From: a virus
Lineage: Duplodnaviria; Caudoviricetes
Strand: one strand, 5' to 3'
Virus record (IMG/VR): IMGVR_UViG_3300014205_000175
Location: 96,001 to 160,000 of that record
DNA length: 64,000 bases
Made by a program: the position numbers and the translations under genes. The notes below the pieces were generated by a model. That model saw only the letters and a list, made by a program, of their open reading frames with translations, was not told where the DNA came from and ran no database searches. Below, in pieces: positions 1-64,000 of this stretch (positions within the stretch are counted from its first letter, which is position 1; every line of letters starts with the position of its first letter).

Positions 1-5
1 ATATA

Positions 6-323
6 GTGCTCGATGCTTCCCAGTTTGAACCATATCGCCGGCGGTTAGAGGTGAGTGAGGCGATCTTCGAACGGGTACTAGAAATGCTACTGGACACTCA
101 TGCGGAAGGCATGTATACGAGCGGAGTGTGGGAGATCATCGAAGCTGAGATAGACATCGGACGGATGTCTCATATACAGATGCGCAATACTAACGCTGAC
201 ATCTCGGAGTTATGTAAGGATCTGGATACGTACATTAAAAATATCCTAGGTGCTGCATCAAGTGAATACAGGTACTACAATTGGCTCAGTCCTTGGGCGG
301 CGGTATTTAAAAGGAAGATTTGA
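6..323 (+). CDS. hypothetical protein (may be 5'-truncated by the window edge)
   Basis: ORF overlapping the next gene in a tightly packed operon; no recognisable motif. Confidence 0.6.
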   Translation: MLDASQFEPYRRRLEVSEAIFERVLEMLLDTHAEGMYTSGVWEIIEAEIDIGRMSHIQMRNTNADISELCKDLDTYIKNILGAASSEYRYYNWLSPWAAVFKRKI

Positions 324-754
324 TGTGCGACAAACAAACAGAACCGCAGTATAAGAAAGTCATCATTCCGTTGAGTTATGACATACACTCACTGCTTTGT
401 TATACTATCAATCGCATGAGTGTATGTCTAGAGCCGGGAATGATCGACAACTTCCCCACTTTACTACTGGAGGTAGCTAAAGATCCGATCGCAGGTATGG
501 TGCAGCTCTATACTGATCTGCGTGCATATGTGGATGAAGGCTTACTCGCGACATTCGTCGAAGATTCACATCTAGTAACCGAAGAGGATATCTTTCGTCG
601 GGCTGGAATGGAGATAGGTGAAGTAGTAGATGAGATTTTGGCCATTTTCAAAGGCTGTGAAGACGATATCCAACACTATAACCGTGCACAGTACATCACC
701 CGTGGTATTGTTTTACTCTCCGTTAACAACTTAGAGGATGCTGATCTCGTATGA
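320..754 (+). CDS. hypothetical protein
   Basis: 144-aa ORF with overlapping start/stop junctions on both sides. Confidence 0.65.
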   Translation: MMCDKQTEPQYKKVIIPLSYDIHSLLCYTINRMSVCLEPGMIDNFPTLLLEVAKDPIAGMVQLYTDLRAYVDEGLLATFVEDSHLVTEEDIFRRAGMEIGEVVDEILAIFKGCEDDIQHYNRAQYITRGIVLLSVNNLEDADLV

Positions 755-1218
755 CTGAAAACCCAATACAGTATAGCAGAGCAGTGATGGATGGCACCGA
801 TCTGTGGCAGGCTTACTGTAGAGGTGTTTACACTGACTCTGCTTTATCGCGTTACATCCAGTCGCGCCCCGATAGTCAATACGTGCTTAACGCTATCTAC
901 ACGGAATTGCTCCATCAGGTGGTATATATGCGTGACGATGACTTTCCTATTTATATGGTCAATGTTTCCGCTGGTCCTAACCTCGATAGACTGGTAGAGC
1001 TACAGCATCACCGTGATGATGCGGTTATGGTTAGTGCCGTTGGTAGCATATTCAAAGAACTAGCGGTACTGATGTGGTTTAAGCTGATGCAGGTGCAAGC
1101 GATTAATCCTGAATGCATCATCATCATCGAACAAAACACTGCCGACTATTTCGTTATGGGGATTCATCGCACTGTGTTAATTGATCACTGGAGATCGACG
1201 TGCTCTTCGAGTTGCTAA
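751..1218 (+). CDS. hypothetical protein
   Basis: 155-aa ORF, GAGG upstream, ATGA overlap with previous gene. Confidence 0.65.
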   Translation: MTENPIQYSRAVMDGTDLWQAYCRGVYTDSALSRYIQSRPDSQYVLNAIYTELLHQVVYMRDDDFPIYMVNVSAGPNLDRLVELQHHRDDAVMVSAVGSIFKELAVLMWFKLMQVQAINPECIIIIEQNTADYFVMGIHRTVLIDHWRSTCSSSC

Positions 1219-1595
1219 ATAGGTATAACTTCACCACCTACGCACCGGCTGTCTTCGGCGGTAGTTTCAAAAGAGCCAAAGTAATCGGCATCGTTGATTA
1301 CGAAACTGCCAAGAAATATGCCAACGTGGATCTGGTGCAGCGTCAGGTGTTTGCACTACTACCACCGGGTACGCCGGATCGTATTTCCAAATACATGTTC
1401 GTGCTCATCGAGCTGCCCGGTGGTATCAAGAACGTACTGGCCTATCCGTGGATCATCGCTACTACCATCATCAAAGTCGAAGCTACCAATCTCGTGATCT
1501 CGGTAACCGATGTTGATGATACTGACATGGCTAAAATCCGCGATGTGCTCAATACAATGGGGTATACCTTCAATATTCAAACAATCGACGTATAA
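1200..1595 (+). CDS. hypothetical protein, probably a conserved phiKZ-like gene upstream of the DNA polymerase
   Basis: GTG start with GGAG RBS; position directly before the PolB gene. Confidence 0.65.
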   Translation: MLFELLNRYNFTTYAPAVFGGSFKRAKVIGIVDYETAKKYANVDLVQRQVFALLPPGTPDRISKYMFVLIELPGGIKNVLAYPWIIATTIIKVEATNLVISVTDVDDTDMAKIRDVLNTMGYTFNIQTIDV

Positions 1596-1695
1596 TCGCT
1601 GGTGGCAGTGTTCAGACATAGTCACAACGTCCCCCTGTTCGCCAGCGCCCACGGAGTTCCATGCTGTCTCCTTGCTCGGTCCTAGACCGTTTACG

Positions 1696-1736
1696 CCCAC
1701 TACCTGTCTTCGCCGACAGGTAGTGGGTATTTTTTT
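1696..1736 (+). terminator. intrinsic terminator
   Basis: CCCACTACCTGTC/GACAGGTAGTGGG 13-bp stem followed by a T run. Confidence 0.85.
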
Positions 1737-1772
1737 CAGTACTGTGCCATCTAGTGATACGAGGAGCCACTG

Positions 1773-3899
1773 ATGTCTGATGACAGATTATTTCTGCAAG
1801 ACCCTAATTACTACCAGCGCGACATCAACCCACTAGGCCATTATATCGAGCAAACTGCTCTATACATCAGCCGCATGACTGGAGATGATCTAGAAACGTG
1901 TAAGCGCTGGGTAGGTGAGAAATTACAAGCCAAAGAACTACCCGGTATGATCGACCCAAAAGTCGAGTACTACGAGCGTAACGACGAAGGCGATAAGACC
2001 AAAGAGTCAACGACGCTGTCGAAGTATATCTACTCAGCTATCGCGAACGATCTCATCGTCGCGCCGACTTTCACGTGCTACACCAGCCCGAAAAAAGCGC
2101 GTTCGATGCTAGCGGGTTTCGTCGATGGTAATGTCAAGCGTCGCGGAGTGGCGAAAAAAGAAGCATTCGTGGCTAAGACTGCCGGCAATAGTGTTCGCTT
2201 CATTATGAAAAATAATGAACAAAACAACATGAAGCTCTATAACAACAGTCTCTCAGGAGCTTTCGGTACCAAGGGCTCTGTACTCTATAACCCGACTGCG
2301 CACAGCACTCTTACTTCGACGATCCGTTCGGTAAGTTCCTATGGCAATGCTTCGAACGAACGCATTATCATGGGTAATCGCCACTACTACCATGTCGATA
2401 TCGTACTCTATAACCTTATCTCTTGTAGTCAGCTTACCGATGTAGCCGAGATGCGTAACGCCATCGTACTCTACGGCTTACATATCCCGAGCGTAGCTGA
2501 TGTAATCGACTGTATCAGCTATTCGAGTCAGTTCTATTGGCGGGACCCCAAGGCGTTACAGTCTCTCGTGTCGTATGTAGACAAGATGACTGACATCGAA
2601 CGTGCGAGTTTTGTTTATACGGGAGATTTATATCACATTCGTAAACATAACCCTGAGTTCATGCGGGGCTGGATCGATGAGATCAGTCGTAAATGCACCG
2701 AGGAGATCCCTGATGCACTGAGTATCGTCGAGACGATTGATGAGCAGATCATGAACTACACGCACCAGATCTGTTTCAATGAAGTCAAGGGACTGGGTAA
2801 GAAATACGCACTGATGGCAGAAAAAGGAGTGCTCAACACGGTGGTAGCGACGGCACTGAATATCACTGCAGTGTTGCGTAAGTACCAGCCCTTTATCCGT
2901 ACGTTCTTTTTATCGCGACTAATACCAGCTAGTCACGCGTACATCCCGAACATGATGCGTCGTTCGGTGGTGCTGAGTGATACGGACTCGACGTGTTTCT
3001 CGGTCGATGATTGGATGCTGTGGTATTTCGGTGGCGTGGAGATCACTGAGCGCACCTATGCGGTGTGTGGTGCAGTGGCATTCATGGCCAATCAGTCTAT
3101 TGCTCACGCCTTAGCGATACTCTCGGCTAACATCAACGTTGTGCGTGAGAAGCTGCATGCATTAGCGATGAAAAACGAGTTTCTGTGGTCAGCACACATG
3201 CCTACTAACGTCGCCAAGCATTATGCAGCGTGGACGGTGATGCAAGAAGGTAACGTTTTTGAAGAAGCCGAGATAGAAATCAAAGGCGTGCATTTGAAAA
3301 ATAGCGCTTCGCCTCCTGCACTGATCAAAAAAGCACACCTGATGATCGAGGATATCCTCACCACCATCAACAGTAACCAACAGCTCGATCTCGCGCATTA
3401 CGTAGCTGAAGTACAAGCGATCGAGCGCGACATCATCGAATCCATCAGTCGAGGAGAAACTAGATATCTGAAGACCTCCAAAATCAAGGACGCGGAAGCC
3501 TATGCGTTGGAAGCCGAGGAGTCGCCATATCAGCATTACACAATGTGGCGCGAAGTGATGGAGCCTAAATATGGTGTGATCGATCCGCCACCTTATAGCG
3601 TGGTCAAAGTACCGACGACCTTGGGTAACCGCACAAAGCTCAAAGCATGGGTTGAAAGTATCGAGGACGTGGAGCTACGCGGACGGCTGGCACGCTGGAT
3701 AGAGCGGATGGGTAAAACTTCTCTCAACACTTTATACATGTCGATCCCCTACGTTAATAGTTTCGGCATGCCTACTGAGATACTGCGTGCTGCCGATAGT
3801 CGTAAAGTGGTACTCGATCTGACATTGGTGTTTCGGATCATACTAGAGTCGTTAGGGTTCTTTGTTAAAGATGGTTGGTTGATACTCGATTACAAATAA
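1773..3899 (+). CDS. family B DNA polymerase, polymerase-domain subunit (phiKZ gp50-like)
   Basis: KLYNNSLSG (KxxxNSxYG-like) and SDTDS (DTDS) motifs, KHY and IKG; no obvious exonuclease domain, consistent with the split PolB of phiKZ-like phages. Confidence 0.9.
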   Translation: MSDDRLFLQDPNYYQRDINPLGHYIEQTALYISRMTGDDLETCKRWVGEKLQAKELPGMIDPKVEYYERNDEGDKTKESTTLSKYIYSAIANDLIVAPTFTCYTSPKKARSMLAGFVDGNVKRRGVAKKEAFVAKTAGNSVRFIMKNNEQNNMKLYNNSLSGAFGTKGSVLYNPTAHSTLTSTIRSVSSYGNASNERIIMGNRHYYHVDIVLYNLISCSQLTDVAEMRNAIVLYGLHIPSVADVIDCISYSSQFYWRDPKALQSLVSYVDKMTDIERASFVYTGDLYHIRKHNPEFMRGWIDEISRKCTEEIPDALSIVETIDEQIMNYTHQICFNEVKGLGKKYALMAEKGVLNTVVATALNITAVLRKYQPFIRTFFLSRLIPASHAYIPNMMRRSVVLSDTDSTCFSVDDWMLWYFGGVEITERTYAVCGAVAFMANQSIAHALAILSANINVVREKLHALAMKNEFLWSAHMPTNVAKHYAAWTVMQEGNVFEEAEIEIKGVHLKNSASPPALIKKAHLMIEDILTTINSNQQLDLAHYVAEVQAIERDIIESISRGETRYLKTSKIKDAEAYALEAEESPYQHYTMWREVMEPKYGVIDPPPYSVVKVPTTLGNRTKLKAWVESIEDVELRGRLARWIERMGKTSLNTLYMSIPYVNSFGMPTEILRAADSRKVVLDLTLVFRIILESLGFFVKDGWLILDYK

Positions 3900-3906
3900 C
3901 CTGCTA

Positions 3907-3942
3907 CTCTCACCTGCCTTCCATAGCGGAGGCAGGTGAGAG
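3907..3942. terminator. bidirectional terminator hairpin between convergent genes
   Basis: CTCTCACCTGCC/GGCAGGTGAGAG inverted repeat. Confidence 0.75.
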
Positions 3943-3956
3943 GGTAATCTATTTTT

Positions 3957-6041
3957 TTAGTATTCGGAGAAATCGGTTACTCTTCCTCGCATGTCAATCG
4001 GAATTTTACTAAGTGATATGTCGTATTGAGTAATACCACTGGTTTTTATGACCAGTCCTACCGTACGCAGCGATGCTGACGGATTACCACTATATGAAAT
4101 CAATTCCATCCAGATGAAATTAGTCATATTGGCACCCGTCAAAGGACCCAAAGCTGCAGGACCATCAGCGGACATTTTGATCAGAACTTGGTCTTTCAGC
4201 GTGTCGAATGTACAGTATCCAGCCATGTATAGCACATTGTTAGGAGCCAAGATTAAATCTGCGACCGCGCCGAGTTTACTGTAAGTATTAACACTGCCAT
4301 CTCCATCAAACTTATACCCCCACAAAGGAGTGCCAGCAGATGTAAATTTAACAATATCTCCAGTGCCCGAAGCAGCATAGATATTACCAGTTGCATCGGT
4401 AGCAAGAGTTTCGAAATTCATCCATGTGGTTATGCCAGTCTTCCATATGAGGTTACCACTAGTATCCCAGCGAGATATAAATGGTTCCGGAGTACCTTCA
4501 ACTCCTCCCCCAACATAGATATTGTCAGAACTATCTACGACTAAAGAGTTGAAAGTTAGTTTAGATGACAACTGAGTACAATACAGCGAGCGTTCCCAAA
4601 CTGTAGCTCCGGCAGAATCGCATTTAATCAAGTATCCAAATTCATCGCCGCTGCCGTCTGTATAATGTCCTGCAGCGTAAACGTTACCTTGACTGTCCGT
4701 AGCCACCCCTTCGAAAGTCGCAGATAACGTATTTCCGACGGTGTTCCTGAACCTAGCCCAGACTACACTGCCACTAGTGGTGTAACGAATAATGGAAAAA
4801 TCCAATCCCGCTACATAAATGTTATCAGCACTATCGATGTAGATAGCGGTCAGCGCAGAATGAATACTCAACGGAGTATAGTTTATGTATTTACCCCATA
4901 CCACTAGACCATCAGAGTTCAGTTTAAGAATAAGCGGATACTTCTGACTACCGCCAGCACTATCTGCGCGATACCCTACTACGTATAGATCACCGGAACT
5001 ATCTAGCGCAATATCGTAGAATTGAGTATTGGCAGCAAACGCGTACTCCCAGACCAGAGTCCCGTCGGGATTATATTTCGCGATATAGGCCTCGTAGATA
5101 GTTGCAACAGCATGATTTTGTCTACCGACAATGTAGATATGACCTGTCGCAGAATCCATCGTCAATGCTGCAATAAACGGCAGTATTGACGACGATGCTG
5201 GCTTCATGTGTTTTAACACCCACCCTTGAGAATGATGGGTAGTGAATGCTACTGTAGCAGACCAGCTAGACCAACCACCCAGTACGCTGTGATGTCGGAC
5301 ACGTGCGTAGTATTGCGTGCTTTCCGTGAGTGCTGTGGTAGGCATCCATTCGGTGAGATTAGCACTGCCTTCGTAAAACTGTACACCGGAGGTGAAATCG
5401 TTACTAGTGGAAATTTCCCATCGTACCTGATCCTGACTCTGTGAGATACCCAGATAGTCAAACGCTGATGATTTGAGTGTAGGATATTCTGACACCTGAG
5501 TGCCGTTTTGTTCAGGTGTGATGATGCTAGGCGTCGCTACACCGGCTTCGAGAACAGTGATAGTGAAAGTCGTATCATCTACCGTAAAGCCGCCATTGGT
5601 GGTTGACGCAGGTGTATAAGTGATCGTAGCACCTGAACGTGTAACCGTGCCATTGGTCGTACTGACAGCATAAGTGTCAAACACATTGTAACCGGTCAGC
5701 ACATAGACGGTGGGTTCATTAAGATAGGTTGCGATCGGTCCTGCCAGCGTTACGCCGCCTTCAGTGATCTCAGTTGGTAATGCACTCACAGGTACTTTCG
5801 CTGTACCGTCAAGTAGTGCCAATGCATTAGCTCCACCGGGCAAGTTAGCTAACGGAATCTTGACTCCAGCATCGAGCTTTACAACTCCATTGGCAACACC
5901 CAGCATGCTACGCGGAATCCAACCCATGCTGGCAGCGGCAGTCGCAGCGGTGGTAGCACCAGTGCCACCGAGGATCATCGGCAGGATGCCGGTTAGACCG
6001 ATATCGTTATAAATAGCCGGATCAAATAAAACTCTAGCCAT
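3957..6041 (-). CDS. virion tail/receptor-binding-like protein: fibre-type N-terminus, Ig/FN3-like domains, beta-propeller
   Basis: Likely start MARVLF at 6041 with AAGGAG RBS; GGTGATTAA and VANGVxxLD motifs; YYARVRHHSVLGGWSSWS FN3-like signature; repeated DSSxNIYVxG blades; ends FSEY. Confidence 0.7.
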   Translation of the reverse strand: MARVLFDPAIYNDIGLTGILPMILGGTGATTAATAAASMGWIPRSMLGVANGVVKLDAGVKIPLANLPGGANALALLDGTAKVPVSALPTEITEGGVTLAGPIATYLNEPTVYVLTGYNVFDTYAVSTTNGTVTRSGATITYTPASTTNGGFTVDDTTFTITVLEAGVATPSIITPEQNGTQVSEYPTLKSSAFDYLGISQSQDQVRWEISTSNDFTSGVQFYEGSANLTEWMPTTALTESTQYYARVRHHSVLGGWSSWSATVAFTTHHSQGWVLKHMKPASSSILPFIAALTMDSATGHIYIVGRQNHAVATIYEAYIAKYNPDGTLVWEYAFAANTQFYDIALDSSGDLYVVGYRADSAGGSQKYPLILKLNSDGLVVWGKYINYTPLSIHSALTAIYIDSADNIYVAGLDFSIIRYTTSGSVVWARFRNTVGNTLSATFEGVATDSQGNVYAAGHYTDGSGDEFGYLIKCDSAGATVWERSLYCTQLSSKLTFNSLVVDSSDNIYVGGGVEGTPEPFISRWDTSGNLIWKTGITTWMNFETLATDATGNIYAASGTGDIVKFTSAGTPLWGYKFDGDGSVNTYSKLGAVADLILAPNNVLYMAGYCTFDTLKDQVLIKMSADGPAALGPLTGANMTNFIWMELISYSGNPSASLRTVGLVIKTSGITQYDISLSKIPIDMRGRVTDFSEY

Positions 6042-6108
6042 TACGTTACTCCTTGTGAAATTCAATTGTCCCATCAGATGAGTTAAATTTTACACCGAGG
6101 ATACCAGC

Positions 6109-6927
6109 ATGAATCCGATTGCCAAAGCCCTAGACAATATCAAATACACGATTCCGATCGCGATCCTCAAAGAAGCTTTCACCGATTCTCATAGCCGCTG
6201 GCGTAACCCTAATTTAAGTATTGATGATTGCATAGCCACTAAAGTCATCCGTCCGCGAGTACTGCTAGATTGTAATCTTGTTGGCGGCACTACTGTCAAT
6301 ATCTCGCTAGACGGCATCGCACCGGAGATCGTTGATCAGTTCACGACCATTTACAGCATACCGCCCGATCGTACCGCTGGTAAAACTATCCTCTCGGTGC
6401 TATCTTTAGGCTACATGCCGTATCAAGCTAACTTCAACATGATGTCGGGCAACCTTGCTTACGCAACCCCGACTTCGATGAATTCAGTTACTCAAGCAGC
6501 TCAGCGTATTGGTGACTCGTACTCAGCGATGCCAGTGCTAGCTAACGCCCAAACTGAACTCGTTGGTCATAACGTCATTATGGTCAGGGAACAGCACAAA
6601 ATCTCTTCGACCTATTACATACGTTGCATCCTCGCTAACTCGGATAACATGGGTAATATCTCACCGCGTTCGATTCTGGCGTTCGCTAAACTGTGTGAAC
6701 TAGCGGTCAAATCCTACATCTACAATCAACTCATCATCCGAATCGATCAGTCGTTCTTGCAAGGCGGTCAAGAGCTCGGTGCATTTAAGAACATCGTCGA
6801 GAGCTATGCTGATGCTGAGGAGATGTATAATACGCACCTACGTGAAGTATGGCAGGCTACCGCATTTATGAATGATAGCATATCGTACGACCGTTTCCTA
6901 CGTTTACAAGTCTCACCTGGCATTTAA
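6109..6927 (+). CDS. conserved phiKZ-like protein, probably virion-associated (gp52-like by position)
   Basis: 272-aa ORF with GAGG RBS; orthology inferred from synteny only. Confidence 0.55.
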   Translation: MNPIAKALDNIKYTIPIAILKEAFTDSHSRWRNPNLSIDDCIATKVIRPRVLLDCNLVGGTTVNISLDGIAPEIVDQFTTIYSIPPDRTAGKTILSVLSLGYMPYQANFNMMSGNLAYATPTSMNSVTQAAQRIGDSYSAMPVLANAQTELVGHNVIMVREQHKISSTYYIRCILANSDNMGNISPRSILAFAKLCELAVKSYIYNQLIIRIDQSFLQGGQELGAFKNIVESYADAEEMYNTHLREVWQATAFMNDSISYDRFLRLQVSPGI

Positions 6928-6932
6928 TGAAT

Positions 6933-6973
6933 CGATACCCACACACCTTCCTTTAGGAGGTGTGTGGGTATCG
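6933..6973. terminator. bidirectional terminator hairpin
   Basis: CGATACCCACACACCT/AGGTGTGTGGGTATCG stem then T-rich tail, between convergent genes. Confidence 0.8.
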
Positions 6974-6990
6974 TATAATTTTATTTTCAC

Positions 6991-9060
6991 TTAGTATTCC
7001 GAGAAATACCGGGTAAGTGCAGGTGTTTCAACAGTCAGTGTGGCCGTTGTAACTGGTAGTGTCGTGGTATTATTGGTTAGTGTGGATGTCACTACAGGTA
7101 GTGTGCGTGCGGTAGCACTTACGGTCGCTATATCCCATGATAAATCGGTCATGTTAGCACCAACTAACGGACCTACAGTTACATCGCCTGTAGACGCTAT
7201 GCGACTAACGTATGAGTCATAATCACCACTGTCTTGTTGCCCCACCGCATAAATTGTAGTATTATTGGGTGATATGGCTACCCCTAGGAAGTGATTATAA
7301 CTACTATTGCCACCATGTAATACTCGCTGCCAGACTAAAGTGCTGTCGGTATTCCAACGGGTGATATGAGCGGTAACAGTGTCACTAGCATCTGGAGAGT
7401 ATTGGTGACCTACCGTATATATACTGCTGCCGTCAGGCGATACGGTTATTCCTTCGAAGATATTCTCAGAACCATCTTCTATCGAACTCTGCCAGACGAG
7501 ATTACCGCCAGTATCCCAACGAGTAATATATGCATCACCGTTAAGGCTGCCCTGAGACCACTGCTGACCAGCAGCATAGATTGCACTTCCATCGGGCGAT
7601 ACAGTAACTCCTTCGAAACAGTCGTAGCTTCCTCCGCCTGTCACTCGCTGCCACATTAGGTTACCCGAGGCATCCCAACAGGTGATAAAAGCATCGAAGT
7701 CATTGCTGTTGTTGGGAGAATTATGGCGACCTACAGCATAAATGGCATTACCGCTAGGAGCTATAGCTACTCCGCGAAAGTAGTCTTGATAACCACCATC
7801 CACCGAGCGCTGCCACACGAGGTTACCCGAGGTATTCCAACGGGTGATGTAAGCATTATTGCGACTGCCGTCTTCCGCGAAATGACGACCTACAGCGTAA
7901 ATAGCTGTACCGTCTGCCGAAATAGCTATTCCGTCAAAATATTTATCGCTCGCACCATCTATCAAACTCTGCCATACCAAAATGCCATTAGCGTCCCAAC
8001 GAGTGATGAAAGCCTGGTCGTGAGGACTAGAGGAACTTTGATGTCCCACTGCGTAGATTGTATCACCATCTGGCGACACAGTAACACCTTCAAAATATTC
8101 GTACGACCAATCTTTACTAACGTCATTCATAGAACGCTGCCATATAAGGTTACCTAAGGCATCCCAGCGTGTTATGTAAGCGTTATCACTATCAGTATCT
8201 GAAGAATAATAATACCCTACAGCATAGATCGCCGTACCATCAGGTGATATAGCGACTCCACGCAAGGTGTCGATATGCTCATCGCCGCCTATTTTTCCTA
8301 CCCAACCTTGAATCTCATATACGGTGAAAGCTACTGCTGCAGACCATTCTGACCAGCCGCCTAACACGCTATGATGTCTGACTCGTATGTAGTATGGTGT
8401 AGCTTCGACTAGAGGGTCAGTAGGAGTCCATGTAGTAAAATTAGCCGTACCTTCATAAAAGTGAGTCAGTGCAGCGAAATCCTCGGTAGCGGAGATCTCC
8501 CAGCGTACCTGGTTTTGTGTTTGAATAGTGCCACGGTATTGAAAGGATGAAGATTCGAATGTTTGATACTGTGATACATTGGCGCCATTGTATGACGGCG
8601 AAATAATTTCAGGCGTTTGTACAACGGCATTTAATATCGTGATGCCGAATGTACGATTGTTAATCGTGAAACCGCCATCATTAATAGAACTAGGTGTGTA
8701 GGTGACAGTGTCAGCATTGCGGGTTACTGTGCCGTTGGTGGTATTCACGGTATAAGATTTGAAACTATCGTAGTCGGTTATGGTGTAAACCACCGCCTCA
8801 TTCAGATATACTGATACGGGACCATAGATGCTAATGCTATTTTCAATGATTCCATCTGGCATATTAACCATGGAGATTTTAGCAGTAGGATCGAGTCCGG
8901 CTACACCATTAGCCACACCTAGTTCATCGCGCTGAATCCATTCCATAGTAGTAGCAGCAGTATCAGGGGTGGTGGCAGCTGTACCACCTAGTTTTACAGG
9001 TACGATGCCAGTCAGCCCTGCGCTGTTATGAAAAGCTGGGTTATATAAAGCTCTAGCCAT
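6991..9060 (-). CDS. paralogue of 3957-6041; tail/receptor-binding-like protein with a highly regular beta-propeller
   Basis: Same MARxLxxP, GGTxATT, VANGVxxLD, RVRHHSVLGGWS and FSEY motifs; about 7 tandem ~55-aa blades FxGVxISPDGxxIYAVG...AYITRWDxxGNLVWQ. Confidence 0.75.
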   Translation of the reverse strand: MARALYNPAFHNSAGLTGIVPVKLGGTAATTPDTAATTMEWIQRDELGVANGVAGLDPTAKISMVNMPDGIIENSISIYGPVSVYLNEAVVYTITDYDSFKSYTVNTTNGTVTRNADTVTYTPSSINDGGFTINNRTFGITILNAVVQTPEIISPSYNGANVSQYQTFESSSFQYRGTIQTQNQVRWEISATEDFAALTHFYEGTANFTTWTPTDPLVEATPYYIRVRHHSVLGGWSEWSAAVAFTVYEIQGWVGKIGGDEHIDTLRGVAISPDGTAIYAVGYYYSSDTDSDNAYITRWDALGNLIWQRSMNDVSKDWSYEYFEGVTVSPDGDTIYAVGHQSSSSPHDQAFITRWDANGILVWQSLIDGASDKYFDGIAISADGTAIYAVGRHFAEDGSRNNAYITRWNTSGNLVWQRSVDGGYQDYFRGVAIAPSGNAIYAVGRHNSPNNSNDFDAFITCWDASGNLMWQRVTGGGSYDCFEGVTVSPDGSAIYAAGQQWSQGSLNGDAYITRWDTGGNLVWQSSIEDGSENIFEGITVSPDGSSIYTVGHQYSPDASDTVTAHITRWNTDSTLVWQRVLHGGNSSYNHFLGVAISPNNTTIYAVGQQDSGDYDSYVSRIASTGDVTVGPLVGANMTDLSWDIATVSATARTLPVVTSTLTNNTTTLPVTTATLTVETPALTRYFSEY

Positions 9061-9111
9061 TTGAAGCTCCTCATGGAATTTAACTATCCACTGGATGAGT
9101 TGGATTTAAAA

Positions 9112-9154
9112 ACCGTAACCACCAGAGGCTCATTAGGCCTCTGGTGGTTACGGT
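9112..9154. terminator. terminator hairpin
   Basis: ACCGTAACCACCAGAGGC/GCCTCTGGTGGTTACGGT 18-bp perfect stem; A run on the left gives a U tail on the minus strand. Confidence 0.8.
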
Positions 9155-9156
9155 CG

Positions 9157-10245
9157 CTATGTATCTAGCAGTGCGTCTAGAAGATCATTGGTCTCGGTTA
9201 ACTGCTCTTTCGGTAACACATTAGCAAGCACACTATCGCGACGTAGCCGACGAATATCTCGTTGCATGCGGTTGATGAGTTGCTGGTTACGTCGCACTGA
9301 ACTCACTCCACCTAGATCGATGAGATACTTCATCACCGTCGTGCGACTGAGTGTTACTGCCCACCATACCTGACGCGTCGGGGCTATTTCAGGCAGCTGT
9401 AAAGACTCAGCCATGTCCCGACCTGATATGCTAGGCAGAGCAGACAGGAGCCATTCGTACGCCATGTTTTTGTCATAGTAGTCCTCGGTGAGTTTGAGTA
9501 ACACTCCGTCGAGCTTGGTGGCGTAATCGACAACCGGAAACGGATGCTTGAAACGCGCTTCACCCATCTCTACATCGTACAAAAGCCGCATCAGGCGATT
9601 CATCACGACGATATCGGTGTGACGATAGAGCATGTTGGGGAGCACGTACATATGCACGAAATGCGTGATACCGAGCATACCGCCATCGAGTAGCTGGCGT
9701 CTTAAGAGCTGATCGCGTAAAAAGCAACGCAGCTGTACAGCCAACAACGGGATATTGATACTGATGACTGAAAAGCCCGTGTCAGTGCCGCTGGATCGAC
9801 CATTGCCAAGCATGAAGCCTAGATCGCTTTTCGGGTGCCAGATCGTCGAGACGGCATTAATACGTTGCCAGTTTCTCTCGGCATAGCTAGCGTCAAAATA
9901 ACTGTCTTCGTAGATGATGACTTCGTGACTACCTACGCCGTAGAAAGCACCGTGATGCACTGCTCCGGTTTCGATGTCGCTAGTCATACGGAAAGCTTTA
10001 GCGATGTACGGGGCTCTAGCGCGCGTGCTCTCGATGAAGCGATCCAGCTCGTACTGCATCGGAGTGTCGACGTGGGTTAGGAGCCGCACGAGAAAGTGCT
10101 GGTTCTTGACTGCATAGACACGGTTGTTATAGTAGTCTTGAATCGTTAAAAGCTCGCGCAGATACGTGCCCTTGATGTATTCGAATTCTGCTGGCATGCG
10201 TTGCGCATTAGGGGAGCGCGCCACCCGTTGAAATAATTCTAACAT
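9157..10245 (-). CDS. conserved phiKZ-like protein, probably virion structural
   Basis: 362-aa ORF with GAGG RBS; function inferred from context only. Confidence 0.55.
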   Translation of the reverse strand: MLELFQRVARSPNAQRMPAEFEYIKGTYLRELLTIQDYYNNRVYAVKNQHFLVRLLTHVDTPMQYELDRFIESTRARAPYIAKAFRMTSDIETGAVHHGAFYGVGSHEVIIYEDSYFDASYAERNWQRINAVSTIWHPKSDLGFMLGNGRSSGTDTGFSVISINIPLLAVQLRCFLRDQLLRRQLLDGGMLGITHFVHMYVLPNMLYRHTDIVVMNRLMRLLYDVEMGEARFKHPFPVVDYATKLDGVLLKLTEDYYDKNMAYEWLLSALPSISGRDMAESLQLPEIAPTRQVWWAVTLSRTTVMKYLIDLGGVSSVRRNQQLINRMQRDIRRLRRDSVLANVLPKEQLTETNDLLDALLDT

Positions 10246-10299
10246 TCGCCCAACCTCAGTATGGCTTCTCAGAGGATTTATCTGAAAAAAACGTAGTCA

Positions 10300-10314
10300 C
10301 ATATATATTCAATG
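10300..10314 (+). promoter_or_regulatory. putative early promoter (CATATATATTCAATG)
   Basis: One of about 9 intergenic copies of CATATATAnTACATG; resembles the phiKZ early TATATTAC element. Confidence 0.65.
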
Positions 10315-10365
10315 AAGACTGTCACTACCGACATCTTCTCACATCTGCCCTAAGGAGCTTCCATC

Positions 10366-10617
10366 ATGACCAGCACCACTAGCACCATCGCCATTTTTCA
10401 AAACAAAGAAGACGCCGTGAAGCTCGTCGAGAGCAGGGTTGCTGCCGGCGAATACAGCATCGAAAAAATCGAGAGTTTGGGACTAGTGTGGCTGCACCCG
10501 AATCCCGATATGACAGCAGAACAAGATAGTGTTTGCGGCACAAGCAAAGAAGAAGTCATCGAGCTGTATGCTACAGTCTGCGCCCAATCCATCGGCTACG
10601 ACTGGGCATTCGAGTAA
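10366..10617 (+). CDS. small hypothetical protein
   Basis: AAGGAGCTTCCATCATG start cassette. Confidence 0.7.
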   Translation: MTSTTSTIAIFQNKEDAVKLVESRVAAGEYSIEKIESLGLVWLHPNPDMTAEQDSVCGTSKEEVIELYATVCAQSIGYDWAFE

Positions 10618-10695
10618 CCTTTAGCCATCAAATCAAAAGAGAGCCACCGTGGGCTCTCTTATCGTCAGCACCCTATCTCTAAGGAGTAATGCACC

Positions 10696-11931
10696 ATGGC
10701 TTCCATCAAAGACCTTCTCATCACCCGTGTCGAAATCAACGCCCTGAAAGATCAGCAGGATAGTAAAATTGACGTGGCTCTTTTTAAGAGTGTTCGTCAG
10801 GATGACGCATATTTTTGTGTCAGGGTTTCTGATGAATCGTCTGCATCTGAGTTCAGGTGCTGTGACGAATACGGTCAAATCAGTAACGCTTTTATCTTTG
10901 AGCGTGAGCTGGTGCTGGAAAGTAAAAATCCGTGGAAGGATATCGATTGCGAAAAACTAATCGGTAACTATGGTGCACTGATGCATCATTCGTCATACAA
11001 ATTTCCCTACCCAACTCCTCGCCGTATTCATCTCACGGTAGAAAAAGATACCGTGTGGAGAGCGATTTATAAATCTCTGTATCTTTCTTCTCGGGATGAG
11101 GGCAGTGTCGCTTTTGTGGGGTCGAGCAAAGACCGCTACAATGACATAACTAAAAAGAAATATACCGGAGGGTTCTTCGGTTCGTCTTGCACAGATATCC
11201 TTAACCACTATTTCGACAACATCCGAGCTATGTCGAATGACGGTAAAGAGGTTACTGAGGACGAGTGTTTGAAAGATATAGACGAACTCGTCAACCATAT
11301 TCTGCAGGGTATGGAAACCGATTTAGGTGATCGCATGCCGTTCTGGGTTGATATTAATGACACCTGGGATTCCATCATGAAAAAAGCACAGCAACCTATC
11401 GAGGCAGTAACTAACATCGAGGAGAAGGAAATGGATAAAACTGTGACTAACGAAGCCTCGGAACCTGAAATCAACGTAATGACAGTGAATCCTAACAGTG
11501 TCGTTGATGGCGACGCTTCTTCGCTGCAGGCCGTACCTTACCCAGAACTCTATGAGTTGCTGAGGAAGTATCTGAAAAACGAGCTTTATATGGTTCAGGC
11601 TACTCGCGGCATTAATCTGGCTTTCGGACAACTCGACAATATCGTTAGTTCTGATCAATGGGTGACTCTGGTGAAGATGCTCGATGGTGAAAACAGCGAT
11701 GTGGCTATCGAGTTGCTGCAAAAGTGCTGCACACTAGAGCCGGGTGTATCAGTAGAGCCTCTGGAGAAAAGGTTGGCTCGCGTGGAAAGTTTCAGTGTGA
11801 GTTTTCGGGAATTTACCCGTAAGCAACTTCCGAAGGATTTTCTTCCTATGTCGCAGGAGAGCTATTGTTATCTAAACTATGAAGCGGCTAAAGAGGTTGT
11901 CGAGACACTCTGCGTGCTAATGGCTAAATAA
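10696..11931 (+). CDS. unknown ~400-aa paralogue family, copy 1
   Basis: Motifs shared across the five copies: LxxTRxxIxxL, LLGN(Y/H)GA, HYFD, IxQCMExxLGDxM, YLxxExAKE. Confidence 0.8.
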   Translation: MASIKDLLITRVEINALKDQQDSKIDVALFKSVRQDDAYFCVRVSDESSASEFRCCDEYGQISNAFIFERELVLESKNPWKDIDCEKLIGNYGALMHHSSYKFPYPTPRRIHLTVEKDTVWRAIYKSLYLSSRDEGSVAFVGSSKDRYNDITKKKYTGGFFGSSCTDILNHYFDNIRAMSNDGKEVTEDECLKDIDELVNHILQGMETDLGDRMPFWVDINDTWDSIMKKAQQPIEAVTNIEEKEMDKTVTNEASEPEINVMTVNPNSVVDGDASSLQAVPYPELYELLRKYLKNELYMVQATRGINLAFGQLDNIVSSDQWVTLVKMLDGENSDVAIELLQKCCTLEPGVSVEPLEKRLARVESFSVSFREFTRKQLPKDFLPMSQESYCYLNYEAAKEVVETLCVLMAK

Positions 11932-12021
11932 CATCGACCATGGTTTAGCTGGCGTCTATCGCAAATAGACGATAGGCGCCGGCGACATTGCAATGTTTTC
12001 TTATATCTAGGAGCTTCCATC

Positions 12022-13197
12022 ATGTCTACCATCAAAAACCTCATCGTCACCCGTGCACAAATCAACGCCCTGAGGGACAATCTTGACAGTGTCTGTAAGG
12101 TTGGTGTGTTTAAAAGTAAATGCGGATATGGTATATATTTTTATACGTTGCCGCCGTTTACAATTGAATTCACTGAAGAGATTCGTGACAAGACTGCTAT
12201 CCTTAATACCTTCAATTTTTATGGAACCAGGGAAATTGCACAGGGAGATCTATATATCAGCGACCGTAAAGATCTTATTAGCAACTACGGCGCACTGATG
12301 CAGTATGTAGAAAGTCCAGCTCGTTGCTTAAACCAACGTCGGCTGTTTGGTATGATATATGACGAACTGCATGCCGCATTACCCATTAGCCGTGACCGGT
12401 ATCCTGTCCCAGTCTCGGGCTGGCTTTTCAATGGTCGCAGTAAGGCTCGCTATAATACGGTAACGAAGCCTCGTACTGTCGTTATGCATTTCAAACTCAG
12501 CAGCAATATCGGTATCCTCAGGCATTACTTCGATGAGGTAACAGGGGTACAGGACTGGATCAATATTGAAACTAACACGGTAAACCTCACGACCATCGAA
12601 GAACTCACCGATTACATTCTGCAATGCATGGAAACTGACCTAGGAGATAACATGCTGATTACAGTCAACAACAAAGACACGTGGCAGTCCATTAACGAAA
12701 AGGTAGCCGTCGTTACGGCTGATCAACCCATCACAGAAGACCCCCCAGAAACTAATACCGTTCCTGCGTCTAGCCCAGAGGGTTCGGATTTTCTACGTGG
12801 TCTCGTCAACGACTATCTGAAGAACAAGCGCCAGAAGGTGCTGATTACTCTCCAACGGCACGAAGAAGATAAAGAGCTGTCAGACCCACTCAGTAACCGT
12901 GACTGGGACGTCATCTTTGCCTACATTCATCAAGAGCGTTTCTCTGAAGCGATCAGCGCCCTTTGTTCTATCGCCAAGATCGAACCCGACTCACCCCACC
13001 AGGTCTTCGATCGCGCAACTGCTCGCATCGGCTCGAACAGCACTCGTTTTCGTGAATATGCTCGGCGCTACTTTTGCGACGCAATGGCACAGCGGGCAAA
13101 AACCGAGGTCGGTACTACGATCGCTTATCTCGACTCAGTGACTGCCAAAGAAATCGTTCTAACAGTCGTGGCGCTACGTCCTGTAGTGGACTGCTGA
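12022..13197 (+). CDS. unknown paralogue family, copy 2
   Basis: NLIVTRAQINAL, LISNYGAL, HYFD, DYILQCMETDLGDNM, YLDSVTAKEIV. Confidence 0.8.
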   Translation: MSTIKNLIVTRAQINALRDNLDSVCKVGVFKSKCGYGIYFYTLPPFTIEFTEEIRDKTAILNTFNFYGTREIAQGDLYISDRKDLISNYGALMQYVESPARCLNQRRLFGMIYDELHAALPISRDRYPVPVSGWLFNGRSKARYNTVTKPRTVVMHFKLSSNIGILRHYFDEVTGVQDWINIETNTVNLTTIEELTDYILQCMETDLGDNMLITVNNKDTWQSINEKVAVVTADQPITEDPPETNTVPASSPEGSDFLRGLVNDYLKNKRQKVLITLQRHEEDKELSDPLSNRDWDVIFAYIHQERFSEAISALCSIAKIEPDSPHQVFDRATARIGSNSTRFREYARRYFCDAMAQRAKTEVGTTIAYLDSVTAKEIVLTVVALRPVVDC

Positions 13198-13223
13198 CCA
13201 ACTACCCTCTTAGGAGCTTTAAA

Positions 13224-13448
13224 ATGACCAAAACCATAAAAGCCAAACTGAGTACACAAGACGAAGTGGTGACGGTGGAGGGTAGTGAGCTGCGGCTCTA
13301 TACCAATGGCGAAGGCGAGCTCTTCATCGAGACCAGCATGCGAACCTACCGCATGAAAGAATACGGGGGTTGTCTGCATGTGGCTGCCAGCCAGATGACG
13401 ATTAAACCCTACCACACTGCCACCGCTGCCGGCATTCTGATCAGCTAA
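13224..13448 (+). CDS. small hypothetical protein
   Basis: Start MTKTIK at 13224 with AGGAG RBS. Confidence 0.6.
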   Translation: MTKTIKAKLSTQDEVVTVEGSELRLYTNGEGELFIETSMRTYRMKEYGGCLHVAASQMTIKPYHTATAAGILIS

Positions 13449-13518
13449 GTGAGCTGGTCTCGATACACCTCTCGACCTTTATGGCCGGAGGTGTATTTTT
13501 TTGAATCCGTTACAGTCT

Positions 13519-13533
13519 TATATATAATGCATG
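13519..13533 (+). promoter_or_regulatory. putative early promoter
   Basis: TATATATAATGCATG; the following GATACTAACACTATxGTTGG is shared with the 51053 copy. Confidence 0.6.
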
Positions 13534-13582
13534 GATACTAACACTATTGTTGGTACACCTCTACCCTCAGGAGCTCTATAGC

Positions 13583-14785
13583 ATGAAACTCAAAGACCTT
13601 ATTGTCACTCGCAGCGAAATCAACGAACTCACCCACCAGCCTCAGCAACTGGCTGGTTTGCTGGTAGCGTGCTATGAAAGTGAGCATGCGGATGACGTAT
13701 TTTTCTACTCTCGCGTTCGTTTTCATGAACTACCCGAAAGTGAAGTAGAAAATGATAACGTATATGCTCTTATCAGTCAAAATTTCACCTGCAAAGGAAT
13801 GACGGTACTCACTAGCAGCGATCCAATCTTCGATGGCCGTCGTCAGAAGCTATTGGGTAATTATGGCGCTCTGCTCGATTATATGCAGATCACGAACAAG
13901 CATGGCGACCAGAGCTATCCTGCCGCTACCGTGTATGACGTTGTGCGTGATGAAGTGCTTAGTTACATGGCCTACATTCCAGCATGGAGAGGTTCAGTAC
14001 AGACGATAGTCGGTATCAGTAAGCCGGCTTTTAATACGGCAAGCAAGAAAAGAAGAATCTTAGTGAACATGAACAAAAATAAGAACCCTGAGCTACTTAA
14101 CTACTATTTCGATACGCATGTTGAGACCCCGTCCACAGTGCTTCCCAATATTGAGGATGACACTGTAGATCTAAAAGGAGCAGGCTTAGTTTCGATCGTT
14201 GACTACATCATGCAATGTATGGAAACGGAGTGCGGTGATAAGATGCGGTATTTCGTCAACTCTACTGCGATATGGCGATCGCTTTGGGTAGAACGTCCGC
14301 AGGTGTCTAACAAAGGCGGCTCCTTTACTACGTCCGCAATCAATTATCTGCATGTAGTTGAAAAACTTACAGCCGTTTCGACATTTGAACAAGAGAGGCG
14401 ATATCAACTCTATGCCATAGCCATGCGGTACCTGAAAAAGGAGAAGCAACGCGCGGTGCTTGAGGCTGGTTGGTTGATAGATGACGAAGACACTCCAGCC
14501 ATCAGTCGCGAGCAATGGGACGAGACAGTAGTAGGGCTGGTGCGTGTAGGCGATCTCGACAAAGCAGCACAAACGCTGCAAGCGCTATGCACGGTAAAGC
14601 TACCGTCGTCGTTGACTGCCTTTGATAGGAAAACACGCCATATTCCTGAAAGCAGTAACGGTTTTCGTCAGTTTATGCTGGAGGAGCTCAGACAAAGCCC
14701 GGAAGCCAACCCTTCGCCGAGCGAATACCTGAGCTCCGAAGCAGCCCGTGAGATGATTATGGTAATCCGTTCGCTGATACTTTAA
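13583..14785 (+). CDS. unknown paralogue family, copy 3
   Basis: Start MKLKDL with AGGAG RBS; LLGNYGAL, YYFD, DYIMQCMETECGDKM. Confidence 0.8.
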   Translation: MKLKDLIVTRSEINELTHQPQQLAGLLVACYESEHADDVFFYSRVRFHELPESEVENDNVYALISQNFTCKGMTVLTSSDPIFDGRRQKLLGNYGALLDYMQITNKHGDQSYPAATVYDVVRDEVLSYMAYIPAWRGSVQTIVGISKPAFNTASKKRRILVNMNKNKNPELLNYYFDTHVETPSTVLPNIEDDTVDLKGAGLVSIVDYIMQCMETECGDKMRYFVNSTAIWRSLWVERPQVSNKGGSFTTSAINYLHVVEKLTAVSTFEQERRYQLYAIAMRYLKKEKQRAVLEAGWLIDDEDTPAISREQWDETVVGLVRVGDLDKAAQTLQALCTVKLPSSLTAFDRKTRHIPESSNGFRQFMLEELRQSPEANPSPSEYLSSEAAREMIMVIRSLIL

Positions 14786-14872
14786 AACCCCTCAGTAGTT
14801 ACACGCCCATACCCACTACGCCCGTCACTATTGATGGGCGTAGTCAATTAATCTTTACGGAGTTTTTATAGC

Positions 14873-15973
14873 ATGAAACTCGCCGACGTCATTTTCACTC
14901 GCAGTCAAATTGCTGAACTCGCTATCAGTTCAGAGACCGTTCCTCTACCCGTTCTTGGGTATTATCAAAGCCGACATACTGATGGTGCATCTTTCTATAT
15001 TCGTACTAGTGAAGACGAGTTTAAGAAATGCGCAGAATACGCCAGCATCAACCGTAACTTCAATTTCTGGCCGGATGTAGGATGTGGACAGTGTAACGAG
15101 CTAATATGCAGTGCTTTGTTACTGGGTAATCACGGTGCGGTAATGGATTACATTGATCTGAAAGAAAAACGTAACGATAGCCAGGAGACTAGTCTTTACG
15201 ATGTACTGCTAATCAAAGTAGCTGAGCTGGTATCGATATTCAAACACTACAATATCTTTTATGGCATTAGTAAAGCCCGATATAACCATAACCGTGCACC
15301 AAGAACTATCGGCATTTGCATCCGGCCAGAGATGTCGGTCTCGATGTTTACTCATTACTTCGATCAGATGGAGGGGTTAAATGACGGCGATGAAGATAAA
15401 GCAACTCATCTAACAGGCTTAGGTCCGATCACCGACTATATCATGCAGTGTATGGAAGAGGACCTAGGAGATAGGATGCCCTATGCGGTTCAACACGGCA
15501 GTACGTGGAACTCGGTGATACGGGAGATACAAACACCAGTTCCTAGTCGACACGTTTTAGAGCGACAGTGCATCGATGAGATGTATTCGATCTTAGCCGA
15601 TTACCTGCAACAAAAACGTGTCGACTACCTTAGGTCACGTGGGATGAATGTCGAAACCGTTTTAAACTTCGATCCATTAACCCCAGAACGCTGGGATGAT
15701 ATCATCCAGCGAATAGCCAGAGGGTTTTCAGATTCAGCCGTCGACGAATTGCTAAAACTAGCAACGTTGAAAATGGCTACGGTAGCAAGTGTGTTCGATG
15801 AGAAAACCAAGGGTCTTAGAGAGGATGTTTACGGCGAATTCATGGGTTTCATGCGTGATCGTCTAGGTGATATTGCTGAACGATCTATGTGTGGCGCATA
15901 TAGATGTTTGACCCCTGAGGAAGCTCGTAAAATTATCGACATTGCATCGGCTTTAATAGGAAAAACATCTTGA
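14873..15973 (+). CDS. unknown paralogue family, copy 4
   Basis: LLGNHGAV, HYFD, DYIMQCMEEDLGDRM. Confidence 0.8.
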   Translation: MKLADVIFTRSQIAELAISSETVPLPVLGYYQSRHTDGASFYIRTSEDEFKKCAEYASINRNFNFWPDVGCGQCNELICSALLLGNHGAVMDYIDLKEKRNDSQETSLYDVLLIKVAELVSIFKHYNIFYGISKARYNHNRAPRTIGICIRPEMSVSMFTHYFDQMEGLNDGDEDKATHLTGLGPITDYIMQCMEEDLGDRMPYAVQHGSTWNSVIREIQTPVPSRHVLERQCIDEMYSILADYLQQKRVDYLRSRGMNVETVLNFDPLTPERWDDIIQRIARGFSDSAVDELLKLATLKMATVASVFDEKTKGLREDVYGEFMGFMRDRLGDIAERSMCGAYRCLTPEEARKIIDIASALIGKTS

Positions 15974-16185
15974 GCGAAACCCTCGGTACCGTAGAGTTAG
16001 TGCCATGTGCAGTATGTAGCACAACAGCTAGGGAGGTCATTATGAGCAATATGGTAGGCTGTTACTGCGACAAGTGCGGTACAGGCATCAGTGTGTTGGT
16101 GGAGGTTCGCGAAGATAACTGTCAGGCAGTCAAAAACCAGCTACGCCAAGCTTGGAATAAACTACAAGGCATACGTATATCTTAG
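15970..16185 (+). CDS. Lar (restriction alleviation)-like zinc-finger protein
   Basis: LxPCxxC...CxxCG...AWN pattern typical of the Lar family; TTG start. Confidence 0.55.
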   Translation: MSETLGTVELVPCAVCSTTAREVIMSNMVGCYCDKCGTGISVLVEVREDNCQAVKNQLRQAWNKLQGIRIS

Positions 16186-16305
16186 CCGTATCGTCACTCC
16201 CCATACCCGACATTATAGCCGGGTATGGGGAGTGTATGATTACATGATTTTTTTAAATACGGTTCATATAACATGAGCACCACTGATACTAATAAGGAAC
16301 TCGTC

Positions 16306-17424
16306 ATGAATGATCTCGCATCACTGGTTGTAACGCGCGCTGCTATCAACGATCTTCTAGGTGGAAAATTTGGTGAAGATATCGAGCTCTATGCTTTTAA
16401 AAGTGTCAATGATGACCATGTGCACTTCTTCTCTGCCGTAGACTATAAAGAGTTTAAACAGCGCTACCAGCTGAGCGATGTTTTTCGGCATTTTAATTTC
16501 TGGGGCCGGACACGTCTTTACGATGCCTCGGTGTTTGGTATACGCAATCGTAAAAATCTCCTTGGCAACCATGGCGCTGTGCTCGATTATATGCGCAGCA
16601 AAGAACATTTACCGACTACACAGCAAAAAACCGCACCGACGGTGTATGATGCGATATGGCAAGATTTATATACGCGAGTTTTTGATGGCAGTATGAATAA
16701 CCCCCTAAGGCATATTTTTTACGGCGTGAATAAAAAGCATTACGGCACCGGCTCTCAACGATGTTTTGTTCGCATGCCGGTAACCGATAAAGCTAATCTG
16801 GACATTTTGCACCACTATTTCGATGAGATCTCAGAGACTGAGCATTGTTGCGATAACACTGATAAACATATGAAAGGTTTGGATGACATTGCCGATTATA
16901 TCGTGCAGTGCATGGAGTTGGAGTTAGGGGCAGACATGCAGTTTTTCGCTCATGGTAAAAATACCTGGCAGGCTCTCATGGCAGCTACTCCATCCCAGAC
17001 ACTAAAAGCCGTAGCGGTATCGGCCGAGCAGACAGCTTCTACCGATTACATCTATCCCCTTTTGGTTAAATATCTGTATACTCAGCGTAATCAGGCACTG
17101 ACTGAAAATGGAGTATTAGTTAGCGATATTGACATTCCGATTTTGGATGACGTAACACGAGCTAGTTTTCTAACGCATTTAAATAACGGTCACACCGAAC
17201 TAGCGATCATTGAGTTAATGGACGCTTGCACTATCGAATTGCCTAGCTTGGGAGAAGAGTTCGATCTTAAAACGACTGACCTTAGATGTAACAGTGTCGT
17301 TTTTAGAAAGTTCATCCGCACGCATCTACCTGATGGTGTCCAGAAGAAAGTTCGTTGCTATTTGACAACCGAGACTGCCAAAGAAATCGTTTTGACTCTG
17401 GAAGCTTTGCTCGTTAAACGTTAA
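16306..17424 (+). CDS. unknown paralogue family, copy 5
   Basis: Start MNDLAS with AAGGA RBS; LLGNHGAV, HYFD, DYIVQCMELELGADM, YLTTETAKEIV. Confidence 0.8.
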   Translation: MNDLASLVVTRAAINDLLGGKFGEDIELYAFKSVNDDHVHFFSAVDYKEFKQRYQLSDVFRHFNFWGRTRLYDASVFGIRNRKNLLGNHGAVLDYMRSKEHLPTTQQKTAPTVYDAIWQDLYTRVFDGSMNNPLRHIFYGVNKKHYGTGSQRCFVRMPVTDKANLDILHHYFDEISETEHCCDNTDKHMKGLDDIADYIVQCMELELGADMQFFAHGKNTWQALMAATPSQTLKAVAVSAEQTASTDYIYPLLVKYLYTQRNQALTENGVLVSDIDIPILDDVTRASFLTHLNNGHTELAIIELMDACTIELPSLGEEFDLKTTDLRCNSVVFRKFIRTHLPDGVQKKVRCYLTTETAKEIVLTLEALLVKR

Positions 17425-17495
17425 TTACTACCCTCATCCTCGTCCGGCCCTGCTGGCTGGCGAGGATGAGGATGTATTGGATTTTTTTAAAATGC

Positions 17496-17510
17496 CATAT
17501 ATATTACATG
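17496..17510 (+). promoter_or_regulatory. putative early promoter
   Basis: CATATATATTACATG, contains TATATTAC exactly. Confidence 0.7.
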
Positions 17511-17558
17511 GAGATACCGCACTCACGCGATATCATTTTTATTACGGGGTTAGAACAA

Positions 17559-17942
17559 ATGGGCAAGCTTTTGATAGTCAGGGGTATTCCTGGTTCGGGC
17601 AAATCGACCATCGGGCAACAACTCGAAAAAGATGAAGGCTACATGCACGTCGAAGCGGATATGTACTTTCAACGTCCCTCGGGTGAATACGCCTTTAATC
17701 CCAACAAGATCAAAGATGCGCACGAGTGGTGTCAAGCTACGGTACGCCAAGCGATGTGCGATGGCATGAAGGTGGTTGTAACCAACACCTTCACGCGCAC
17801 CTGGGAATATGCCCCGTATCTGCAAATGGCTGAAGCCTACGGATATGAGAGTGACATCATCGTTGCTAATGGTCGCTACCAGAATGTGCACGATGTGCCT
17901 GAAGCCCAGGTGCAACGCATGCTAGAGAGATTTGAGTCTTAA
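17559..17942 (+). CDS. AAA_33/N4BP2-like P-loop kinase
   Basis: LIVRGIPGSGKST Walker A, EADMYF, AHEWC, NTF, NVHDVP. Confidence 0.85.
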   Translation: MGKLLIVRGIPGSGKSTIGQQLEKDEGYMHVEADMYFQRPSGEYAFNPNKIKDAHEWCQATVRQAMCDGMKVVVTNTFTRTWEYAPYLQMAEAYGYESDIIVANGRYQNVHDVPEAQVQRMLERFES

Positions 17943-17961
17943 CATCTAATGGAGGTTTATC

Positions 17962-18204
17962 ATGGCTGCAGTGTTTAGCGGTGTTTTGACGCTCAACAAA
18001 GCTTGTGAGATTCTGGAGTCTCATGGTATTTTGGCATTGGAGCGCTTTAGCTCCTTGAAAGATACCATCGAGATATTGAAGGAATCCGAACAAAACGGTA
18101 GAGCTTTCAGGATTCAACTGAACATTAACGCTACGAAAATCTCCGTTAATGTGCTGACTGGGCGGCATAATCCGCCATTCATGTCGTACGTCTGTCATCG
18201 TTAG
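17962..18204 (+). CDS. small hypothetical protein
   Basis: GGAGG RBS. Confidence 0.55.
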   Translation: MAAVFSGVLTLNKACEILESHGILALERFSSLKDTIEILKESEQNGRAFRIQLNINATKISVNVLTGRHNPPFMSYVCHR

Positions 18205-18238
18205 GTCTTTTCTAAATCTAGGTAAAAAGGATACACGG

Positions 18239-18772
18239 ATGCACAAGCTCGGCAGTTTTTCGAAAAAAATCAACGGAGGATATTTTTGTCCGCACGGTGA
18301 GTTCGTCCTAGTACCCACTGGTATTTGCCGCTTTAATCGTCGACGCATCGCGCGTTCGGGTGGTTGGCAGATTGCTGTCAGTGTTGATGGCATTACCACT
18401 AAAGCACTTGTGAGTGATAATAACCACAACGGCGACTATCGTGCATCGCTGGATGCAGCAGTACTAGTGCTACGTAAACTCAAAAAGACACCGATACTTA
18501 CTTCTAAACACTATGTTAAAACTCAAGAGTCGAGAAGTAAGCGCGTTGTCACAGGTGTGCCTGGTGTTTGCGTGGTGAAGTTTCTCGGTTCTAATGGTAA
18601 GTTGTATTACCGCTTTAATATCAGCATCGGTCGTGGTGTGCATACTTCGGTAGGTATCGGACCAGAAGCCAAGTACGAGCAGTGTTTCGATGCTGCTTTG
18701 GCTAAAGCCAAACAGGTTCGTGAAAAGCTGGTGGAGCAGCATCGTACGGAAAATAGCTTCACCGCAGTGTGA
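18239..18772 (+). CDS. basic putative DNA-binding protein with AP2-like domain(s)
   Basis: TGVPGV...YxF...AxxxR pattern and an N-terminal GWQ/AxxAA half; no HNH visible. Confidence 0.45.
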   Translation: MHKLGSFSKKINGGYFCPHGEFVLVPTGICRFNRRRIARSGGWQIAVSVDGITTKALVSDNNHNGDYRASLDAAVLVLRKLKKTPILTSKHYVKTQESRSKRVVTGVPGVCVVKFLGSNGKLYYRFNISIGRGVHTSVGIGPEAKYEQCFDAALAKAKQVREKLVEQHRTENSFTAV

Positions 18773-18857
18773 AAAACTTACACATCTGAATGATCTCATG
18801 GACGGAGCCAGTGTCGGTTCCGTCCAGAGTTAATATCCCGCATAGGAAAAATAAGTT

Positions 18858-19730
18858 ATGGGTGTTTACGTTCTGTATCATGCTAGCTGTATCGACGGCA
18901 CCGGTTCACGCTACGCCGCATGGAAAAGATTCGGTGATCAGGTCCGATACATCGCAGTTCAGTATGGCTCCGAGTTTCCTAATATTCCTCTTAACGCGGA
19001 GACGGAGCTCTACATCCTCGATTTCTCCTATAGTCGGAAAATCTTGGAGGGTATCCAACCGCAAGTAGGCAAACTCGTGGTGCTTGATCATCATAAGACC
19101 GCGGAAGAAGATCTCAAGGGGTTGCCGTATGCGACCTTTGATATGGCGAAGTCTGGCGCAGTGCTAAGCTGGGAGTATTTCAATCCTGGTGTCAAAGTAC
19201 CGCAATTACTACGCATTGTTGAAGATGCCGATCTGTGGGCTTATAAGTACCCAGAAACTCGTGCGATGAAGGAGTATTTGGATACCACTGGGTTGTTATC
19301 CGATATGGCGTACTGGGATCGGCTCGCTAACGATCAGGTAAGTTTTGATAAAGCGCTCGAAGCCGGCCAGGTGCTCTTTAGCGCCAAAATTAAACGCATT
19401 AAGAAGTTCGTGCGTAGCAAACAACCCAAGTACTTCATTCGCACCATCCAAGGCCGGCGGGTAGCAATCTATAATACCACTGTCGATATTTCCGATATCG
19501 CTGAAGCACTTTACAACGACAAAAACCTGCAACTTGATTTTACTCTAAGTTACTTCTTCACTGCCAAGCTTGATCTTGTAATGAGCTTCCGTTCTAACCG
19601 TATGACTGACACGGATGTGAGCACTATCGCTCGTTTATATGGAGGAGGAGGACATCGAAATGCTGCAGGGGCATCTGTACCGTATCCAAGAAGTCTGGAA
19701 GTTTTGAAGTCGTTAGCGGAAATCGGTTAA
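18858..19730 (+). CDS. DHH/DHHA1 family phosphoesterase
   Basis: YHxxCxDG, ILDFS, VLDHHKT, SFRS, GGGGHRNAAG. Confidence 0.9.
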   Translation: MGVYVLYHASCIDGTGSRYAAWKRFGDQVRYIAVQYGSEFPNIPLNAETELYILDFSYSRKILEGIQPQVGKLVVLDHHKTAEEDLKGLPYATFDMAKSGAVLSWEYFNPGVKVPQLLRIVEDADLWAYKYPETRAMKEYLDTTGLLSDMAYWDRLANDQVSFDKALEAGQVLFSAKIKRIKKFVRSKQPKYFIRTIQGRRVAIYNTTVDISDIAEALYNDKNLQLDFTLSYFFTAKLDLVMSFRSNRMTDTDVSTIARLYGGGGHRNAAGASVPYPRSLEVLKSLAEIG

Positions 19731-19934
19731 AAAAATACCGAATCCCCCTTAATCAATTGGACAAATACACATCAGACTTAGGTAACCCTAGGTCTAAAGA
19801 TCGAGCGCAGTTTTACGGCTCGGCTCGGTCTGCGGATAGTGTTGTTTGATTGAAACATAACCCCACATTTAGTACTCGGAATAGAACGACATCTAATCCG
19901 AATAATCTTTCTCTCACGCAAGGAGTAATAAAAA

Positions 19935-21767
19935 ATGGCTATCACCAGCAACGTCAACATGGGCACGACCAACCAACAAAGCGCCAAGCAATCTTCCAGT
20001 GGTAATGCTCCCCGTGTCGGGTTCATCGCTGGTTCGATGTTCGGTGCTCCCATCGGTCGTGGCATCGGCTCGGAATACCTCAACAAGATCTCGGAGAATC
20101 TCGGCGAGATCTATAAGACCGCCAGTGCGGAGTTTCAGATCGATCTGATCGTGCTCGATAAGGCTAACGAGCTCTCGCTCGCCTTCTCAGCGATCGCGGT
20201 CTGCACCCGCACCAACAACGTCAATGTCGTGGGTGTGCATGTGCTGCTCGTCGAAGGCACGGGCGAAGCGCTCAAATCGGCCTACGAGAGCTTTAACAAC
20301 CAACAAGTCGAGATCACCCGCGTCACCTCCGACGCGTTCGACCAAGTGCTCGTCAACCTCGTCAACGAGCGAGTGGGCAAAGCGTTCCCGAATACGCAGA
20401 TCCTGATCGTCGATGGCTGCGTAGTGCCCGAAGAGTTCCAGCCGGACAACAAGCTGCATATGCGCATGCTCGCGCAAAACGCAGCCATGGCTGGTGGTAC
20501 TGAAGTCGATCTGCGTGCACCGGGCTTCTCGGATATCAACATTTCGGAAGATGGTCGTGGTACCAACCTGATCGTCGAGATCGGCTTCGAGCATAAGCAA
20601 CTCGATGACGCAGTGGGTATGCCGATGCGCTCGGACGTGATGATCCAGTTCCGCAGCCATCGTCCGGGTCAAGGAGCGAACCAGTCGGTCAACTCCAACG
20701 ACCGCGATATGAGCATCTCGGAGCTCTCCGGTTTCATCGACATGCTGTATGCGCCGGTGCAACCGCAGGTCAACAATCCGTGGGCACCGCAGATGCCGGG
20801 GGTGACGCAGAAGTTCGCGTCACGTTTCGTTATCACCAACCTGGCTACGACGATTGGCTACACGCCGGGCATGGTGCTGCTGTCGCTCGCAAGTGCACTG
20901 ACGCTCAACAACGACGGCAACTGGATTCAGAGCTTCCGTCCAATGGGTGCTGCAGGTGGGGCGAAGAACATCGATATCTATGATGTGGGTGCGCTGAATA
21001 TCGAGGGTAACCTCGAAAATAGCCCGACGGGTTTCGGTCAAGCACCGGACACCAAGTCGCGGGACTTCTCGCTGGAAGATCTCGGGACGTTCGTTAGCAG
21101 CCTTGTGCGTCCGGGCATCATGATCAGTATCGATGTACCTGACTGCGGCCCGCAGACCTGGTACACCAGCGTGTTCCGTGATGGTTCCAATGGTTCGCAA
21201 GCAGCGGTCGATCGCATCTATGACGCAGCCATGCAGCTGACCAATGGCAACTTCAGCAAGCACTTCGCACCAGGCATCCCGATGTTCGAAGACCAGTTCA
21301 ACCGCGTGCATCTGGGTTACTGGACGGATCAGCATGGCGCCCGCCGTGACATCCGCGACATCGATTATCTGGCAGCCGCCAACCTGATGGGCCGCAATAG
21401 CCCTGAGTATCTGCGCGACTGGAGCGATACGTTCCTGCGTGTGCAGTATCCGCTGCCGATGCGTCTGGCAGGACGCAAGAAGATGATCGAGAACCTGACG
21501 AACATGACTGCTGTGTTCAAGGGTTTTGCGACACGTGTGACGTTCAGCGCGCCGTTCCTGATGGCGCTCGCCCGTGCTTGCACTGAAGCTGGTCTGATGC
21601 CGCAGGTTAAAACGCCGCTCTCCGCACTGGACTTCAACACCCAGCGTGGCGTGGCAGGCTTCGTCAACACCGCACTGATGGCTCCGGGACACAACTTCGG
21701 CGTCACCGGTTTCGGTAACTACAACCCGGCCGCTTACGGTAACCCCAACATGTACCACCGTTGGTAA
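19935..21767 (+). CDS. chmA: chimallin (phage nucleus shell protein, ChmA/PhuN)
   Basis: 610 aa, immediately upstream of nvRNAP beta' N-subunit as for phiKZ gp54/gp55; flexible N- and C-tails; C-ending codon bias of a highly expressed gene; strong RBS and terminator. Confidence 0.8.
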   Translation: MAITSNVNMGTTNQQSAKQSSSGNAPRVGFIAGSMFGAPIGRGIGSEYLNKISENLGEIYKTASAEFQIDLIVLDKANELSLAFSAIAVCTRTNNVNVVGVHVLLVEGTGEALKSAYESFNNQQVEITRVTSDAFDQVLVNLVNERVGKAFPNTQILIVDGCVVPEEFQPDNKLHMRMLAQNAAMAGGTEVDLRAPGFSDINISEDGRGTNLIVEIGFEHKQLDDAVGMPMRSDVMIQFRSHRPGQGANQSVNSNDRDMSISELSGFIDMLYAPVQPQVNNPWAPQMPGVTQKFASRFVITNLATTIGYTPGMVLLSLASALTLNNDGNWIQSFRPMGAAGGAKNIDIYDVGALNIEGNLENSPTGFGQAPDTKSRDFSLEDLGTFVSSLVRPGIMISIDVPDCGPQTWYTSVFRDGSNGSQAAVDRIYDAAMQLTNGNFSKHFAPGIPMFEDQFNRVHLGYWTDQHGARRDIRDIDYLAAANLMGRNSPEYLRDWSDTFLRVQYPLPMRLAGRKKMIENLTNMTAVFKGFATRVTFSAPFLMALARACTEAGLMPQVKTPLSALDFNTQRGVAGFVNTALMAPGHNFGVTGFGNYNPAAYGNPNMYHRW

Positions 21768-21789
21768 GCAGTATGTTTAAGTAACACTG

Positions 21790-21827
21790 CATCCACCCGG
21801 CCCTCATAGCCGGGTGGATGTTTTTTT
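21790..21827 (+). terminator. intrinsic terminator after chimallin
   Basis: CATCCACCCGGC/GCCGGGTGGATG stem plus T7. Confidence 0.85.
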
Positions 21828-21898
21828 GTTTCGCTGGTGTAAAACATCCACCCGACACATATCTGCTGGGTTTAGAACGAGCCAAGGAGCGACACCAT

Positions 21899-24145
21899 AT
21901 GCCCATATATCAACAGTTGGTGAATTTCACTGAGATGTTCCATCAGCTACGGGAACCACCGATCATTATCAACGATCTGCCTAATTCTACCGAGGAGGAG
22001 CGTGACTACATCACGCAGCTCATCACTACCCATTACAACAGCGACATGTTGTCGATTCTGCCTTCGTGTCGCTGTGGTAAAACCAAAGGCGAGTATGAGA
22101 TTGGGTCATTGTGCGCATACTGCAAGACCCCAGTTAAGTCACATATCTCGGAGGATATCGAACCACTCGTATGGTTCCGTCGTCCGATCGGTGTGGCGCC
22201 GCTGATCAACCCACATATCTACATCATGCTGCGCAATCGGTTTCGTAGGTCAGGTTTTGAAGTACTAGACTGGCTCACTGACACCACCTTCAGCACGAAC
22301 AGCAAACAACCTGCGGTACTCAAAACTATCCTCAACGCAGGCGTGCAACGCGGTTACAACAATTTCATAAACAACTTCGATTTCATCATGGGTGTGATGT
22401 TTTCGATCAAAGACTATAAGTTGAAAAAGGGTAAACGCGATTATCTCAGAGAACTCATCGCTCTTAACCGCGGGCAGCTATTCTCGGATTATATCCCGCT
22501 ACCGAATAAATCGCTGCTGGTGATCGAGAACAACAACCTCGGACGCTATGCGGATAACTCGATGGTGATGGCGATCGATGTGATACGCATGATCACTTCG
22601 ATCGACCGACGCTTTTCCGAACACAATGTGATCCTGCGCGAGAACCGTACCGCCAAAGCGATCACACGACTGGGAGACTTCTATGAGGCGTTCGTATCGA
22701 AGAACATGTCACCTAAGCCGGGCTTGTTCCGTAAGCACATCTTCGGTAGCCGTTCGCATTTCTCGTTTCGAGCAGTTATCACCAGTCTAACTGACCGCCA
22801 TGCGTACGACGAGATCCATGTGCCGTGGGGGATCGGGGTGACGGTGCTGCGTGACCACCTGCTCGCTAAGATGATGCGTATGGGCTATGCGCTCAATGAT
22901 GCGATAGGTATGCTACATGGTCATGTACATAACTATAACGAGATGCTCGATCAGCTTTTAAAGGAGATCATCGCTGAGAGTCCGGATTCTAGTTTAATCG
23001 CAATTTTGCAACGGAATGAAAAGCAGTAACTGTTGTAATATCTAATACGATACTGCGACTGGTTTACTGGGTTCCCTTCAGCAGAAATGCTGTCGACAAA
23101 ACTTCGTGAACTGCTGGAACACCCTGAAGGCTGCGCCACCACAAGCACCCCGAAAGGAGGTGTTGACGGTTTGACAACGGCGCGGATGAAGCACTGTGAA
23201 GTGCGGAAAGGGGCAACCGTAGGCTCTAAGAGCCTCTTTAGCAGCCAAGCTCCTACAGCTCAATAGCCACGGAGAAGGTTCAACGGCCATCGAAAGCACT
23301 GTCACCGACAGGAAGCAAGTAGAGTAGGACTCCTAGCGGGGTCCGAAGTGCGAAGCACCCGACCGAGTGACGTCGAGGGTGAAGATATGGTCTGCTCCTG
23401 TATGAACAGTACAGGCGGGTGTCTCAGCACACCGGGATGATGTAGCGACTCATCTGGACAGTAAGCCAAGTTTATTGCAAGGCTCGGCACAACGCGTCAG
23501 AATCACGAAGATCAAAACCGACCCTACCGATAACACGATTTCAATGCCTATTGAAATCGTACGCGCCCCCAATGCTGATCAACTTTCAGGTCCGGCTGTG
23601 CAGTAATGCATAGTTGTAATCTCCTTAATTGCTGGAACACCCTTAAGGCTGCGCCACCACTGCGAGTCGAAAGACAAAGCCATGGTTCGATAACGGCGCG
23701 GATGATCCGTACGTAAATGCGGTGAAAGGGGCAACCGTAGGCTCTAAGAGCCTCTGTAGCAGCCGATCTCCTAAGGCCTTAGGGCTATGGAGCGGGTTCA
23801 ACGACTAGCCCTTTAGCAAGGCGTAGGACTCCAAGCGGGGTTCGAAACAGGAGACATCCTTAACGGGATGAAGATATAGTCTGCCCCCGTATGAAAGTAC
23901 GGGCGGGTGTCTGAGCACACCGGGACGAGACAGTAGTATAAGCGACTCGTCTGGACAATGGGTTTGATGGGGACGCTTTGAACGTGATCTTAGCGTTAGA
24001 CAAGAAAATGGGGGATTTGATGCAGCCACTGGAGCCGCACTACAACGTGTTCGAAGCTAACCGTCCGCGGGCGATCTCGAACAACGTCGGATTACCCAAA
24101 CCGGTAGTCGCGACGATTGCGCACTGGTTGTCCAAGGGAGCGTAG
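21899..24145 (+). CDS. nvRNAP beta' N-terminal subunit (phiKZ gp55-like), spliced from exons 21899-23017, 23466-23579 and 23963-24145; 471 aa
   Basis: Zn finger CRCG...CAYC; FRKHIFGSR...RAVI; joined exons read LQRN|PSL...APNAD|FDGDALN, restoring the catalytic NADFDGD motif. Confidence 0.92.
23018..23465 (+). mobile_element. group I intron 1 (448 nt, no endonuclease ORF)
   Basis: 5' exon ends in U, intron ends in G; IGS GTTCC (23071-23075) pairs with exon GGAAT; P element TGCTGGAACACCCT; R GTTCAACGGCCA (23278-23289); S AAGATATGGTCT (23382-23393). Confidence 0.9.
23580..23962 (+). mobile_element. group I intron 2 (383 nt, no ORF), inside NAD|FDGD
   Basis: U|...G| boundaries restore the frame; R GTTCAACGACTA (23796-23807); S AAGATATAGTCT (23871-23882). 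Confidence 0.92.
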
Positions 24146-24169
24146 TAATACCGGGTGTGCCCATGGTAA

Positions 24170-24184
24170 CATATATAGTACATG
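24170..24184 (+). promoter_or_regulatory. putative early promoter
   Basis: CATATATAGTACATG. Confidence 0.7.
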
Positions 24185-24211
24185 AAGCACACCCGTTGAA
24201 AAGGAGAAAAC

Positions 24212-24835
24212 ATGGTTCAGGTTATTCATGGAGGATCTGACGCTTTCGATATGCTGTTGTATCCGGAACAATCTCCGCTGACCTACCAGTATTTGCAGGA
24301 CAAGATGTCACGGTTTAGTGAGACCCTGACTCAGGCAGGCAGTCGATTCATCGAAGGTTCACGGCAGCTTTTCGAACAGGTACAGAACTCCGATCTCATC
24401 CGGCGCACCAAGGCTGCGATTCGTTCGGCTAAGGCGTATTTTCACCCTAACATGATTCGACCGCTGGAGACGCTCGAAGAGTTGCAGTCGGCTACCTTGG
24501 TGATGCAGCGTTGGGTGATGGCACAACCCGACATACGACGGCTCTATCACCGGCAGTTGGTAGATGGTTATAATGAGACCTACGTCGACATGCATCCGGG
24601 TCAGGTGGGCGTAGAGCACTACGACTATCGTCGTGTCATGAGTGGTGTCGGTGTTGATACGGAAGATGGCGAAGAGTGGCGCGCGACGGTTTATTCTGAT
24701 GATCTCGTCGAAGGTGATCGGGAGCTGGATTTCGGTGAGAAAGTAGATGTGTTGCGTACGTGGGAGATTGTGGCCATGTATGCTAAAGCACGTCGGGAAG
24801 ACCCCACTAATATTTACGGTGGTGATATGGGCTGA
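24212..24835 (+). CDS. conserved phiKZ-like hypothetical protein
   Basis: AAGGAG RBS; in the core block after the nvRNAP subunit. Confidence 0.65.
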   Translation: MVQVIHGGSDAFDMLLYPEQSPLTYQYLQDKMSRFSETLTQAGSRFIEGSRQLFEQVQNSDLIRRTKAAIRSAKAYFHPNMIRPLETLEELQSATLVMQRWVMAQPDIRRLYHRQLVDGYNETYVDMHPGQVGVEHYDYRRVMSGVGVDTEDGEEWRATVYSDDLVEGDRELDFGEKVDVLRTWEIVAMYAKARREDPTNIYGGDMG

Positions 24836-24968
24836 TGGCTATGGAGTCTCTGGTGCAATGCCAGAGACTCCATGCCTGCCGGTAACTAATTTTTTAGTCG
24901 ATAGTGGTATGTGATAATTTCCTATGAGACGGCCATCTTCTGGTAAATTAGTTTTTTAGGGGGGATGT

Positions 24969-25394
24969 ATGACTATCGTGGTACCGGCTTTATCGGAAGA
25001 TGGTTGGGTGGATTATCCTGCCAAACAGGCCGATTACATCTTTGGCCATTTCTTTTTATCCGATTATTCACAGACTTACCTGTATAAAAATCAAGTCAGT
25101 TCATTTGCACAGGTGATGCAAGAACATCAAGGCGACGTATCTAAAATTGCCCGACAGCTCGAAAGTACGTTGCGTATATATTTTTTACGCTACTTTTCCA
25201 AAGTAGAAGTCGAGTGTGATGCGATCCAAGACCCGGACAACCCTAACAAGTTTATCGTGCGGATATATCTAACCTACACCGGCACCGATGGCATCGAGCA
25301 CAACTTGGGTAAGATGGTCAATGTTCTCAACAGTAAAATCGAATCGGTAATCGCTCTTAGCAACTACGGTACCAACGTACCTAAAGACATTTAA
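24969..25394 (+). CDS. conserved hypothetical protein
   Basis: 141-aa ORF with G-rich RBS. Confidence 0.6.
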   Translation: MTIVVPALSEDGWVDYPAKQADYIFGHFFLSDYSQTYLYKNQVSSFAQVMQEHQGDVSKIARQLESTLRIYFLRYFSKVEVECDAIQDPDNPNKFIVRIYLTYTGTDGIEHNLGKMVNVLNSKIESVIALSNYGTNVPKDI

Positions 25395-25411
25395 ACATAA
25401 AAGGACAAGTC

Positions 25412-26014
25412 ATGAACGCCACCACCAAAGATCTCATTTCCTCAACCCAGCAGCAGTTGCGTGAGCAGGTAGTGCGGGACTCTGAAAATGCGCTAGGAGT
25501 CATCTTTCCGGCACTAGTAGAACAGGTTAATACGGTCGCTGCGAAACTGCCTGAGCATATTTTCGTACAGTATTTTCTACCGTATTTTTCTGGTATTTTG
25601 GATCTGTCGTCGCGACCGCAGATTATGGCTGAATGGATTTCAATCGCCGGTTCACCGATGGCTGAAGTCGCTGTCATTAACACCACCGGTCAAACACTCT
25701 TTTATGTACCCGGTATTTTCGATACGTCATTCATCAACGTCAATCGCAAAAATCGATCGATGTCATTTCCGAGTATTGCTGACCAAACCAATCTTATCTC
25801 CAGCAATCTGCCGGCACTGGGTGAGCGATTTTTGCACGACGCACTGAATAGCAAATTCCACGATATCGCCTCTGGTCCGATTGCTGCTCATGATCACCAG
25901 CAGCGCTGGCTAGAGATTTTTGCTCGCTACGGCGTCGCAGCACCAGCGCTCAATGCCGCGGCGCCTGGTGTGCAGTATGCGGCACCTGTGTCTGACGATG
26001 AAATCTATGATTAA
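25412..26014 (+). CDS. conserved hypothetical protein
   Basis: AAGGA RBS, operonic. Confidence 0.6.
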   Translation: MNATTKDLISSTQQQLREQVVRDSENALGVIFPALVEQVNTVAAKLPEHIFVQYFLPYFSGILDLSSRPQIMAEWISIAGSPMAEVAVINTTGQTLFYVPGIFDTSFINVNRKNRSMSFPSIADQTNLISSNLPALGERFLHDALNSKFHDIASGPIAAHDHQQRWLEIFARYGVAAPALNAAAPGVQYAAPVSDDEIYD

Positions 26015-26017
26015 AAC

Positions 26018-27157
26018 ATGAATCGGCCTACCGTCAGCTATGCGGTACTCTCCGATGTCCATCTCGGGCATCGGAGGAATCCGTCTACAGCCATCATCGA
26101 AAATCTCAAGAAAGTACTGGGTCAACTTACCAGCCAGCGTTTAGATGTATTGTTTATCGCAGGTGATTTGTTTGATCGATTGCTTGACAACTCGATGCCG
26201 GATAAACGCGACATCAACCTATGGATTTACTGGTTGTTAAAGTACTGTCATCTTCATCACGTGAAATTGAGGGTTTTAGAGGGCACTCCTAGTCACGATT
26301 GGAAGCAATCCACCAACATCGACATTATTCGGCAGATCTCAGGACTGGAGCTCGATTATGCATATGTACCGGCATTACACATCGAGCATCTCAGTGACTT
26401 GGGTTTATATGTGTTGTATGTGCCTGATGAATGGAACGAAACGACCACTGAAACTTTTCAACAGGTTCAGTCGCTGATGGCTGAAGCCGGCATCAGTCAA
26501 GTTGACATCGCCATCATGCACGGGCAGTTTAACTATCAGATCCGTCAAGCCCCTGCGAGCATTCCGCGACATCAGGAGGATGATTATCTTGGCATCGTCA
26601 GGCATTACATTCACATAGGCCATGTGCATACTCACACGGTCAATGAACGCATTATTGCACAAGGCTCGTTCGATCGCCTATCGCACGGCGAAGAAGAGCC
26701 TAAAGGTCTAGTGTGGGCTGAGGTACGATCAGACGGTACGCGACAATATCACTTCATTGAAAATACTGAAGCGATGATCTTCAAAACTGTGCAGTTAAAA
26801 GGTGAAGACATCCAGGATATCATGGCGTATCTTGATAAACGCATTCTTAAATATCGTCCTGGTAGTTTCATCAGACTCAAAGGACGCAAAGATCATCCGG
26901 GCTTTAGCTACTACGAGGAGCTCAAGAAACGTTATGCACTATACAGTCTTACCAAACAAGGCGAAGAGTTAGAAACAACTCAGGTAGTAGATATCGGTGT
27001 GCTGAATGACTACCAGAGCTTTTCGATCACTACTGACAATGTACGAGGACTACTCAGCGATAACATCCGTGCCAGATATGAATTTCACGACCAGCACTGG
27101 ACCTATATGCATGGGGTGCTCGACGAAATATTGGGAGTAAAAGATGGATCTTCTTAA
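26018..27157 (+). CDS. SbcD/Mre11-like metallophosphoesterase nuclease
   Basis: SDVHLG, AGDLFD, GTPSHD, MHG, GHVH motifs. Confidence 0.88.
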   Translation: MNRPTVSYAVLSDVHLGHRRNPSTAIIENLKKVLGQLTSQRLDVLFIAGDLFDRLLDNSMPDKRDINLWIYWLLKYCHLHHVKLRVLEGTPSHDWKQSTNIDIIRQISGLELDYAYVPALHIEHLSDLGLYVLYVPDEWNETTTETFQQVQSLMAEAGISQVDIAIMHGQFNYQIRQAPASIPRHQEDDYLGIVRHYIHIGHVHTHTVNERIIAQGSFDRLSHGEEEPKGLVWAEVRSDGTRQYHFIENTEAMIFKTVQLKGEDIQDIMAYLDKRILKYRPGSFIRLKGRKDHPGFSYYEELKKRYALYSLTKQGEELETTQVVDIGVLNDYQSFSITTDNVRGLLSDNIRARYEFHDQHWTYMHGVLDEILGVKDGSS

Positions 27158-28007
27158 TCAGCGCTCTATCTCAGCGTTGCCGGTTAGTATCGGCAGTTCT
27201 TTGGCATTCGAAACAGTACTGATGCCCAAGCTACCACCGTACGATCCAGCACGCGTTGCACCCGAGCGTGTTAATATCATGAATTATGATGAGATATGGA
27301 TCAACCTCCAAACTCTTTACCGTAACTTGGTAGGTGCGCTCCCAACCCAGCTCAAACCAATGGTGGCACAGGCAGACATCAAAGGGGCGCTCTATCAGGA
27401 GATGGAGATACTGCAAAGCGCCATCGCCGAAGAGTCTCAGCAGCAGTGCCGTGCTAGGTTTTACTATCCGACGTACAGCCGACTCATTAATAACCCGTTA
27501 CTGCCCAAGCAGGTTCGTTTCCGCGTACCTACCACCGATAACCAAAAATCCTACCACGAGCTACTTGTGCACGTGTATCAGCAGATGGTGCGCGAGCAGC
27601 AGTATGATCTACAGGTGATAGGCGGGCGTGTTCGGCCACAGAAACCTACCAAGGCACTGATCTTTACCCACACGCCTTATGATCTACTGAGCTATCCAGC
27701 ATTTAAAAAGCTAGAACTACTGGAGAGTCATACTGGTCACATTAAACCTCGCTCGCAGTGGTACACCAAGTACTACCCGGTAGGGGAGCACAAAATCGAC
27801 ATGTTGCCGTTTACCAGACCTCTACTACTGATCTTTGGCGACCATGCTCTCATCAAACCCATGGAGTACAACTATAGAAAACTAATCATCGATATCGCTA
27901 TCAAGAGGAATTGGACACCATTGACTACTGATAGCAAGATTTTGTACGACGTGGATTTGGATATCAAAGAACGTTACCTCGTCGAGCTTTTCCGAAAACT
28001 GGCTTGA
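27144..28007 (+). CDS. conserved phiKZ-like protein (gp66-like by position)
   Basis: Overlaps the SbcD-like gene; LLESHTG motif; function not evident. Confidence 0.55.
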   Translation: MDLLNQRSISALPVSIGSSLAFETVLMPKLPPYDPARVAPERVNIMNYDEIWINLQTLYRNLVGALPTQLKPMVAQADIKGALYQEMEILQSAIAEESQQQCRARFYYPTYSRLINNPLLPKQVRFRVPTTDNQKSYHELLVHVYQQMVREQQYDLQVIGGRVRPQKPTKALIFTHTPYDLLSYPAFKKLELLESHTGHIKPRSQWYTKYYPVGEHKIDMLPFTRPLLLIFGDHALIKPMEYNYRKLIIDIAIKRNWTPLTTDSKILYDVDLDIKERYLVELFRKLA

Positions 28008-28069
28008 CAGGGTAAAAAATATGCTCACGCAAAATCCAGTGAGCCCACCGAAAAACAAGGAGTTTCATA

Positions 28070-28699
28070 ATGAGTGCAGATCTTCGCGGACGGATTGTAG
28101 ATTTTGAAAAACTGATTCTCTTCACTGACTCGACTGAACCGGGTAAGCGTGCCCGTATGCAGTTCGGCGGACGTGATGGGAATTTTCGCATTACTGTTTT
28201 CACCGGCACTGGCAGTACTGCTAAAGAGGGGGTGATCCAATGTCCGCTCGACCCGATGAGCTTCGATAGCTTTCTCACGCTGTTCGAGAGCATCATCCGT
28301 GGTGAGTCGGGTAGCAAGAGCAAGATCACGGCCAAAACCCTCGTCTATGAGAATGACAAACCGACCGACCAGATGAAAGTCATGTCGGAACTGTGGTTCG
28401 GTAAGAACGCCGAAGGGATCGTCTGGATCGCGCTATCGGCACCGAGCTACCCGAAACTCACGTTCGAGTTCCGTGGCAGTCGCTTTGCCGAGTTCTATCA
28501 AAAAGACGGCACCCCGCTCTCCGATCAAGATCTCTCCAAGCTCACGGCAGGATCTTTCGTACGGGTGTTGCGTGACACCATGCCAGCTTACATTATGGCA
28601 CTGAGCGCCCAACCTCGCGTCGCTGGTGGTGCAGCAGGGGTGCCTAGTAAGCCCGCTGCTAAGCTTAACAACGATACCTTCGAAGATCTTTCGTACTGA
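28070..28699 (+). CDS. probable nucleic-acid-binding nucleus-associated protein (gp67/ChmC-like by position)
   Basis: Position just before the gp68-like gene; beta-rich body with flexible acidic C-tail (NNDTFEDLSY). Confidence 0.5.
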   Translation: MSADLRGRIVDFEKLILFTDSTEPGKRARMQFGGRDGNFRITVFTGTGSTAKEGVIQCPLDPMSFDSFLTLFESIIRGESGSKSKITAKTLVYENDKPTDQMKVMSELWFGKNAEGIVWIALSAPSYPKLTFEFRGSRFAEFYQKDGTPLSDQDLSKLTAGSFVRVLRDTMPAYIMALSAQPRVAGGAAGVPSKPAAKLNNDTFEDLSY

Positions 28700-28788
28700 C
28701 ATCACGTAGAACTACTCATCCTCAGGGCCACTGAGGATGAGTGCCGTTTTAAGCCTTAAGTTGCACGGATTGGAAAATAATAGAGTGC

Positions 28789-28803
28789 CATATATAGTAC
28801 GTG
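28789..28803 (+). promoter_or_regulatory. putative early promoter
   Basis: CATATATAGTACGTG. Confidence 0.65.
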
Positions 28804-28831
28804 AGCACCGCCAATAGCAAGGAGCACTATA

Positions 28832-30370
28832 GTGAAAATCGAAGTTCTCAACATCCAGCACATGACGGCTCCTCTAGAATTAAAGATTAGCCATCTGGAA
28901 GAGTCTGTATGTTTCAACGTTGCGTACTACGGTCGAAACGTTTTCAACAAAGACTACGATTTGTTCGAGCAGCTTAACAGCTACTGGTCAGGCCTGTCGG
29001 AGGAGCTCCAGCTATCGATCTATAACTGCTACCGCAGCATCAAAGCGACCTTCGAATCTTTCGGTAGTCGTGAAGCGATGATGTCCGATCTGAACAAATG
29101 GTCAGTGCAGCTGCTTAACTACCACGACTTCACACATCTGCGTAACTGGATCTTCTTTCGTTCCAACATCGCAGTGCCGTCGCGCTTTGAGGAGACTTTC
29201 GTTTATGACGTTGATCGACAAAACACCCCCGACCAGACGTATCTGAAGGGTGACTACATTGATCTCGTAACGATGACTCTGGTGTTTCGCACGATGATGC
29301 CGGTGTGGGGTGAGTATATCTCGATGATGCGTCAAGAGCATGGCACGCGTTTTAAAGAGTATGAAGCCTTTAACCTCATCTACGGTGCAGAGATCTGTCG
29401 TTCGCATGCGCACGAGAAGCTGATGATCTATATCGATCGCACGATTGCAGCTGATCGATACAACCAGACAGTGATCATCGATGGTATCTCTTCGGAGGAT
29501 TTCCCGACGTGGGTGTTAGCTCGCACGATCGTGCGACGACTCTTGATCTCTGACATCCGTGGCTTGGACCCCAAAGCCAATATCGTGACATTTACCCACA
29601 AGTACGTGTCCGAAGCAGCGCGCCCTGACGATAGTAGCGGTGAACAAAAGGTCAAAAATAAGACTACCGATGACTCGGGGATGGATCAGGAGAACAAACT
29701 CTCGTCATTCGAGCGTTACCGCGTCAGGCACTCGATAGCGATCGGAGAGTTGGTGGAGATCGAGCACTCGCTCTCCGATCTACGTTCGATCGCTTATCGC
29801 TTGTCGAGCAACATGAATGATGCGCTATTTTATCGCAGCATGGAAACCTGTGAACATCTGACCAAGCATCGTATTTCTGAGCCGCAGATCACACTGTTGC
29901 GCTGGGTATTTAAACCTGTCGTGAGTCCGCGAGGCTTGATGTACATCGATAACCACCGCATCATCAAATGTCTCGGAGTACTGCAAGCGGTACTGTGGGC
30001 ACGTGGTCACAAATATCTCTCACTGCTCTCGACGGCCTATGCTAATATCAGCGATAATAGCATGCTGGTATCAGGCAGTGATAGTAAAGCACGTATTCCC
30101 AAAGAGCTGATGGAAGAGCTCGATCAAACCTATCCTTATCAACGCATGTTTGGAGGCAAGAAGACCGGCTATAAGTCGCAAAACTTAGCCATTGAAGCAG
30201 TCGATAAGATCGTAACCGATCTGTCTGCAAATACATGGACGGCTACTGCTGACGATGGGTTGATTTCCGAAGTCCTAAACACTACTGCTCGGAAGCTACC
30301 CATCCCTTATGAAATCAAAGTGACATTAGCACAATTCGTTCTCGAAATTGGCCGTCGCACCTGGATCTAG
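28832..30370 (+). CDS. nvRNAP fifth (promoter-specificity) subunit, phiKZ gp68-like
   Basis: 512 aa, helical, position in the core block; inferred mainly from synteny and size. Confidence 0.65.
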   Translation: MKIEVLNIQHMTAPLELKISHLEESVCFNVAYYGRNVFNKDYDLFEQLNSYWSGLSEELQLSIYNCYRSIKATFESFGSREAMMSDLNKWSVQLLNYHDFTHLRNWIFFRSNIAVPSRFEETFVYDVDRQNTPDQTYLKGDYIDLVTMTLVFRTMMPVWGEYISMMRQEHGTRFKEYEAFNLIYGAEICRSHAHEKLMIYIDRTIAADRYNQTVIIDGISSEDFPTWVLARTIVRRLLISDIRGLDPKANIVTFTHKYVSEAARPDDSSGEQKVKNKTTDDSGMDQENKLSSFERYRVRHSIAIGELVEIEHSLSDLRSIAYRLSSNMNDALFYRSMETCEHLTKHRISEPQITLLRWVFKPVVSPRGLMYIDNHRIIKCLGVLQAVLWARGHKYLSLLSTAYANISDNSMLVSGSDSKARIPKELMEELDQTYPYQRMFGGKKTGYKSQNLAIEAVDKIVTDLSANTWTATADDGLISEVLNTTARKLPIPYEIKVTLAQFVLEIGRRTWI

Positions 30371-30382
30371 GAGTTTACCTAT

Positions 30383-31874
30383 CATGTCATACAACTATGC
30401 ATCGAATGCCCTTAACAACCTGCAGATCAACCGCGTGCTGATGGTGGAGACGGGACGTTACAATCCTGTCTATAGTCGTCCGTACGAGACCAACATCTCT
30501 GGTGCGGTGATGAATAATCTTGTTGAGCGTATCGTTAATACCGGTGGCAAAAAAGTCACTGGTAGTTTGCTCAACGGGATCTCGGCAGAGATCGCAGCCC
30601 CTTCGGCAATCCCGCATCACGCTATTAATATCAGTGGCGGATGGGATGAGCGACGTATTCGCTTTATCATCGAGGTACAGTTCACTCTCTCGACTGGTGC
30701 TACCGGGTTTTACTACATCCAAGGTTATACCTCGCACGCTGGGGTGACACCAAATGGTGCTGTTGATCCGAATATGGAGTTTGTTATCAACTCTTATACA
30801 TCGGTCAATCGTATCCAGACGCTTACTCCGACAGGCTTGCAGTACATCGATCGTATCGAAGATACGGCACAGGTGTTCACTGGTATCGATGGGACATTGC
30901 AATCGCATTCAACCATGACCTACGGTCTGCGTCCTGAGGATGTCTTCAAAGGCATTCAGTCGAGTTTCTTGCAGGGTGGGGCTACGGTAGCTGGTTTTGG
31001 TGATGCGATCGATTTCCGTCCTAACCTCGGTTCCAAACCCAATCACAGTAAGCGAGCGAATAACATCCCGTCGCAGTACGTCGGCGAGATCGTTAACTCG
31101 TATCTGATCGGTCAGGACTTGTCGAGCTTTGGTCAGGGGCAAGAGGATATCATGTCCCGTACGCTGCATGTGACCATGGAACCGTCAGTAGCACAGAACT
31201 TCTTCTTCAATGTGCTCTCGCAAGTGCGCCATCAGCTCACCAACCGTTTCACATGGCGCGACCTGCAGCAGATCGATCCTAGTGTCGATGCCAAATCACA
31301 ATACATCACTCTCGGCTCGGCAACTAAGATGAGTCCCACGCCTGTGGCTGACCCGAGCATGACTGCTTACTGGTCGGGTTCGGATCGCATCACGCAAATG
31401 GCGAGCTTGCTCTCGGCAGCAGTACCGGGGTTGATGATGGCGTTCATGATCCAAAAAGTGCACTTTCGCTCTACCAATCATGACGCCACCGGGATGGTCA
31501 ACACCGTAGTTATCGATGTGAAGTCGATGGTTAATCTGGACATGCGGCGTAACGTTGAACTCTTTATCCACCAGCTCGAAACGGAGATCATTCGTGACAT
31601 CACAATGAATGGCCAGGATAGTTACATGCTCGATATGAGCTGCGATATCTTTGGTGACACGTGGATCAATCTTTCACTCGGAGCAGAACCTATGACGCAG
31701 TTTGTCGTGCCGAGTTTCTGCGATTCGTTGTATAGCCCTGTGGTTACCAACAACAGTGACCACTATAACCATATCGCTTTCGATTTCAATCAGCTCGTCA
31801 CTAACGTAGCCGAAGAAGTCAACAGTTATGGCTCACGCTACGAGAGTTCGATTCGGGTAGCCGCAGGCATCTAA
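30383..31874 (+). CDS. probable nuclear import factor (PicA/Imp1, phiKZ gp69-like)
   Basis: Start MSYNY with AGGAG RBS; directly follows the gp68-like gene; synteny-based. Confidence 0.55.
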
Positions 31875-31923
31875 ACATAATACCCTCCGTCATGTGACGG
31901 AGGGAGTTCAACAGGAGATTGCA

Positions 31924-33294
31924 ATGAGCAATAAGCTTTTGACATTGTATAAAGATTTGCTGAAATTTGCAGGTTGTGAAACTGACAAAGAGAACTACAT
32001 CTACTTTTCGGTCAACGATAAACGTTCTCCGTTCCTGGTCGAAGGTGTGAATGCGGTGCTGCCCACCCAAGAACATCTGAAATCGGCTGTAGGTAAAGTG
32101 ATCTTCCATCCGCTACGGGAAAACATTACTCGTGGTGAGAGCGAGGTACTGAAGAAGTATCGCAATGCTTTGACGATGCGTCTGAACGTTGTTGGTCACT
32201 CGGTAGCACAATACCTGTTGAATCTGGCTTCATCGCCGGATTTGCAGAAACACCTCACGAGCGATCAGATCGATCTCATCACTACGATGGGTGACGTTGA
32301 TACTAAGGCGGTCGAGAACTTCAACAAAGTAATGATGCACGCCCTTAAAGAAGACCCACACCGAGCGCTTGTCAGCATGTATTTGCGCGCCGGTGCTACA
32401 GTCTTTGGTAAGAAACATGCGCGTGTATGCATCGTGAATTTCCCGATTTATGAAGCACTGGTTAGTGACGAAGAAAAAGTCTTCGGCGTCAAGCTGCGTG
32501 TCAAGGATCGCGATATTTTCACGCGTCTGCATAAGTTCATGTTCCCCGGAATCGAACATCAGGATAGTTACAGCTTTGGTTCGAATAGCCGTAACGCACC
32601 GTTCATGGAAGCACTGCTTGGTTCGGGAAAACTGATTGCTGCGAGATTGAATGATTTACTGAAAACCTACCGAGATTTTATTGATGACGCTGATGCGCTG
32701 GAGCTCAATTGTGACTGGGTAGATGATCTCGATAACCTTGACGAACTGAGTGACGAGATCAAGCGTATTCCGACTCAAGCGGGTAATGAGGGTTCGGTGC
32801 GGGTAGAAGAACGTCTCAAGGAGCAGCCTATCGAGCACGTAGTTAAGATTGAGCCCCCGACACCCCAGGTGGCTCAGCCGGCACTACAGCCGCAGGTGAT
32901 GTCCCAGCAGCAATGTACGTCGATGCATGTACCGGCAGCACAGCCACCAAGCAGTAGCGGACATTTGACAGTGAAAGAGCTGTTGGCGAAAAATCCTGCT
33001 ACTGCTTACATGCCCAACCCTTTAGCGCGAGCAGCTATGATGCAACAACCGATGTATCAGCAGCAACATCAGCGTGTGCCAGGATGGGCACAAGGAGGAC
33101 AGATGATGCCGCAGCAACCGATGTATCCCCAGCAGCAGCCCATGTACCAGCAGCCCATGTACCAGCAACCGATGTATCCCCAACAGCAGCCCATATATCC
33201 GCAACAGATGCAGCAGCAGCCGATGTATCCGCAACAGATGCAACAACCCATGGTGCCGCAGCAAATGCCTGGTTATCGTCCTCCGTGGCAGTAA
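31924..33294 (+). CDS. conserved core protein (gp70-like) with a Q/P/M/Y low-complexity C-terminus
   Basis: Start MSNKLL with AGGAG RBS; C-terminal (QQPMY)n repeats. Confidence 0.65.
   Translation: MSNKLLTLYKDLLKFAGCETDKENYIYFSVNDKRSPFLVEGVNAVLPTQEHLKSAVGKVIFHPLRENITRGESEVLKKYRNALTMRLNVVGHSVAQYLLNLASSPDLQKHLTSDQIDLITTMGDVDTKAVENFNKVMMHALKEDPHRALVSMYLRAGATVFGKKHARVCIVNFPIYEALVSDEEKVFGVKLRVKDRDIFTRLHKFMFPGIEHQDSYSFGSNSRNAPFMEALLGSGKLIAARLNDLLKTYRDFIDDADALELNCDWVDDLDNLDELSDEIKRIPTQAGNEGSVRVEERLKEQPIEHVVKIEPPTPQVAQPALQPQVMSQQQCTSMHVPAAQPPSSSGHLTVKELLAKNPATAYMPNPLARAAMMQQPMYQQQHQRVPGWAQGGQMMPQQPMYPQQQPMYQQPMYQQPMYPQQQPIYPQQMQQQPMYPQQMQQPMVPQQMPGYRPPWQ
33040..33270 (+). repeat. coding tandem repeat encoding QQPMY/QQPMYP units
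   Basis: Repeated cagcaaccgatgtatc / cagcagcccatgtacc units. Confidence 0.85.
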
Positions 33295-33356
33295 TAGCCC
33301 GGATGTGAGAACAGACCGGCTCCTGATCACGGAGCCGGTCTGTTCATTTTTTGTTT

Positions 33357-33692
33357 TCAGAAATGTTTTGCTGCACTGTTGTAAAGACTACTTAGCATTT
33401 CGATTTTGCTCAGATCTGGTACCCGAACTTCAGTATCTTCACCCAGATAGTCACCAGCATGTCGATAACCGTTATGCACGAGGATATAGTAATGGTAATG
33501 TTTGGGGATGTTGAGGTGATCGAGTAGTCCGTAGAAATCGCCTTGATACTTGTAGGCGATCGCTGCAGTTACCACTAACACTTTCTCACCAGCTTGATTC
33601 AGATGTGGTTTAAAACTATCGTGCCATACGCGATAATCGGCCGTGTAGAAAGAACCCGCTCCATATTTATCTTCTAAACTGTTGATCTGCAT
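33357..33692 (-). CDS. small conserved protein, possibly baseplate/LysM-like
   Basis: AAGGA RBS; AYKYQGDFYGLL...LVHNGY...VRVPD pattern. Confidence 0.55.
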   Translation of the reverse strand: MQINSLEDKYGAGSFYTADYRVWHDSFKPHLNQAGEKVLVVTAAIAYKYQGDFYGLLDHLNIPKHYHYYILVHNGYRHAGDYLGEDTEVRVPDLSKIEMLSSLYNSAAKHF

Positions 33693-33764
33693 GTCTGATG
33701 TCCTTGTAGTTACACATTTAATAAGTGGTTAGCAAGCCATAACATTTCACAAGGGGTAGCACTA

Positions 33765-36311
33765 ATGACTTATCCAAACGAACTACACTCTGAACTCATG
33801 GGAGTACATGCGCTCAATACCTATGCGCAACACAATTCTTCACCGCGTTCAGTAATGTTCTCGTCACACTTCAGTCAGAAACTCACGATCAAAGGCGGTA
33901 CTGAAAAACGTATTCAAACCGGTGCAGAAGTTGAATTTGCCAAACACACCTATGCCGTACGTATGCCAGTCGATGCCAAGATTATTCAGGTTATCGATTT
34001 GTATCCTACCAATATCGCCGAAGATTCGATTCCTGAAAACCCCGAATCGTATATCGTCTATGAGGATGTGCAAACGCACGAAATCGGTTGTGTAATAGCG
34101 CCTAAGTTTATCTCCCATCATCAGTACTTCGGTTATAAACTCAACCCGGTAAGTAACGCAGTTCCGGGTTCAGTCATCGCCAAAGACACGGTGTTGATGG
34201 ACTCTCCAGCAGTATCGGAGAACGGCGGCTATAAGTATGGCATCGAGCTTAACATGGCGTTGATGACCCAACCGGCAGTCGCTGAAGACGCGATCCTGAT
34301 ATCCGAGGATGTATTAGATCGTTTGTCGTTCAACGTCTATGAACGGCGTACGGTAGAATTCGGTAAGAGCAACTACCCACTGAACCTCTACGGCGACATG
34401 GAGAAATACAAACCCTTCCCTGAAATCGGTGAGTACGTGCGTGATGATGGGGTACTGATGATTCTGCGCGACATGGACACCGATCTGGCACCGGTGGATA
34501 TGAGCGTCTATGACGTCAGAGAGCCTGATTATACTTTCGATAAATCAGTGTATGTCAGAGGTCCGAAAGGCAAAGTGGTATCAATCCGTTCTTACCACAA
34601 CGAGCAACCGACATCTCCTACCCCTACTGGCATGATGGAGTATATGGATAAATACCCGCGAGCAATGCGGCGTTTTTATACACGGGTACTAGAAGTGGAG
34701 AATCGTCTTCGCTACGAGCGTCGCAAAAAGTTCGGTGACGATTATCTGCCGATGAAGCCAGAGTTTCATCAGCTGGTTATTGATGCGATGATGTATCTAG
34801 ACCACAAACCCATTGACAAGAAGGCTCCTCCGCTGACGCTAGAGCATCGTAAAACACCGCTGGACGATTATCGTATCGAGTTCGTTATCGAATACACGAT
34901 CCGTCCGACAGTGGGTTTCAAAATGACAGATATGCATGGTGGTTTAATTGTAGTTCAGTTGGTGTATTGATTGAACTGCATGGCCTTGCCCGGTAGAGAT
35001 GCCGGAACAAAATCTTCCTTAACTGTCTGGAACACCCTTAAGGCTGCGCCACCACATGCATCCTGAAAAGAGATGTAGACGGTCTGACAACGGCGCGGAT
35101 GACCTGTACGTAGTATGTACAGTGAAAGGGGCAACCAGCAGCCAAGCTCCTACAGCTTAACAGCCATGGAGAAGGTTCAACGACTAACCGCTTACCACGG
35201 TGTAGGGCTCCGAGCGGAGTTCGAAATGGGAAGCACCCGACCGAGTGATGTCGAGGGTGAAGATATAGTCTGCCCCCGTATGAAAGTATGGGCGGGTGTC
35301 TGAGCACACCGGGATGAGACAGTAGTATGAGCGACTCGTCTGGACAATGGGAAAGGAGTTATTTGCAAGATCGAAAAACCGGAGAATATGCCGGTAGATG
35401 CTGATGGCAATCGTGCCGATATCGTCATGGCACCTGAATCCACAGTAGCACGAATGAACTTAGGTCGCGTCTATGAGATGTATGTCAGTGGGGCGTGTCG
35501 TGATACGGCTAAAACAGTACGTAAAATGCTCGCCGTAGAAGGCACACGTGAAAATCGTGTGCTGCGTTCACTCGAAGCCGTACAGCAACAAGACCCGCAG
35601 CGCATCGAGCAGACCTACAACTATCTGCTCGGCTTTTATCAACTCATTTCGGAGAAACAGCACGCTTTTTATGCCGCACTCGGGTTACCGCAACGGCTAG
35701 AACATTTAGCTAGCGTGGTGGTCGATGGGATCTATATCTACTGTCCGACCGATAACCAGAAGGAAACTCCTGATATCGTCAAGGACTTGGAGAAGGATTA
35801 CCCGCAGATCTACGGTCCGGTCGCTTATGTCGGTAACTCAGGACAACGTGTTACGACTCAGGCCAAAGTTCGCATCGCGCCGTTGTACATGATGTTGCTA
35901 GAGAAAATCGCCGATGACTGGTCGGCTGTATCTTCGGCGCGACTACAGCACTTTGGGGTATTGGCTCCGATGACTAAGTCGGAAAAGTACCTGCGCCCAT
36001 GGCATAACTCTCCGGTACGTAACATCGGTGAGACCGAAGCACGTATCTACTCGGGCTACTGCGGCCGGGAAGCGATCGCTGAGATGATGGATCGTAGCAA
36101 CAATCCTCTCGCTCATAAGCAGATCGTGCGTAACATCTTAGCTGCTGAGAAACCCGGTAACATCGATGAAGTTATCGATCGCAACATCATACCGTTAGGA
36201 GGCTCGAAACCGTTGCAACTCTTTAACCATTTCTCCATCTGCCAAGGCTGGCGTCCGGTCTATACGCCCGAGTCGCAAATCGACAACACTTTACCACCTA
36301 TCGCGCAGTAA
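33765..36311 (+). CDS. nvRNAP beta subunit (phiKZ gp71-73-like), spliced from exons 33765-34943 and 35352-36311; 712 aa
   Basis: EDAILIS; joined GFKMTDMHGG|KGVICKI (cf. GDKxxxRHGNKG); ADIVMAPESTVARMNLG; YMMLLEK; NIGETE. Confidence 0.92.
34944..35351 (+). mobile_element. group I intron 3 (408 nt, no ORF)
   Basis: U|...G| boundaries restore the frame; Q GGGCAACCAGCAGCC; R GTTCAACGACTA (35175-35186); S AAGATATAGTCT (35260-35271); same 3' end CTGGACAATGGG as intron 2. Confidence 0.92.
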
Positions 36312-36370
36312 TCTTACCACACGACCCCTCGCTATAACGGTGAGGGGTTTTATCGTACAGGAGCGTCAAA

Positions 36371-36730
36371 ATGAAATATCAAGATCACGGTATGGATGAA
36401 AGTGCCCTTCGCTACATCATCAAAGAATATCTTAACCACACCCTCACGATAGATCAGTTGCAAGACCCTAAGATTAAACCGCTGATCGAAGCGTTGCGTG
36501 GATATTTTGCAGATGAGGCTGATTCTTTGGCTATCACCTATATGGCGTCTATCATGAAGATGGCCGACGAGAATATCTCCATGGCGTTTGAAATCGACGA
36601 ACATCTGAAAATCGTATTCGAGGCGATCAAAGATACCGAGTTCGTCAAGGATTTGTTGGCATCAGCGACGGTAGTGCATTGCGAGTATAACCCGCAAACA
36701 GGTGAGACTCGTCCGGTAACTCTTCACTAA
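36371..36730 (+). CDS. hypothetical protein
   Basis: AGGAG RBS. Confidence 0.65.
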   Translation: MKYQDHGMDESALRYIIKEYLNHTLTIDQLQDPKIKPLIEALRGYFADEADSLAITYMASIMKMADENISMAFEIDEHLKIVFEAIKDTEFVKDLLASATVVHCEYNPQTGETRPVTLH

Positions 36731-36742
36731 GGAACAAGTAAA

Positions 36743-37096
36743 ATGAAAATTCGCAAACTATCGACTGAAACTCTTAATTTTCTAGACGAAGTTATCGCCG
36801 CTAGTAAAGAACCCAATCTCAGCGAGATCATCGAGAAAGCATATTCGACATATTCTTCACTCATTGACAATGACGGCGATGACAAAGCGATGCAGTCGAT
36901 CTTCAGTGACGTTAAATCGAGCACCGATGGTAGCAGCGTGATGAAAACCGGCTGGCAGCGGATGAACGATATGCTGCAAGGTGGCTTCAGGCGCGGAGAT
37001 TTCGTCATGATCGGCGCACTGCAACACAAGTATAAAACCGATTTGACGTTGTCGCGTGGTGGGATTGTAGAAATACAGCATGAGAAAAGCTCCTAG
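36743..37096 (+). pseudogene. short ORF containing a fragment of a DnaB-like helicase
   Basis: KTGWQRMNDMLQGGFRRGDFVMIGALQHKYKT matches the DnaB TGxxxLxxxxGG...G + Walker A region, then stops. Confidence 0.6.
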
Positions 37097-37108
37097 AAAA
37101 AGAGAGGG

Positions 37109-37150
37109 TTAGTATTCCGAGAAATACCGGGTTAGTGCAGGCGTTGTAAC
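37109..37150 (-). repeat. near-identical copy of the 3' end of gene 6991-9060
   Basis: TTAGTATTCCGAGAAATACCGGGT identical to 6991-7014; encodes TPALTRYFSEY*. Confidence 0.85.
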
Positions 37151-37419
37151 AGCTAGGGTAGGTAAGAAGAAGATTAACAACCGCAGTACTGCAATTCGGT
37201 TGGCTCGAATGAAGGTCATTAAATCAGGGGAAGCACTGAAAGATCCGTTCTTCATACGCGATGCAGTGGTGACTGGAGTTCTTCGTCTGTCGGTCAAAGA
37301 TGTCCAGCTTCTGATCCAGTCTAACCAGTAACTTTCTTCCATTGGTTAGCCAGAGGTGAGGTTCTAGTGCCTTGCCTTTGGCCGATCTTAACACTTAACT
37401 ACCATTAGGATTTACGAGG

Positions 37420-37704
37420 ATGACCACCATCGACAGCAACTCTCTAAAAAAATACCGGAAACTACGGAAAAGAAATCGAGCTCTGATGCCGCCGTATAAG
37501 CTAGCGCAACTCTTTTACGAAATCCGAGAAAAACTCCCCGTGCCTGAAGATCACTCGTTTATGCTGGCAGTAACGCCGTTCAAAAAAAGCGTCCTCTTCA
37601 AGGCTACTTTTTTTAAACCAGAGAACGAAACGCAGGTACTAGCGGACATATCTCCGGATGCACTAGTGTTTTTCCCTGCCGATATATCCCATTTGCTCCA
37701 CTGA
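37420..37704 (+). CDS. hypothetical protein
   Basis: 94-aa ORF, AGGA upstream. Confidence 0.55.
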   Translation: MTTIDSNSLKKYRKLRKRNRALMPPYKLAQLFYEIREKLPVPEDHSFMLAVTPFKKSVLFKATFFKPENETQVLADISPDALVFFPADISHLLH

Positions 37705-37718
37705 CACAAGGATAAAAA

Positions 37719-39623
37719 ATGAGTATTCTGTGCGATAAAGAGATCATCTCGTTGTGCGAGGGACCGAACCCGATGATCTCCCCGTTCAAATCTCATCAGG
37801 TACGCTACCGGACCTCGAATGATCCGTCGCGTAACCGTGAACGCATCGTCGATGGTGTGACCGTGTGTGATGAGAAGATCGTCTCGTACGGTACGTCTAG
37901 TTTCGGCTACGATGTACGCTGTGGTAACAAGTTCAAGATCTTCACCAACATCAATTCCACCATCGTCGACCCGAAGAATTTCGATGAGAAATCATTCGTC
38001 GAATACGAAGGCGATTGCTGCATCATCCCGCCCAATTCATTCGCTCTGGCTAATACGGTCGAGTATTTTCGCATTCCGCGCGATATCCTGACGATCTGTG
38101 TCGGTAAATCCACGTACGCTAGGTGCTTTACTGGCGATACCAAGGTAGCGCTGGTGGATGGAACCTCGGCTAGTTTCGAGGATTTGGTCGAAAGGGCGAA
38201 AACAGGTGAGCGCTTCTGGGGCTATAGTGTTGACGATGACGCTAACATCGTAGTAGCAGAACTTACCCAGCCTCGTAAGATCGGTCACGAAAGAATCATC
38301 GAAGTAGAACTGGATAATGGTGAAGTTATTAAGTGTACGCCTGATCATAAGTTCATACTTCTCGACGGCAGTTACGTTGAAGCCCAGCATCTTCAGATTA
38401 ACCAAAGCCTGATGCCTCTCTACCGAGTTGAAACACGCGGTTATGAGGCCGTCGTTCAGCCGACTACGTTTAGTTTCATTAGTACCCATCATTTATCAGA
38501 TGCGTGGAACCTTAAAAACAATGTTTATGAGGCAGGTGAAAACGAACACCGGCACCACGCAAATCATAATCGTCGGGATAACCGCCCTACCAACATCGTA
38601 CGAAAAAACGCATCCGAGCATCTTCGAGAGCATAATGCTGAAAGAATGAATGATGCTGATTATAGGAGTAGGCTCAGCGAGCTGCGTAAAGAAGCTTTCC
38701 GAAAACACGACCAAGATCCTAGTTGGCACCAAGGTTTTGTACAAAGATGCAAGGCGGCTGCAGACGCATTTTGGAATTCTGACGAACACTCGGAGACTCG
38801 TCAGAAGGTTTTGTTTGGGCGGAAGAACTATGGCGCCAACATGTCCGCTGAAGAACGCCAAAAGCGGTCCGAAATAATGCGGGTGCTGATGATGGATGTT
38901 GTCAGAAGGAAGGAAAGCGCCGAGAGATTTAATGCACTGTGGGAAGATCCTGAATTCCGTGCAAACAAAGTTAATCAGGCACGTAGTCTGAATCTCCGTA
39001 CCGAAATCACGGAATGTGAGGTAAGGGACGCTCTTGAAAAAGCAGGAACTCTGCGAGGAGCCGCGCGTTTACTGGATTGTGATCGGACGGTGTTCCGTCG
39101 TTTCCGGGATCTTGTCCTGGAGTTCAAAGATAAAATCCAAGCGGCGAGACTTTCAACTGACGACGTTCTGGATGCTCTGAGGAAAACTGGTTCTGTCAGA
39201 AAGGCTGCAAAATATCTTGACATTGGTCGGAGTAAACTTCTGTCATATAAGGAGGCTGTTAGTGCTTATTATGGTAAACCGGTAGCTGAAAATCATAAGG
39301 TGGCAGCGATCCGGGAAGTGTCGGGGACGCATGATGTTTATTGTCTTAGCGTTCCAGAGCACGGGAATTTCGCACTGGAAGCGGGAGTGTTCGTCAAGAA
39401 CTGCGGGATTATCGTAAACGTAACTCCGTTCGAACCCGAGTGGGAAGGTTTCGTGACTCTGGAGTTCTCCAACACCACTCCGCTACCGGCTAAGATCTAC
39501 GCCAACGAAGGCTGTGCGCAGGTATTGTTTTTCCGTGGTGATGTACCGTGCGAAGTCTCGTATCGTGACCGGGCAGGTAAGTACATGAACCAAGTCGCTA
39601 GCCCTGTTATCCCGCGTGTGTGA
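37719..39623 (+). CDS. dcd: dCTP deaminase containing an intein
   Basis: [28 protein letters not shown]|...|[24 protein letters not shown]; 208 aa after splicing. Confidence 0.93.
38124..39401 (+). mobile_element. intein (426 aa) with HNH-type endonuclease and HTH-like repeats
   Basis: CFTGDTKV start, CTPDHKF block B, VYCLSV block F, ends VKN before Cys+1; [15 protein letters not shown]. Confidence 0.9.
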
Positions 39624-39694
39624 ACCTATCGCACTTCAAGCTGCCGCGCAATCGGGCAGCTTGAAGTAGTTTAAAACCCTGTGAGGTATTAGGT

Positions 39695-40003
39695 GTGAGC
39701 ATTGTTCCCGAAGAAGTAATCGCTCGTATTCGTATGCTACGGCTACAGATGGTGCTACACAGTTATATCTACTACATCCTCGATGACAACCTAATCACCG
39801 ACCATCAATGGCAAAGCCGTGCCGATGAGCTCGCTCAGCTCCAAGCTCAGTATGGCGCAGTGCAGATCGGGGTGTATGATCTGGCGTTTGAAGACTGGGA
39901 TGGTTCGACTGGGTACCATCTACCCAAAGATGACTGGGCATATAGTAAGTCTTTACAGCTACTCAGATGCCGAGATCTGAAATTAGCACAGTCACATATA
40001 TAA
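39695..40003 (+). CDS. stand-alone protein resembling domain Ia of NAD-dependent DNA ligase
   Basis: HSYIYYILDDNLITDHQWQSRADELAQL resembles LigA YYxxDxPxxxDxxYDxLxxEL. Confidence 0.6.
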   Translation: MSIVPEEVIARIRMLRLQMVLHSYIYYILDDNLITDHQWQSRADELAQLQAQYGAVQIGVYDLAFEDWDGSTGYHLPKDDWAYSKSLQLLRCRDLKLAQSHI

Positions 40004-40009
40004 CATATG
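39995..40009 (+). promoter_or_regulatory. putative early promoter variant
   Basis: AGTCACATATATAACATATG followed by the AAGACCGCCACTATCG leader. Confidence 0.55.
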
Positions 40010-40053
40010 AAGACCGCCACTATCGGCTAGGTCATTTAAGAGGACTGTCAAAC

Positions 40054-40374
40054 ATGACTGAGCAAGCATGCATGGAATGCCAGGTAAAGCCTGCTACCGA
40101 GAAGATCTACATGGACTCCGATGCTTTCGGTGCTGATTACCTACATGTGTGTGAGGAGTGCAAGAAGATACACTTCTTACTCGTCAAGGAGCCCGAAACA
40201 TTCGACATCGCGACTACCGAGTGCGAGTTCAATGGTAGCCGCGAGTATCTCTGGGATCGCGATAGTAACTATCGGGTGCGGTTGTTCGACCGCACCGCAG
40301 AAGGCATCCAAGATGCTTTGACGCGGTTCAGAGAAGGTATGCAGACTGGGAAGCTATACCGGATGTTTGGATGA
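40054..40374 (+). CDS. small zinc-finger protein
   Basis: Start MTEQAC with GAGGA RBS; CMEC...CEEC. Confidence 0.55.
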   Translation: MTEQACMECQVKPATEKIYMDSDAFGADYLHVCEECKKIHFLLVKEPETFDIATTECEFNGSREYLWDRDSNYRVRLFDRTAEGIQDALTRFREGMQTGKLYRMFG

Positions 40375-40435
40375 GCTACGTACCCTGACCTGATGAAGGT
40401 AGGGTACGTATTTTTTTAGCTACAAGGAGTCACTG

Positions 40436-40702
40436 GTGAAGAAAGCCCGTATCAAAGTAGGTGCCAAGATCATGCACGATTTTCAGACCTTCCGCTGGCC
40501 TGAGTGTAAACCGCCGCGCTGTTGTCCTGAAGTCGACCCCGACATGGTGTTCGATGTGCGACAGGTGCAAAACGGTAATCTCCTCTACTGGGAGTGTAGT
40601 GCCGACGGCTACGGCTACCTCAAAAGTCGCGGCGATAACGGCGAATATGGTAATGGCTCTATCGCAGTGCTTTCTGAGTTAGGCATAGAACTAATCGACT
40701 GA
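40436..40702 (+). CDS. hypothetical protein
   Basis: AAGGAG RBS, GTG start. Confidence 0.6.
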   Translation: MKKARIKVGAKIMHDFQTFRWPECKPPRCCPEVDPDMVFDVRQVQNGNLLYWECSADGYGYLKSRGDNGEYGNGSIAVLSELGIELID

Positions 40703-40745
40703 AATCTAGTGGAGTAGCATTCCGCTATTTCGTAACGATAAGGCT

Positions 40746-41183
40746 ATGATCATGGACAAAAAAGCTCTGGAGAAAATCGGTGGACGCAAGTTCGCTCTAG
40801 TACTACTGGTGTTTGTACTTAGCACTGCGCTGATCGTACTTACTAAGCTCGACAAAGAAACCTACCTCTCGCTCGTGCAGCTCATCATCCTCGCCTATCC
40901 TGCCGGCAATATCGCGCAACGTTTGCTAGTATCTAAGGACGATGCCGGTGTTTATCTGGAAGACGAGTTGGGGGTAGCGGGTGGACGTAAGTTCGGTTTG
41001 GTAGTGCTGATCTACGTCACGATTGCAGTACTACTGTATTTCAATCTACTCGATCCCGAGATCTACGTGACACTCACCCAATGGCTCGTAGCTACCTATA
41101 TCAGTGGCAACGTAGCGAGTAAGCTTGCCGCTGATGGATTTAACATTAGTATCGGTAGAAGTAAAACCGAAGCACCTGCCTGA
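40746..41183 (+). CDS. four-helix membrane protein with an internal duplication (holin-like)
   Basis: Two copies of GGRKF(A/G)LVxL...Y..L.Q....Y..GN(I/V)A. Confidence 0.6.
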   Translation: MIMDKKALEKIGGRKFALVLLVFVLSTALIVLTKLDKETYLSLVQLIILAYPAGNIAQRLLVSKDDAGVYLEDELGVAGGRKFGLVVLIYVTIAVLLYFNLLDPEIYVTLTQWLVATYISGNVASKLAADGFNISIGRSKTEAPA

Positions 41184-41278
41184 TCATACCCTCCCGCTAG
41201 TCCTACCTGTAGTGGGAGGAGGTTTTAACTCATTCTTACCGTACTAGCGTAAAGCATTTTTGGATTTTAGCATAGTTA

Positions 41279-41293
41279 CATATATAGTACATG
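41279..41293 (+). promoter_or_regulatory. putative early promoter
   Basis: AGTTACATATATAGTACATG. Confidence 0.7.
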
Positions 41294-41341
41294 GCATCGT
41301 CACCTGTTGTTTTAACCACCTAGTAACAAGGAGCTTCCATC

Positions 41342-41557
41342 ATGGTCAGTAAGTTTAACGAACCAGAGCGCCGTGTGTACCTGCGTTATCTGCTCAATCG
41401 CCATCGCGACCAAGTCATTGTCACGCTCAAAGACGGTGCTTCAATCAGCGGTCAAGTGCTGATGTTCAGCCAAGGCATTGCCGTGATTAAGAAGTCGAGT
41501 CACGAGCTGGCGCAAGAAGTCGATTTCGACGACATCACCAACATCGAACTGGTTTGA
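41342..41557 (+). CDS. candidate Sm/LSm/Hfq-fold protein
   Basis: N-helix then VIVTLKDGASISGQVLMF (Sm1-like) and VDFDDITNIE (Sm2-like); 71 aa. Confidence 0.5.
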   Translation: MVSKFNEPERRVYLRYLLNRHRDQVIVTLKDGASISGQVLMFSQGIAVIKKSSHELAQEVDFDDITNIELV

Positions 41558-41580
41558 CCGCTAATTCACTAGGAGATATC

Positions 41581-41757
41581 GTGCAGCTTTTTCAACTGCG
41601 TGGCATTGACAAGAAAACCCATGTGACGCATGACATCTATGTCATCGCTCCCGATCAAGAGAACGCCATTGCGCGAGCGAGTAAATTTGCTACCGAACTC
41701 ATGTACATCGAAGCGCGTAGACTTGACGCGCAGTGGGACCGTTTTCATTGCAACTAA
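41581..41757 (+). CDS. small hypothetical protein
   Basis: GTG start after AGGAG. Confidence 0.55.
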   Translation: MQLFQLRGIDKKTHVTHDIYVIAPDQENAIARASKFATELMYIEARRLDAQWDRFHCN

Positions 41758-41773
41758 TCTGAGGAGTGTTAAA

Positions 41774-42139
41774 ATGTTTAAAGAACACGAATTCAAAACC
41801 CTGTGCGACGAGGCTCTCCAAGGAGCGCGGGCGCTTTTTCAAAAACGCTTCACGGAGAACGTCGGCGAGCTAATTACCAGCCGGCTCAAACAGCTCTTCG
41901 CCAGTAAGCGTGTCCGTAATCAGTTTCCCGAATATTACGGTAAGTGCGATGACTCTGGTTACGTTTACGATGAGATCGACAAGATGGTCACCGACAAAGT
42001 GTTCAGTGAGGACAATCAGGTCAAAATCAACGCCATCATCCAGCGCGAGTGGGATCAAATGCTGGAAAAAGCAACGCTCGAAGCGATGCAACATCATGCC
42101 CGCTCAATAGCTTTTAACCGAGTCAAAGAAACGAAGTAA
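41774..42139 (+). CDS. hypothetical protein
   Basis: Start MFKEHE after GAGGAG. Confidence 0.6.
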   Translation: MFKEHEFKTLCDEALQGARALFQKRFTENVGELITSRLKQLFASKRVRNQFPEYYGKCDDSGYVYDEIDKMVTDKVFSEDNQVKINAIIQREWDQMLEKATLEAMQHHARSIAFNRVKETK

Positions 42140-42193
42140 CCTCAAAGACTGCCACTACCGGTAGTTTTCTAACTCGCCCAAGGAGCTTCCAGC

Positions 42194-42715
42194 ATGAAAC
42201 ACAAGATCCAAGCGCTCTACTCGTATATCTCGAAATTGCCCTCCGACAAAGCACGCGACATCGTACTCGATGAAGTCGAAATCTTGTTCAGCGAGCCTGA
42301 GCGGGACAATACGGACTCTTTCCGAGTTACGGTCTTTAATCGCACGACGAAATCCAAAATCGTGAGTTTTCACATCAACAGCTACGGAGGGGTTTATCAA
42401 AGCGACGACATCGATGTGACGCAGTACATCGAAGGCATGCTCCAGGAGACTGGACTGGCTCATGAATTTCCATGCGCGATCTCGGTCAAAGAGCTTGACC
42501 AGTATCCGGAGAACTGCAACCCTTTTCTTCACGATTTGTTTTCGATGGGGGCGGACATTTCCGGTGGATGGATGGCAATGCATTCCAATCATTTCGGCAA
42601 TGATCTTAATGGTCGGCCACATCCCGAACCGCAAACTATCGTGCTGGTAAACGTGCGCACGGGCCGTAGGTTCGAACTGGATATGACCGAAGCCAACAAA
42701 CCGGTAGTTTTCTAA
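42194..42715 (+). CDS. hypothetical protein flanked by 16-bp direct repeats
   Basis: AAGGAGCTTCCAGCATG start; ACCGGTAGTTTTCTAA at 42157-42172 and 42700-42715. Confidence 0.7.
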   Translation: MKHKIQALYSYISKLPSDKARDIVLDEVEILFSEPERDNTDSFRVTVFNRTTKSKIVSFHINSYGGVYQSDDIDVTQYIEGMLQETGLAHEFPCAISVKELDQYPENCNPFLHDLFSMGADISGGWMAMHSNHFGNDLNGRPHPEPQTIVLVNVRTGRRFELDMTEANKPVVF

Positions 42716-42738
42716 TCCCCTCATAAGGAACTTCCATC

Positions 42739-43257
42739 ATGCGCCAAAAACAACCACAGCACACCGATGATCTGTTCGATGGTCCCATGACGCTGTCTCG
42801 CTTCGAAGACATTTTGTGGGGTCACGAATGGTCCTTCATGGCCGAGAGTTTCCACGAACTCTTCCAGCGCCAGCAACGTGAGCAAGAACTCTTCCGCTTG
42901 GCGCGTCATAACGGCGTTAGTTACATGCGCGCCTATGCGCACGCGCAAGGAGCGACGATCTGTCGCATCAAACAAGAAGCGCAAGATATCAGCCACAAGC
43001 ATCTCAACGAATACTGGTCAAAGCGCCTTCAGACGGCAGAAGACACAGGAGACGCTGAGTTCGATGAGTTCCGGCGCTGGGTACGCAATCACGACTGGTA
43101 CTACGACTACTCAGACGACATCAACGTGTGGCGCTCTGGTCGCCAGCAAGCCGAGAAGATCCAAGCGGCGATCAAAAAGCATGGTGGCAAGTACCAGGAT
43201 TTCTACCGCTACATTTGTCAGCAACGCGAGAAAGTCGCAGCCGGCACACCGCTGTAA
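42739..43257 (+). CDS. hypothetical protein, paralogue of 43440-43922
   Basis: Shared HEWSFM, TAEDTGDxEFDEFR, H(D/N)WxYxxSD, GGKYxDxYxYI. Confidence 0.75.
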   Translation: MRQKQPQHTDDLFDGPMTLSRFEDILWGHEWSFMAESFHELFQRQQREQELFRLARHNGVSYMRAYAHAQGATICRIKQEAQDISHKHLNEYWSKRLQTAEDTGDAEFDEFRRWVRNHDWYYDYSDDINVWRSGRQQAEKIQAAIKKHGGKYQDFYRYICQQREKVAAGTPL

Positions 43258-43439
43258 ACATACCCCTAGACCCCTCCGTGCGGAGGGGTTTTTCTTTACC
43301 CAGCGCTTCTCCCCGTCCTTTCCGTAACAGGAGAGGACGGGGATTCTTTTTTTAAAATAAAAACTAACCCACTCATATAACGTGAGGGTAGTCGCTAATT
43401 AAATGTTTTTTATTAACCCTCCGGCCGGGAAATATATCT

Positions 43440-43922
43440 ATGAACAATATCGCTTTCTCTTCTGATCCTCGCGTAGCACTTAAACAATACACTGACGTCA
43501 TGCATCGCCATGAGTGGTCTTTTATGACTACCGAGCCTAATGAAGTAGGTCGTCGTCATACCAAAGAACAAAGCCTACTGCTGGCAGCGCATCGTCACGG
43601 ACCGAAGTTCATGGCGATCTATGTGCGCTGGCAACAGTACGCGATCGGTCAGATCAAGGCTGAAGCCGAACGTCGTGCCCAGCGCGTAGCGACAGTGCAC
43701 TGGGAAGAACAGGTGCGTACCGCTGAAGACACCGGCGACTTGGAGTTCGACGAGTTTCGTAAACTCGTACGCAGTCACAACTGGAGCTACGCGAATTCCG
43801 ACAATCATCAAGAACGAATTCGAGGTAAGAAATCACACACTCTTCTTCAGATGATCATCGCTAAACAAGGAGGCAAATATCTCGACTACTACAACTACAT
43901 CGCTGATCAACACCAATATTAA
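43440..43922 (+). CDS. hypothetical protein, paralogue of 42739-43257
   Basis: Same motifs as 42739-43257. Confidence 0.75.
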   Translation: MNNIAFSSDPRVALKQYTDVMHRHEWSFMTTEPNEVGRRHTKEQSLLLAAHRHGPKFMAIYVRWQQYAIGQIKAEAERRAQRVATVHWEEQVRTAEDTGDLEFDEFRKLVRSHNWSYANSDNHQERIRGKKSHTLLQMIIAKQGGKYLDYYNYIADQHQY

Positions 43923-43946
43923 ATATGGTTACCAGAAGGGTTAATC

Positions 43947-44249
43947 ATGCGCTCTCAGAACCGTATTCGTAAACTCATCACTGTGATTGAATGGGTTATG
44001 GAGCGGGTCGATCTAACTCGCTTCAAGCTCAGAATCTATCGCAACGAGTCACACAATACTACCCGTATCGAAGTGTGGAGTCTATCTGAGCGCGCTATTT
44101 ACATGGAGTGGATGGTGGAGTGGTACGGTACATTTGACGAACATATCGAGCTAGACGATCGACTGTGTCGGCCTGAGCTTTTGTTTGACGAGCAAAAAAA
44201 TACAAGCTTGCCTAATAAAATAGCAGAGACATCATTCGACAGAGTGTAA
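43947..44249 (+). CDS. hypothetical protein
   Basis: 100-aa ORF, operonic. Confidence 0.55.
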   Translation: MRSQNRIRKLITVIEWVMERVDLTRFKLRIYRNESHNTTRIEVWSLSERAIYMEWMVEWYGTFDEHIELDDRLCRPELLFDEQKNTSLPNKIAETSFDRV

Positions 44250-44352
44250 AACCTCTAAGATGCATAGTAGCGTTCATCTAAGAAACATGCCGATAGTGAG
44301 GGTAGGTTTCCTCTCTTAAGACATGTTTCTTTTTTTCTAAGGAAAAGGACCG

Positions 44353-44748
44353 ATGATACATGTTAGGGCTATGATCCGAGGCATCAATTACAATACCGAG
44401 ATATCAAATCTAATCCATGCCGTCGACGGTAGTGTTAATCAAGAGCTATACTACACTATCACTAAGAGATTTTTTCTCGTGCAGCGTGATGAATATTCGA
44501 GCAGCTCTGATACCATTGTTCCTTTGACTGAAATAGAAGCACACGAGTGGTTGTTTAAACATGCACGATGCAAGCTAGCTGAGCTGCTACGCTCTAGTCG
44601 TGGCACTTCGGGTACTACGATGCGCATGAAAAAAGAATACAAAGACGCGCTGCAACTGATGGCGCTGCTAGAGCAAACCTCAATGAACGCTTTTTGTACA
44701 CGAATATTGAATAAAGCGGCTGAAGAGTTCATTCAAAGCTTAAAATGA
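44353..44748 (+). CDS. protein with a C-terminal ribbon-helix-helix-like DNA-binding domain
   Basis: TTMRMKKEYKDALQLMALLEQTSMNAFCTRIL. Confidence 0.55.
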   Translation: MIHVRAMIRGINYNTEISNLIHAVDGSVNQELYYTITKRFFLVQRDEYSSSSDTIVPLTEIEAHEWLFKHARCKLAELLRSSRGTSGTTMRMKKEYKDALQLMALLEQTSMNAFCTRILNKAAEEFIQSLK

Positions 44749-44832
44749 ATCAGGTGCAGAGAGCTGCGGCTCTCTGCACACTTTTTCTGCTAACGTCCAA
44801 TATAGTGGTCAATACTAACACGGATTAACAAC

Positions 44833-45366
44833 ATGAATACCGAATATGCAACGTATCAAAATGGCCTTAAGTTCCGTCACCGAGTAGAGACTTACGCGAT
44901 GCAAGGTTCGTCCATTTTGGCGATCTCTAAAGGAGCGCGCAGTCTACCTGAGATGCCCGGTGGTGGACTCGATGCAGGTGAGAGCATCGAAGTCGCCGGT
45001 CTCAGAGAGCTGATGGAAGAAGCTGGCTGGGCGGGTACTAATCCACGACAGGTAGAAATGGATGGGTCGTGGGTGTGTGATGTGACCAACGATCTGTGGT
45101 TAGCCGAAGCGGGCTGGTCCCGTGAGGTGCAGTATGCCGTAGCGTGCGAAGTGACTGGTTTCGCACCGACGGCACAGTACGGTTCAGAGAACGACCACCT
45201 TACGTTCACGCTATTGCCGGCGGAAAAAGTATTCGATGAGACGCATGCGTTTTTGTTCCATACCGCTAATACCCCGCGTAAAATCTTGCAAGCACAATTC
45301 CGACTTCGCGTGTTAGAGATTTTGTTTCCGGAGCTGGTACGTCCGCACGTTTTTAAACAATGGTGA
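44833..45366 (+). CDS. NUDIX hydrolase
   Basis: PGGGLDAGESIEVAGLRELMEEAG Nudix box. Confidence 0.9.
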   Translation: MNTEYATYQNGLKFRHRVETYAMQGSSILAISKGARSLPEMPGGGLDAGESIEVAGLRELMEEAGWAGTNPRQVEMDGSWVCDVTNDLWLAEAGWSREVQYAVACEVTGFAPTAQYGSENDHLTFTLLPAEKVFDETHAFLFHTANTPRKILQAQFRLRVLEILFPELVRPHVFKQW

Positions 45367-45379
45367 ATTAAAAAATAAA

Positions 45380-45799
45380 ATGCCTCAAGAAGAAATCATA
45401 AGACCTGAGGGTGGTGAAAGTGATTTTGCCAATGCCGTGACCGGACATATCGTGGCTGGTACTGATGTCATCGCTCGTGGCATGTATCGACAAAAATACT
45501 ACGTCGTCACGCGCGACGGTAAAGTAGTGTTCAAACCGAAGATCGCGACTTATGTTTTCGACATCTATAACCTCCTCATTCCAGCTGAGGTCGTAGAAGT
45601 GTCGGTGTGGAACAAACACCTGCTCGATCGTAAGGGTTCAATCAGACTGAGTGTTAATCACAAACTAAAACTCATTCGTGATTTTACCCTCAGCGCGGCA
45701 GCCGGTAAAATCGATCTGATGGCCGGCACTGAGTTACAGTTAAAAAACATCGCGTTTGCTGCACGTATTTTTTCGTTGGCAGTGTTCTTGCCTGATTGA
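45380..45799 (+). CDS. hypothetical protein
   Basis: 139-aa ORF. Confidence 0.55.
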   Translation: MPQEEIIRPEGGESDFANAVTGHIVAGTDVIARGMYRQKYYVVTRDGKVVFKPKIATYVFDIYNLLIPAEVVEVSVWNKHLLDRKGSIRLSVNHKLKLIRDFTLSAAAGKIDLMAGTELQLKNIAFAARIFSLAVFLPD

Positions 45800-46028
45800 G
45801 TCTTTGCTGCATCATACCTGATACAGCTATAGCTACATATTTAGTACTTGAGAAGGGTAGCAGTTTTTAGACACGACATCTTCTCCGAGCTCATAGGCTT
45901 GGAGAAGATGTTAAAAATCACGAGAGGAGTGTCATATAGTATATAGCGTGTAATTTTTAGGTTCATGAGTTATCGGATGGCTGTAGGTACGAATCAGCCC
46001 TTTAATACTAACAAAGCAAGGAGATGAA

Positions 46029-48071
46029 ATGCATCTAGCGAGAGATCTATTAAAATATACCACCGAACAACTATGGGCTAATCTAACTCCGGGAAGATGT
46101 CGCGTGACTTTCGACGATGGCGAAATCATCGAGACCAATGATCGGGAGATTTTGTTCTCGTCGTACTGCTGGGAGTTTCATCGCCAGTACCCCGATACCC
46201 CGCTGCTCAAAAAGCATCACTTGCAGGAGGTGTTGCGCGGCAGGTCGTTCAACGATAGCTCTCACTATAAGCTACTGGAGATCATTTACTGGGATGTCGC
46301 AGCTGTCTATCACCTGCATACGCCGGCAGCGCGTGATCACATTACACGGCTGGTCTACCAGATCACAAACACTATCTATAACGATCTCACTCATCGCTTA
46401 GAAGAATACGTGGTGTCGCTGGACATTCTGGACTTTTTGGAGGCAGCCGATAGCCCTAATATTAGTGCGGCCTTGGACGCCATGCAACCCAACCCCAAAT
46501 CGATCGAGCATACTTATGAAGTGATCGGTGAGGAGCTAGGTAAGAGCGCTACGCTGGCACATAACGCACTAGCGCTTTTTACGCGCTCTGGGGTAGTCAA
46601 ACAAAGCCAGGTGTTGCAGTGCATCGGTCCGCGTGGTTATGTCACTGAAGTCGATGGCAGTCACATGGAGGTGCCGATTCTACGTAGCTTCACCAAAGGC
46701 ATGCGTAGTTTATATAACATGGCGTTAGAGTCGCGGGCTGCTAGTAAGAGTCTGTATTTCTCCGAGGCACCGCTACAAGACAGCGAATACTTCTCCCGTA
46801 AACTGCAGCTCATGACGATGGCAGTGGAATATCTCGAACGAGGCCCGATTGCGGCTCCGGGGGAAAACACCATGGGCATCGCACTGGGTAACTGCTGCAG
46901 CACTGATTATCTCGTGTGGCGGGTGCGTGGCGAAGAGCGTGTTAACGATGAAGTCATCTACAAAGGCGATTTGGAGTTTCTCGACGGTAAGTACTACGTT
47001 AACGAGACGACGGGATTGCTGGAACGACTCAACCGGTCGGACTATCATCTCGTAGGTAAAACCATCAAGCTGCGTACGGTGCTAGGATGCAAACACCATG
47101 ACAGTCACGGTGTATGTAGTGTGTGCTTCGGTGGGCTAGGGGATAACATCTCGCCTTATGCCAACTTGGGTCATATTTGTAGCGCGATGATGACGCAGCA
47201 GTCTACTCAGTCAGTGCTCTCGACCAAACACTTAATGACTAGTAGCGTTGTGGAAGCCATTATGCTAACCGATCTGGCACGACGTTTCTTCAAAGTCGGT
47301 AGCAAAGGTGATACCTATCTGCTGCTACCCGAGTGGCGTAATAAGCCTTTCAAACTTATCGTTTCGTCACAAGAGGCTTATGGTCTTACCGACATTGCTC
47401 TAGTCGATAACGTAGTAGACATCAACCCATCGCGTATTTCGGCAGTCGAGATCGTTGAAGTGATGGTGGGTACTGATGAAGCCCACGAGCGCCACCCGAT
47501 CATCGTTTCACATCACAGTCGCAAAGCGGTTTTCACCAGTGAGCTACTCCAGCATTTAAAGACTTATCACTGGCAGACCGATGGCACTGGTAACTTCGTT
47601 ATCGATTTTAGCCACTGGGATTATTCGAAACCTATTCTGCGTTTACCGCAAAAGGAGTATAGCTATGCTAAGCACGCTAGCGAGATCTCGCGTATTGTCG
47701 AGTCTCGAGTCAAAGACATCACGATGCGTAGCAAGCCCGATTCACCCAAAGCCACACTGATGGAGCTCTTCGAGTTGGTGAATTCCAAACTGTCGGTCAA
47801 CATCGCATGTTTGGAAGTGATCATTTACACTGTCATGTGTAAGAACACCACTGACGATAACTACGCGCTGGTGCGTAACGCTGAGAATGCTGGGCTGGGA
47901 GTTATTGATCCTATCATCTCTGGACGGTCGTTGTCAGCAGTCTACGCTTATGAGTCGCAGTACAAAGTCATTCTCGACCCGAAGTCGTTCTTCCCGCAAA
48001 ACCGTAACGACCATCTGCTCGACGTATTTATCGCGCCGGCTGAGGTAGTAGCACACTACAAATCCCGTTAA
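46029..48071 (+). CDS. nvRNAP beta' subunit, second part (phiKZ gp74-like)
   Basis: QCIGPRG, PILRSFTKG, bridge-helix-like SEYFSRKL, LRTVLGC...GVCSVCFG Zn site, TQSVLSTKH trigger loop. Confidence 0.9.
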   Translation: MHLARDLLKYTTEQLWANLTPGRCRVTFDDGEIIETNDREILFSSYCWEFHRQYPDTPLLKKHHLQEVLRGRSFNDSSHYKLLEIIYWDVAAVYHLHTPAARDHITRLVYQITNTIYNDLTHRLEEYVVSLDILDFLEAADSPNISAALDAMQPNPKSIEHTYEVIGEELGKSATLAHNALALFTRSGVVKQSQVLQCIGPRGYVTEVDGSHMEVPILRSFTKGMRSLYNMALESRAASKSLYFSEAPLQDSEYFSRKLQLMTMAVEYLERGPIAAPGENTMGIALGNCCSTDYLVWRVRGEERVNDEVIYKGDLEFLDGKYYVNETTGLLERLNRSDYHLVGKTIKLRTVLGCKHHDSHGVCSVCFGGLGDNISPYANLGHICSAMMTQQSTQSVLSTKHLMTSSVVEAIMLTDLARRFFKVGSKGDTYLLLPEWRNKPFKLIVSSQEAYGLTDIALVDNVVDINPSRISAVEIVEVMVGTDEAHERHPIIVSHHSRKAVFTSELLQHLKTYHWQTDGTGNFVIDFSHWDYSKPILRLPQKEYSYAKHASEISRIVESRVKDITMRSKPDSPKATLMELFELVNSKLSVNIACLEVIIYTVMCKNTTDDNYALVRNAENAGLGVIDPIISGRSLSAVYAYESQYKVILDPKSFFPQNRNDHLLDVFIAPAEVVAHYKSR

Positions 48072-48126
48072 CGCATCGAACAGCCGCCGGTATAAGGGCG
48101 GCTGTTTTTCTTTTAGAGGGGGTCTG

Positions 48127-50475
48127 ATGCCGATCCATATCGAAAAATATAGTCACTTCCTAGTCATCAGAAATCCTCCGAACTGGGTCATTCCATACCT
48201 GCACGAGTTTTCTAAGTTGTACACTATGAAGACTTTTGTTAAAACACCAGGAGCTAACACTCTAGCACTACAGCCAGGTAAGGTGTTCGCTTCGCGTTAC
48301 GGCCGAGAGTACAAGCTCCACGCCAACCAGCTCGATCACCTCTTAGCGTTTTTTCGTAAACAAGGGATCGATGGCTCGCATTTTAACGTGACTGCCAATA
48401 CGCCTCCCGAAGGGGTCGATGTCAATATCCCGATTCGCGATGGCTGGGTGTTGAAGGACTACCAAGTCGGAGTGGTCGATTACGTCGCCAGTGATGATGA
48501 CACTGCCACCAAGCTCGTAGCACTGCAAACGGGTAAAGGTAAAATGCAGCCCTTGGATGCTAAGATCAAGATTCCGGGCGGCTGGACGACGATGGGGGAT
48601 GTAAAGGTAGGCGATACAGTCACTGCTAAAGACGGCACGCCTACTCGGGTGATAGGTGTATTCCCTAATGGCGTGCAACCGATCTACCGGGTAACTTTCG
48701 CTGATGGTAGATCTACCGAGTGCGGCGGTGAACATCTATGGCGGGTTTATTACCTCAGCGCTTCACAGCAGTGGGAGTGCCGAGTTGCCGATACACATGA
48801 GGTGACGCGGCTCATCTTAATACCTAATTCACGTGTGTATATTGACCTCATCGATGCCGAGGAAGGTACGGACGCGGATCTTCCGGCAGACCCTTATGTA
48901 AGAGGGGTTACCCTAGGGGAAAACCATGAGGAACCCATACCTGAAATCTACCTAAAGGGATCAAGGTGGCAAAAATTTGCTCTGTTGCAGGGGTTAATGG
49001 ATACGGACGGAGTAGTTCATCGGTCTGATTCGATATCTTACACCACTACTCGTTTAAGGCGTGCTCATGCGGTCGCGGATTTAGTCAGGTCTCTGGGCGG
49101 GTTTGCTGCTGTAGGTATTGGCTCCATTTACCGTTATCGAGACGGTGAGGTTTATTACAAGATAGATATCCGGTACAGAGAACCTAGTGAATTATTTAGG
49201 CTCCCGTGGAAAAAAAGTCAGACTGGTGATTATAACCTCTGCGCTGAGACACTGAAACTTCGCGTAGCTAAGATAGATTACATAGGAGAAAAGGAGGCTC
49301 AATGTATCTCGATCGAACATCCTGAGCATCTGTATGTGACGGACGATTACATCGTTACGCATAATACGTTTTGCTCACTCGCCGCGATCAGTCGTCTGGG
49401 TAAGCGTACTGCGGTAGTGATCCTACCCACCTATATCGAGAAGTGGTGTAGTGACATCAGTAAGATTCTCAACATCGATGCCAAAGACATCATGGTGGTG
49501 CAAGGCTCGTCGCACCTCAAGGGGCTGATCTCGCTGGCTCAAGACGGTGGTTTCTACAGTCCGTTTGTCATCATCTCGTCCCGCACTCTACAGAACTTCA
49601 TCACTGGGTTCGAGTCAGAAGATGGTGAGCAGATCACGGAGGATTACGGTATTCGTCCTGATGAGCTGTGGCCGCTATTGGGTATCGGTACATTATTAAT
49701 CGATGAGACGCACCAGCACATCCATGCGATGTTCAAGATGCTCTTACACAGCCACGTCAAACGTCTCATTGGGCTGACGGCCACGCTGATCTCAGATAAC
49801 TACACCGTGGAGAAGATCCATAAGGTCATGTACCCGGTCGAAACCCGTTACAACAACCTCGAATTCGATCGCTACATCCACGTCTTCGCTATCAGCTACC
49901 CGACTTCTGACATCCGTGCTGCCAAACTGCGTACCAGTGAGTGGGGTTCGAACGTTTATTCGCATAACGCCTACGAACGTTCGATTCTTTCCAAACCTCA
50001 TTTGGCCAGCAACTACCTCAAGATCATCGATTACCTAGTACTCACAGGCTATGTCGAAGAACATATGGCAGGCGACAAGCTTGCGATCTTCGCCTCCAGC
50101 ATCGCGATGTGCGATAAGATCGTAGGCTATCTCAAATACAAATATCCGCAATACGACATCAGGAGGTACTGCGAAGCTGATCCTTACGAGAACGTTATCG
50201 ACGCGGACATCCGTGTCACTACGATCATCTCTAGCGGCACAGCGATCGATATACCCGGCTTACGCACGGTGATTCTTACCAACAGTATCGCTAGCTCGGT
50301 CTCCAACCTACAAGTGTTGGGACGACTGCGTAAGCTACCGGATCGGGAAGTCAAGTTCTACTACTTGTATAACGAACACATCCCTAAACAAGTCGACTAC
50401 CATCGACGCAAGATGGAGCTCATCCGTGACAAATCCGCATCGATCAAAGAGCTGCGTTCTCCGGTGAGTCTGTAA
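48127..50475 (+). CDS. SF2 helicase (phiKZ gp75/UvsW-like) containing an intein
   Basis: LKDYQ Q-motif, TGKGK|T Walker A, IDETH, GLTAT, QVLGRLR. Confidence 0.9.
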   Translation: MPIHIEKYSHFLVIRNPPNWVIPYLHEFSKLYTMKTFVKTPGANTLALQPGKVFASRYGREYKLHANQLDHLLAFFRKQGIDGSHFNVTANTPPEGVDVNIPIRDGWVLKDYQVGVVDYVASDDDTATKLVALQTGKGKMQPLDAKIKIPGGWTTMGDVKVGDTVTAKDGTPTRVIGVFPNGVQPIYRVTFADGRSTECGGEHLWRVYYLSASQQWECRVADTHEVTRLILIPNSRVYIDLIDAEEGTDADLPADPYVRGVTLGENHEEPIPEIYLKGSRWQKFALLQGLMDTDGVVHRSDSISYTTTRLRRAHAVADLVRSLGGFAAVGIGSIYRYRDGEVYYKIDIRYREPSELFRLPWKKSQTGDYNLCAETLKLRVAKIDYIGEKEAQCISIEHPEHLYVTDDYIVTHNTFCSLAAISRLGKRTAVVILPTYIEKWCSDISKILNIDAKDIMVVQGSSHLKGLISLAQDGGFYSPFVIISSRTLQNFITGFESEDGEQITEDYGIRPDELWPLLGIGTLLIDETHQHIHAMFKMLLHSHVKRLIGLTATLISDNYTVEKIHKVMYPVETRYNNLEFDRYIHVFAISYPTSDIRAAKLRTSEWGSNVYSHNAYERSILSKPHLASNYLKIIDYLVLTGYVEEHMAGDKLAIFASSIAMCDKIVGYLKYKYPQYDIRRYCEADPYENVIDADIRVTTIISSGTAIDIPGLRTVILTNSIASSVSNLQVLGRLRKLPDREVKFYYLYNEHIPKQVDYHRRKMELIRDKSASIKELRSPVSL
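48544..49365 (+). mobile_element. class-3-type intein (274 aa) with a reduced LAGLIDADG domain
   Basis: Starts MQPLD (no Cys/Ser1); EHLW, AQCISI and VTHN give the W-C-T triplet; LLQGLMDTDG; Thr+1. Confidence 0.85.
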
Positions 50476-50553
50476 GTAGCATAATATGGACCCACACATC
50501 TCCTCTCCCCCGCTAGCCCGTCAGGACTAGTGAGGGAGAGGAGGTGCATCATA

Positions 50554-50973
50554 TCACTGCCATTTTTTTGGTCCGAAAAGGTTCAGTCCTAGCGCATAGA
50601 GATTCGCCAGCCAACTAGGTGATTCATATTCGTGCATGAGTTGCTTAAATAGCGCGATACTGTTTTCTTTGGTCATGCCTTGGATCTCGTTACGGTACTG
50701 ACACAGCGCGTCGTGTACGAGTGTCGCTTTCATCGTGCTAGGCATGCCTTGAGTGTTGCTCGGACCATCCCAGATACCGAGCCATAGCCCCTTTGGTAGC
50801 ACCTCCCCCATCGGGATGCGGTACGACGGCGTACAGCCATCCCACGCATAGCCTTTGCGAATGAAGATGCGAGCATTCCGAATAATAACCCAATGACTAT
50901 CGAACGTGACGCCTATCAAATACGGCGATGTTAGTTCAAAGTCTTCAGCTAGTTTGTAACGCCATTTCGACAT
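50554..50973 (-). CDS. DUF1353-like protein
   Basis: GYAWDG...ATLVHDAL. Confidence 0.65.
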   Translation of the reverse strand: MSKWRYKLAEDFELTSPYLIGVTFDSHWVIIRNARIFIRKGYAWDGCTPSYRIPMGEVLPKGLWLGIWDGPSNTQGMPSTMKATLVHDALCQYRNEIQGMTKENSIALFKQLMHEYESPSWLANLYALGLNLFGPKKWQ

Positions 50974-51052
50974 TGTTTCCCCTTGTTTAATAAGACTCCA
51001 CTAGATGAATAGTGGGTAGAGTTTTATCTGGTTTCTGATTTTAACGCAGTTA

Positions 51053-51067
51053 CATATATAATACATG
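51053..51067 (+). promoter_or_regulatory. putative early promoter
   Basis: AGTTACATATATAATACATG. Confidence 0.7.
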
Positions 51068-51130
51068 GATACTAACACTATCGTTGGATCTACGTTAATT
51101 CGGCGTTAACTGGATATGGAGATTTTAATC

Positions 51131-51727
51131 ATGTACTACTGCACTATTGATGACAATGACGTGTTTGTCGAAGTTACCACGCTAGAAATGCAGCTGGCGG
51201 CAATAACCGAGTCCCATCGACAGGAGACTCTGAAAAGGTTGTGTATTACAGGTGGGGCGTTGGTAGTTCACCTGACCGAAGAAGCTCTGCAGCACATCCA
51301 GGTCTCGGGTGTTTTGAATAGTCAGGCACGCGAGCAGTTTACCGAGGTGAAATCGGGTTACTACATCACCCTCATTGAAGACTTCATGATCGGATTGGAG
51401 AAATCGGAAGTCGAGGCTCTTTTTCAACATGAGGTAGGACATCTGAAACACGGTATGCCCGAGACTACTGCTGAAAATACGCAGTGTGGCATTTTGATGT
51501 CGCTCGAAGATGAACTGGCTGCCGATGCTTACGCTGTCCAACAGGTGGGTACTCAAGTAGTGCAGAGCGCACTCATCAAGCTACTGGGTAATCGCTATCG
51601 AGTTGCCGAGCAATATGGTTTCCAGCTACCAGATACGATCGACAATCTCGTGCAGATTGATATGGCAGATCCTTTCATGAAGGTCCGTCTTGAAACCCTG
51701 CAGGCTTTGTCTGCTACAGCTCATTGA
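51131..51727 (+). CDS. zinc metallopeptidase-like protein (M48-like)
   Basis: EALFQHEVGH and ELAADAYA; start at 51131 after GGAG. Confidence 0.75.
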   Translation: MYYCTIDDNDVFVEVTTLEMQLAAITESHRQETLKRLCITGGALVVHLTEEALQHIQVSGVLNSQAREQFTEVKSGYYITLIEDFMIGLEKSEVEALFQHEVGHLKHGMPETTAENTQCGILMSLEDELAADAYAVQQVGTQVVQSALIKLLGNRYRVAEQYGFQLPDTIDNLVQIDMADPFMKVRLETLQALSATAH

Positions 51728-51739
51728 AAAGGAGCAATC

Positions 51740-51976
51740 ATGAGCTATCTGGATCTGTATCTGCTCTCAGGTATTTTCGTCGGCATAGTAGAAGTTTTCA
51801 AACGTCAAGAGATCGCTCAGGAAATCATCGCACGGCGTATCAAGCGCGGCATGGTGTCGCCAGAGAGAAGGCTTGAGCTACTAATCAACACCACTATCAT
51901 CGTCACGGCCATCACCCCGGTGATCAATACCTGGACGATGGCTGCCCGTATCATCCGAATCCTGCACGGGAGATAA
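51740..51976 (+). CDS. small membrane protein
   Basis: AAGGAG RBS; two hydrophobic segments. Confidence 0.6.
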   Translation: MSYLDLYLLSGIFVGIVEVFKRQEIAQEIIARRIKRGMVSPERRLELLINTTIIVTAITPVINTWTMAARIIRILHGR

Positions 51977-52079
51977 ATCGTATGTTTTCATCCGAACTGC
52001 AAGGCGCTATGTTCGCTTTTGTCGTGTTTCTCGTCTTACAAGCAGCTGCTTAATTCATCCATCACTAGGAGTCTCCGTC

Positions 52080-52874
52080 ATGCACAGCATCAAAGTCACC
52101 AACCGTGAGCAACTCATCGAAATCATTACCAACGCTGCTGTCAATGCCGATCTCAATCATCTCGACGTGAGCGGTATCACTGACATGAGTGGATTATTTT
52201 CATGCGGCAAGTTTACGGGCAACATCAGTGAGTGGATTGTATCTAATGTCACTGACATGAGCCATATGTTTTACAATAGCTCATTTAACGGCGACATCAG
52301 TCGATGGAACACGGCTAGCGTCACAAACATGCACCTGATGTTTGCAGGCAGTCAGTTTAACAGCGACATCTCGGGATGGGATGTATCCAACGTTACCAAC
52401 ATGTCAGGCATGTTTGGCGACAGTCAGTTCAATGAGGACATCTCGCACTGGAATGTCGGTCAAGTTACCGACATGTCAGGCATGTTCTACAAGAGTCAAT
52501 TCGATGGCGATATCTCACATTGGAATACCTCGCACATCACTAACATGCGAGCGATGCTCTCGTATAGTCAGTTCAACGGCGACATTTCACAGTGGGATGT
52601 GAGTCAAGTCACCGACATGTCTAACATGTTTACCCTTAGTCGCTTTAATGGCGACATCTCGAAATGGGATGTTAGCAACGTTACCAATATGACCTGGATG
52701 TTTGCAGGCAGTCAGTTTAACAGCGACATCTCGGGATGGGATGTATCCAATGTTATCGATATGCACGAGATGTTCGCAAGTAGTTCATTTACTGGCGACG
52801 TCAGCGCTTGGAACATCCGTTCCGATGCTGATACTACCGACATGTTTGTTGAGTTCGACATATACGCTGAGTAA
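52080..52874 (+). CDS. DUF285/BspA-type repeat protein
   Basis: About 9 repeats of 24 aa, MFxxSxFNGDISxWDVSxVTDM. Confidence 0.9.
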   Translation: MHSIKVTNREQLIEIITNAAVNADLNHLDVSGITDMSGLFSCGKFTGNISEWIVSNVTDMSHMFYNSSFNGDISRWNTASVTNMHLMFAGSQFNSDISGWDVSNVTNMSGMFGDSQFNEDISHWNVGQVTDMSGMFYKSQFDGDISHWNTSHITNMRAMLSYSQFNGDISQWDVSQVTDMSNMFTLSRFNGDISKWDVSNVTNMTWMFAGSQFNSDISGWDVSNVIDMHEMFASSSFTGDVSAWNIRSDADTTDMFVEFDIYAE

Positions 52875-52938
52875 CCATACGCAACCCCCTAGAGCCTATC
52901 GCTCTAGGGATTTTTTACCACTAACAGGAGCCTCCATC

Positions 52939-53343
52939 ATGCAAACCATCAAAGTCACCAGCCGTGAAGAACTCATCAGTATCATTCGTCAAGCGCCATT
53001 GAATGCAGATTTGAACCATCTGGACGTAAGTGCGGTCACGGACATGTCCTGTGTGTTTGCCGGTAGTCGGTTCAATGGAGACATTTCGAAGTGGAATGTA
53101 TCGAACGTCACCGATATGATGGGTATGTTTGCCGACAGTCGGTTTAACGGTGACATCTCTCAATGGGATGTATCCAGCGTCACAGACATGTCGGCAATGT
53201 TCGAATACAGTCCCTTTACTGGTGATATCTCCGCTTGGAACGTCCGTAACGTGACCGACATGGAGGAGATGTTTGCCCATAGCTCTTTTACTGGCGACCT
53301 CAGCAACTGGAGGCCAGATTGTTCCACTAACGACATGTTTTAA
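52939..53343 (+). CDS. DUF285/BspA-type repeat protein, shorter paralogue
   Basis: Start MQTIKVT after AGGAGCCTCCATC; same N-cap (ADLNHLDVS) and about 4 repeats. Confidence 0.88.
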   Translation: MQTIKVTSREELISIIRQAPLNADLNHLDVSAVTDMSCVFAGSRFNGDISKWNVSNVTDMMGMFADSRFNGDISQWDVSSVTDMSAMFEYSPFTGDISAWNVRNVTDMEEMFAHSSFTGDLSNWRPDCSTNDMF

Positions 53344-53421
53344 CCCGCACGCTATTCAGTTCACCCGTTTCCCCTATAGTCTAATGCCGTAGGGGTTCTA
53401 TCGACACCAGGAACTTCCATC

Positions 53422-53520
53422 ATGCACACCATCACCACCGCTTACACCCAAGGCAACGGCGTTATCCGCTCGACTGTCGTTATCACTGCGATCGTCGCCT
53501 TGGTTTTGCTGGGTCTTTAA
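53422..53520 (+). CDS. 32-aa hydrophobic peptide not in the ORF track
   Basis: AGGAACTTCCATCATG start cassette; MHTITTAYTQGNGVIRSTVVITAIVALVLLGL. Confidence 0.55.
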   Translation: MHTITTAYTQGNGVIRSTVVITAIVALVLLGL

Positions 53521-53584
53521 TGTGTCGGGGACACTAGCTGTCCCTGTGGTATCAGTAGCGAAAAAAGAAAGGGAGGATATTCCG

Positions 53585-54247
53585 ATGACTAAGTTTAGCA
53601 CGTGTGTTTGGCTCGCATTTATCTGGGGTGCACTACTGGCTCTGAGCTGGAACGATCATGTCGAACACGAACGCGATCAGGACAAAACTTACCAACTCGC
53701 CGAATCTTCTAGCGACACCCGTCCGATCACCTATGTTGAAGAACCGCTGGTGTTTACTAAACCTCAAGCCAGGGTCAAGCCGACAGTGAGCAGGAACACA
53801 GCAGCAAAATCACCCACGCAACATAAACTCGCCCTGGCCATCACTAAGGTCTACAGGGCAGTCGAGTACGAGACGGCACAGCGCATCGTTGAACTCACCC
53901 ACCAGCACGCTAGAAAGCATAATCTTAACCCGATGCTCATGATAGGGCTGATTGCGGCTGAGTCGAGCTTTAATCGTAACGCCGTCTCTCCGGTGGGTGC
54001 AATCGGCTACACGCAAGTGCTACCGAAGTGGCATCAGGAGAAGATCCGTGGGCGCGATCTCAGAGATGTACGCGTGTCTATCGAAGTAGGCGCTCAAGTG
54101 CTGAAAGACTGTTTCGACAGACGCGGGAACACCAAAATGGCGCTGGCATGCTACAACGGCGCTCAGCGCAAGAAGGACATCGAGGAATACTACACGATGG
54201 TCATGGATCGTAAAGATCGTATCACTACAGTGATGCAAAACATCTAA
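53585..54247 (+). CDS. SLT-family lytic transglycosylase with N-terminal membrane anchor
   Basis: IAAESSFNRNAVSPVGAIGYTQV, ALACYNG; GGAGG RBS. Confidence 0.88.
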   Translation: MTKFSTCVWLAFIWGALLALSWNDHVEHERDQDKTYQLAESSSDTRPITYVEEPLVFTKPQARVKPTVSRNTAAKSPTQHKLALAITKVYRAVEYETAQRIVELTHQHARKHNLNPMLMIGLIAAESSFNRNAVSPVGAIGYTQVLPKWHQEKIRGRDLRDVRVSIEVGAQVLKDCFDRRGNTKMALACYNGAQRKKDIEEYYTMVMDRKDRITTVMQNI

Positions 54248-54259
54248 AAGAGGACCAGC

Positions 54260-55039
54260 ATGCTGAATGCAGAGCACCGAAAAGTATTTGAAGAGATGGT
54301 GACTAAGGCTCATCAACGCATTGAGAAAAATGATCAAGGTAACTACATAGATAAAAATGTTAGAACCTTGTGGCGTGGTTTTAAGATGGGCGTAAAAGCT
54401 AGCGAAACCATTAAATCTCGGTACCGAACAGTATGGGTGGTGGCACGGATACAGGACGATAGGTCCTATAGTTTTAGCCTTAATCCTTACCGACACCTCA
54501 GTGAACTTGAGGCTATGAACGAAGCATCTCGTTTGACTTCAATTCATCAAGCGCGCTTCGCTGTGTTCAGACGCATCCATATCACATCTGCAACACAGCA
54601 GTCCGTTGTCGAATCCGTATCGTCTGCGATGTCGATGGACGATGTATTTCCTGATTATCAGGACGGACATTGTCATGTACTTGCCATCGCACTACACCAA
54701 AGGTATGGTTACGACCTGTACGCCATTGCAGAAGACCGAGAATATCCGGATGGTGCTGCCTTGGGACTCATTCATGCTTACTGTCTTACTGATATGAGTG
54801 ATGCTGTCGATGCCAGTGGTATGATTGACGTAGCAACGATGCATGAAAGATATTTGCCTTTGGGTAATAACCCGATGGTAATGAGACTTACCAGCGAAGA
54901 ATTGTGGTGGTTGGCAGAGGGTGATGTGGCGATCGATCTAAAGGCGATAACGAGAGCGCATCGATATATCGACGAGATGATCGCCACCAGTAACGCATCT
55001 GTCATTTTTAAAAGGAGTAATGCCTATGTGTTCGCCTAA
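54260..55039 (+). CDS. two-domain protein; C-terminal papain/transglutaminase-like Cys-His-Asp candidate
   Basis: GHCHVLAIAL...IHAYC...VDASG. Confidence 0.5.
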   Translation: MLNAEHRKVFEEMVTKAHQRIEKNDQGNYIDKNVRTLWRGFKMGVKASETIKSRYRTVWVVARIQDDRSYSFSLNPYRHLSELEAMNEASRLTSIHQARFAVFRRIHITSATQQSVVESVSSAMSMDDVFPDYQDGHCHVLAIALHQRYGYDLYAIAEDREYPDGAALGLIHAYCLTDMSDAVDASGMIDVATMHERYLPLGNNPMVMRLTSEELWWLAEGDVAIDLKAITRAHRYIDEMIATSNASVIFKRSNAYVFA

Positions 55040-55712
55040 GAAGCCTGTTCCGGTTACCCCCGAAGAACAAGACATCGCTTTGGTGCGTAAAGACCCTCAT
55101 GCACTAAAGCATCTCAGCAGCCAAACTCCTGCTGTGTGTTTGGCTGCAGTGCGTCAGAACGGACTGACTCTCATGTACGTCAAGGAACAAACGCCTGAGA
55201 TCTGCATGGCAGCGATCAAAGAAGAACCAGCAGCGTTGCGTTATGTGCATGAACAAACCCTGGAGCTTTGCCTAGAAGCGGTCGCGACCAATCCTTCGAT
55301 AGTCGTCTATGTGAACAACCCGACCGAAGAGTTCTGGACGAAGGCTCTCAAGCGTGACGGCATGCTGCTGAAATTCGCACCTCTGCAGTTTCATCGACTG
55401 AGTCTGATCGCCGTACAGCAAAACGGCCTGACACTGAAGTTCGTCCGACAGCAAACCCCGGAGATCTGTAAGGCAGCAGTCGAACAAAACTCTTTCGCCC
55501 TGCGATACGTCCGTGACCAAACCTACGAGTTATGCCTCTCGGCTGCGCTCCGTAGTCCGTACGTGTTGGAGATGATAAATGAGGAAGAAATCTATGAGCA
55601 GGTCTGTAAAGCTATCCACGATAACAAAACCACTGCTAACGTACGATCTGTCATCGTTGAGCAACACACACAACTCTACTTAAACCCTAGGAACCATCTA
55701 TGCGAGTGTTGA
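55020..55712 (+). CDS. DUF4116-type helical repeat protein
   Basis: Repeated QTPEICxAAVxQNGxxLxYV. Confidence 0.8.
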   Translation: MPMCSPKKPVPVTPEEQDIALVRKDPHALKHLSSQTPAVCLAAVRQNGLTLMYVKEQTPEICMAAIKEEPAALRYVHEQTLELCLEAVATNPSIVVYVNNPTEEFWTKALKRDGMLLKFAPLQFHRLSLIAVQQNGLTLKFVRQQTPEICKAAVEQNSFALRYVRDQTYELCLSAALRSPYVLEMINEEEIYEQVCKAIHDNKTTANVRSVIVEQHTQLYLNPRNHLCEC

Positions 55713-56470
55713 ACAAATACAAGGACGCCAAAAGCTGGACTACGGTCTATATCGGTAGGGGCTCGGTGTTTGGTAACCCTTACGTCATCGGTGAACACGG
55801 CACGCGTGAAGCCGTCATCGCGATGTACGACAAATGGCTGACGAACAAAATCCTTCAGCGTGACGTCATAATGCTGGGTGCTTTGAGGCAACTCACCAAA
55901 GATTCGGACCTGATGTGTTTTTGTAAACCGGTACCGTGTCACGGTGATGTCATCCAACGCATCTGGGAGGAGATCAGTAGTCACGAGACATGGGATGCTG
56001 GCGTGGATGCTTTTATCGCTCGTCACGGTAAAAACTACCTGCCCGTTAACGATGGGGTCGATCACATCAACGTTTATAGCCGCGGCAACACCGAGCTCGG
56101 ACGCTGGTTATCTAACTTTGCCCGCGCACCGTTCATACACCCCCTATACGGGGTTTTCGAGAGCATCGAAGGGTTCTGGTACTGGCTCGGTACTGGTAAG
56201 AGTGTAGAGGCTCTAAGAGGCACTCACGGGCTAGCGGCTAAACGTCTCGGTAAACAATACCTCAAAGTCCCGTGTGACAATTTCGAAGAAGAGATCCGTC
56301 AAGCCATCACCTATAAGCTAGAGCAACATCCGCAATATCTGAAGATGTTGCGCGAGAGCTCGTTGCCACTGGCTCATTACTATTACTACGGTGAGCCTGA
56401 AAACTGCAAGATTATCACTATGCCTCAGTTCGATTGGATCATCGAACACCTAGAACACCAGCGTGTTTAA
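55700..56470 (+). CDS. DUF4326 domain fused to a NADAR-like domain
   Basis: YIGRGSVFGNPY...LMCFCKPVPCHGDV; C-terminal LSNF...FESIEGFW...AKRLG...KLEQHP. Confidence 0.7.
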   Translation: MRVLNKYKDAKSWTTVYIGRGSVFGNPYVIGEHGTREAVIAMYDKWLTNKILQRDVIMLGALRQLTKDSDLMCFCKPVPCHGDVIQRIWEEISSHETWDAGVDAFIARHGKNYLPVNDGVDHINVYSRGNTELGRWLSNFARAPFIHPLYGVFESIEGFWYWLGTGKSVEALRGTHGLAAKRLGKQYLKVPCDNFEEEIRQAITYKLEQHPQYLKMLRESSLPLAHYYYYGEPENCKIITMPQFDWIIEHLEHQRV

Positions 56471-56526
56471 GGCACTTCCCTCTTCTCCCTACCTGGCAGA
56501 TGCCGGTAGGGAGAAGAGAGGGTGCT

Positions 56527-56883
56527 TTATTTTTTGCTATCGGAATGAAACTGCTGCTCCACTGATGCTGCGATGTTGGACTTACGTCGGTTTTCTTCAT
56601 CGGCTGAGCGATTGAGCATATCGACAACATCAACCGGCATCTCCAAGTATTCGGCGATGCTTAGTCCATAGATCTCACGGATGTTTTTGGCGATGTAGAT
56701 ACGCAGTATCGTCTCCATGAGACTGCCATCATTGGGATTTTCAACATCATGAAATGCAACACTCGATAGTGGTTTGGCGATTGCTTGTTTGAAATGGTTG
56801 TGTACACCATACTCGACATCATAAGCACTACCCAACACAATAGCGCTATCGACGGCATTGAGTTTGGGTAGCTTCTTGAACAT
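56527..56883 (-). CDS. conserved hypothetical protein (start may lie further upstream)
   Basis: Minus-strand operon with 56949-58975. Confidence 0.55.
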   Translation of the reverse strand: MFKKLPKLNAVDSAIVLGSAYDVEYGVHNHFKQAIAKPLSSVAFHDVENPNDGSLMETILRIYIAKNIREIYGLSIAEYLEMPVDVVDMLNRSADEENRRKSNIAASVEQQFHSDSKK

Positions 56884-56948
56884 CTCACCGATAAAGCTGT
56901 ACCAGTCTACATCCAGTCCGAAACCTGGTACAGCGATATGACGTCCAC

Positions 56949-58481
56949 TCAGCGAGTCGCTATTCTCTGAATTCGCTGAGTGATGAGGCCGAAAAAAAGC
57001 TGGATCACATCCAACGGGATGATGTTAACAAATGCATCATTGATGGTGTTTTCTTTTTGCTCCGTATGACATACCGGGCAGTCGTAAGTAGGAATGCCAA
57101 CTACTGCCAGCGTGCTATCATTGATATACTTGACCACGGCTTCAATGAACTTTTCACGCACCCGATCATCTGCCGACATCACATCCAGCGTCATCTCGAT
57201 GGTTTCGCGATCATCGATGACGTTGCTATCGAGTTCGATCGATTCGATCCAGTGGGCATACTGGCGCATTGAAGTAGCCTGCGCATACCGTTGGATGATG
57301 AGGTTACGTTCTTCATCATTGGCAGTAGTATTGATGCTCGTAGTGATCTTATCAACGATGCCAGAAATCCAACGATGGCCTTCGTTGACATACTGCGTGA
57401 CCGTCGGCGATTTGAGAGTGACATGTAGCTCTGAATCTGTGAACGCATCCGAGAGTGAGACACGACGGTTTTTCAGTCCTAGCATCTCATCCCGGTACTT
57501 CTTCACGCTACTGAGATCACGACCGAACGGTTGACGCAGTGCCATGTGAGATTTCTGCCACTCAGTTAGAGCATTGCTGTTGGTCCACAGTAGTTTACTC
57601 AGATTCAGCCGTTCCTCAACGACGTGGTTGCATTTTTCTGGATTGGTCAGACAGCCACGTTGGTACTGAAAGCCTTTCGGGTACATCGTACAAGCAAAAC
57701 CCCACACCAGTGTGAATAGATCTTGCACTGCGATATGGTCCCGGATATTCGAAATCGGCAGTTCCTCGTTACGTACCGTAGTGGTGTAGATATGCGAAGC
57801 GATGAAATCCATCAGGTAATCGACAGTGTAGCTCGTCGTATTCGAATACACCAGACCGTAGGTGAAACGACCCATGCGGATTTTCTCCGACACCAGTAGT
57901 CGGTTAAGCTCGATGATCTCAGCTTCAGTGGGTGGTTTGAGCGTAACCCAAATACCGCTATGCCATAGCGGCACTTGGAACGTCGTGCCCAACCCCAGCT
58001 GACGAATCACCCTCAGTACCGCTCGCTCGCCTTTGAGGTTCTCGTTTTCCGTCTGTTTGATCTTGGGTGCCTGAGCACTATAACGCTGACCGTTAAAGTC
58101 CACTGATTGTTTGTAAAGAGCGCTGACGTTTTCCATGGTAGGCACGAAAGCCTTGGCAAACGTATTATACTCTAGGCCACCAGCCACTACATCAGCCCAT
58201 TTACGCGAATCGGGATTATCGAGTAGGTTGATATTAGGAGTATCTTCGAGAAGCTGACGAGCTACCGAGTCCAGATTAGACGGCAGAGGTAGCGTGAGAT
58301 CATTGTCATCCCAGTTTGTCGCTGTACTGACAGCTTCCTCTTGCACTGCTTTATGGCGGATCGGTACAGATTTATCTTCTTCGACTGCTATCTCAGGTTC
58401 TACTTGAGGCACCGGGCTCTCATAGACTTCATCGGTTTCAACCGTATTTTCTACTTCGCTAGCACAGCTTTCTTGATTCAT
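56949..58481 (-). CDS. conserved phiKZ-like protein with a CxxC motif
   Basis: 510 aa, GGAG RBS, YDCPVCH. Confidence 0.65.
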   Translation of the reverse strand: MNQESCASEVENTVETDEVYESPVPQVEPEIAVEEDKSVPIRHKAVQEEAVSTATNWDDNDLTLPLPSNLDSVARQLLEDTPNINLLDNPDSRKWADVVAGGLEYNTFAKAFVPTMENVSALYKQSVDFNGQRYSAQAPKIKQTENENLKGERAVLRVIRQLGLGTTFQVPLWHSGIWVTLKPPTEAEIIELNRLLVSEKIRMGRFTYGLVYSNTTSYTVDYLMDFIASHIYTTTVRNEELPISNIRDHIAVQDLFTLVWGFACTMYPKGFQYQRGCLTNPEKCNHVVEERLNLSKLLWTNSNALTEWQKSHMALRQPFGRDLSSVKKYRDEMLGLKNRRVSLSDAFTDSELHVTLKSPTVTQYVNEGHRWISGIVDKITTSINTTANDEERNLIIQRYAQATSMRQYAHWIESIELDSNVIDDRETIEMTLDVMSADDRVREKFIEAVVKYINDSTLAVVGIPTYDCPVCHTEQKENTINDAFVNIIPLDVIQLFFGLITQRIQRIATR

Positions 58482-58975
58482 TTGGGTTCTCCGGATTTGG
58501 AACGGTTGATAGCTTCCATCGCCATGTCAGTGATAGACAGCACAGTTTGGAAACTCAGGGATTTGAAGTTATCGAAAAACTCGGTATAAAGACCATAGAT
58601 GCTAAAGGCCGCAGCGAGCTCATCTTCGGTAGTGATATTACCGCTACGTTGGCTATGCATCGCGTGGATGGCGATGAGTTGATTAGTAAAGAGATCAATG
58701 TCACGCTTAAAACCATCGACCGCCACGCGGAACTCGGAGGGGTTAGTTACGTAGTTCATCAGGTTCGGGTAGTTAACGAGTTCGGTGACGGAACTCAGCG
58801 TCTCGTAGATCCCGGTGGCGCATTTCTGATACAGGTCTTCGAGTTCACTCCAGGACTGCGATAGGTCCTGGCGCGGAGCAGTGCCACGGTAGGTATCACT
58901 AATAGCTGCTGCAGTTGTTTTGGCAACAGGGATGACAGCTTTCTTCGCTGCCGGTTTAAGGGTTTTGCTAACCAT
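58478..58975 (-). CDS. hypothetical protein
   Basis: GGAG RBS, ATGA overlap. Confidence 0.6.
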   Translation of the reverse strand: MVSKTLKPAAKKAVIPVAKTTAAAISDTYRGTAPRQDLSQSWSELEDLYQKCATGIYETLSSVTELVNYPNLMNYVTNPSEFRVAVDGFKRDIDLFTNQLIAIHAMHSQRSGNITTEDELAAAFSIYGLYTEFFDNFKSLSFQTVLSITDMAMEAINRSKSGEPK

Positions 58976-59062
58976 GATTAAAAATCTCCAAAGGTGAAAT
59001 GATGTGGTGCTTCCAGCTAATATGGACTAGCTAATTTTTTTAACTTTAAGTGTGAGGTAGTT

Positions 59063-59923
59063 ATGTTGGACAATGATGTATACGAATTCATTATGAGTCA
59101 TTATCCGCCGGGTCAAGCTGATGAGATGTTAAGAAGTTTTGAACTACTGTTCGCCTATGGTTTGAAATATCCCGATAGCGAATTTGCTGAGTTGGCAGTA
59201 ACCTCGGATAACTATACTCAAGATGCCATCGTAGATCTTTTTAGCTACAAACTACGAACCGCGCTCGATCGACTACTGGAAGAACATGCGTTATATCTGA
59301 AACCTGAAACTAGTCTTGAAACATGTAATGAGATTGTCGCTGGGGTATTTCTACTACAGAACCTAGCCGACTATTCGATGGTAGCTGAGATTCTAGAATC
59401 TTATCTCGATCATGAAGAGCAACTCATTGCTATCCTCGGCTATGTCAGCGCTCTTAACGATATCCAGTTAGCAGATGCATTTTCTAAGACTGACGGGGTA
59501 TTTCTCACAGCACTACGTAACTTCATTACACAACGCTCAGTCACGCCTGCTGTTGAGCATAGCGATGACGAAGGTCCGTTACTAGTGAAGTTAAAACGAT
59601 TTCGTCAATTTATCGACAGTAACAGTGCCCTTGGTATCACGTTACTCGAAGATGGTGTGCCGTGTGCTCTGCCGTTAGAACAATATCTAGGGCATCTACA
59701 GCACCTCGATCAAACTACCCTGGCATTACCGCAGCTGGCTTTGGATATATTGTCAGTGCTATTGCTCTCGCCCGATAGTTATCAGCTACCATTACTTGCC
59801 TATCGCAAACATAGTCACGGGTTTATTACGGATCTGACTACCATCTCCCAGGTGGATGCTATTATCACGCATATCCTCAACGATTTTGAACGCTACCGTC
59901 TGGATGGAGTCTCTCATGAATAA
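59063..59923 (+). CDS. conserved hypothetical protein (gp79-like by position)
   Basis: GAGG RBS, overlaps the RNAP subunit gene. Confidence 0.6.
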   Translation: MLDNDVYEFIMSHYPPGQADEMLRSFELLFAYGLKYPDSEFAELAVTSDNYTQDAIVDLFSYKLRTALDRLLEEHALYLKPETSLETCNEIVAGVFLLQNLADYSMVAEILESYLDHEEQLIAILGYVSALNDIQLADAFSKTDGVFLTALRNFITQRSVTPAVEHSDDEGPLLVKLKRFRQFIDSNSALGITLLEDGVPCALPLEQYLGHLQHLDQTTLALPQLALDILSVLLLSPDSYQLPLLAYRKHSHGFITDLTTISQVDAIITHILNDFERYRLDGVSHE

Positions 59924-61229
59924 GTATGATTATCTATTGCAGGTTTTTCAGCACGGAGCATATAGACATAAGAGTTGGGTAATCGCAGCTACTTCGATCG
60001 TACAAGAGAATCTCACAGACTATCAACGTGATCCTTACCCGTGTCGGCTAGTGCAAACCCCTACGGGTTATAGTTTTGTCGATCCGACTAACCCTGAGCA
60101 ACTCATCCCGATCGAAGATGCTCCTGCTGGCCAACCATTGGTGCAGTTCAAAGAACCACTACAGGTTGATCCACGCTGGGCTGAGAACATCACTACTACC
60201 ATAGATACTACTTTCGGTAATGCTCTAGTCAATTCGATTACGATCGCCGATGTGTTCGGTAAAAAACTACCGTATCTGGAAGGCAAAGTCACGGTCGATA
60301 GAGTCGAAACATTGATTGCATCACGGCTACGTGATACTCCTGTGAGCATCGATAAACGGGAAGATCGATACATCTATGTAGATGAGTATCTACGTTACAT
60401 TGATCGCTTGCAATACCTAGCTTCATTGTCATCGGTATGTGTGTGGTCAGCTACGCGTAAAAATATCGTTGCTCCAGTAGGCATCCAGCAGTATCGCGAT
60501 CAGCTGGTTAAAGAGTACGGCGATCAACTGCGCGATCCCTCCCGTTTAGCAGAGTTCGAGAAAAAACTACGCGATTACGATAGCGAGTATCTCAAAGGTG
60601 ATCCGAGCGATGGTGTGTTTATCACAGGTAAAGTTAAAAACATCGCACGTAAAAAAATGTATCTAAGTATCGGAAACGAGAGTAGCTTTACTCAGACGAC
60701 TACTGCAACACCGATTATTCAGTCTTTGGAAGAAGGCTGGCCAACTGACCCGACAGAATATACTGCATTGATGAACGGTTTGCGATTTGGTTCATTTGCT
60801 CGCGGTGCTGAGACTGTCAACGGCGGAGTGACGGCTAAGTCGCTACTGCGCTCACTCGGTAGTTACACTATTACTATGGATGATTGCGGTTCTAGTTTAG
60901 GACTTACACGTTGCTTTACTGACGACGATTATGAGCTACTCATCGATCGTTACATCTATGAAGCTGGTAAATTAGTTCTAGTAGAGTCAGATTCTATGGC
61001 ACGTGCATATATAGGACGTGACGTAATCATGCGTTCACCACTTTACTGTCAGTCGAAGGCAGAGAGTTTCTGTCGTTACTGCGTTGGAGAAAAGCTGGCT
61101 AGTAACCCTAATGGATTGAGTCTAGCAGTAACTGACGTATCGGCAGTTATTCTCGCTTCGTTCATGAAACTAATGCACGGTACGGTTTTGGCATCAGCAC
61201 ATTTTGATTATGAAGTAGGATTAACCTGA
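59916..61229 (+). CDS. virion RNAP beta' subunit fragment (phiKZ gp80-like)
   Basis: SLEEG, RFGSFARGAET, DDCGS, MRSPLYC...FCRYCVG Zn site, FMKLMH. Confidence 0.85.
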   Translation: MNKYDYLLQVFQHGAYRHKSWVIAATSIVQENLTDYQRDPYPCRLVQTPTGYSFVDPTNPEQLIPIEDAPAGQPLVQFKEPLQVDPRWAENITTTIDTTFGNALVNSITIADVFGKKLPYLEGKVTVDRVETLIASRLRDTPVSIDKREDRYIYVDEYLRYIDRLQYLASLSSVCVWSATRKNIVAPVGIQQYRDQLVKEYGDQLRDPSRLAEFEKKLRDYDSEYLKGDPSDGVFITGKVKNIARKKMYLSIGNESSFTQTTTATPIIQSLEEGWPTDPTEYTALMNGLRFGSFARGAETVNGGVTAKSLLRSLGSYTITMDDCGSSLGLTRCFTDDDYELLIDRYIYEAGKLVLVESDSMARAYIGRDVIMRSPLYCQSKAESFCRYCVGEKLASNPNGLSLAVTDVSAVILASFMKLMHGTVLASAHFDYEVGLT

Positions 61230-61239
61230 GGAGTAAAAA

Positions 61240-61956
61240 ATGACGTGGGAAGAATTCGATGTAGGTACCGATCCTAGCCCACCGAAACCAGCATCGCAGT
61301 CTTATCCGTCTAAAAGTTACGGTGGGCAAGGTGGTGGTCAAGGAAGCTGGAATAGTAACCGTCAAGGTGGCGGTGGTAATAACTGGGGCAATAAATCCAA
61401 GTTCCAAAAACGTCCGCCGCAAGAAGAAGGGCCAGCAGAGCTTTATCTGCCGTACGTCGTAGTTTTCAATCAAGACATGCCTGAGGCAAGTAAGTCGCTA
61501 CTAGAAGGGGTGGTGCGGCGTTTGGATGAAGCTGGCTATACGTTGCGTATGGGTGGCAATACCGGTCCTGAAGAAGATTTTGAAAAACTCTCCAAACGTG
61601 TCGAATTACATCTACCTTGGCGTGGTTTTAATCAAAAAGAGAGCAAATCTACTTTTAATACCAAGAACGCTTTTGAAATCGCTAAAACGTTCTCACCGGT
61701 CTACGATAAGTTTTCTGACCCTATCAAGGCAATGCTCGCACGCAATGTCCGTTTAGTGTTAGGTAAAGAGCTCAAAAGCCCAACCCTACTGCTAGTGACA
61801 TGGAGTGCTGATGGAGCTGAGAGTGCAGCTGAGCGCACCGCTAGAACCGGTAACGTCGGTCATGTCATCGCTATGGCCTCAGCACTACGTGTACCAGTTT
61901 TTAATCTAGCCAAAGCAAATACTCTGGAGCGCATCCAGCAGTATCTTTCCCAATAA
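61240..61956 (+). CDS. DprA/SLOG-like Rossmann protein with a G/Q/N-rich disordered N-terminus
   Basis: GYTLRMGG..GPEEDFE, LPWRGFN, LARN, AxALRVPVFNL. Confidence 0.6.
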   Translation: MTWEEFDVGTDPSPPKPASQSYPSKSYGGQGGGQGSWNSNRQGGGGNNWGNKSKFQKRPPQEEGPAELYLPYVVVFNQDMPEASKSLLEGVVRRLDEAGYTLRMGGNTGPEEDFEKLSKRVELHLPWRGFNQKESKSTFNTKNAFEIAKTFSPVYDKFSDPIKAMLARNVRLVLGKELKSPTLLLVTWSADGAESAAERTARTGNVGHVIAMASALRVPVFNLAKANTLERIQQYLSQ

Positions 61957-61974
61957 TTCAACAGGAGCTTTAAG

Positions 61975-62649
61975 ATGGCGAAAACCCCCGAAGTCAAAGA
62001 TCAAGGCACCGAGGTTCAAGCAACCGAACCGGTAGCTGCAGTCACAGTAGAAAATACGGCAACCGCTGCATCTCCCGAACCTGTAGCGCCAGTAGTTACA
62101 ACCGCTACTAGCGAAGTCAGCAGCAACGTCACCACCACTGTCGCTCAGGCACCGGTGCAGGTGGCTGGTGTCAAAAAAGCTGGCATGGATTTTGAGCAAC
62201 GTATCGCCGATCTCAAAACCAACGGTACGCCGAACCAGAAAACTGTTATCGCTGAGATCGAAACCTATTTGGATCGCATGCGTCCGGGCCGTCCGCTGAG
62301 CGGAGACGTTGGGGCGAGCTACCAGTTTAGTTTCTGGATGACTCTGTCGAAGATCGTGCACCGTATGCCGCACGATGAATTCAAGAATTTGTGGTCGCTT
62401 GTGCTGTCGTACTTTCATCAGTATCGCGATGGTGCATTCAGTGATCGATACATCTATCGGTTTGCTGAGTTCTGGTCGCAGCCCGAGAAACAACTCAACG
62501 CTTATCAACGGCTAGTCAATCTCATCAAAGTAACCGCAGACCCACTCACGCGTGAGCGCGGTTTACGGCAAGTCAGCATGGAGCGCACGCTCTCTGAAGG
62601 CTTTGACGAAGCAGCACGTCAGCGCATCATTGGTTTTTATCAGCGTTAA
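61975..62649 (+). CDS. hypothetical protein with an A/T/V/P-rich N-terminus
   Basis: AGGAG RBS. Confidence 0.6.
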   Translation: MAKTPEVKDQGTEVQATEPVAAVTVENTATAASPEPVAPVVTTATSEVSSNVTTTVAQAPVQVAGVKKAGMDFEQRIADLKTNGTPNQKTVIAEIETYLDRMRPGRPLSGDVGASYQFSFWMTLSKIVHRMPHDEFKNLWSLVLSYFHQYRDGAFSDRYIYRFAEFWSQPEKQLNAYQRLVNLIKVTADPLTRERGLRQVSMERTLSEGFDEAARQRIIGFYQR

Positions 62650-62775
62650 TATCACGCACTGAATCATCACCCGGAGCCTAATGAGCTTCGGGTGATGATC
62701 GTGTTTGTGGGAGATTTTTCTAACGTAGGGATAATCTGATGAAGAATTAAAAAAATAGTAAAGAGGGAGTGTATT

Positions 62776-63609
62776 ATGGCCATAGGGTTAAAGATATATA
62801 AGGTTAACAGTATTCCTACGGTATTGGTTCCGTCGGCGCTGTATTTGGTGCGTGATCCTACTACTTTGAGTCTGAGTGTTTTTGTCAGCGACAACACAGG
62901 CACAACATTGCACGGTATACAAACGGTAGAACTCGAAGGTGAGAGTTTGTTAAGTTTCATCAATAGTCTTAAAGATCAACCCGGTGGTATCGCCGGCATT
63001 GATCAGAATGACATTATGTCTTCAGCCGTACGTCTTAATGGTCAGGATAATCTCATTGTTACTTCTGGTAATGGCAGGGTGTGGTATGATCTGACTTCGA
63101 ACTTCATCGTGCGTAACTTTAATGGAGGAAATAATCCTTCGTTTGGGGTCGTGCAGGGTAATCTGCAAGGGTTGTTATTTAGTGCCACAACAATGAACCA
63201 AGTGTGGTGCGATTATCATATCTCGCACGATATTGCATTAGGAACGAAACTCTACCCGCACGTGCATTGGATGCCTATTACCGATGATGTTGGTGTCGTA
63301 CGATGGGGTATAGAGTATACGGTAGCCAAAGGGCATCAGCAGCAGTCTTTCCATTCGCCGGTGACGGTATATGTGACGCAGCATATTACGACTCCGTCAC
63401 GTTTTTTGCATTGTATTGCAGAAGTCTCGGAGTTAGATGCCGTCCCAGCGATTAATGTTGAACCTGATTCATTTGTTAAAATACGTGTTTTTCGTGATGC
63501 TGTCAATGATAGTTACCCGGCAGCCATACACGCATGGCACTGTGATTTGCATTACCAGATAGAGCGAACAGGTACGATCAACCGCGCTCCTAACTTCTAC
63601 GGTGAATGA
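62776..63609 (+). CDS. probable virion/tail-associated protein
   Basis: QPGGIAGID fibre-type motif, beta-rich C-domain. Confidence 0.5.
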   Translation: MAIGLKIYKVNSIPTVLVPSALYLVRDPTTLSLSVFVSDNTGTTLHGIQTVELEGESLLSFINSLKDQPGGIAGIDQNDIMSSAVRLNGQDNLIVTSGNGRVWYDLTSNFIVRNFNGGNNPSFGVVQGNLQGLLFSATTMNQVWCDYHISHDIALGTKLYPHVHWMPITDDVGVVRWGIEYTVAKGHQQQSFHSPVTVYVTQHITTPSRFLHCIAEVSELDAVPAINVEPDSFVKIRVFRDAVNDSYPAAIHAWHCDLHYQIERTGTINRAPNFYGE

Positions 63610-63610
63610 G

Positions 63611-64000
63611 ATGCATGATAACATTTTTGCTCGTATAGATGGCGGTGTGATCGTTCAGTATCCTCTTAATATCGACGACATCAACCAACGTAATATTCCA
63701 ACCGACGTTTATTTACCGTGTTACTTTTCCGAAGACCACGCGTCGATAGCAGCGCGATTAAAACTATCTGAGAAAATTCTTTATTATCCGAAGATTGTAG
63801 GGACTGTCGTATATGTTGATTGCTGCACAGTGAAAAAAACTATCGTCGAGATGTTTGATTATCTGCACCAAGTAGCATTACGTCTAGATGCCGAGAATAA
63901 CCCCTACATTGACCGGATACTAGTGACATCACAGATCTACAGTGCTTTTGAAGAAGTTATCAAAGAGCACGTCAGTGCTGAGTTAAATACCTTTGCACGC
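63611..64000 (+). CDS. partial ORF running off the window, possibly tail-assembly-like
   Basis: MHDNIFARIDGGVIVQYPL..., open to the window end. Confidence 0.45.
   Translation, partial: MHDNIFARIDGGVIVQYPLNIDDINQRNIPTDVYLPCYFSEDHASIAARLKLSEKILYYPKIVGTVVYVDCCTVKKTIVEMFDYLHQVALRLDAENNPYIDRILVTSQIYSAFEEVIKEHVSAELNTFAR

Follow-up and report, generated by a model that had tools for sequence, protein, structure and literature searches.

The closest described counterpart of the locus analyzed here is the gp55/gp56/gp56.1 gene of phage phiKZ, the same gene beside the same shell gene, with a group I intron of the same family lying within its NADFDGD codons. That intron was predicted by Mesyanzhinov et al. 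2002 (as cited in PMC10914365). It is 1372 nt long and carries the HNH_3/NUMOD endonuclease gp56, and its ribozyme matches the Rfam model RF00028 at 75.6 bits. In a long-read phiKZ transcriptome, none of the reads indicated that the gp56, gp72, or gp179 introns had been spliced under the conditions used (PMC10914365), so the record of in vivo splicing in phiKZ-like phages is thinner than is often supposed. The Pseudomonas phage fnug (MT133560, species Phikzvirus phiKZ; fnug_67 to fnug_70) has a three-exon layout with a short middle exon, and its two introns match RF00028 at 87.5 and 74.8 bits and carry HNH_3 ORFs of 273 and 366 aa, respectively. The fnug record labels the gene pieces as separate hypothetical proteins. 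In phage PhiPA3, a group I intron lies beside the conserved catalytic aspartates of a different RNAP gene, that of the virion RNAP (gp210) (Birkholz et al. 2024, PMC11620839), and its HNH endonuclease was shown to harm a co-infecting phage. Reviews present the introns of such phages as endonuclease carriers aimed at conserved codons of active sites, and they portray the intron nuclease of PhiPA3 as a weapon used against phiKZ (PMC12908238; PMC11620839); we found no description of endonuclease-free intron copies in either source.

The locus described here lies in a window of 64,000 nucleotides, bases 96001–160000 of a 202,826-base IMG/VR record with an estimated completeness of 75%. Its element type, host gene, and motif are already known, and the two-intron layout is already present in the published genome of fnug. 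What is particular here is that both introns, together with a third in the nvRNAP beta gene, are free of endonucleases, that the insertion point NAD|F differs from the phiKZ and fnug sites, and that near relatives have each site either empty or occupied by a nuclease-carrying intron. The phiKZ gene has a 3′ exon of the same length as ours (∼60 codons), but its intron interrupts N|ADFDGD (AAU|GCU GAU UUU), 6 nt upstream of the NAD|FDGD site used here (after GAU), it encodes an endonuclease where both introns here do not, and its RN|PS site has no intron. The first fnug intron sits exactly at RN|P, as here, but bears the 273-aa HNH_3 ORF where ours is ORF-less; the second follows NADFDGD, 9 nt downstream of the site in the window. 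The PhiPA3 intron differs from the window introns both in its host gene and in carrying an endonuclease. The features of the locus are as follows.

19935..21767, plus strand, chimallin (phage nuclear shell protein) gene; matches phrog_4795 nuclear shell protein, E 1e-84
21790..21828, plus strand, terminator-like hairpin, CCACCCGGC...GCCGGGTGG then a T run; read from the sequence, between the shell and polymerase genes
21884..21889, plus strand, ribosome-binding site AAGGAG, 9 nt ahead of the ATG at 21899
21899..23017, plus strand, exon 1, N half of nvRNAP beta′; 373 codons, ending ...LQRN (CAA CGG AAU), last base U; phrog_2987 positions 1–380
23018..23465, plus strand, intron 1, ORF-less group I; 448 nt, between codons RN|PS, ending ...GUAAG; RF00028 32.9 bits
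23466..23579, plus strand, exon 2; 114 nt, 38 codons, PSLLQGSAQ...RAPNAD; phrog_2987 positions 381–418
23580..23962, plus strand, intron 2, ORF-less group I; 383 nt, between codons NAD|FDGD, ending ...AAUGGG; RF00028 64.1 bits
23963..24145, plus strand, exon 3; FDGDALN...SKGA and stop codon, 60 codons; phrog_2987 positions 419–475

The polymerase gene lies directly downstream of the chimallin gene, the order found in phiKZ, where gp54 (shell) is followed by gp55. The chimallin gene and this gp54–gp55-like order together mark the source phage as an uncultured chimallivirus (a nucleus-forming jumbo phage). Among solved structures, exon 1 is best matched by chain A of the phiKZ nvRNAP (7OGP; E 2.8e-64), which bears the name PHIKZ055/PHIKZ056.1 (i.e., the gp55/gp56.1 fusion), and the gene product matched phrog_2987 (RNA polymerase beta subunit) at E 6.7e-110. 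By homology, we assign the gene as the counterpart of phiKZ gp55, encoding the N-terminal half of the nvRNAP beta′ subunit. The start codon at 21899 is supported by the AAGGAG at 21884–21889, and homologues begin at the same residue; an alternative ATG at 21818 falls within the terminator-like hairpin. We found no near-identical DNA among GenBank phages, and the closest cultured relative of the protein is that of Burkholderia phage FLC9 (47% identical), whose gene is intronless. From the phiKZ literature rather than from this sequence, the nvRNAP is known as the enzyme of middle and late transcription; absence from the virion and the same transcriptional role would be expected of the present enzyme by homology.

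The uninterrupted ORF ends at 23029, four codons (E K Q stop) into intron 1. Joining the three exons gives a 1416-nt frame and a 471-aa protein that reads LQRN|PSLLQGSAQ...RAPNAD|FDGDALN across the two junctions. Along phrog_2987 (478 positions), the three exon translations adjoin end to end with neither gap nor overlap. When the joined protein was aligned with nine homologues (FLC9, seven intronless metagenomic proteins, and spliced phiKZ gp55-56.1), there was no indel at either junction, and across the two joins, the aligned proteins all read RNP(S/T)L and NAD(F/Y)DGD. The exons are free of frameshifts and stops and keep all of the conserved residues around both junctions. Exon 2 opens with CCA AGU and closes with AAU GCU GAU, its last base being U, and exon 3 opens with UUU GAU GGG GAC. 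The RNP(S/T)L segment that holds intron 1 corresponds to NRAPTLH of bacterial beta′, and intron 2 separates the first Asp of the Mg-binding loop from the Phe that follows it; the catalytic NADFDGD is contiguous only across the join of exons 2 and 3, with intron 2 removed. An intein was ruled out by in-frame stops within the inserts.

The original prediction had set the introns at 23018–23465 and 23580–23962, the stop of the ORF at 23029, a U at the end of both 5′ exons, a G at the end of both introns, and a middle exon of 114 nt, and all of these hold in the sequence. It had also proposed the 471-aa spliced subunit, which profile colinearity and the gap-free alignment at both junctions bear out, and it had rightly pointed to phiKZ gp55-56.1 for comparison; with that alignment run, the spliced protein is colinear. 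We consider it highly likely that two endonuclease-free group I introns interrupt this gp55 homologue and that splicing joins the three exons into the 471-aa subunit.

RNA models and covariation bear on the nature of the two inserts. A search of the whole window with RF00028 (gathering score 50) matched 23570–23903 at 64.1 bits (E 6e-14), corresponding to intron 2, and a 1.5-kb search at a permissive threshold matched 23045–23415 at 32.9 bits (E 3e-6), corresponding to intron 1. Both matches are far beyond chance. For the assignment of both inserts to group I, as first proposed, the score of intron 2 passes the 50-bit cut-off; for intron 1, the match is significant yet under it. We then considered a structure alignment of eight introns, the window’s three and five ORF-less relatives, and a structure of 56 pairs from P3 to P9.2 made up of the RNAalifold helices with P7 entered as a pseudoknot (P3/P7). 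Over these 56 pairs and eight introns, 95% of cells were paired, compared with 36–43% (∼39%) when the partners were slid by one to three columns. Compensatory changes on both sides occurred in 34 of the 56 pairs, and the observed measures were reached by none of 500 shuffles. Of the consensus pairs, 51 of 56 are retained in intron 2 and 51 of 54 in intron 1. On this comparative evidence, both inserts are group I introns with intact cores. The stretch separating P7 from the 3′ strand of P3 is long, which may point to subgroup IA.

The P1 helices, assigned by inspection and MFE fold rather than by covariation, agree with the splice sites. In intron 1, the exon sequence GGAAU pairs with GUUCC, with a U.G wobble at the splice site, and the UGG just 5′ of the guide pairs (as P10) with CCA, the first three bases of exon 2, forming a contiguous P1-P10 guide. 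In the P1 of intron 2, GAU|C and GGUC form the helix, the splice site once more has a U.G wobble, and a GCU/GGC extension continues across a single bulged C; P10 in this intron is at best weak. Placing the 5′ splice site of intron 2 elsewhere, either behind AAU, the phiKZ position, or behind GCU, was rejected because the 3′ exon does not hold the codons that would then be missing.

We propose that two ribozyme cores fold independently within the primary transcript and that each would splice via two transesterifications begun by free guanosine, with its guide sequence pairing to the upstream exon end through the U.G wobble. The three ligated exons would then form the restored frame, to be translated into the full-length subunit. 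A ribosome on an unspliced message would meet the stop at the fourth codon of intron 1 and never make the catalytic loop, so that active nvRNAP would need both splicing events. Such self-splicing in vivo is what we infer.

Most phage group I introns studied to date self-splice in vitro, which counts against any reading in which a helper is needed. The introns here could nevertheless be group I introns that are not autonomous: with any intron-encoded protein lost, efficient splicing would require a protein helper in trans and would then be a regulated step in nvRNAP production. An RNA chaperone of host or phage origin might serve as such a helper, or conditions inside the phage nucleus might play that part. 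The large peripheral additions to the cores (an extended P1 loop in intron 1; an additional hairpin of 21 nt in both introns) fit such dependence, as does the one long-read transcriptome in which phiKZ introns were not seen spliced (PMC10914365). The core itself, however, is complete and covaries like those of self-splicing phage introns, and we regard the need for a helper as unlikely.

Self-splicing by both cores would also fail if one or both introns, intron 1 especially, had decayed, leaving behind a pseudogene in what would be a defective genome or a faulty metagenomic assembly. Intron 1 does fall under the Rfam cut-off, and the record is a metagenome assembly estimated to be three-quarters complete, but the pairs it retains do not look like decay. 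Its three unpaired cases all lie in one peripheral helix, where the window introns have an insertion and the alignment is doubtful. Its P7 is GGCCA/UGGUC as against GACUA/UAGUC in the family, with one pair substituted in both strands and another in a single strand, both still paired, so that the two substitutions are compensated. Retention of 51 of 54 pairs and of a paired P7 argues that the low score of intron 1 reflects the additional peripheral sequence, not damage to the core. Together with exons that are open throughout and conserved at both junctions, and with a second gp55-like gene not seen in a nonexhaustive look, this makes decay very improbable. Separate translation of the three coding pieces as a further-split beta′, with the spacers staying in the RNA, has a precedent in jumbo-phage RNAP subunits already divided into separate genes (PMC7598289) but is scarcely credible here, given that neither exon 2 (opening with CCA) nor exon 3 (opening with UUU) has a start codon or ribosome-binding site at its junction, that the spacers are matched by a ribozyme model and show covariation, and that a break between the Asp and Phe of NADFDGD would cut the catalytic loop, whose residues are contiguous in relatives.

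Group I introns in an otherwise intact gene, the reading we prefer, are also indicated by the same sites in relatives. We surveyed 35 loci from IMG/VR and metagenomes, about fourteen of which are intronless. ORF-less introns of the same family occur in the same gene of several others, although the proteins are only 39–56% identical. Locus L017 (ERZ795061 NODE-3196) has two such introns, occupying both window sites at the protein level; L012/L018 (Ga0172372_10000728) shares site 2 and has its other intron ∼7 codons downstream of site 1; and L009 (IMGVR_UViG_3300021167_000382) has three in all, one at site 1 and two around a putative 12-nt micro-exon. We found no published description of the introns at these loci. 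A further locus, L016, has an intron exactly at NAD|FDGD that carries a 341-aa ORF with a weak HNH_3 match.

The two nearest relatives came from a protein search. In L041 (73% identical), site 1 is uninterrupted, reading ILQRNPSLLQGSAQ with identical flanking residues, and a homologous intron occupies site 2, as an intron also does in L012, L016, and L017. In L043 (67% identical), the arrangement is the reverse, with an HNH_3-bearing intron at site 1 and an empty site 2, exons 2 and 3 being fused as a 96-aa ORF. Among near relatives, both sites are thus polymorphic for the presence or absence of an intron, and each is used by endonuclease-bearing introns elsewhere. The presence/absence pattern at both sites sets the intron boundaries without recourse to an RNA model, and in combination with the endonuclease-bearing occupants, it makes past mobility the simplest history.

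Gene calls at large are consistent with this picture. In a set of 5.8 billion proteins, the exon 1 query returned only its own 376-aa call at 100%, the next being at 73%, with no high-identity spliced or intronless form. Among the best 120 homologous calls, 58 are at most 395 aa long and end near site 1, 36 are 396–452 aa long and end near NADFDGD, and 26 reach at least 455 aa, a rough tally in which some ends may be contig ends. These lengths suggest that most members of the clade are interrupted near one or both sites.

A third intron, paralogous to the other two, interrupts the nvRNAP beta gene in the same window.

33765–34943 and 35352–36311, plus strand, nvRNAP beta gene exons; the 3′ exon matches Pfam RNA_pol_Rpb2_6
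34944..35351, plus strand, intron 3, ORF-less group I, in the nvRNAP beta gene; 408 nt, splitting MHGG|KGVI; RF00028 72.9 bits

The RF00028 match for intron 3 spans 34936–35292. Core identity among the three introns of the window is 72–82%, with intron 3 at 80–82% to introns 2 and 1. Blastn with the three introns found no more copies in the 203-kb record, and the RF00028 search of the record returned introns 2 and 3 only. In a FastTree tree of 16 cores, which has moderate support values, a short alignment, and effectively no root, the three window introns fall together with the L017 site-1 intron nested among them (weak support of 0.52 and 0.67). The two introns of L012 group with each other, as do the first two of L009, and introns at the same site in different genomes do not group. 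This clustering hints that introns have spread, or undergone gene conversion, inside single genomes. In T4, intron cores have reportedly been exchanged in that way. Phages Twort and T4 (td, nrdB, and sunY) have multiple ORF-less or ORF-bearing group I introns in essential conserved genes. The likeness lies in several related introns per genome with cores similar enough to suggest recombination or within-genome spread; the difference is that those introns lie in other host genes and other phage families, whereas every copy here lies in a motif of the nvRNAP catalytic center.

None of the window’s gp55-homologue introns encodes a recognizable endonuclease. The largest ATG-started ORFs are 70 aa in the 448-nt intron and 36 aa in the 383-nt intron, and a 59-aa ORF at 23087–23266 in intron 1 had no Pfam match. 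The two genes downstream of the polymerase gene (24212–24835 and 24969–25394) had no Pfam match either and are not endonuclease candidates. Across the 203-kb record, there was no match to GIY-YIG or HNH; the single weak HNH_3 match (16 bits) falls at window position 38553–38624, inside a 635-aa open frame of another gene. The absence of an endonuclease in cis, which had been foreseen, is thereby borne out, as is the expectation that phiKZ-like nvRNAP genes can carry introns with a homing endonuclease, realized in phiKZ (gp56) and in both fnug introns. Because the record is only ∼75% complete, a trans-acting endonuclease or splicing factor may be encoded in the absent quarter of the genome.

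The introns are most likely remnants or passengers of HNH-driven mobile introns that circulate among these phages, since HNH_3 introns occupy precisely these two positions in relatives, and each of the closest relatives leaves one of them empty. Their origin would then lie in loss of the endonuclease. A further suggestion, which we offer tentatively and think unlikely, is that endonuclease-free introns are kept as protection, occupying the HNH target sites RN|PS, NAD|FDGD, and (in beta) HGG|KG of competing chimalliviruses. If so, the nvRNAP genes would be uncuttable during co-infection without the cost of a nuclease, and the clustering of cores by genome would reflect one resident ribozyme spread or converted onto each attacked site.

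For annotation, the predicted splicing replaces the 373–403-aa fragment reported by gene callers with a 471-aa catalytic subunit as the true product, and many homologous public gene calls appear to be truncated in the same way. The active-center codons of chimallivirus RNAPs emerge as a hot spot of group I intron insertion, with relatives together showing at least five insertion points no more than ∼21 nt from NADFDGD. In the phage described here, nvRNAP, and hence middle and late transcription, would depend on both splicing events in the gp55 homologue and on the third in the beta gene. How phage introns splice, and where, is a general question, not tied to this genome. Since transcription is separated from translation in these phages, three predicted obligatory splicing events in the nvRNAP genes would make a convenient system in which to address it.

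The nvRNAP beta gene is interrupted at MHGG|KGVI by a third group I intron, which again has no ORF and belongs to the family of introns 1 and 2 of the beta′ gene. It matches RF00028, the Rfam group I intron model, at 72.9 bits, and the exon that follows it carries a match to Pfam RNA_pol_Rpb2_6. The last base of its 5′ exon is U, and its 3′ end, like that of intron 2, reads ...GGACAAUGGG.

Window 33765-34943: nvRNAP beta gene, 5′ exon
Window 34944-35351: intron 3
Window 35352-36311: nvRNAP beta gene, 3′ exon

An extra 21-nt hairpin, GUAGGCUCUAAGAGCCUCxGU, lies between GGGCAACC and AGCAGCC in some of these introns; intron 3 and the other relatives are without it.

Window 23219-23239: extra hairpin, intron 1
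Window 23737-23757: extra hairpin, intron 2
L041 (a locus with a homologue of the beta′ gene, as are the other L-numbers), near 4395-4415: extra hairpin

Across the window, L002, L005, L009, L012, L016, L017, L041, and the published phages phiKZ and fnug, we found at least five distinct insertion points inside ∼21 nt at the NADFDGD codons. A second cluster lies at and just downstream of RN|PS.

N|A: phiKZ
NA|D: L009
NAD|F: window, L012, L016, L017, and L041
DYDG|D: L009
DFDGD|Q: fnug
RN|PS (second cluster): window, L009, L017, L043, and fnug
∼7 codons downstream of RN|PS (second cluster): L012

The beta′ gene of L009 (IMGVR_UViG_3300021167_000382, 5174-6293) apparently holds three introns, at RN|PS, NA|D, and DYDG|D, leaving a 12-nt exon, GACTATGACGGT, at 6002-6013. 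The third has a clean P1 (GACGGU/GCCGUC) adjoined by a P10 (GAC/GUU), and the reading frame requires that it end in A, not G. The site-1 (RN|PS) intron of L017 apparently ends ...CUCUGA|CCU (2167-2181), where, barring assembly error, the frame is kept only with a terminal A instead of G. At the 5′ splice site, the NAD|FDGD intron is preceded in L012 (5640-5643) and L041 (4231-4234) by the codon GAC instead of GAU, so that C stands immediately 5′ of the splice site and pairs with G of the guide sequence (GUC or GGUC), replacing the near-universal U·G wobble.

Across the 203-kb record, the sole endonuclease-like signal is at window 38553-38624, where a stretch within a 635-aa open frame matches HNH_3 weakly (16.3 bits, E 0.0018).

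We compared intron cores by FastTree, including those at window 23096-23465, 23614-23962, and 35007-35351 and those of L012 and L009. Cores from one genome tended to cluster together, more than cores sharing an insertion site: identity among the three window introns is 72-82%, vs. 60-77% between window introns and same-site introns elsewhere. The L017 site-1 intron was placed, with weak support, among the window's three. This pattern hints that introns may have spread, or undergone gene conversion, within genomes.

Follow-up and report, generated by a model that had tools for sequence, protein, structure and literature searches.

Predicted ORF-less group I introns of mosaic structure at three active-centre motifs of the nvRNAP genes of a nucleus-forming jumbo phage

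The nvRNAP genes of phiKZ-like phages are known insertion sites of group I introns. In phiKZ, the beta gene is divided into gp71 and gp73 around an intron that contains the HNH gene gp72, and gp55, encoding beta'-N, is interrupted in phiKZ and KTN4 (KTN4_075, KTN4_076). According to the paper that cites the original work, phiKZ gp56 was predicted by Mesyanzhinov 2002, and one transcriptome study did not detect splicing of the phiKZ introns (both PMC10914365). The intron-encoded gp210 in the virion RNAP (vRNAP) beta gene of PhiPA3 is an active nicking HNH enzyme with a measured competitive effect (Birkholz et al. 2024, PMC11620839). In phage Twort, orf142 is described in citing papers as containing three related ORF-less group I introns and undergoing exon skipping (Landthaler and Shub 1999, cited in PMC11620839, PMC11878797).

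Here, we analysed a window of 64,000 nt (positions 96,001 to 160,000 of IMG/VR record IMGVR_UViG_3300014205_000175) from a 202-kb contig that is about 75% complete. The source is a nucleus-forming jumbo phage (Chimalliviridae). Based on covariance models and alignment, three inserts in its nvRNAP genes (I1–I3) are assigned as group I introns that interrupt active-centre motifs. The features of both loci are as follows.

19935-21767: chimallin gene, directly upstream of beta' exon 1
21818-23017, plus strand: nvRNAP beta'-N exon 1 (phiKZ gp55 orthologue), ending in LQRN; PHROG 2987 match 1-380
23018-23465, plus strand: I1, 448 nt, ORF-less group I intron between QRN and PSL (beta' NRxPSLH motif); RF00028
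23466-23579, plus strand: beta' exon 2, 114 nt or 38 codons in frame, PSLLQGS to APNAD; colinear alignment
23580-23962, plus strand: I2, 383 nt, ORF-less group I intron between NAD and FDGD (catalytic Mg2+ motif); RF00028
23963-24145, plus strand: beta' exon 3, FDGDALN through stop codon; PHROG 2987 positions 424-475 and colinear alignment
33765-34943, plus strand: nvRNAP beta exon 1 (phiKZ gp71/73 orthologue), ending in TDMHGG; PHROG 3295 positions 7-407
34944-35351, plus strand: I3, 408 nt, ORF-less group I intron between HGG and KG (HGN and KG in E. coli RpoB); RF00028
35352-36311, plus strand: nvRNAP beta exon 2, KGVICKI through stop codon; PHROG 3295 positions 416-694

In tblastn searches, beta' exon 1 matched phiKZ PHIKZ055 and the beta subunit matched phiKZ and PhiPA3. 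The spliced beta' (498 aa) is colinear with its intronless homologues from FLC9, RP12 and RTH11 across QRN/PSL and NAD/FDGD, and the spliced beta (712 aa) is likewise colinear across HGG/KG. I3 (72.9 bits) and I2 (64.1 bits) exceed the gathering score of Rfam RF00028 (50 bits); I1 falls below it (32.9 bits, E 2.7e-5), with its whole core alignable to I2 and I3. The preliminary description of three introns without ORFs at nvRNAP active-centre sites is confirmed, and the outermost boundaries given there, 23018 and 35351, are correct. The exon junctions were checked against the three sets of intronless homologues.

The last exon base before each 5' splice site is U (23017, 23579 and 34943) and the introns terminate in G (23465, 23962 and 35351), with the aligned P1 guide Gs at 23071, 23590 and 34983 in I1, I2 and I3, respectively. 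A P1 scan showed pairing of the I1 guide GTTCC with exon GGAAU. For I3 (guide GCC, 34983-34985) P1 comprises just 3–4 bp and the exon repeat GGUGGU permits a second register, while the P1 loop is predicted to contain a 12-bp hairpin (34949-34960/34969-34980, local fold). The I3 junction 34943/34944 was chosen by protein alignment to FLC9, RP12 and RTH11. An alternative junction at 34945/35350, based on a 10-bp helix with a U-G pair, was dropped because it introduces an extra Leu into HGG-KG that is found in no homologue, and because the 12-bp hairpin is the preferred local fold.

The covariation quoted in the preliminary description was reproduced. P3 reads CTTCGT/GCGAAG, TCTCCT/AGGAGA and CTTCCT/GGGAAG in the three copies, with compensatory pairs, and P7 reads GGCCA/TGGTC or GACTA/TAGTC, to which the site-2 intron of the related contig G003 adds a third covarying form (GATCA/TGATC). 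Among the three copies, 15 of 97 pairs are compensatory; in a seven-member family alignment, compensatory changes affect 40 of the 77 predicted pairs, including all six of P3. Two hairpins are located between P7 and P3'. An assignment to subgroup IA2, that of typical phage introns such as td, nrdB and sunY of T4, would require P7.1 and P7.2 hairpins in this place together with a match to subgroup-specific models.

Pairwise identity ranges from 71 to 77% (I1 and I2, 263/372; I1 and I3, 297/393; I2 and I3, 279/362), with a mean column identity of 77% in the three-copy alignment. All shared blocks described previously were found. I1 and I2 have in common a block ending in the GGCTCTAAGAGCC hairpin (38/39 identical) that is missing from I3, I1 and I3 share P8 (24/25) and P6 (28/31), and I2 and I3 share the 3' domain (56/58 and 35/36). 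The 5' P1/IGS region is the sole unalignable part and thus unique to each copy, as had been stated. The alignment also supports the notion that a single ribozyme family occupies three different targets, with a separate guide sequence in every copy. In a quartet with the G003 vRNAP intron, the single close outgroup intron found, the partition patterns fall into 11 runs versus 22.4 ± 3.0 expected (P = 9e-5), and for the three copies alone 48 runs were counted versus 59.4 ± 4.5 expected (P = 0.008). The mosaic of I1–I3 is real: conflicting informative sites are grouped block-wise, and the runs statistics together with the near-identical blocks bear out the proposed exchange of segments between copies.

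The intron family was compared further by nhmmer profile. Overall, the G003 vRNAP intron is the closest relative of I1 (79% over 398 nt, 306 bits), and the same G003 intron agrees almost completely with I2 in the P5a/b hairpin (28/31), showing that exchange between phages took place as well. Still, each of I1–I3 is nearer to its genome-mates than to the same-site introns of other phages; I2 resembles both I1 and I3 more than it does the site-2 intron of G003, the closest relative. Similarly, the KTN4 site-1 and site-2 introns are each other's best partners, and two G003 introns have common genome-specific variants in P8, P7 and P9. The preliminary description had named the opposite outcome, same-site introns being closer and the mosaic absent, as the one that would speak against it, and this was not seen. 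The greater similarity within genomes than within sites is consistent with co-resident copies having exchanged their cores.

At each of the three sites phiKZ-type phages or G003 have an intron too, in most cases an HNH-encoding one. I1 shares its nucleotide position with the KTN4 site-1 intron, I2 with a 1445-nt G003 intron with a 344-aa HNH ORF inside, and I3 with the phiKZ insert between gp71 and gp73 and the PhiPA3 gene 065 insert. The latter is a single-copy, ORF-less group I intron of 450 nt, about 75% identical to I3 over about 146 nt, and labelled in GenBank as a gene fragment only. In comparison to phiKZ and KTN4, the same beta and beta'-N genes are affected, the nucleotide positions match at HGG/KG and between RN and P(S/T)L, and the NADFDGD motif is a common target, although KTN4 site 2 is located 6 nt upstream (N/ADFDGD) of the I2 position (NAD/FDGD). 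The phiKZ-type introns are 1.2–1.4 kb in size with HNH ORFs, as opposed to 383–448 nt without ORFs for I1–I3, and their cores are related at low similarity (36–141 bits versus 160–306 bits within the cluster). Conversely, G003 (beta' 72% identical) has no introns at sites 1 and 3 but family introns in its vRNAP and PhuZ genes, which the source phage lacks; more distant family members were found in terminase and DNA polymerase genes. The presence of introns at identical sites is sporadic among close relatives, and some copies bear endonucleases. The earlier suggestion that the ribozyme spread within this genome by re-targeting is not borne out, since the three targets are nucleotide positions filled by HNH-bearing or ORF-less introns in KTN4/phiKZ, PhiPA3 and G003. 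Confinement to nvRNAP genes, also suggested, holds for the about 75% complete contig and does not hold for the family, given the G003 introns in vRNAP and PhuZ.

A megablast search of 50,697 phage records returned no near-identical relatives of either locus. Among viral contigs, neither loci related to beta' exon 1 nor matches to a 27-nt P4-P5 pattern were found. A metagenome scan with a subfamily pattern gave two matches on GC-rich contigs without an RF00028 match, which are attributed to chance and not to introns.

ORFs inside I1–I3 gave no Pfam matches, and an intron-encoded homing endonuclease is absent from all three copies. Extending the search as the preliminary description had proposed, we found no further intron copies in the 202-kb contig, no free-standing HNH or GIY-YIG gene, no tblastn match to seven intron HNH proteins, and no nuclease domains in ORFs neighbouring the intron-bearing genes. 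Additional copies, or an endonuclease, may reside in the about 25% of the genome that the contig does not cover. The sole homing-endonuclease-like signal in the contig is a weak HNH_3 match inside an intein. The PhiPA3 gp210 intron is, like I1–I3, a group I intron in an active-centre motif of a chimallivirus RNAP and shows the effect of such an endonuclease on an unoccupied site; in contrast to I1–I3 it resides in the virion RNAP and encodes an HNH enzyme, with nothing comparable encoded in the source contig. Cyanophage S-PM2, reportedly described by Zeng, Bonocora and Shub in 2009, is said to combine an ORF-less psbA intron with the free-standing endonuclease F-CphI in collaborative homing. 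That intron can be likened to I1–I3 as ORF-less and site-protecting, but S-PM2 has a free-standing endonuclease whereas none was found near the intron genes or elsewhere in the contig. In the G003 vRNAP intron, a 5' ORF of 58 codons was considered as an endonuclease remnant; it has no Pfam match, its similarity to HNH N-termini is weak (E 0.01–0.08), and the assignment is unproven.

In our judgement, I1–I3 quite probably belong, as ORF-less representatives made mosaic by recombination, to a family of mobile group I introns in circulation among Chimalliviridae. The sites would be long-established homing sites in invariant nvRNAP motifs (beta' NRxPSL, beta' NADFDGD and beta HGxKG), and production of an intact subunit would require each intron to remove itself from the mRNA by self-splicing. 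The endonuclease genes carried by the introns of relatives may have been lost here or were never present, an endonuclease-free state that would be expected late in the homing cycle. The copies are presumably mosaic because of homologous recombination, in which ectopic gene conversion among copies of the same genome, together with exchange with family members of related phages, may have moved the peripheral hairpins and the 3' domain, and compensatory changes would preserve the ribozyme helices. Where these exchanges occurred is something we infer, as acquisition of introns that were already mosaic, from unsampled donors, would leave the same pattern as exchange inside this genome. Occupied sites presumably resist cutting by the site-specific HNH endonucleases of related phages.

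Alternatively, each intron may have homed separately from a donor with a family member at the same site, the mosaic having formed in the donor pool. This appears unlikely, albeit not unreasonable given that all three sites are filled in other chimalliviruses, that I1 is nearest to an intron of another phage, and that the P5a/b hairpin of I2 points to interphage exchange. However, every pair among I1–I3 has at least one near-identical block, which is hard to obtain from three independent donors, and both the lower similarity of the G003 site-2 intron to I2 and the genome-specific variants common to two G003 introns speak against it.

We consider it doubtful that the introns are kept by selection, be it as immunity that masks conserved cut sites from the intron endonucleases of co-infecting nucleus-forming phages or to time nvRNAP production through a splicing gate. 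HNH-encoding introns are found at exactly these sites in relatives, the ribozyme helices are preserved by compensatory change, an intron endonuclease of PhiPA3 has been proven to act as a weapon against phiKZ (PMC11620839), and "molecular on-switch" ideas have been proposed for phage introns (PMC11878797). Still, splicing has to be maintained for every intron that interrupts an essential gene, whether it is selfish or not, homing is known from textbooks to leave occupied sites resistant, and the closest relative, G003, manages without introns at sites 1 and 3. Of the homing immunity suggested in the preliminary description, masking of the targets against the endonucleases of relatives is plausible, but not a separate system, since occupancy by an intron normally has this effect; it is presumably a by-product and not a dedicated function. 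A role in gating or timing is unsupported.

A combination of these ideas seems equally doubtful. Gene conversion in the phage nucleus would homogenise the cores so that one ORF-less lineage holds three targets and is retained to block the HNH endonucleases of co-infecting chimalliviruses, with possible skipping of the in-frame 114-nt exon by the flanking near-identical ribozymes. If true, exon skipping would yield a beta' isoform without the PSL-through-NAD segment, including the first Asp of NADFDGD, as a possible regulator. Twort and T4 are similar in that several related small group I introns are found per phage genome and two occur in one gene around a short exon. They differ in phage family and host genes, and skipping is only a possibility here.

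With a view to the preferred reading, circulation of a mobile intron family, the insertion sites are those known from phiKZ-like phages and the biology is that of ordinary mobile introns, with no new mechanism. What the locus adds to RNAP active-centre motifs as homing sites common across Chimalliviridae is a well-resolved endonuclease-free case. Beyond routine is the observation that genome-mate introns are more alike than same-site introns elsewhere, with statistically supported segment swaps. If general, this would mean that the intron cores of these phages evolve independently of their sites, with a bearing on the course of intron endonuclease warfare between nucleus-forming phages.

Finally, the inserts might be artefacts of assembly, or inert insertions that leave the RNAP subunits split and translated separately, as chimallivirus RNAP subunits are naturally divided into several genes and ORF callers treat the loci as separate genes; yet the middle exon of 114 nt has no start codon context, the breaks lie inside NADFDGD and HGxKG, continuous in all homologues, and the group I model fits each of the three inserts, with covariation, rendering this reading highly improbable. 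The annotation is in need of correction, as it presents two essential RNAP subunits in the form of five separate ORFs.

A gene for a chimallin-like nuclear shell protein (19935-21767) is followed directly by RNA polymerase (RNAP) subunit genes, the first of which matches phiKZ gp55 and has its closest cultured relative in Burkholderia phage FLC9 (46% identity). This gene content marks the phage behind the source contig (202,826 bp, estimated to be 75% complete; the window is positions 96001-160000) as a nucleus-forming jumbo phage whose interrupted genes encode subunits of the non-virion RNAP (nvRNAP): beta'-N, the orthologue of phiKZ gp55, and beta, the orthologue of gp71/73. The genes adjoining them are conserved and syntenic. 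Exact boundaries of the three ORF-less group I introns, I1 to I3, were set by protein alignment to uninterrupted homologues (a slash marks the insertion point):

23018-23465, plus strand: I1, 448 nt, at site s1 (QRN/PSL in beta'); Rfam RF00028 match at 23045-23415 (32.9 bits, E 2.7e-5)
23580-23962, plus strand: I2, 383 nt, at site s2 (NAD/FDGD in beta'); RF00028 match at 23570-23903 (64.1 bits)
34944-35351, plus strand: I3, 408 nt, at site s3 (HGG/KG in beta); RF00028 match at 34936-35292 (72.9 bits)

These limits are adopted because the joined exons are colinear with uninterrupted homologues. Joining 21818-23017, 23466-23579 and 23963-24145 gives a beta' of 498 aa that runs colinear with the FLC9, RP12 and RTH11 proteins across QRN/PSL and NAD/FDGD, and joining 33765-34943 to 35352-36311 yields a beta of 712 aa that is likewise colinear at HGG/KG. 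Each intron is preceded by U and ends in G, and the G of the guide sequence is aligned in all copies (23071, 23590 and 34983, respectively); we infer that all three are spliced. Among the motifs of multisubunit RNAPs, s1, s2 and s3 correspond to NRAPTLH and NADFDGD of E. coli beta' and HGNKG of E. coli beta. An alternative I3 junction (34945/35350) was rejected, as it would put an extra Leu into the invariant HGG/KG motif. P1 of I3 is short, with a 12-bp hairpin filling its loop, and within 34938-34985 the exon repeat GGUGGU, which precedes the intron, offers the guide GCC (34983-34985) two pairing registers; the 5' splice site given here is a predicted one. The local minimum-energy fold favours the upstream register, which would lose one Gly.

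An alignment of the three introns covers their entire core, and its columns are on average 77% identical. The shared blocks from which the preliminary description derived a mosaic are all present, each pair sharing different ones: I1 and I2 the P5/P4 3' strand with a 21-nt extra hairpin lacking in I3 (38/39 identical); I1 and I3 P8 (24/25), P6 (28/31) and P5a/b (26/33); I2 and I3 J8/7-P9 (56/58) and the 3' tail (35/36). The covariations described for P3 and P7 are likewise as stated, and a related intron adds a third covarying version of P7. Compensatory changes in 40 of the 77 predicted pairs of a seven-member family alignment indicate that the ribozyme folds are under selection.

Among three sequences alone, any site shared by two is no more than a private change in the third, and a test therefore needs spatial clustering or an outgroup. 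Scanning viral contigs with a sequence pattern provided the latter: G003, a related chimallivirus contig of 164 kb that encodes the phage tubulin PhuZ and RNAP subunits (beta' 72% identical to that of the window). Two of its introns lie outside the nvRNAP genes:

G003:C1:82000-90000, 2571 to about 3230, minus strand: G003a, in the virion-RNAP (vRNAP) beta gene, closest to I1 (79% identity over 398 nt)
G003:C1:53500-58000, about 1920-2316, minus strand: group I intron of the PhuZ gene, with an adjacent 411-aa HNH ORF

The quartet of I1, I2, I3 and G003a holds 42 informative sites, 24 of which join I1 with G003a and I2 with I3, 17 join I1 with I3 and I2 with G003a, and one fits the remaining split. 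Their distribution is block-wise (11 runs vs 22.4 ± 3.0 under permutation, P = 9e-5), as is that of the sites in the window copies alone (48 runs vs 59.4 ± 4.5, P = 0.008); both P values are approximate because helical positions do not vary independently. In its P5a/b hairpin, I2 agrees with G003a at 28/31 positions but with I1 and I3 at 14-15/33; I1 matches G003a at 31/48 in P7/P7.1 and 57/59 in J8/7-P9. Convergence cannot account for such multi-nucleotide hairpin swaps. The mosaic is borne out with and without the outgroup, and segment exchange is real.

Summed blastn scores within the cluster of I1, I2, I3 and G003a are 160-306 bits. At the same site they are 126 bits for I2 and the G003 site-2 intron, 96 and 50 bits for I3 with PhiPA3 and phiKZ, and 91 bits for I1 with KTN4. 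The two KTN4 introns are mutual best partners (141 bits), and two G003 introns have genome-specific variants in P8, P7 and P9 in common. Since same-site scores fall below within-cluster scores, the window introns are not each nearer to same-site introns elsewhere, which would have spoken against the proposed spread within the genome. This same-genome-over-same-site pattern is what one would expect if copies residing together exchanged or replaced their cores; sampling is thin (one close outgroup; a metagenome scan yielded chance hits only). Exchange between phages occurred too, because both I1 and the P5a/b hairpin of I2 have their nearest match in a G003 intron that interrupts another gene.

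The three target sites are not new and are already occupied in other phages. KTN4, of phiKZ type, has two introns in its gp55 orthologue: a 1244-nt intron with ORF KTN4_075 at the RN/P position of s1 and a 1372-nt intron with ORF KTN4_076 6 nt upstream of NAD/FDGD (2470-3713 and 3822-5193 of the KU521356.1 48206-55348 extract); the two ORFs are 34% identical. In G003, the intron placed exactly at NAD/FDGD measures 1445 nt and contains a 344-aa HNH ORF. Exactly at HGG/KG lie a 1218-nt intron in phiKZ (gp71/gp72 HNH/gp73) and, in PhiPA3 gene 065, a 450-nt ORF-less group I intron (2211-2660 of the HQ630627.1 52795-57927 extract) whose exons join in frame; this gene is annotated merely as an RNAP "fragment". 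The cited source lists phiKZ gp56, gp72 and gp179 as intron endonucleases by prediction since 2002 (PMC10914365).

Searches of the contig with RF00028 and an nhmmer family profile returned only I1, I2 and I3, and at the positions of the G003 introns its genes for vRNAP beta and PhuZ run on without a break. The suggested confinement to nvRNAP thus holds for this genome, within a 75%-complete contig, but not for the family, given the vRNAP and PhuZ introns of G003 and the more distant members with the P9 motif that G002, a phage contig of unrelated origin, carries in its terminase and DNA polymerase genes. G003 has no introns at s1 or s3. Its PhuZ intron follows about codon 100; the window genome's PhuZ matches the N-terminal part of the G003 protein, and no group I intron was detected in it. 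G003a lies in DDHKRV/NF, 12 nt downstream of where the PhiPA3 gp210 intron is inserted (DD/), and its 5' end holds a 58-codon ORF, weakly similar to HNH N-termini, that is possibly an endonuclease remnant. The 118-kb G002 (IMGVR_UViG_3300045988_133607) has eight RF00028 matches, clustered at 38.5-40.2 kb and 107-109 kb in the genes for the large terminase subunit and DNA polymerase; HNH ORFs accompany some of them.

No ORF inside I1, I2 or I3 has a Pfam match, the genes adjoining the RNAP genes contain no nuclease domains, and searches of the contig with seven intron HNH proteins of relatives, PF01844 and PF01541 gave no match. PF13392 gave a single signal (16.3 bits), located within an intein:

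37719-39623, plus strand: dCTP deaminase-like gene with intein (Pfam Intein_splicing, residues 144-561)
38553-38624: weak HNH_3 match (PF13392) within the intein

Elsewhere the contig shows no signal of the homing-endonuclease type; this one lies 1.4 kb downstream of the beta gene that carries I3.

In the best-supported account, the introns would belong to a chimallivirus-wide family of selfish, self-splicing elements, those of the window occupying classical homing sites in an ORF-less state, with recombination between family members shuffling their segments. An occupied site would presumably withstand the HNH enzymes encoded at that site in relatives; the work on PhiPA3 gp210 has shown enzymes of this type to be important in competition (PMC11620839). 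Such resistance is a generic outcome of homing, and nothing in the analysis shows selection for it; a splicing gate timing the early-to-middle switch found no support. The set belongs to an already known kind of element, of which these specific copies are new, and the well-supported mosaic and same-genome-over-same-site pattern lend modest added interest.

The exon between I1 and I2 (23466-23579) measures 114 nt, exactly 38 codons. If it were skipped, the reading frame would be kept and the PSL...NAD segment lost; a precedent for exon skipping between related group I introns is orf142 of phage Twort (cited in PMC11620839 and PMC11878797).

What the first reader, a model, noticed from the sequence alone, without database searches (positions are those of the whole stretch)
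34944..35351. Third intron of the same family in the active-centre HGG|KG motif of nvRNAP beta
Seen: a 408-nt insert between ...TDMHGG and KGVICKI; removing it fuses ORFs 33765 and 35388 into 712 aa. It has the same P/Q/R/S core as the two beta' introns and the same last 12 nt as intron 2. Known: the motif corresponds to RHGNKG of bacterial RpoB, and the phiKZ gp71-73 gene is also intron-split but carries an endonuclease gene. Here no endonuclease ORF is present. The 5' splice site is chosen from frame and the U|G rule; P1 pairing is weaker than for intron 1.
Basis: partly seen in the sequence, partly recalled or inferred. Interest (0 to 1): 0.8.

Follow-up and report, generated by a model that had tools for sequence, protein, structure and literature searches.

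The report
Group I intron in phage RNA polymerase
A 408-base self-splicing-type (group I) intron without an endonuclease gene interrupts the catalytic HGG|KG motif of the non-virion RNA polymerase beta gene of an uncultured phiKZ-like jumbo phage; phiKZ has an intron at the same site, so this is real but ordinary for the clade.

Summary
Window 34944-35351 is a complete group I intron: Rfam RF00028 gives 72.9 bits, E 1.4e-16, over the full model. Removing it joins 393 + 319 codons into a 712-aa homologue of phiKZ nvRNAP subunit gp71-73.

The junction is colinear with three references:
- the solved phiKZ chain, HGG393-K394;
- PHROG profile 3295, positions 403|404;
- the uninterrupted gene of the closest relative, HGD-KG.

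A P1-P9.2 structure with P7.1/P7.2 is supported by covariation across 12 related introns: 88% of cells paired against 38-46% with slid partners, and 0 of 500 shuffles as good. No endonuclease ORF is present.

The intron is 78-79% identical to the two beta' introns of the same genome, but only 56-61% identical to same-site introns of other phages. Each copy carries a guide sequence that matches its own exon.

Among relatives the site is empty in 11 loci, holds an endonuclease-bearing intron in 4 lineages, and holds an ORF-less intron in the rest. Three lineages carry the intron 3 nt upstream.

The exact 5' register (U34943 or U34940) rests on protein conservation. Verdict: new member of a known kind, of moderate interest.

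The parts
33765..34943 (+). Exon 1 of the nvRNAP beta (phiKZ gp71-73-like) gene, 393 codons ending ...FKMTDMHGG
   Evidence: PDB 7OGP chain C residues 291-393. PHROG 3295 profile positions 7-403. Synteny with phiKZ gp68-gp69-gp70-gp71.
34944..35351 (+). Group I intron, 408 nt, with no ORF that has a family match
   Evidence: Rfam RF00028 at 72.9 bits, E 1.4e-16. Boundaries come from U(-1), the terminal G, the reading frame, the empty-site allele L007 and the tail shared with intron 2. Pfam is negative for internal ORFs.
34941..34944 (+). P1 5' strand (G G U | U); the preferred 5' splice site is after U34943
   Evidence: Pairs with G34982-C34985. The register was chosen by protein colinearity. 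The alternative GGU at 34938-34940 pairs with the same guide.
34949..34980 (+). P1 extension hairpin (12 bp, loop GGUGUAUU)
   Evidence: Present in the MFE folds. KTN4 has an analogous hairpin in the P1 loop.
34982..34989 (+). Internal guide sequence (G G C C U U G C); the wobble G is G34983
   Evidence: In the three-intron and twelve-intron alignments it lies in the same column block as the guides of introns 1 and 2 and of ten related introns. Each guide is complementary to its own 5' exon.
34990..35005 (+). P2 hairpin (CCGGUA / UGCCGG, loop GAGA)
   Evidence: helix 2; all six pairs have changes on both sides.
35014..35019 (+). P3 5' strand, pairs with 35228-35233
   Evidence: 100% of cells paired in 12 introns, and all six pairs have compensatory changes (helix 3).
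35024..35140 (+). P4-P5 domain: P4 35024-35030 with 35135-35140; P5 35035-39 with 35127-31; P5a/b/c-like extension 35044-35122
   Evidence: Rfam alignment, MFE folds, and pair counts for helices 4-7. The extension is shared only with introns 1 and 2.
35141..35176 (+). P6, P6a and P6b
   Evidence: helices 8 and 9.
35182..35186 (+). P7 5' strand (GACUA), pairs with 35266-35270 (UAGUC); pseudoknot that holds the guanosine-binding site
   Evidence: 100% paired in 12 introns. Intron 1 and L018 have a compensatory U-A to C-G change (helix 10).
35187..35222 (+). P7.1 (35187-35201) and P7.2 (35205-35222) hairpins, the mark of subgroup IA
   Evidence: Helices 11-13: 90-92% paired, and most pairs have changes on both sides.
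35228..35233 (+). P3 3' strand
35235..35258 (+). P8 hairpin
   Evidence: Helix 14: 100% paired, and 3 of 4 pairs are compensatory.
35259..35270 (+). J8/7 (GAAGAUAU) and the P7 3' strand
   Evidence: GATAT and GTCT are invariant in all 12 introns.
35275..35340 (+). P9 (35275-35292, GAAA loop), P9.1 (35295-35310) and P9.2 (35313-35340)
   Evidence: Helices 15-18. In P9.2 all six pairs have changes on both sides.
35341..35351 (+). 3' tail UGGACAAUGGG with the terminal G at 35351
   Evidence: Identical to the tail of intron 2, whose 3' splice site is fixed by NAD|FDGD. GGACAA recurs in most related introns.
35352..36311 (+). Exon 2, 319 codons starting KGVICKIEKPENMPVD
   Evidence: PDB 7OGP chain C residues 394-699, E 3.3e-62; E. 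coli RpoB from residue 1073. Pfam RNA_pol_Rpb2_6. PHROG 3295 profile positions 404-694.
23018..23465 (+). Paralogous intron 1 in the nvRNAP beta' gene (QRN|PSLL)
   Evidence: Rfam 32.9 bits; nhmmer 451 bits with the family profile; 79% identical to this intron over the core.
23580..23962 (+). Paralogous intron 2 in the nvRNAP beta' gene (NAD|FDGD)
   Evidence: Rfam 64.1 bits; 78% identical to this intron over the core; last 22 nt identical.

Best explanation
Window 34944-35351 is an ORF-less group I intron of the IA type. It has P1 with an extension hairpin, P2, P3-P9, P7.1/P7.2, a P5abc-like arm, and P9.1/P9.2. It interrupts the gene for the C-terminal-half beta subunit of the non-virion RNA polymerase (the orthologue of phiKZ gp71-73) in an uncultured jumbo phage.

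Inferred mechanism: the guide G34983-C-C pairs with the exon end G-G-U34943 to form the U.G wobble. Exogenous guanosine bound in P7 attacks after U34943. The terminal G35351 then enters the same site and the exons are ligated. This restores ...TDMHGG-KGVICK..., the loop that carries the catalytic lysine equivalent to E. coli RpoB K1073, in a 712-aa protein.

The intron is one of three paralogous copies in the genome. Each carries a guide that matches its own target. It sits at a site that is occupied by related introns, with or without a homing endonuclease gene, or is empty, in related phages. It is therefore best read as an endonuclease-free stage of the usual mobile-intron cycle.

Shown: intron identity, structure with covariation, junction colinearity, paralogy, and distribution among relatives. 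Inferred: that splicing occurs, and the exact nucleotide register.
For: - Rfam RF00028 matches the full model at 72.9 bits, E 1.4e-16.
- Of 70 proposed pairs on 12 related introns, 88.3% of cells are paired against 38-46% with slid partners. 49 pairs have changes on both sides against 12-19 for slid partners, and 0 of 500 shuffles reach the observed values.
- Exon 1 ends at phiKZ gp71-73 residue 393 and exon 2 starts at residue 394 of the solved chain 7OGP_C.
- PHROG 3295 profile positions 403|404 are contiguous.
- The closest relative, L007 (74% identity), and ten other homologues are uninterrupted, reading HG[GD]-K[GS] with no extra residue.
- phiKZ, KTN4, PhiPA3, L008, L010 and L013 carry a group I intron at the identical position.
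- Native phiKZ nvRNAP contains a 74-kDa gp71-73 polypeptide, so the same-site intron is removed in vivo (PMC4666361).
- The guide lies in the same alignment block as those of introns 1 and 2, and each is complementary to its own exon: GGUUCC/GGAAU, GGUC/GAU, GGCC/GGU.
- The 3' tail is identical to that of intron 2, whose 3' splice site is unambiguous.
- There is no family match for any internal ORF.
Against:
- Exon pairing in P1 is only 3 bp plus the wobble, and no convincing P10 was found.
- The alternative register that pairs the guide with GGU 34938-34940 is 3.7 kcal/mol more stable in the isolated 5' region.
- Rfam's own alignment puts P1 in yet another register, U34945.G34973.
- One nanopore transcriptome study saw no spliced reads for the predicted phiKZ introns (PMC10914365), although the fused protein is found in the native enzyme.
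- The MFE z-score of the whole intron is modest at -1.79.
Confidence: 0.87

Rival explanations
1. The element is the same self-splicing intron, but the 5' cut falls in another register of the U-rich, repeat-bearing exon end. A cut after U34940 would give HG-KG (711 aa). A cut after U34945 or U34944, with G35350 or G35349 as the terminal G, would give HGGLKG or HGGWKG (713 aa). Any of these could be the main product or a minor one.
For: - The U34940 register has 6 pairs around one mismatch (GCAUGGU / GCCUUGC) and is more stable, -29.6 against -25.9 kcal/mol.
- Rfam aligns U34945 opposite G34973.
- All four combinations satisfy both U(-1) and a terminal G, and all keep the reading frame.
- Related introns do sit 3 nt upstream in three lineages.
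Against: - Every one of 21 homologous loci, the PHROG profile, the phiKZ structure and bacterial RpoB have exactly H/x-G-x-K with no insertion or deletion.
- The Rfam register needs the bases that form the 12-bp P1 extension hairpin, and it is the least stable at -21.2 kcal/mol.
- The upstream-site introns carry a full GGN codon after their terminal G, which this intron lacks.
Confidence: 0.08
2. The insert is a decayed intron that no longer splices. The beta C-terminal half would then be made as two polypeptides that assemble, adding one more split to an already multi-split jumbo-phage polymerase.
For: - Jumbo-phage RNAP subunits are naturally split (PMC7598289).
- P1 is weak and there is no P10.
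- An ATG with a nearby GGAG lies at 35388.
Against: - All core positions that are invariant in 12 related introns are intact here, and all helices pair.
- The 35388 start would drop KGVICKIEKPEN, including the conserved lysine equivalent to RpoB K1073. That Met is itself the conserved (E/D)MP residue.
- None of the 21 related loci has a split at this site without an intron.
- Three copies in essential genes keep 77% mean column identity, with compensatory changes.
Confidence: 0.03
3. The Rfam match is a chance or non-intron structured RNA, such as a regulatory element between two genes.
For: None beyond the modest MFE z-score.
Against: - E 1.4e-16 over the full model.
- Covariation supports the proposed structure.
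- The flanking ORFs are two halves of one conserved protein, joined without a gap.
Confidence: 0.01

Closest known systems
Group I intron between phiKZ genes 71 and 73 (with ORF gp72); nvRNAP subunit gp71-73 (PDB 7OGP chain C)
   Same: Same host gene (34.9-37% amino-acid identity; same gp68-gp69-gp70-beta synteny). The insertion point is identical, after the GGU of HGG and before the K codon. The 5' exon end GGU pairs with a GCC guide in both. Both have an IA-type core with P7.1/P7.2 and a P9.2 followed by a short tail.
   Different: phiKZ carries a 316-aa ORF in the P1/P2 region whose HNH_3 and NUMOD4 matches fall just under Pfam's cut-offs, giving a 1218-nt intron. Here there is no such ORF and the intron is 408 nt. 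Core identity is only about 57%. This intron also has a P5abc-like arm that the phiKZ-type intron lacks.
ORF-less introns at the same site in Pseudomonas phages KTN4/PA7 (307 nt) and PhiPA3 (450 nt)
   Same: ORF-less group I introns at HGG|KG in the orthologous gene, with Rfam scores of 79-84 bits. PhiPA3 shares the P9.1 sequence and the CUGGACAA tail.
   Different: 57-61% core identity, and different peripheral arms. These sit in cultured Pseudomonas phages. In GenBank they are annotated only as gaps or a misc_feature.
Multiple closely related group I introns within one phage genome (Staphylococcus phage Twort orf142 with three introns; T4 td/nrdB/sunY). This comparison is from my own knowledge of the literature. 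Landthaler & Shub appear only as references in PMC12908238.
   Same: Several IA-type introns of one lineage sit in essential genes of one phage. Some lack an ORF, and exons between them can be short.
   Different: Here the targets are catalytic motifs of a phage multisubunit RNA polymerase. The copies are 70-79% identical to each other, and their guides differ to match each target.
PhiPA3 gp210 intron in the vRNAP beta gene (Birkholz et al. 2024, PMC11620839)
   Same: A group I intron at a catalytic motif of a jumbo-phage RNAP beta-like gene, in the same clade of phages.
   Different: That intron lies in the virion RNAP and encodes an active HNH nicking endonuclease that acts in phage-phage competition. 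The present intron has no endonuclease.

Membership tests
Group I intron (Rfam RF00028) | Conserved catalytic core (P3-P9 with the P3/P7 pseudoknot) scoring above the curated threshold | tested here: met
   72.9 bits against a gathering score of 50, model positions 1-253, E 1.4e-16. All helices map and pair.
Group I intron (Rfam RF00028) | Base pairs supported by covariation in related sequences | tested here: met
   12 introns: 88.3% of cells paired, 49 of 70 pairs with changes on both sides, 0 of 500 shuffles as good, slid controls 38-46%.
Group I intron (Rfam RF00028) | U at the last exon position, forming a U.G wobble with an internal guide in P1 | tested here: met
   U34943 pairs with G34983, flanked by G-C and G-C. 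The guide lies in the same alignment block as in 11 relatives. The register is ambiguous with U34940.
Group I intron (Rfam RF00028) | Terminal guanosine at the 3' splice site | tested here: met
   G35351. The tail is identical to that of intron 2, where the site is fixed by NAD|FDGD.
Group I intron (Rfam RF00028) | Removal restores an uninterrupted, conserved reading frame | tested here: met
   712 aa, colinear with 7OGP_C residues 393|394, PHROG 3295 positions 403|404, and intron-less homologues.
Group I intron (Rfam RF00028) | Guanosine-dependent self-splicing | not testable with these tools
Subgroup IA (phage-type) group I introns | Extra hairpins P7.1 and P7.2 between P7 and P3' | tested here: met
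   35187-35201 and 35205-35222; 90-92% paired with compensatory changes (helices 11-13). Assignment to IA1 or IA2 was not tested.
Mobile intron with homing endonuclease | An intron-encoded endonuclease ORF (HNH, GIY-YIG, LAGLIDADG and the like) | tested here: not met
   Internal ORFs of 59-89 aa have no Pfam match at E up to 0.1. Same-site relatives in phiKZ and L013 do carry such ORFs.
Orthologue of the phiKZ gene 71/73 intron | Same insertion position in the orthologous gene | tested here: met
   GGU|...G|AAR in both.
Orthologue of the phiKZ gene 71/73 intron | Closer in sequence to same-site introns than to introns at other sites | tested here: not met
   56-61% identical to same-site introns against 78-79% to the beta' introns of its own genome. 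Descent by vertical inheritance at this site is therefore not shown.

The most novel reading that the evidence does not exclude
The three endonuclease-free introns are recent intragenomic copies of one ribozyme. They moved between unrelated catalytic motifs of the nvRNAP genes by retargeting of the guide sequence, through reverse splicing or ectopic recombination rather than endonuclease homing. They persist because occupying these sites protects the polymerase genes from intron-encoded nickases of co-infecting jumbo phages. The 3-nt 'slid' copies in relatives and the four tandem introns in a related beta' gene would be further products of the same process.
Probability: 0.15. Interest if true: 0.7.

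Novelty: new member of a known kind. Interest (0 to 1): 0.33.

Why it matters
For annotation, the two ORFs 33765 and 35388 are one gene. Gene callers will otherwise report a truncated beta subunit, a fragment and a 'gap', as in several GenBank jumbo-phage records.

For biology, the finding adds an uncultured, distant lineage (35-42% protein identity to known phages) to the set of phiKZ-like phages whose RNA polymerase genes are colonised at catalytic motifs by one intron family. Across 21 loci the same site is seen in every stage: empty, endonuclease-bearing and endonuclease-free.

Three observations give material for studying how group I introns change target without an endonuclease:
- introns within a genome are more alike than introns at the same site in different genomes;
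- each copy has a guide matched to its own exon;
- the intron sits at two positions 3 nt apart on a GGUGGU repeat.

None of this is unexpected in kind.

Tried and rejected
- Megablast of the gene region against GenBank phages found no match; the phage has no close cultured relative.
- The 27-nt pattern specific to this sub-family found nothing outside the genome.
- Rfam's own P1 register (U34945.G34973) was rejected. It competes with the 12-bp hairpin, is the least stable, and would insert a residue.
- The IGS candidate UUGCC at 34986-34990 was rejected. It would sit 2 nt from P2, whereas the guides of introns 1 and 2 sit 7 nt away.
- A P10 pairing with the 3' exon AAAGGA was looked for by eye. 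None was found for the preferred register.
- The conserved GGAC of the 3' tail was compared by eye with the guide regions for a possible pairing. It is not conserved across the three copies.
- Pfam on internal ORFs and on the three small ORFs downstream (36371, 36743, 37420) found no endonuclease.
- nhmmer over the whole 203-kb record found no fourth copy.
- A covariance model of the family was not built, because the alignment exceeds the 400-column limit. MAFFT plus explicit pair counting was used instead.
- No structure prediction of the joined protein was run, because the fused sequence has no single reference.
Full report
**Observation**

The window reads ...ACA GAT ATG CAT GGT GGT | TTAATTGTAG ... 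CTGGACAATGGG | AAA GGA GTT ATT TGC AAG. ORF 33765 continues nine codons into the insert and stops. Cutting at 34943/35352 leaves 393 codons ending FKMTDMHGG and 319 codons beginning KGVICKIEKPENMPVD, for 712 aa in total.

Rfam's group I intron model RF00028 matches 34936-35292 from its first to its last position, at 72.9 bits (gathering score 50) and E 1.4e-16 for the whole window. The same search finds the intron at 23570-23903 (64.1 bits). A permissive search adds 23045-23415 at 32.9 bits.

**Host gene**

- Exon 2 carries Pfam RNA_pol_Rpb2_6.
- Against the PDB, the tail of exon 1 aligns to residues 291-393 of chain C of the phiKZ non-virion RNA polymerase (7OGP, 'PHIKZ071', 700 aa), ending FKMTDFHGG393. 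Exon 2 aligns from K394 to residue 699 at E 3.3e-62.
- The first residue of exon 2 aligns with residue 1073 of E. coli RpoB. This is the lysine of RHGNKG, one of the two conserved DPBB lysines named for phiKZ in PMC8287921.
- PHROG 3295 matches exon 1 over profile positions 7-403 and exon 2 over 404-694.
- The three upstream ORFs match phiKZ gp68, gp69 and gp70 in order.

The gene is therefore the orthologue of phiKZ gp71-73. The genome is an IMG/VR record of 203 kb, estimated 75% complete, with no close cultured relative. The best GenBank protein match is Burkholderia phage FLC9 at 42%.

**Empty and occupied sites elsewhere**

Twenty IMG/VR loci and four GenBank loci encode homologues. In eleven the gene is uninterrupted. 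These include the closest relative L007 (74% identity in exon 2), which reads ...LHGD KGVICAV. All of them have H/x-G-x directly followed by K-G/S.

Six lineages carry a group I intron at exactly this position (GGU|...G|AAR): the window, phiKZ/KTN4/PA7, PhiPA3, L008, L010/L011 and L013.

Three lineages (L009, L012, L018/L024) carry a related intron 3 nt upstream (CAC GGU|...G|GGN AAR). This is fixed by stop codons, U(-1) and the terminal G.

ORFs inside the intron:
- phiKZ: a 316-aa ORF with HNH_3 and NUMOD4 matches, both just under Pfam's cut-offs;
- L013: an ORF with I-HmuI-type NUMOD domains;
- L008 and L010: a 265-aa ORF with no Pfam match;
- the window, KTN4/PA7, PhiPA3, L009, L012 and L018/24: no ORF.

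KTN4 and phiKZ belong to one species and differ by the presence of gp72 (307 against 1218 nt). This is the usual picture of a mobile intron seen at different stages.

Native phiKZ nvRNAP contains a 74-kDa gp71-73 polypeptide (PMC4666361), so the same-site intron is removed in vivo. One nanopore study reported no spliced reads for the predicted phiKZ introns (PMC10914365).

**Structure**

I mapped the following helices onto the sequence, starting from the Rfam alignment and the folds:
- P1: 34941-43 with 34983-85
- P1 extension hairpin: 12 bp, 34949-34980
- P2
- P3: 35014-19 with 35228-33
- P4
- P5 with a P5abc-like arm
- P6, P6a and P6b
- P7: 35182-86 with 35266-70
- P7.1 and P7.2
- P8
- P9 with a GAAA loop
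- P9.1 and P9.2
- an 11-nt tail ending in G35351

I then counted these pairs on a MAFFT alignment of 12 related introns (A2):
- 88.3% of 809 cells form standard pairs, against 38-46% when the 3' partners are slid by 1-3 columns.
- 49 of 70 pairs show changes on both sides, against 12-19 for slid partners.
- None of 500 column shuffles reaches any observed measure.

P3, P8, P7.2 and P9.2 are especially rich in compensatory changes. P7.1 and P7.2 place the intron in subgroup IA, the usual phage type. The MFE z-score alone is modest at -1.79.

**Splice sites**

The 3' tail is identical over its last 22 nt to the tail of intron 2. In intron 2 the 3' site is fixed, because only GAU|...GGG|UUU restores NADFDGD. 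By homology the terminal G here is G35351.

At the 5' end, each of the 12 introns has a G just upstream of P2, in the same alignment block, followed by the complement of its own exon:
- intron 1: GGUUCC for GGAAU
- intron 2: GGUC for GAU
- this intron: GGCC for GGU
- L008 and L010: GCCACC for GGUGGU
- the upstream-site introns: GCCG for CGGU

This supports both the P1 model and the idea that the guide has been retargeted in the paralogues. The exon part of P1 here is 3 bp plus the wobble, the same as in phiKZ/KTN4 and PhiPA3.

Because the exon ends GGUGGU, the same guide can pair one triplet upstream. There three more pairs (GCA/UGC) make the helix 3.7 kcal/mol more stable. That register would delete one glycine (HG-KG). 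Registers at U34944 or U34945 would insert W or L.

Only 34943/35351 reproduces the spacing that is invariant in 21 homologous loci, the PHROG profile, the phiKZ structure and RpoB. I therefore take it as the functional junction, at about 0.8 for the exact register. The preference rests on protein conservation, not on RNA data.

**Relation to the other introns**

Over the core, this intron is 78% and 79% identical to introns 2 and 1 of the same genome, but 56-61% identical to the same-site introns of other phages. The two introns of the L012 phage are likewise 74% identical to each other and 56-58% identical to this one.

A family profile finds only these three copies in the 203-kb record. A 27-nt motif of the shared P4-P5a region finds nothing else in IMG/VR.

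The P9.1 motif finds 33 stretches on about 20 mostly large (above 100 kb) viral contigs. These lie in homologues of the beta', beta and beta'-C nvRNAP genes, of two further genes that PHROGs labels 'RNA polymerase beta subunit' (probably the virion enzyme), and of a DnaB-like helicase gene.

Sequence similarity therefore tracks the genome rather than the site. That fits intragenomic spread or gene conversion among copies, but the mechanism is not shown.

**Rivals**

A decayed, non-splicing insert that yields two polypeptides is unlikely, for four reasons:
- Every family-invariant core position is intact.
- No relative is split here without an intron.
- The only downstream start (35388) would remove the conserved lysine.
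- That start is itself the conserved Met of the (E/D)MP motif.

A chance RNA match is excluded by the score, the covariation and the seamless protein junction.

**Verdict**

This is a genuine group I intron, a new member of a known kind at a known site. What remains open is direct proof of splicing, the 5' register, and how the three copies arose.

Noticed in passing
L155:2694-4150 (IMGVR_UViG_3300046328_000321, the phage of L009): Four group I introns above the Rfam gathering score (68-88 bits) lie within about 1.46 kb of the beta' (gp55-like) gene of a related phage, so the exons between them must be very short. L173 on the same contig has two adjacent introns in another RNAP gene.
   Followed up: partly
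L009:2627-2997, L012:2587-2997, L018:2694-2997, L024:2691-2997: In three lineages the same intron family sits 3 nt upstream (HG|GKG instead of HGG|KG). L009 (upstream site, ORF-less) and L010 (this site, with ORF) are 75% identical. This looks like sliding of the intron on the GGU GGN repeat.
   Followed up: partly
window 37719-39623 (+): A 634-aa ORF has a dCTP deaminase-like domain (E 1.3e-26) interrupted by an intein splicing domain (E 1.3e-17). It also has a weak HNH_3 match, below the cut-off.
   Followed up: no
window 36743-37096 (+): A 117-aa ORF matches only positions 33-95 of the divergent DnaB-like ATPase family (PF20307, E 7.7e-16), so it looks like a fragment. A full DnaB-like helicase lies at G000:C1:3009-4610, and its homologues in four related contigs carry an intron of this family.
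   Followed up: no
window 23018-23465 (+): Intron 1 scores only 32.9 bits with Rfam, below the gathering score, although it is plainly a paralogue (79% identical to this intron; 451 bits with the family profile). Gathering-threshold scans will miss such copies.
   Followed up: partly
window 45987-48068 (+): The gp74-like nvRNAP subunit gene (PHROG 3015) is uninterrupted here. Its homologue in the L012 phage carries an intron of the same family (L012:5567-5892, Rfam 94.4 bits).
   Followed up: partly
L005 (KTN4) 3906-4212 and L006 (phiKZ) 15455-16672: Two phages of one species differ at this site only by the presence of the gp72 ORF inside the intron (307 against 1218 nt). GenBank annotates neither as an intron, and PhiPA3 gene 065 is annotated as a 4.6-kb misc_feature.
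   Followed up: partly
L157 and L171 (IMGVR_UViG_3300001594_000002, the closest relative, same contig as L007): The closest relative lacks the intron at HGx|KG. It does carry family members elsewhere: profile hits in a 1431-aa RNAP beta-like gene homologue (L171), and an Rfam hit of 57.5 bits next to the beta' region (L157). Site occupancy therefore differs even between near relatives.
   Followed up: no
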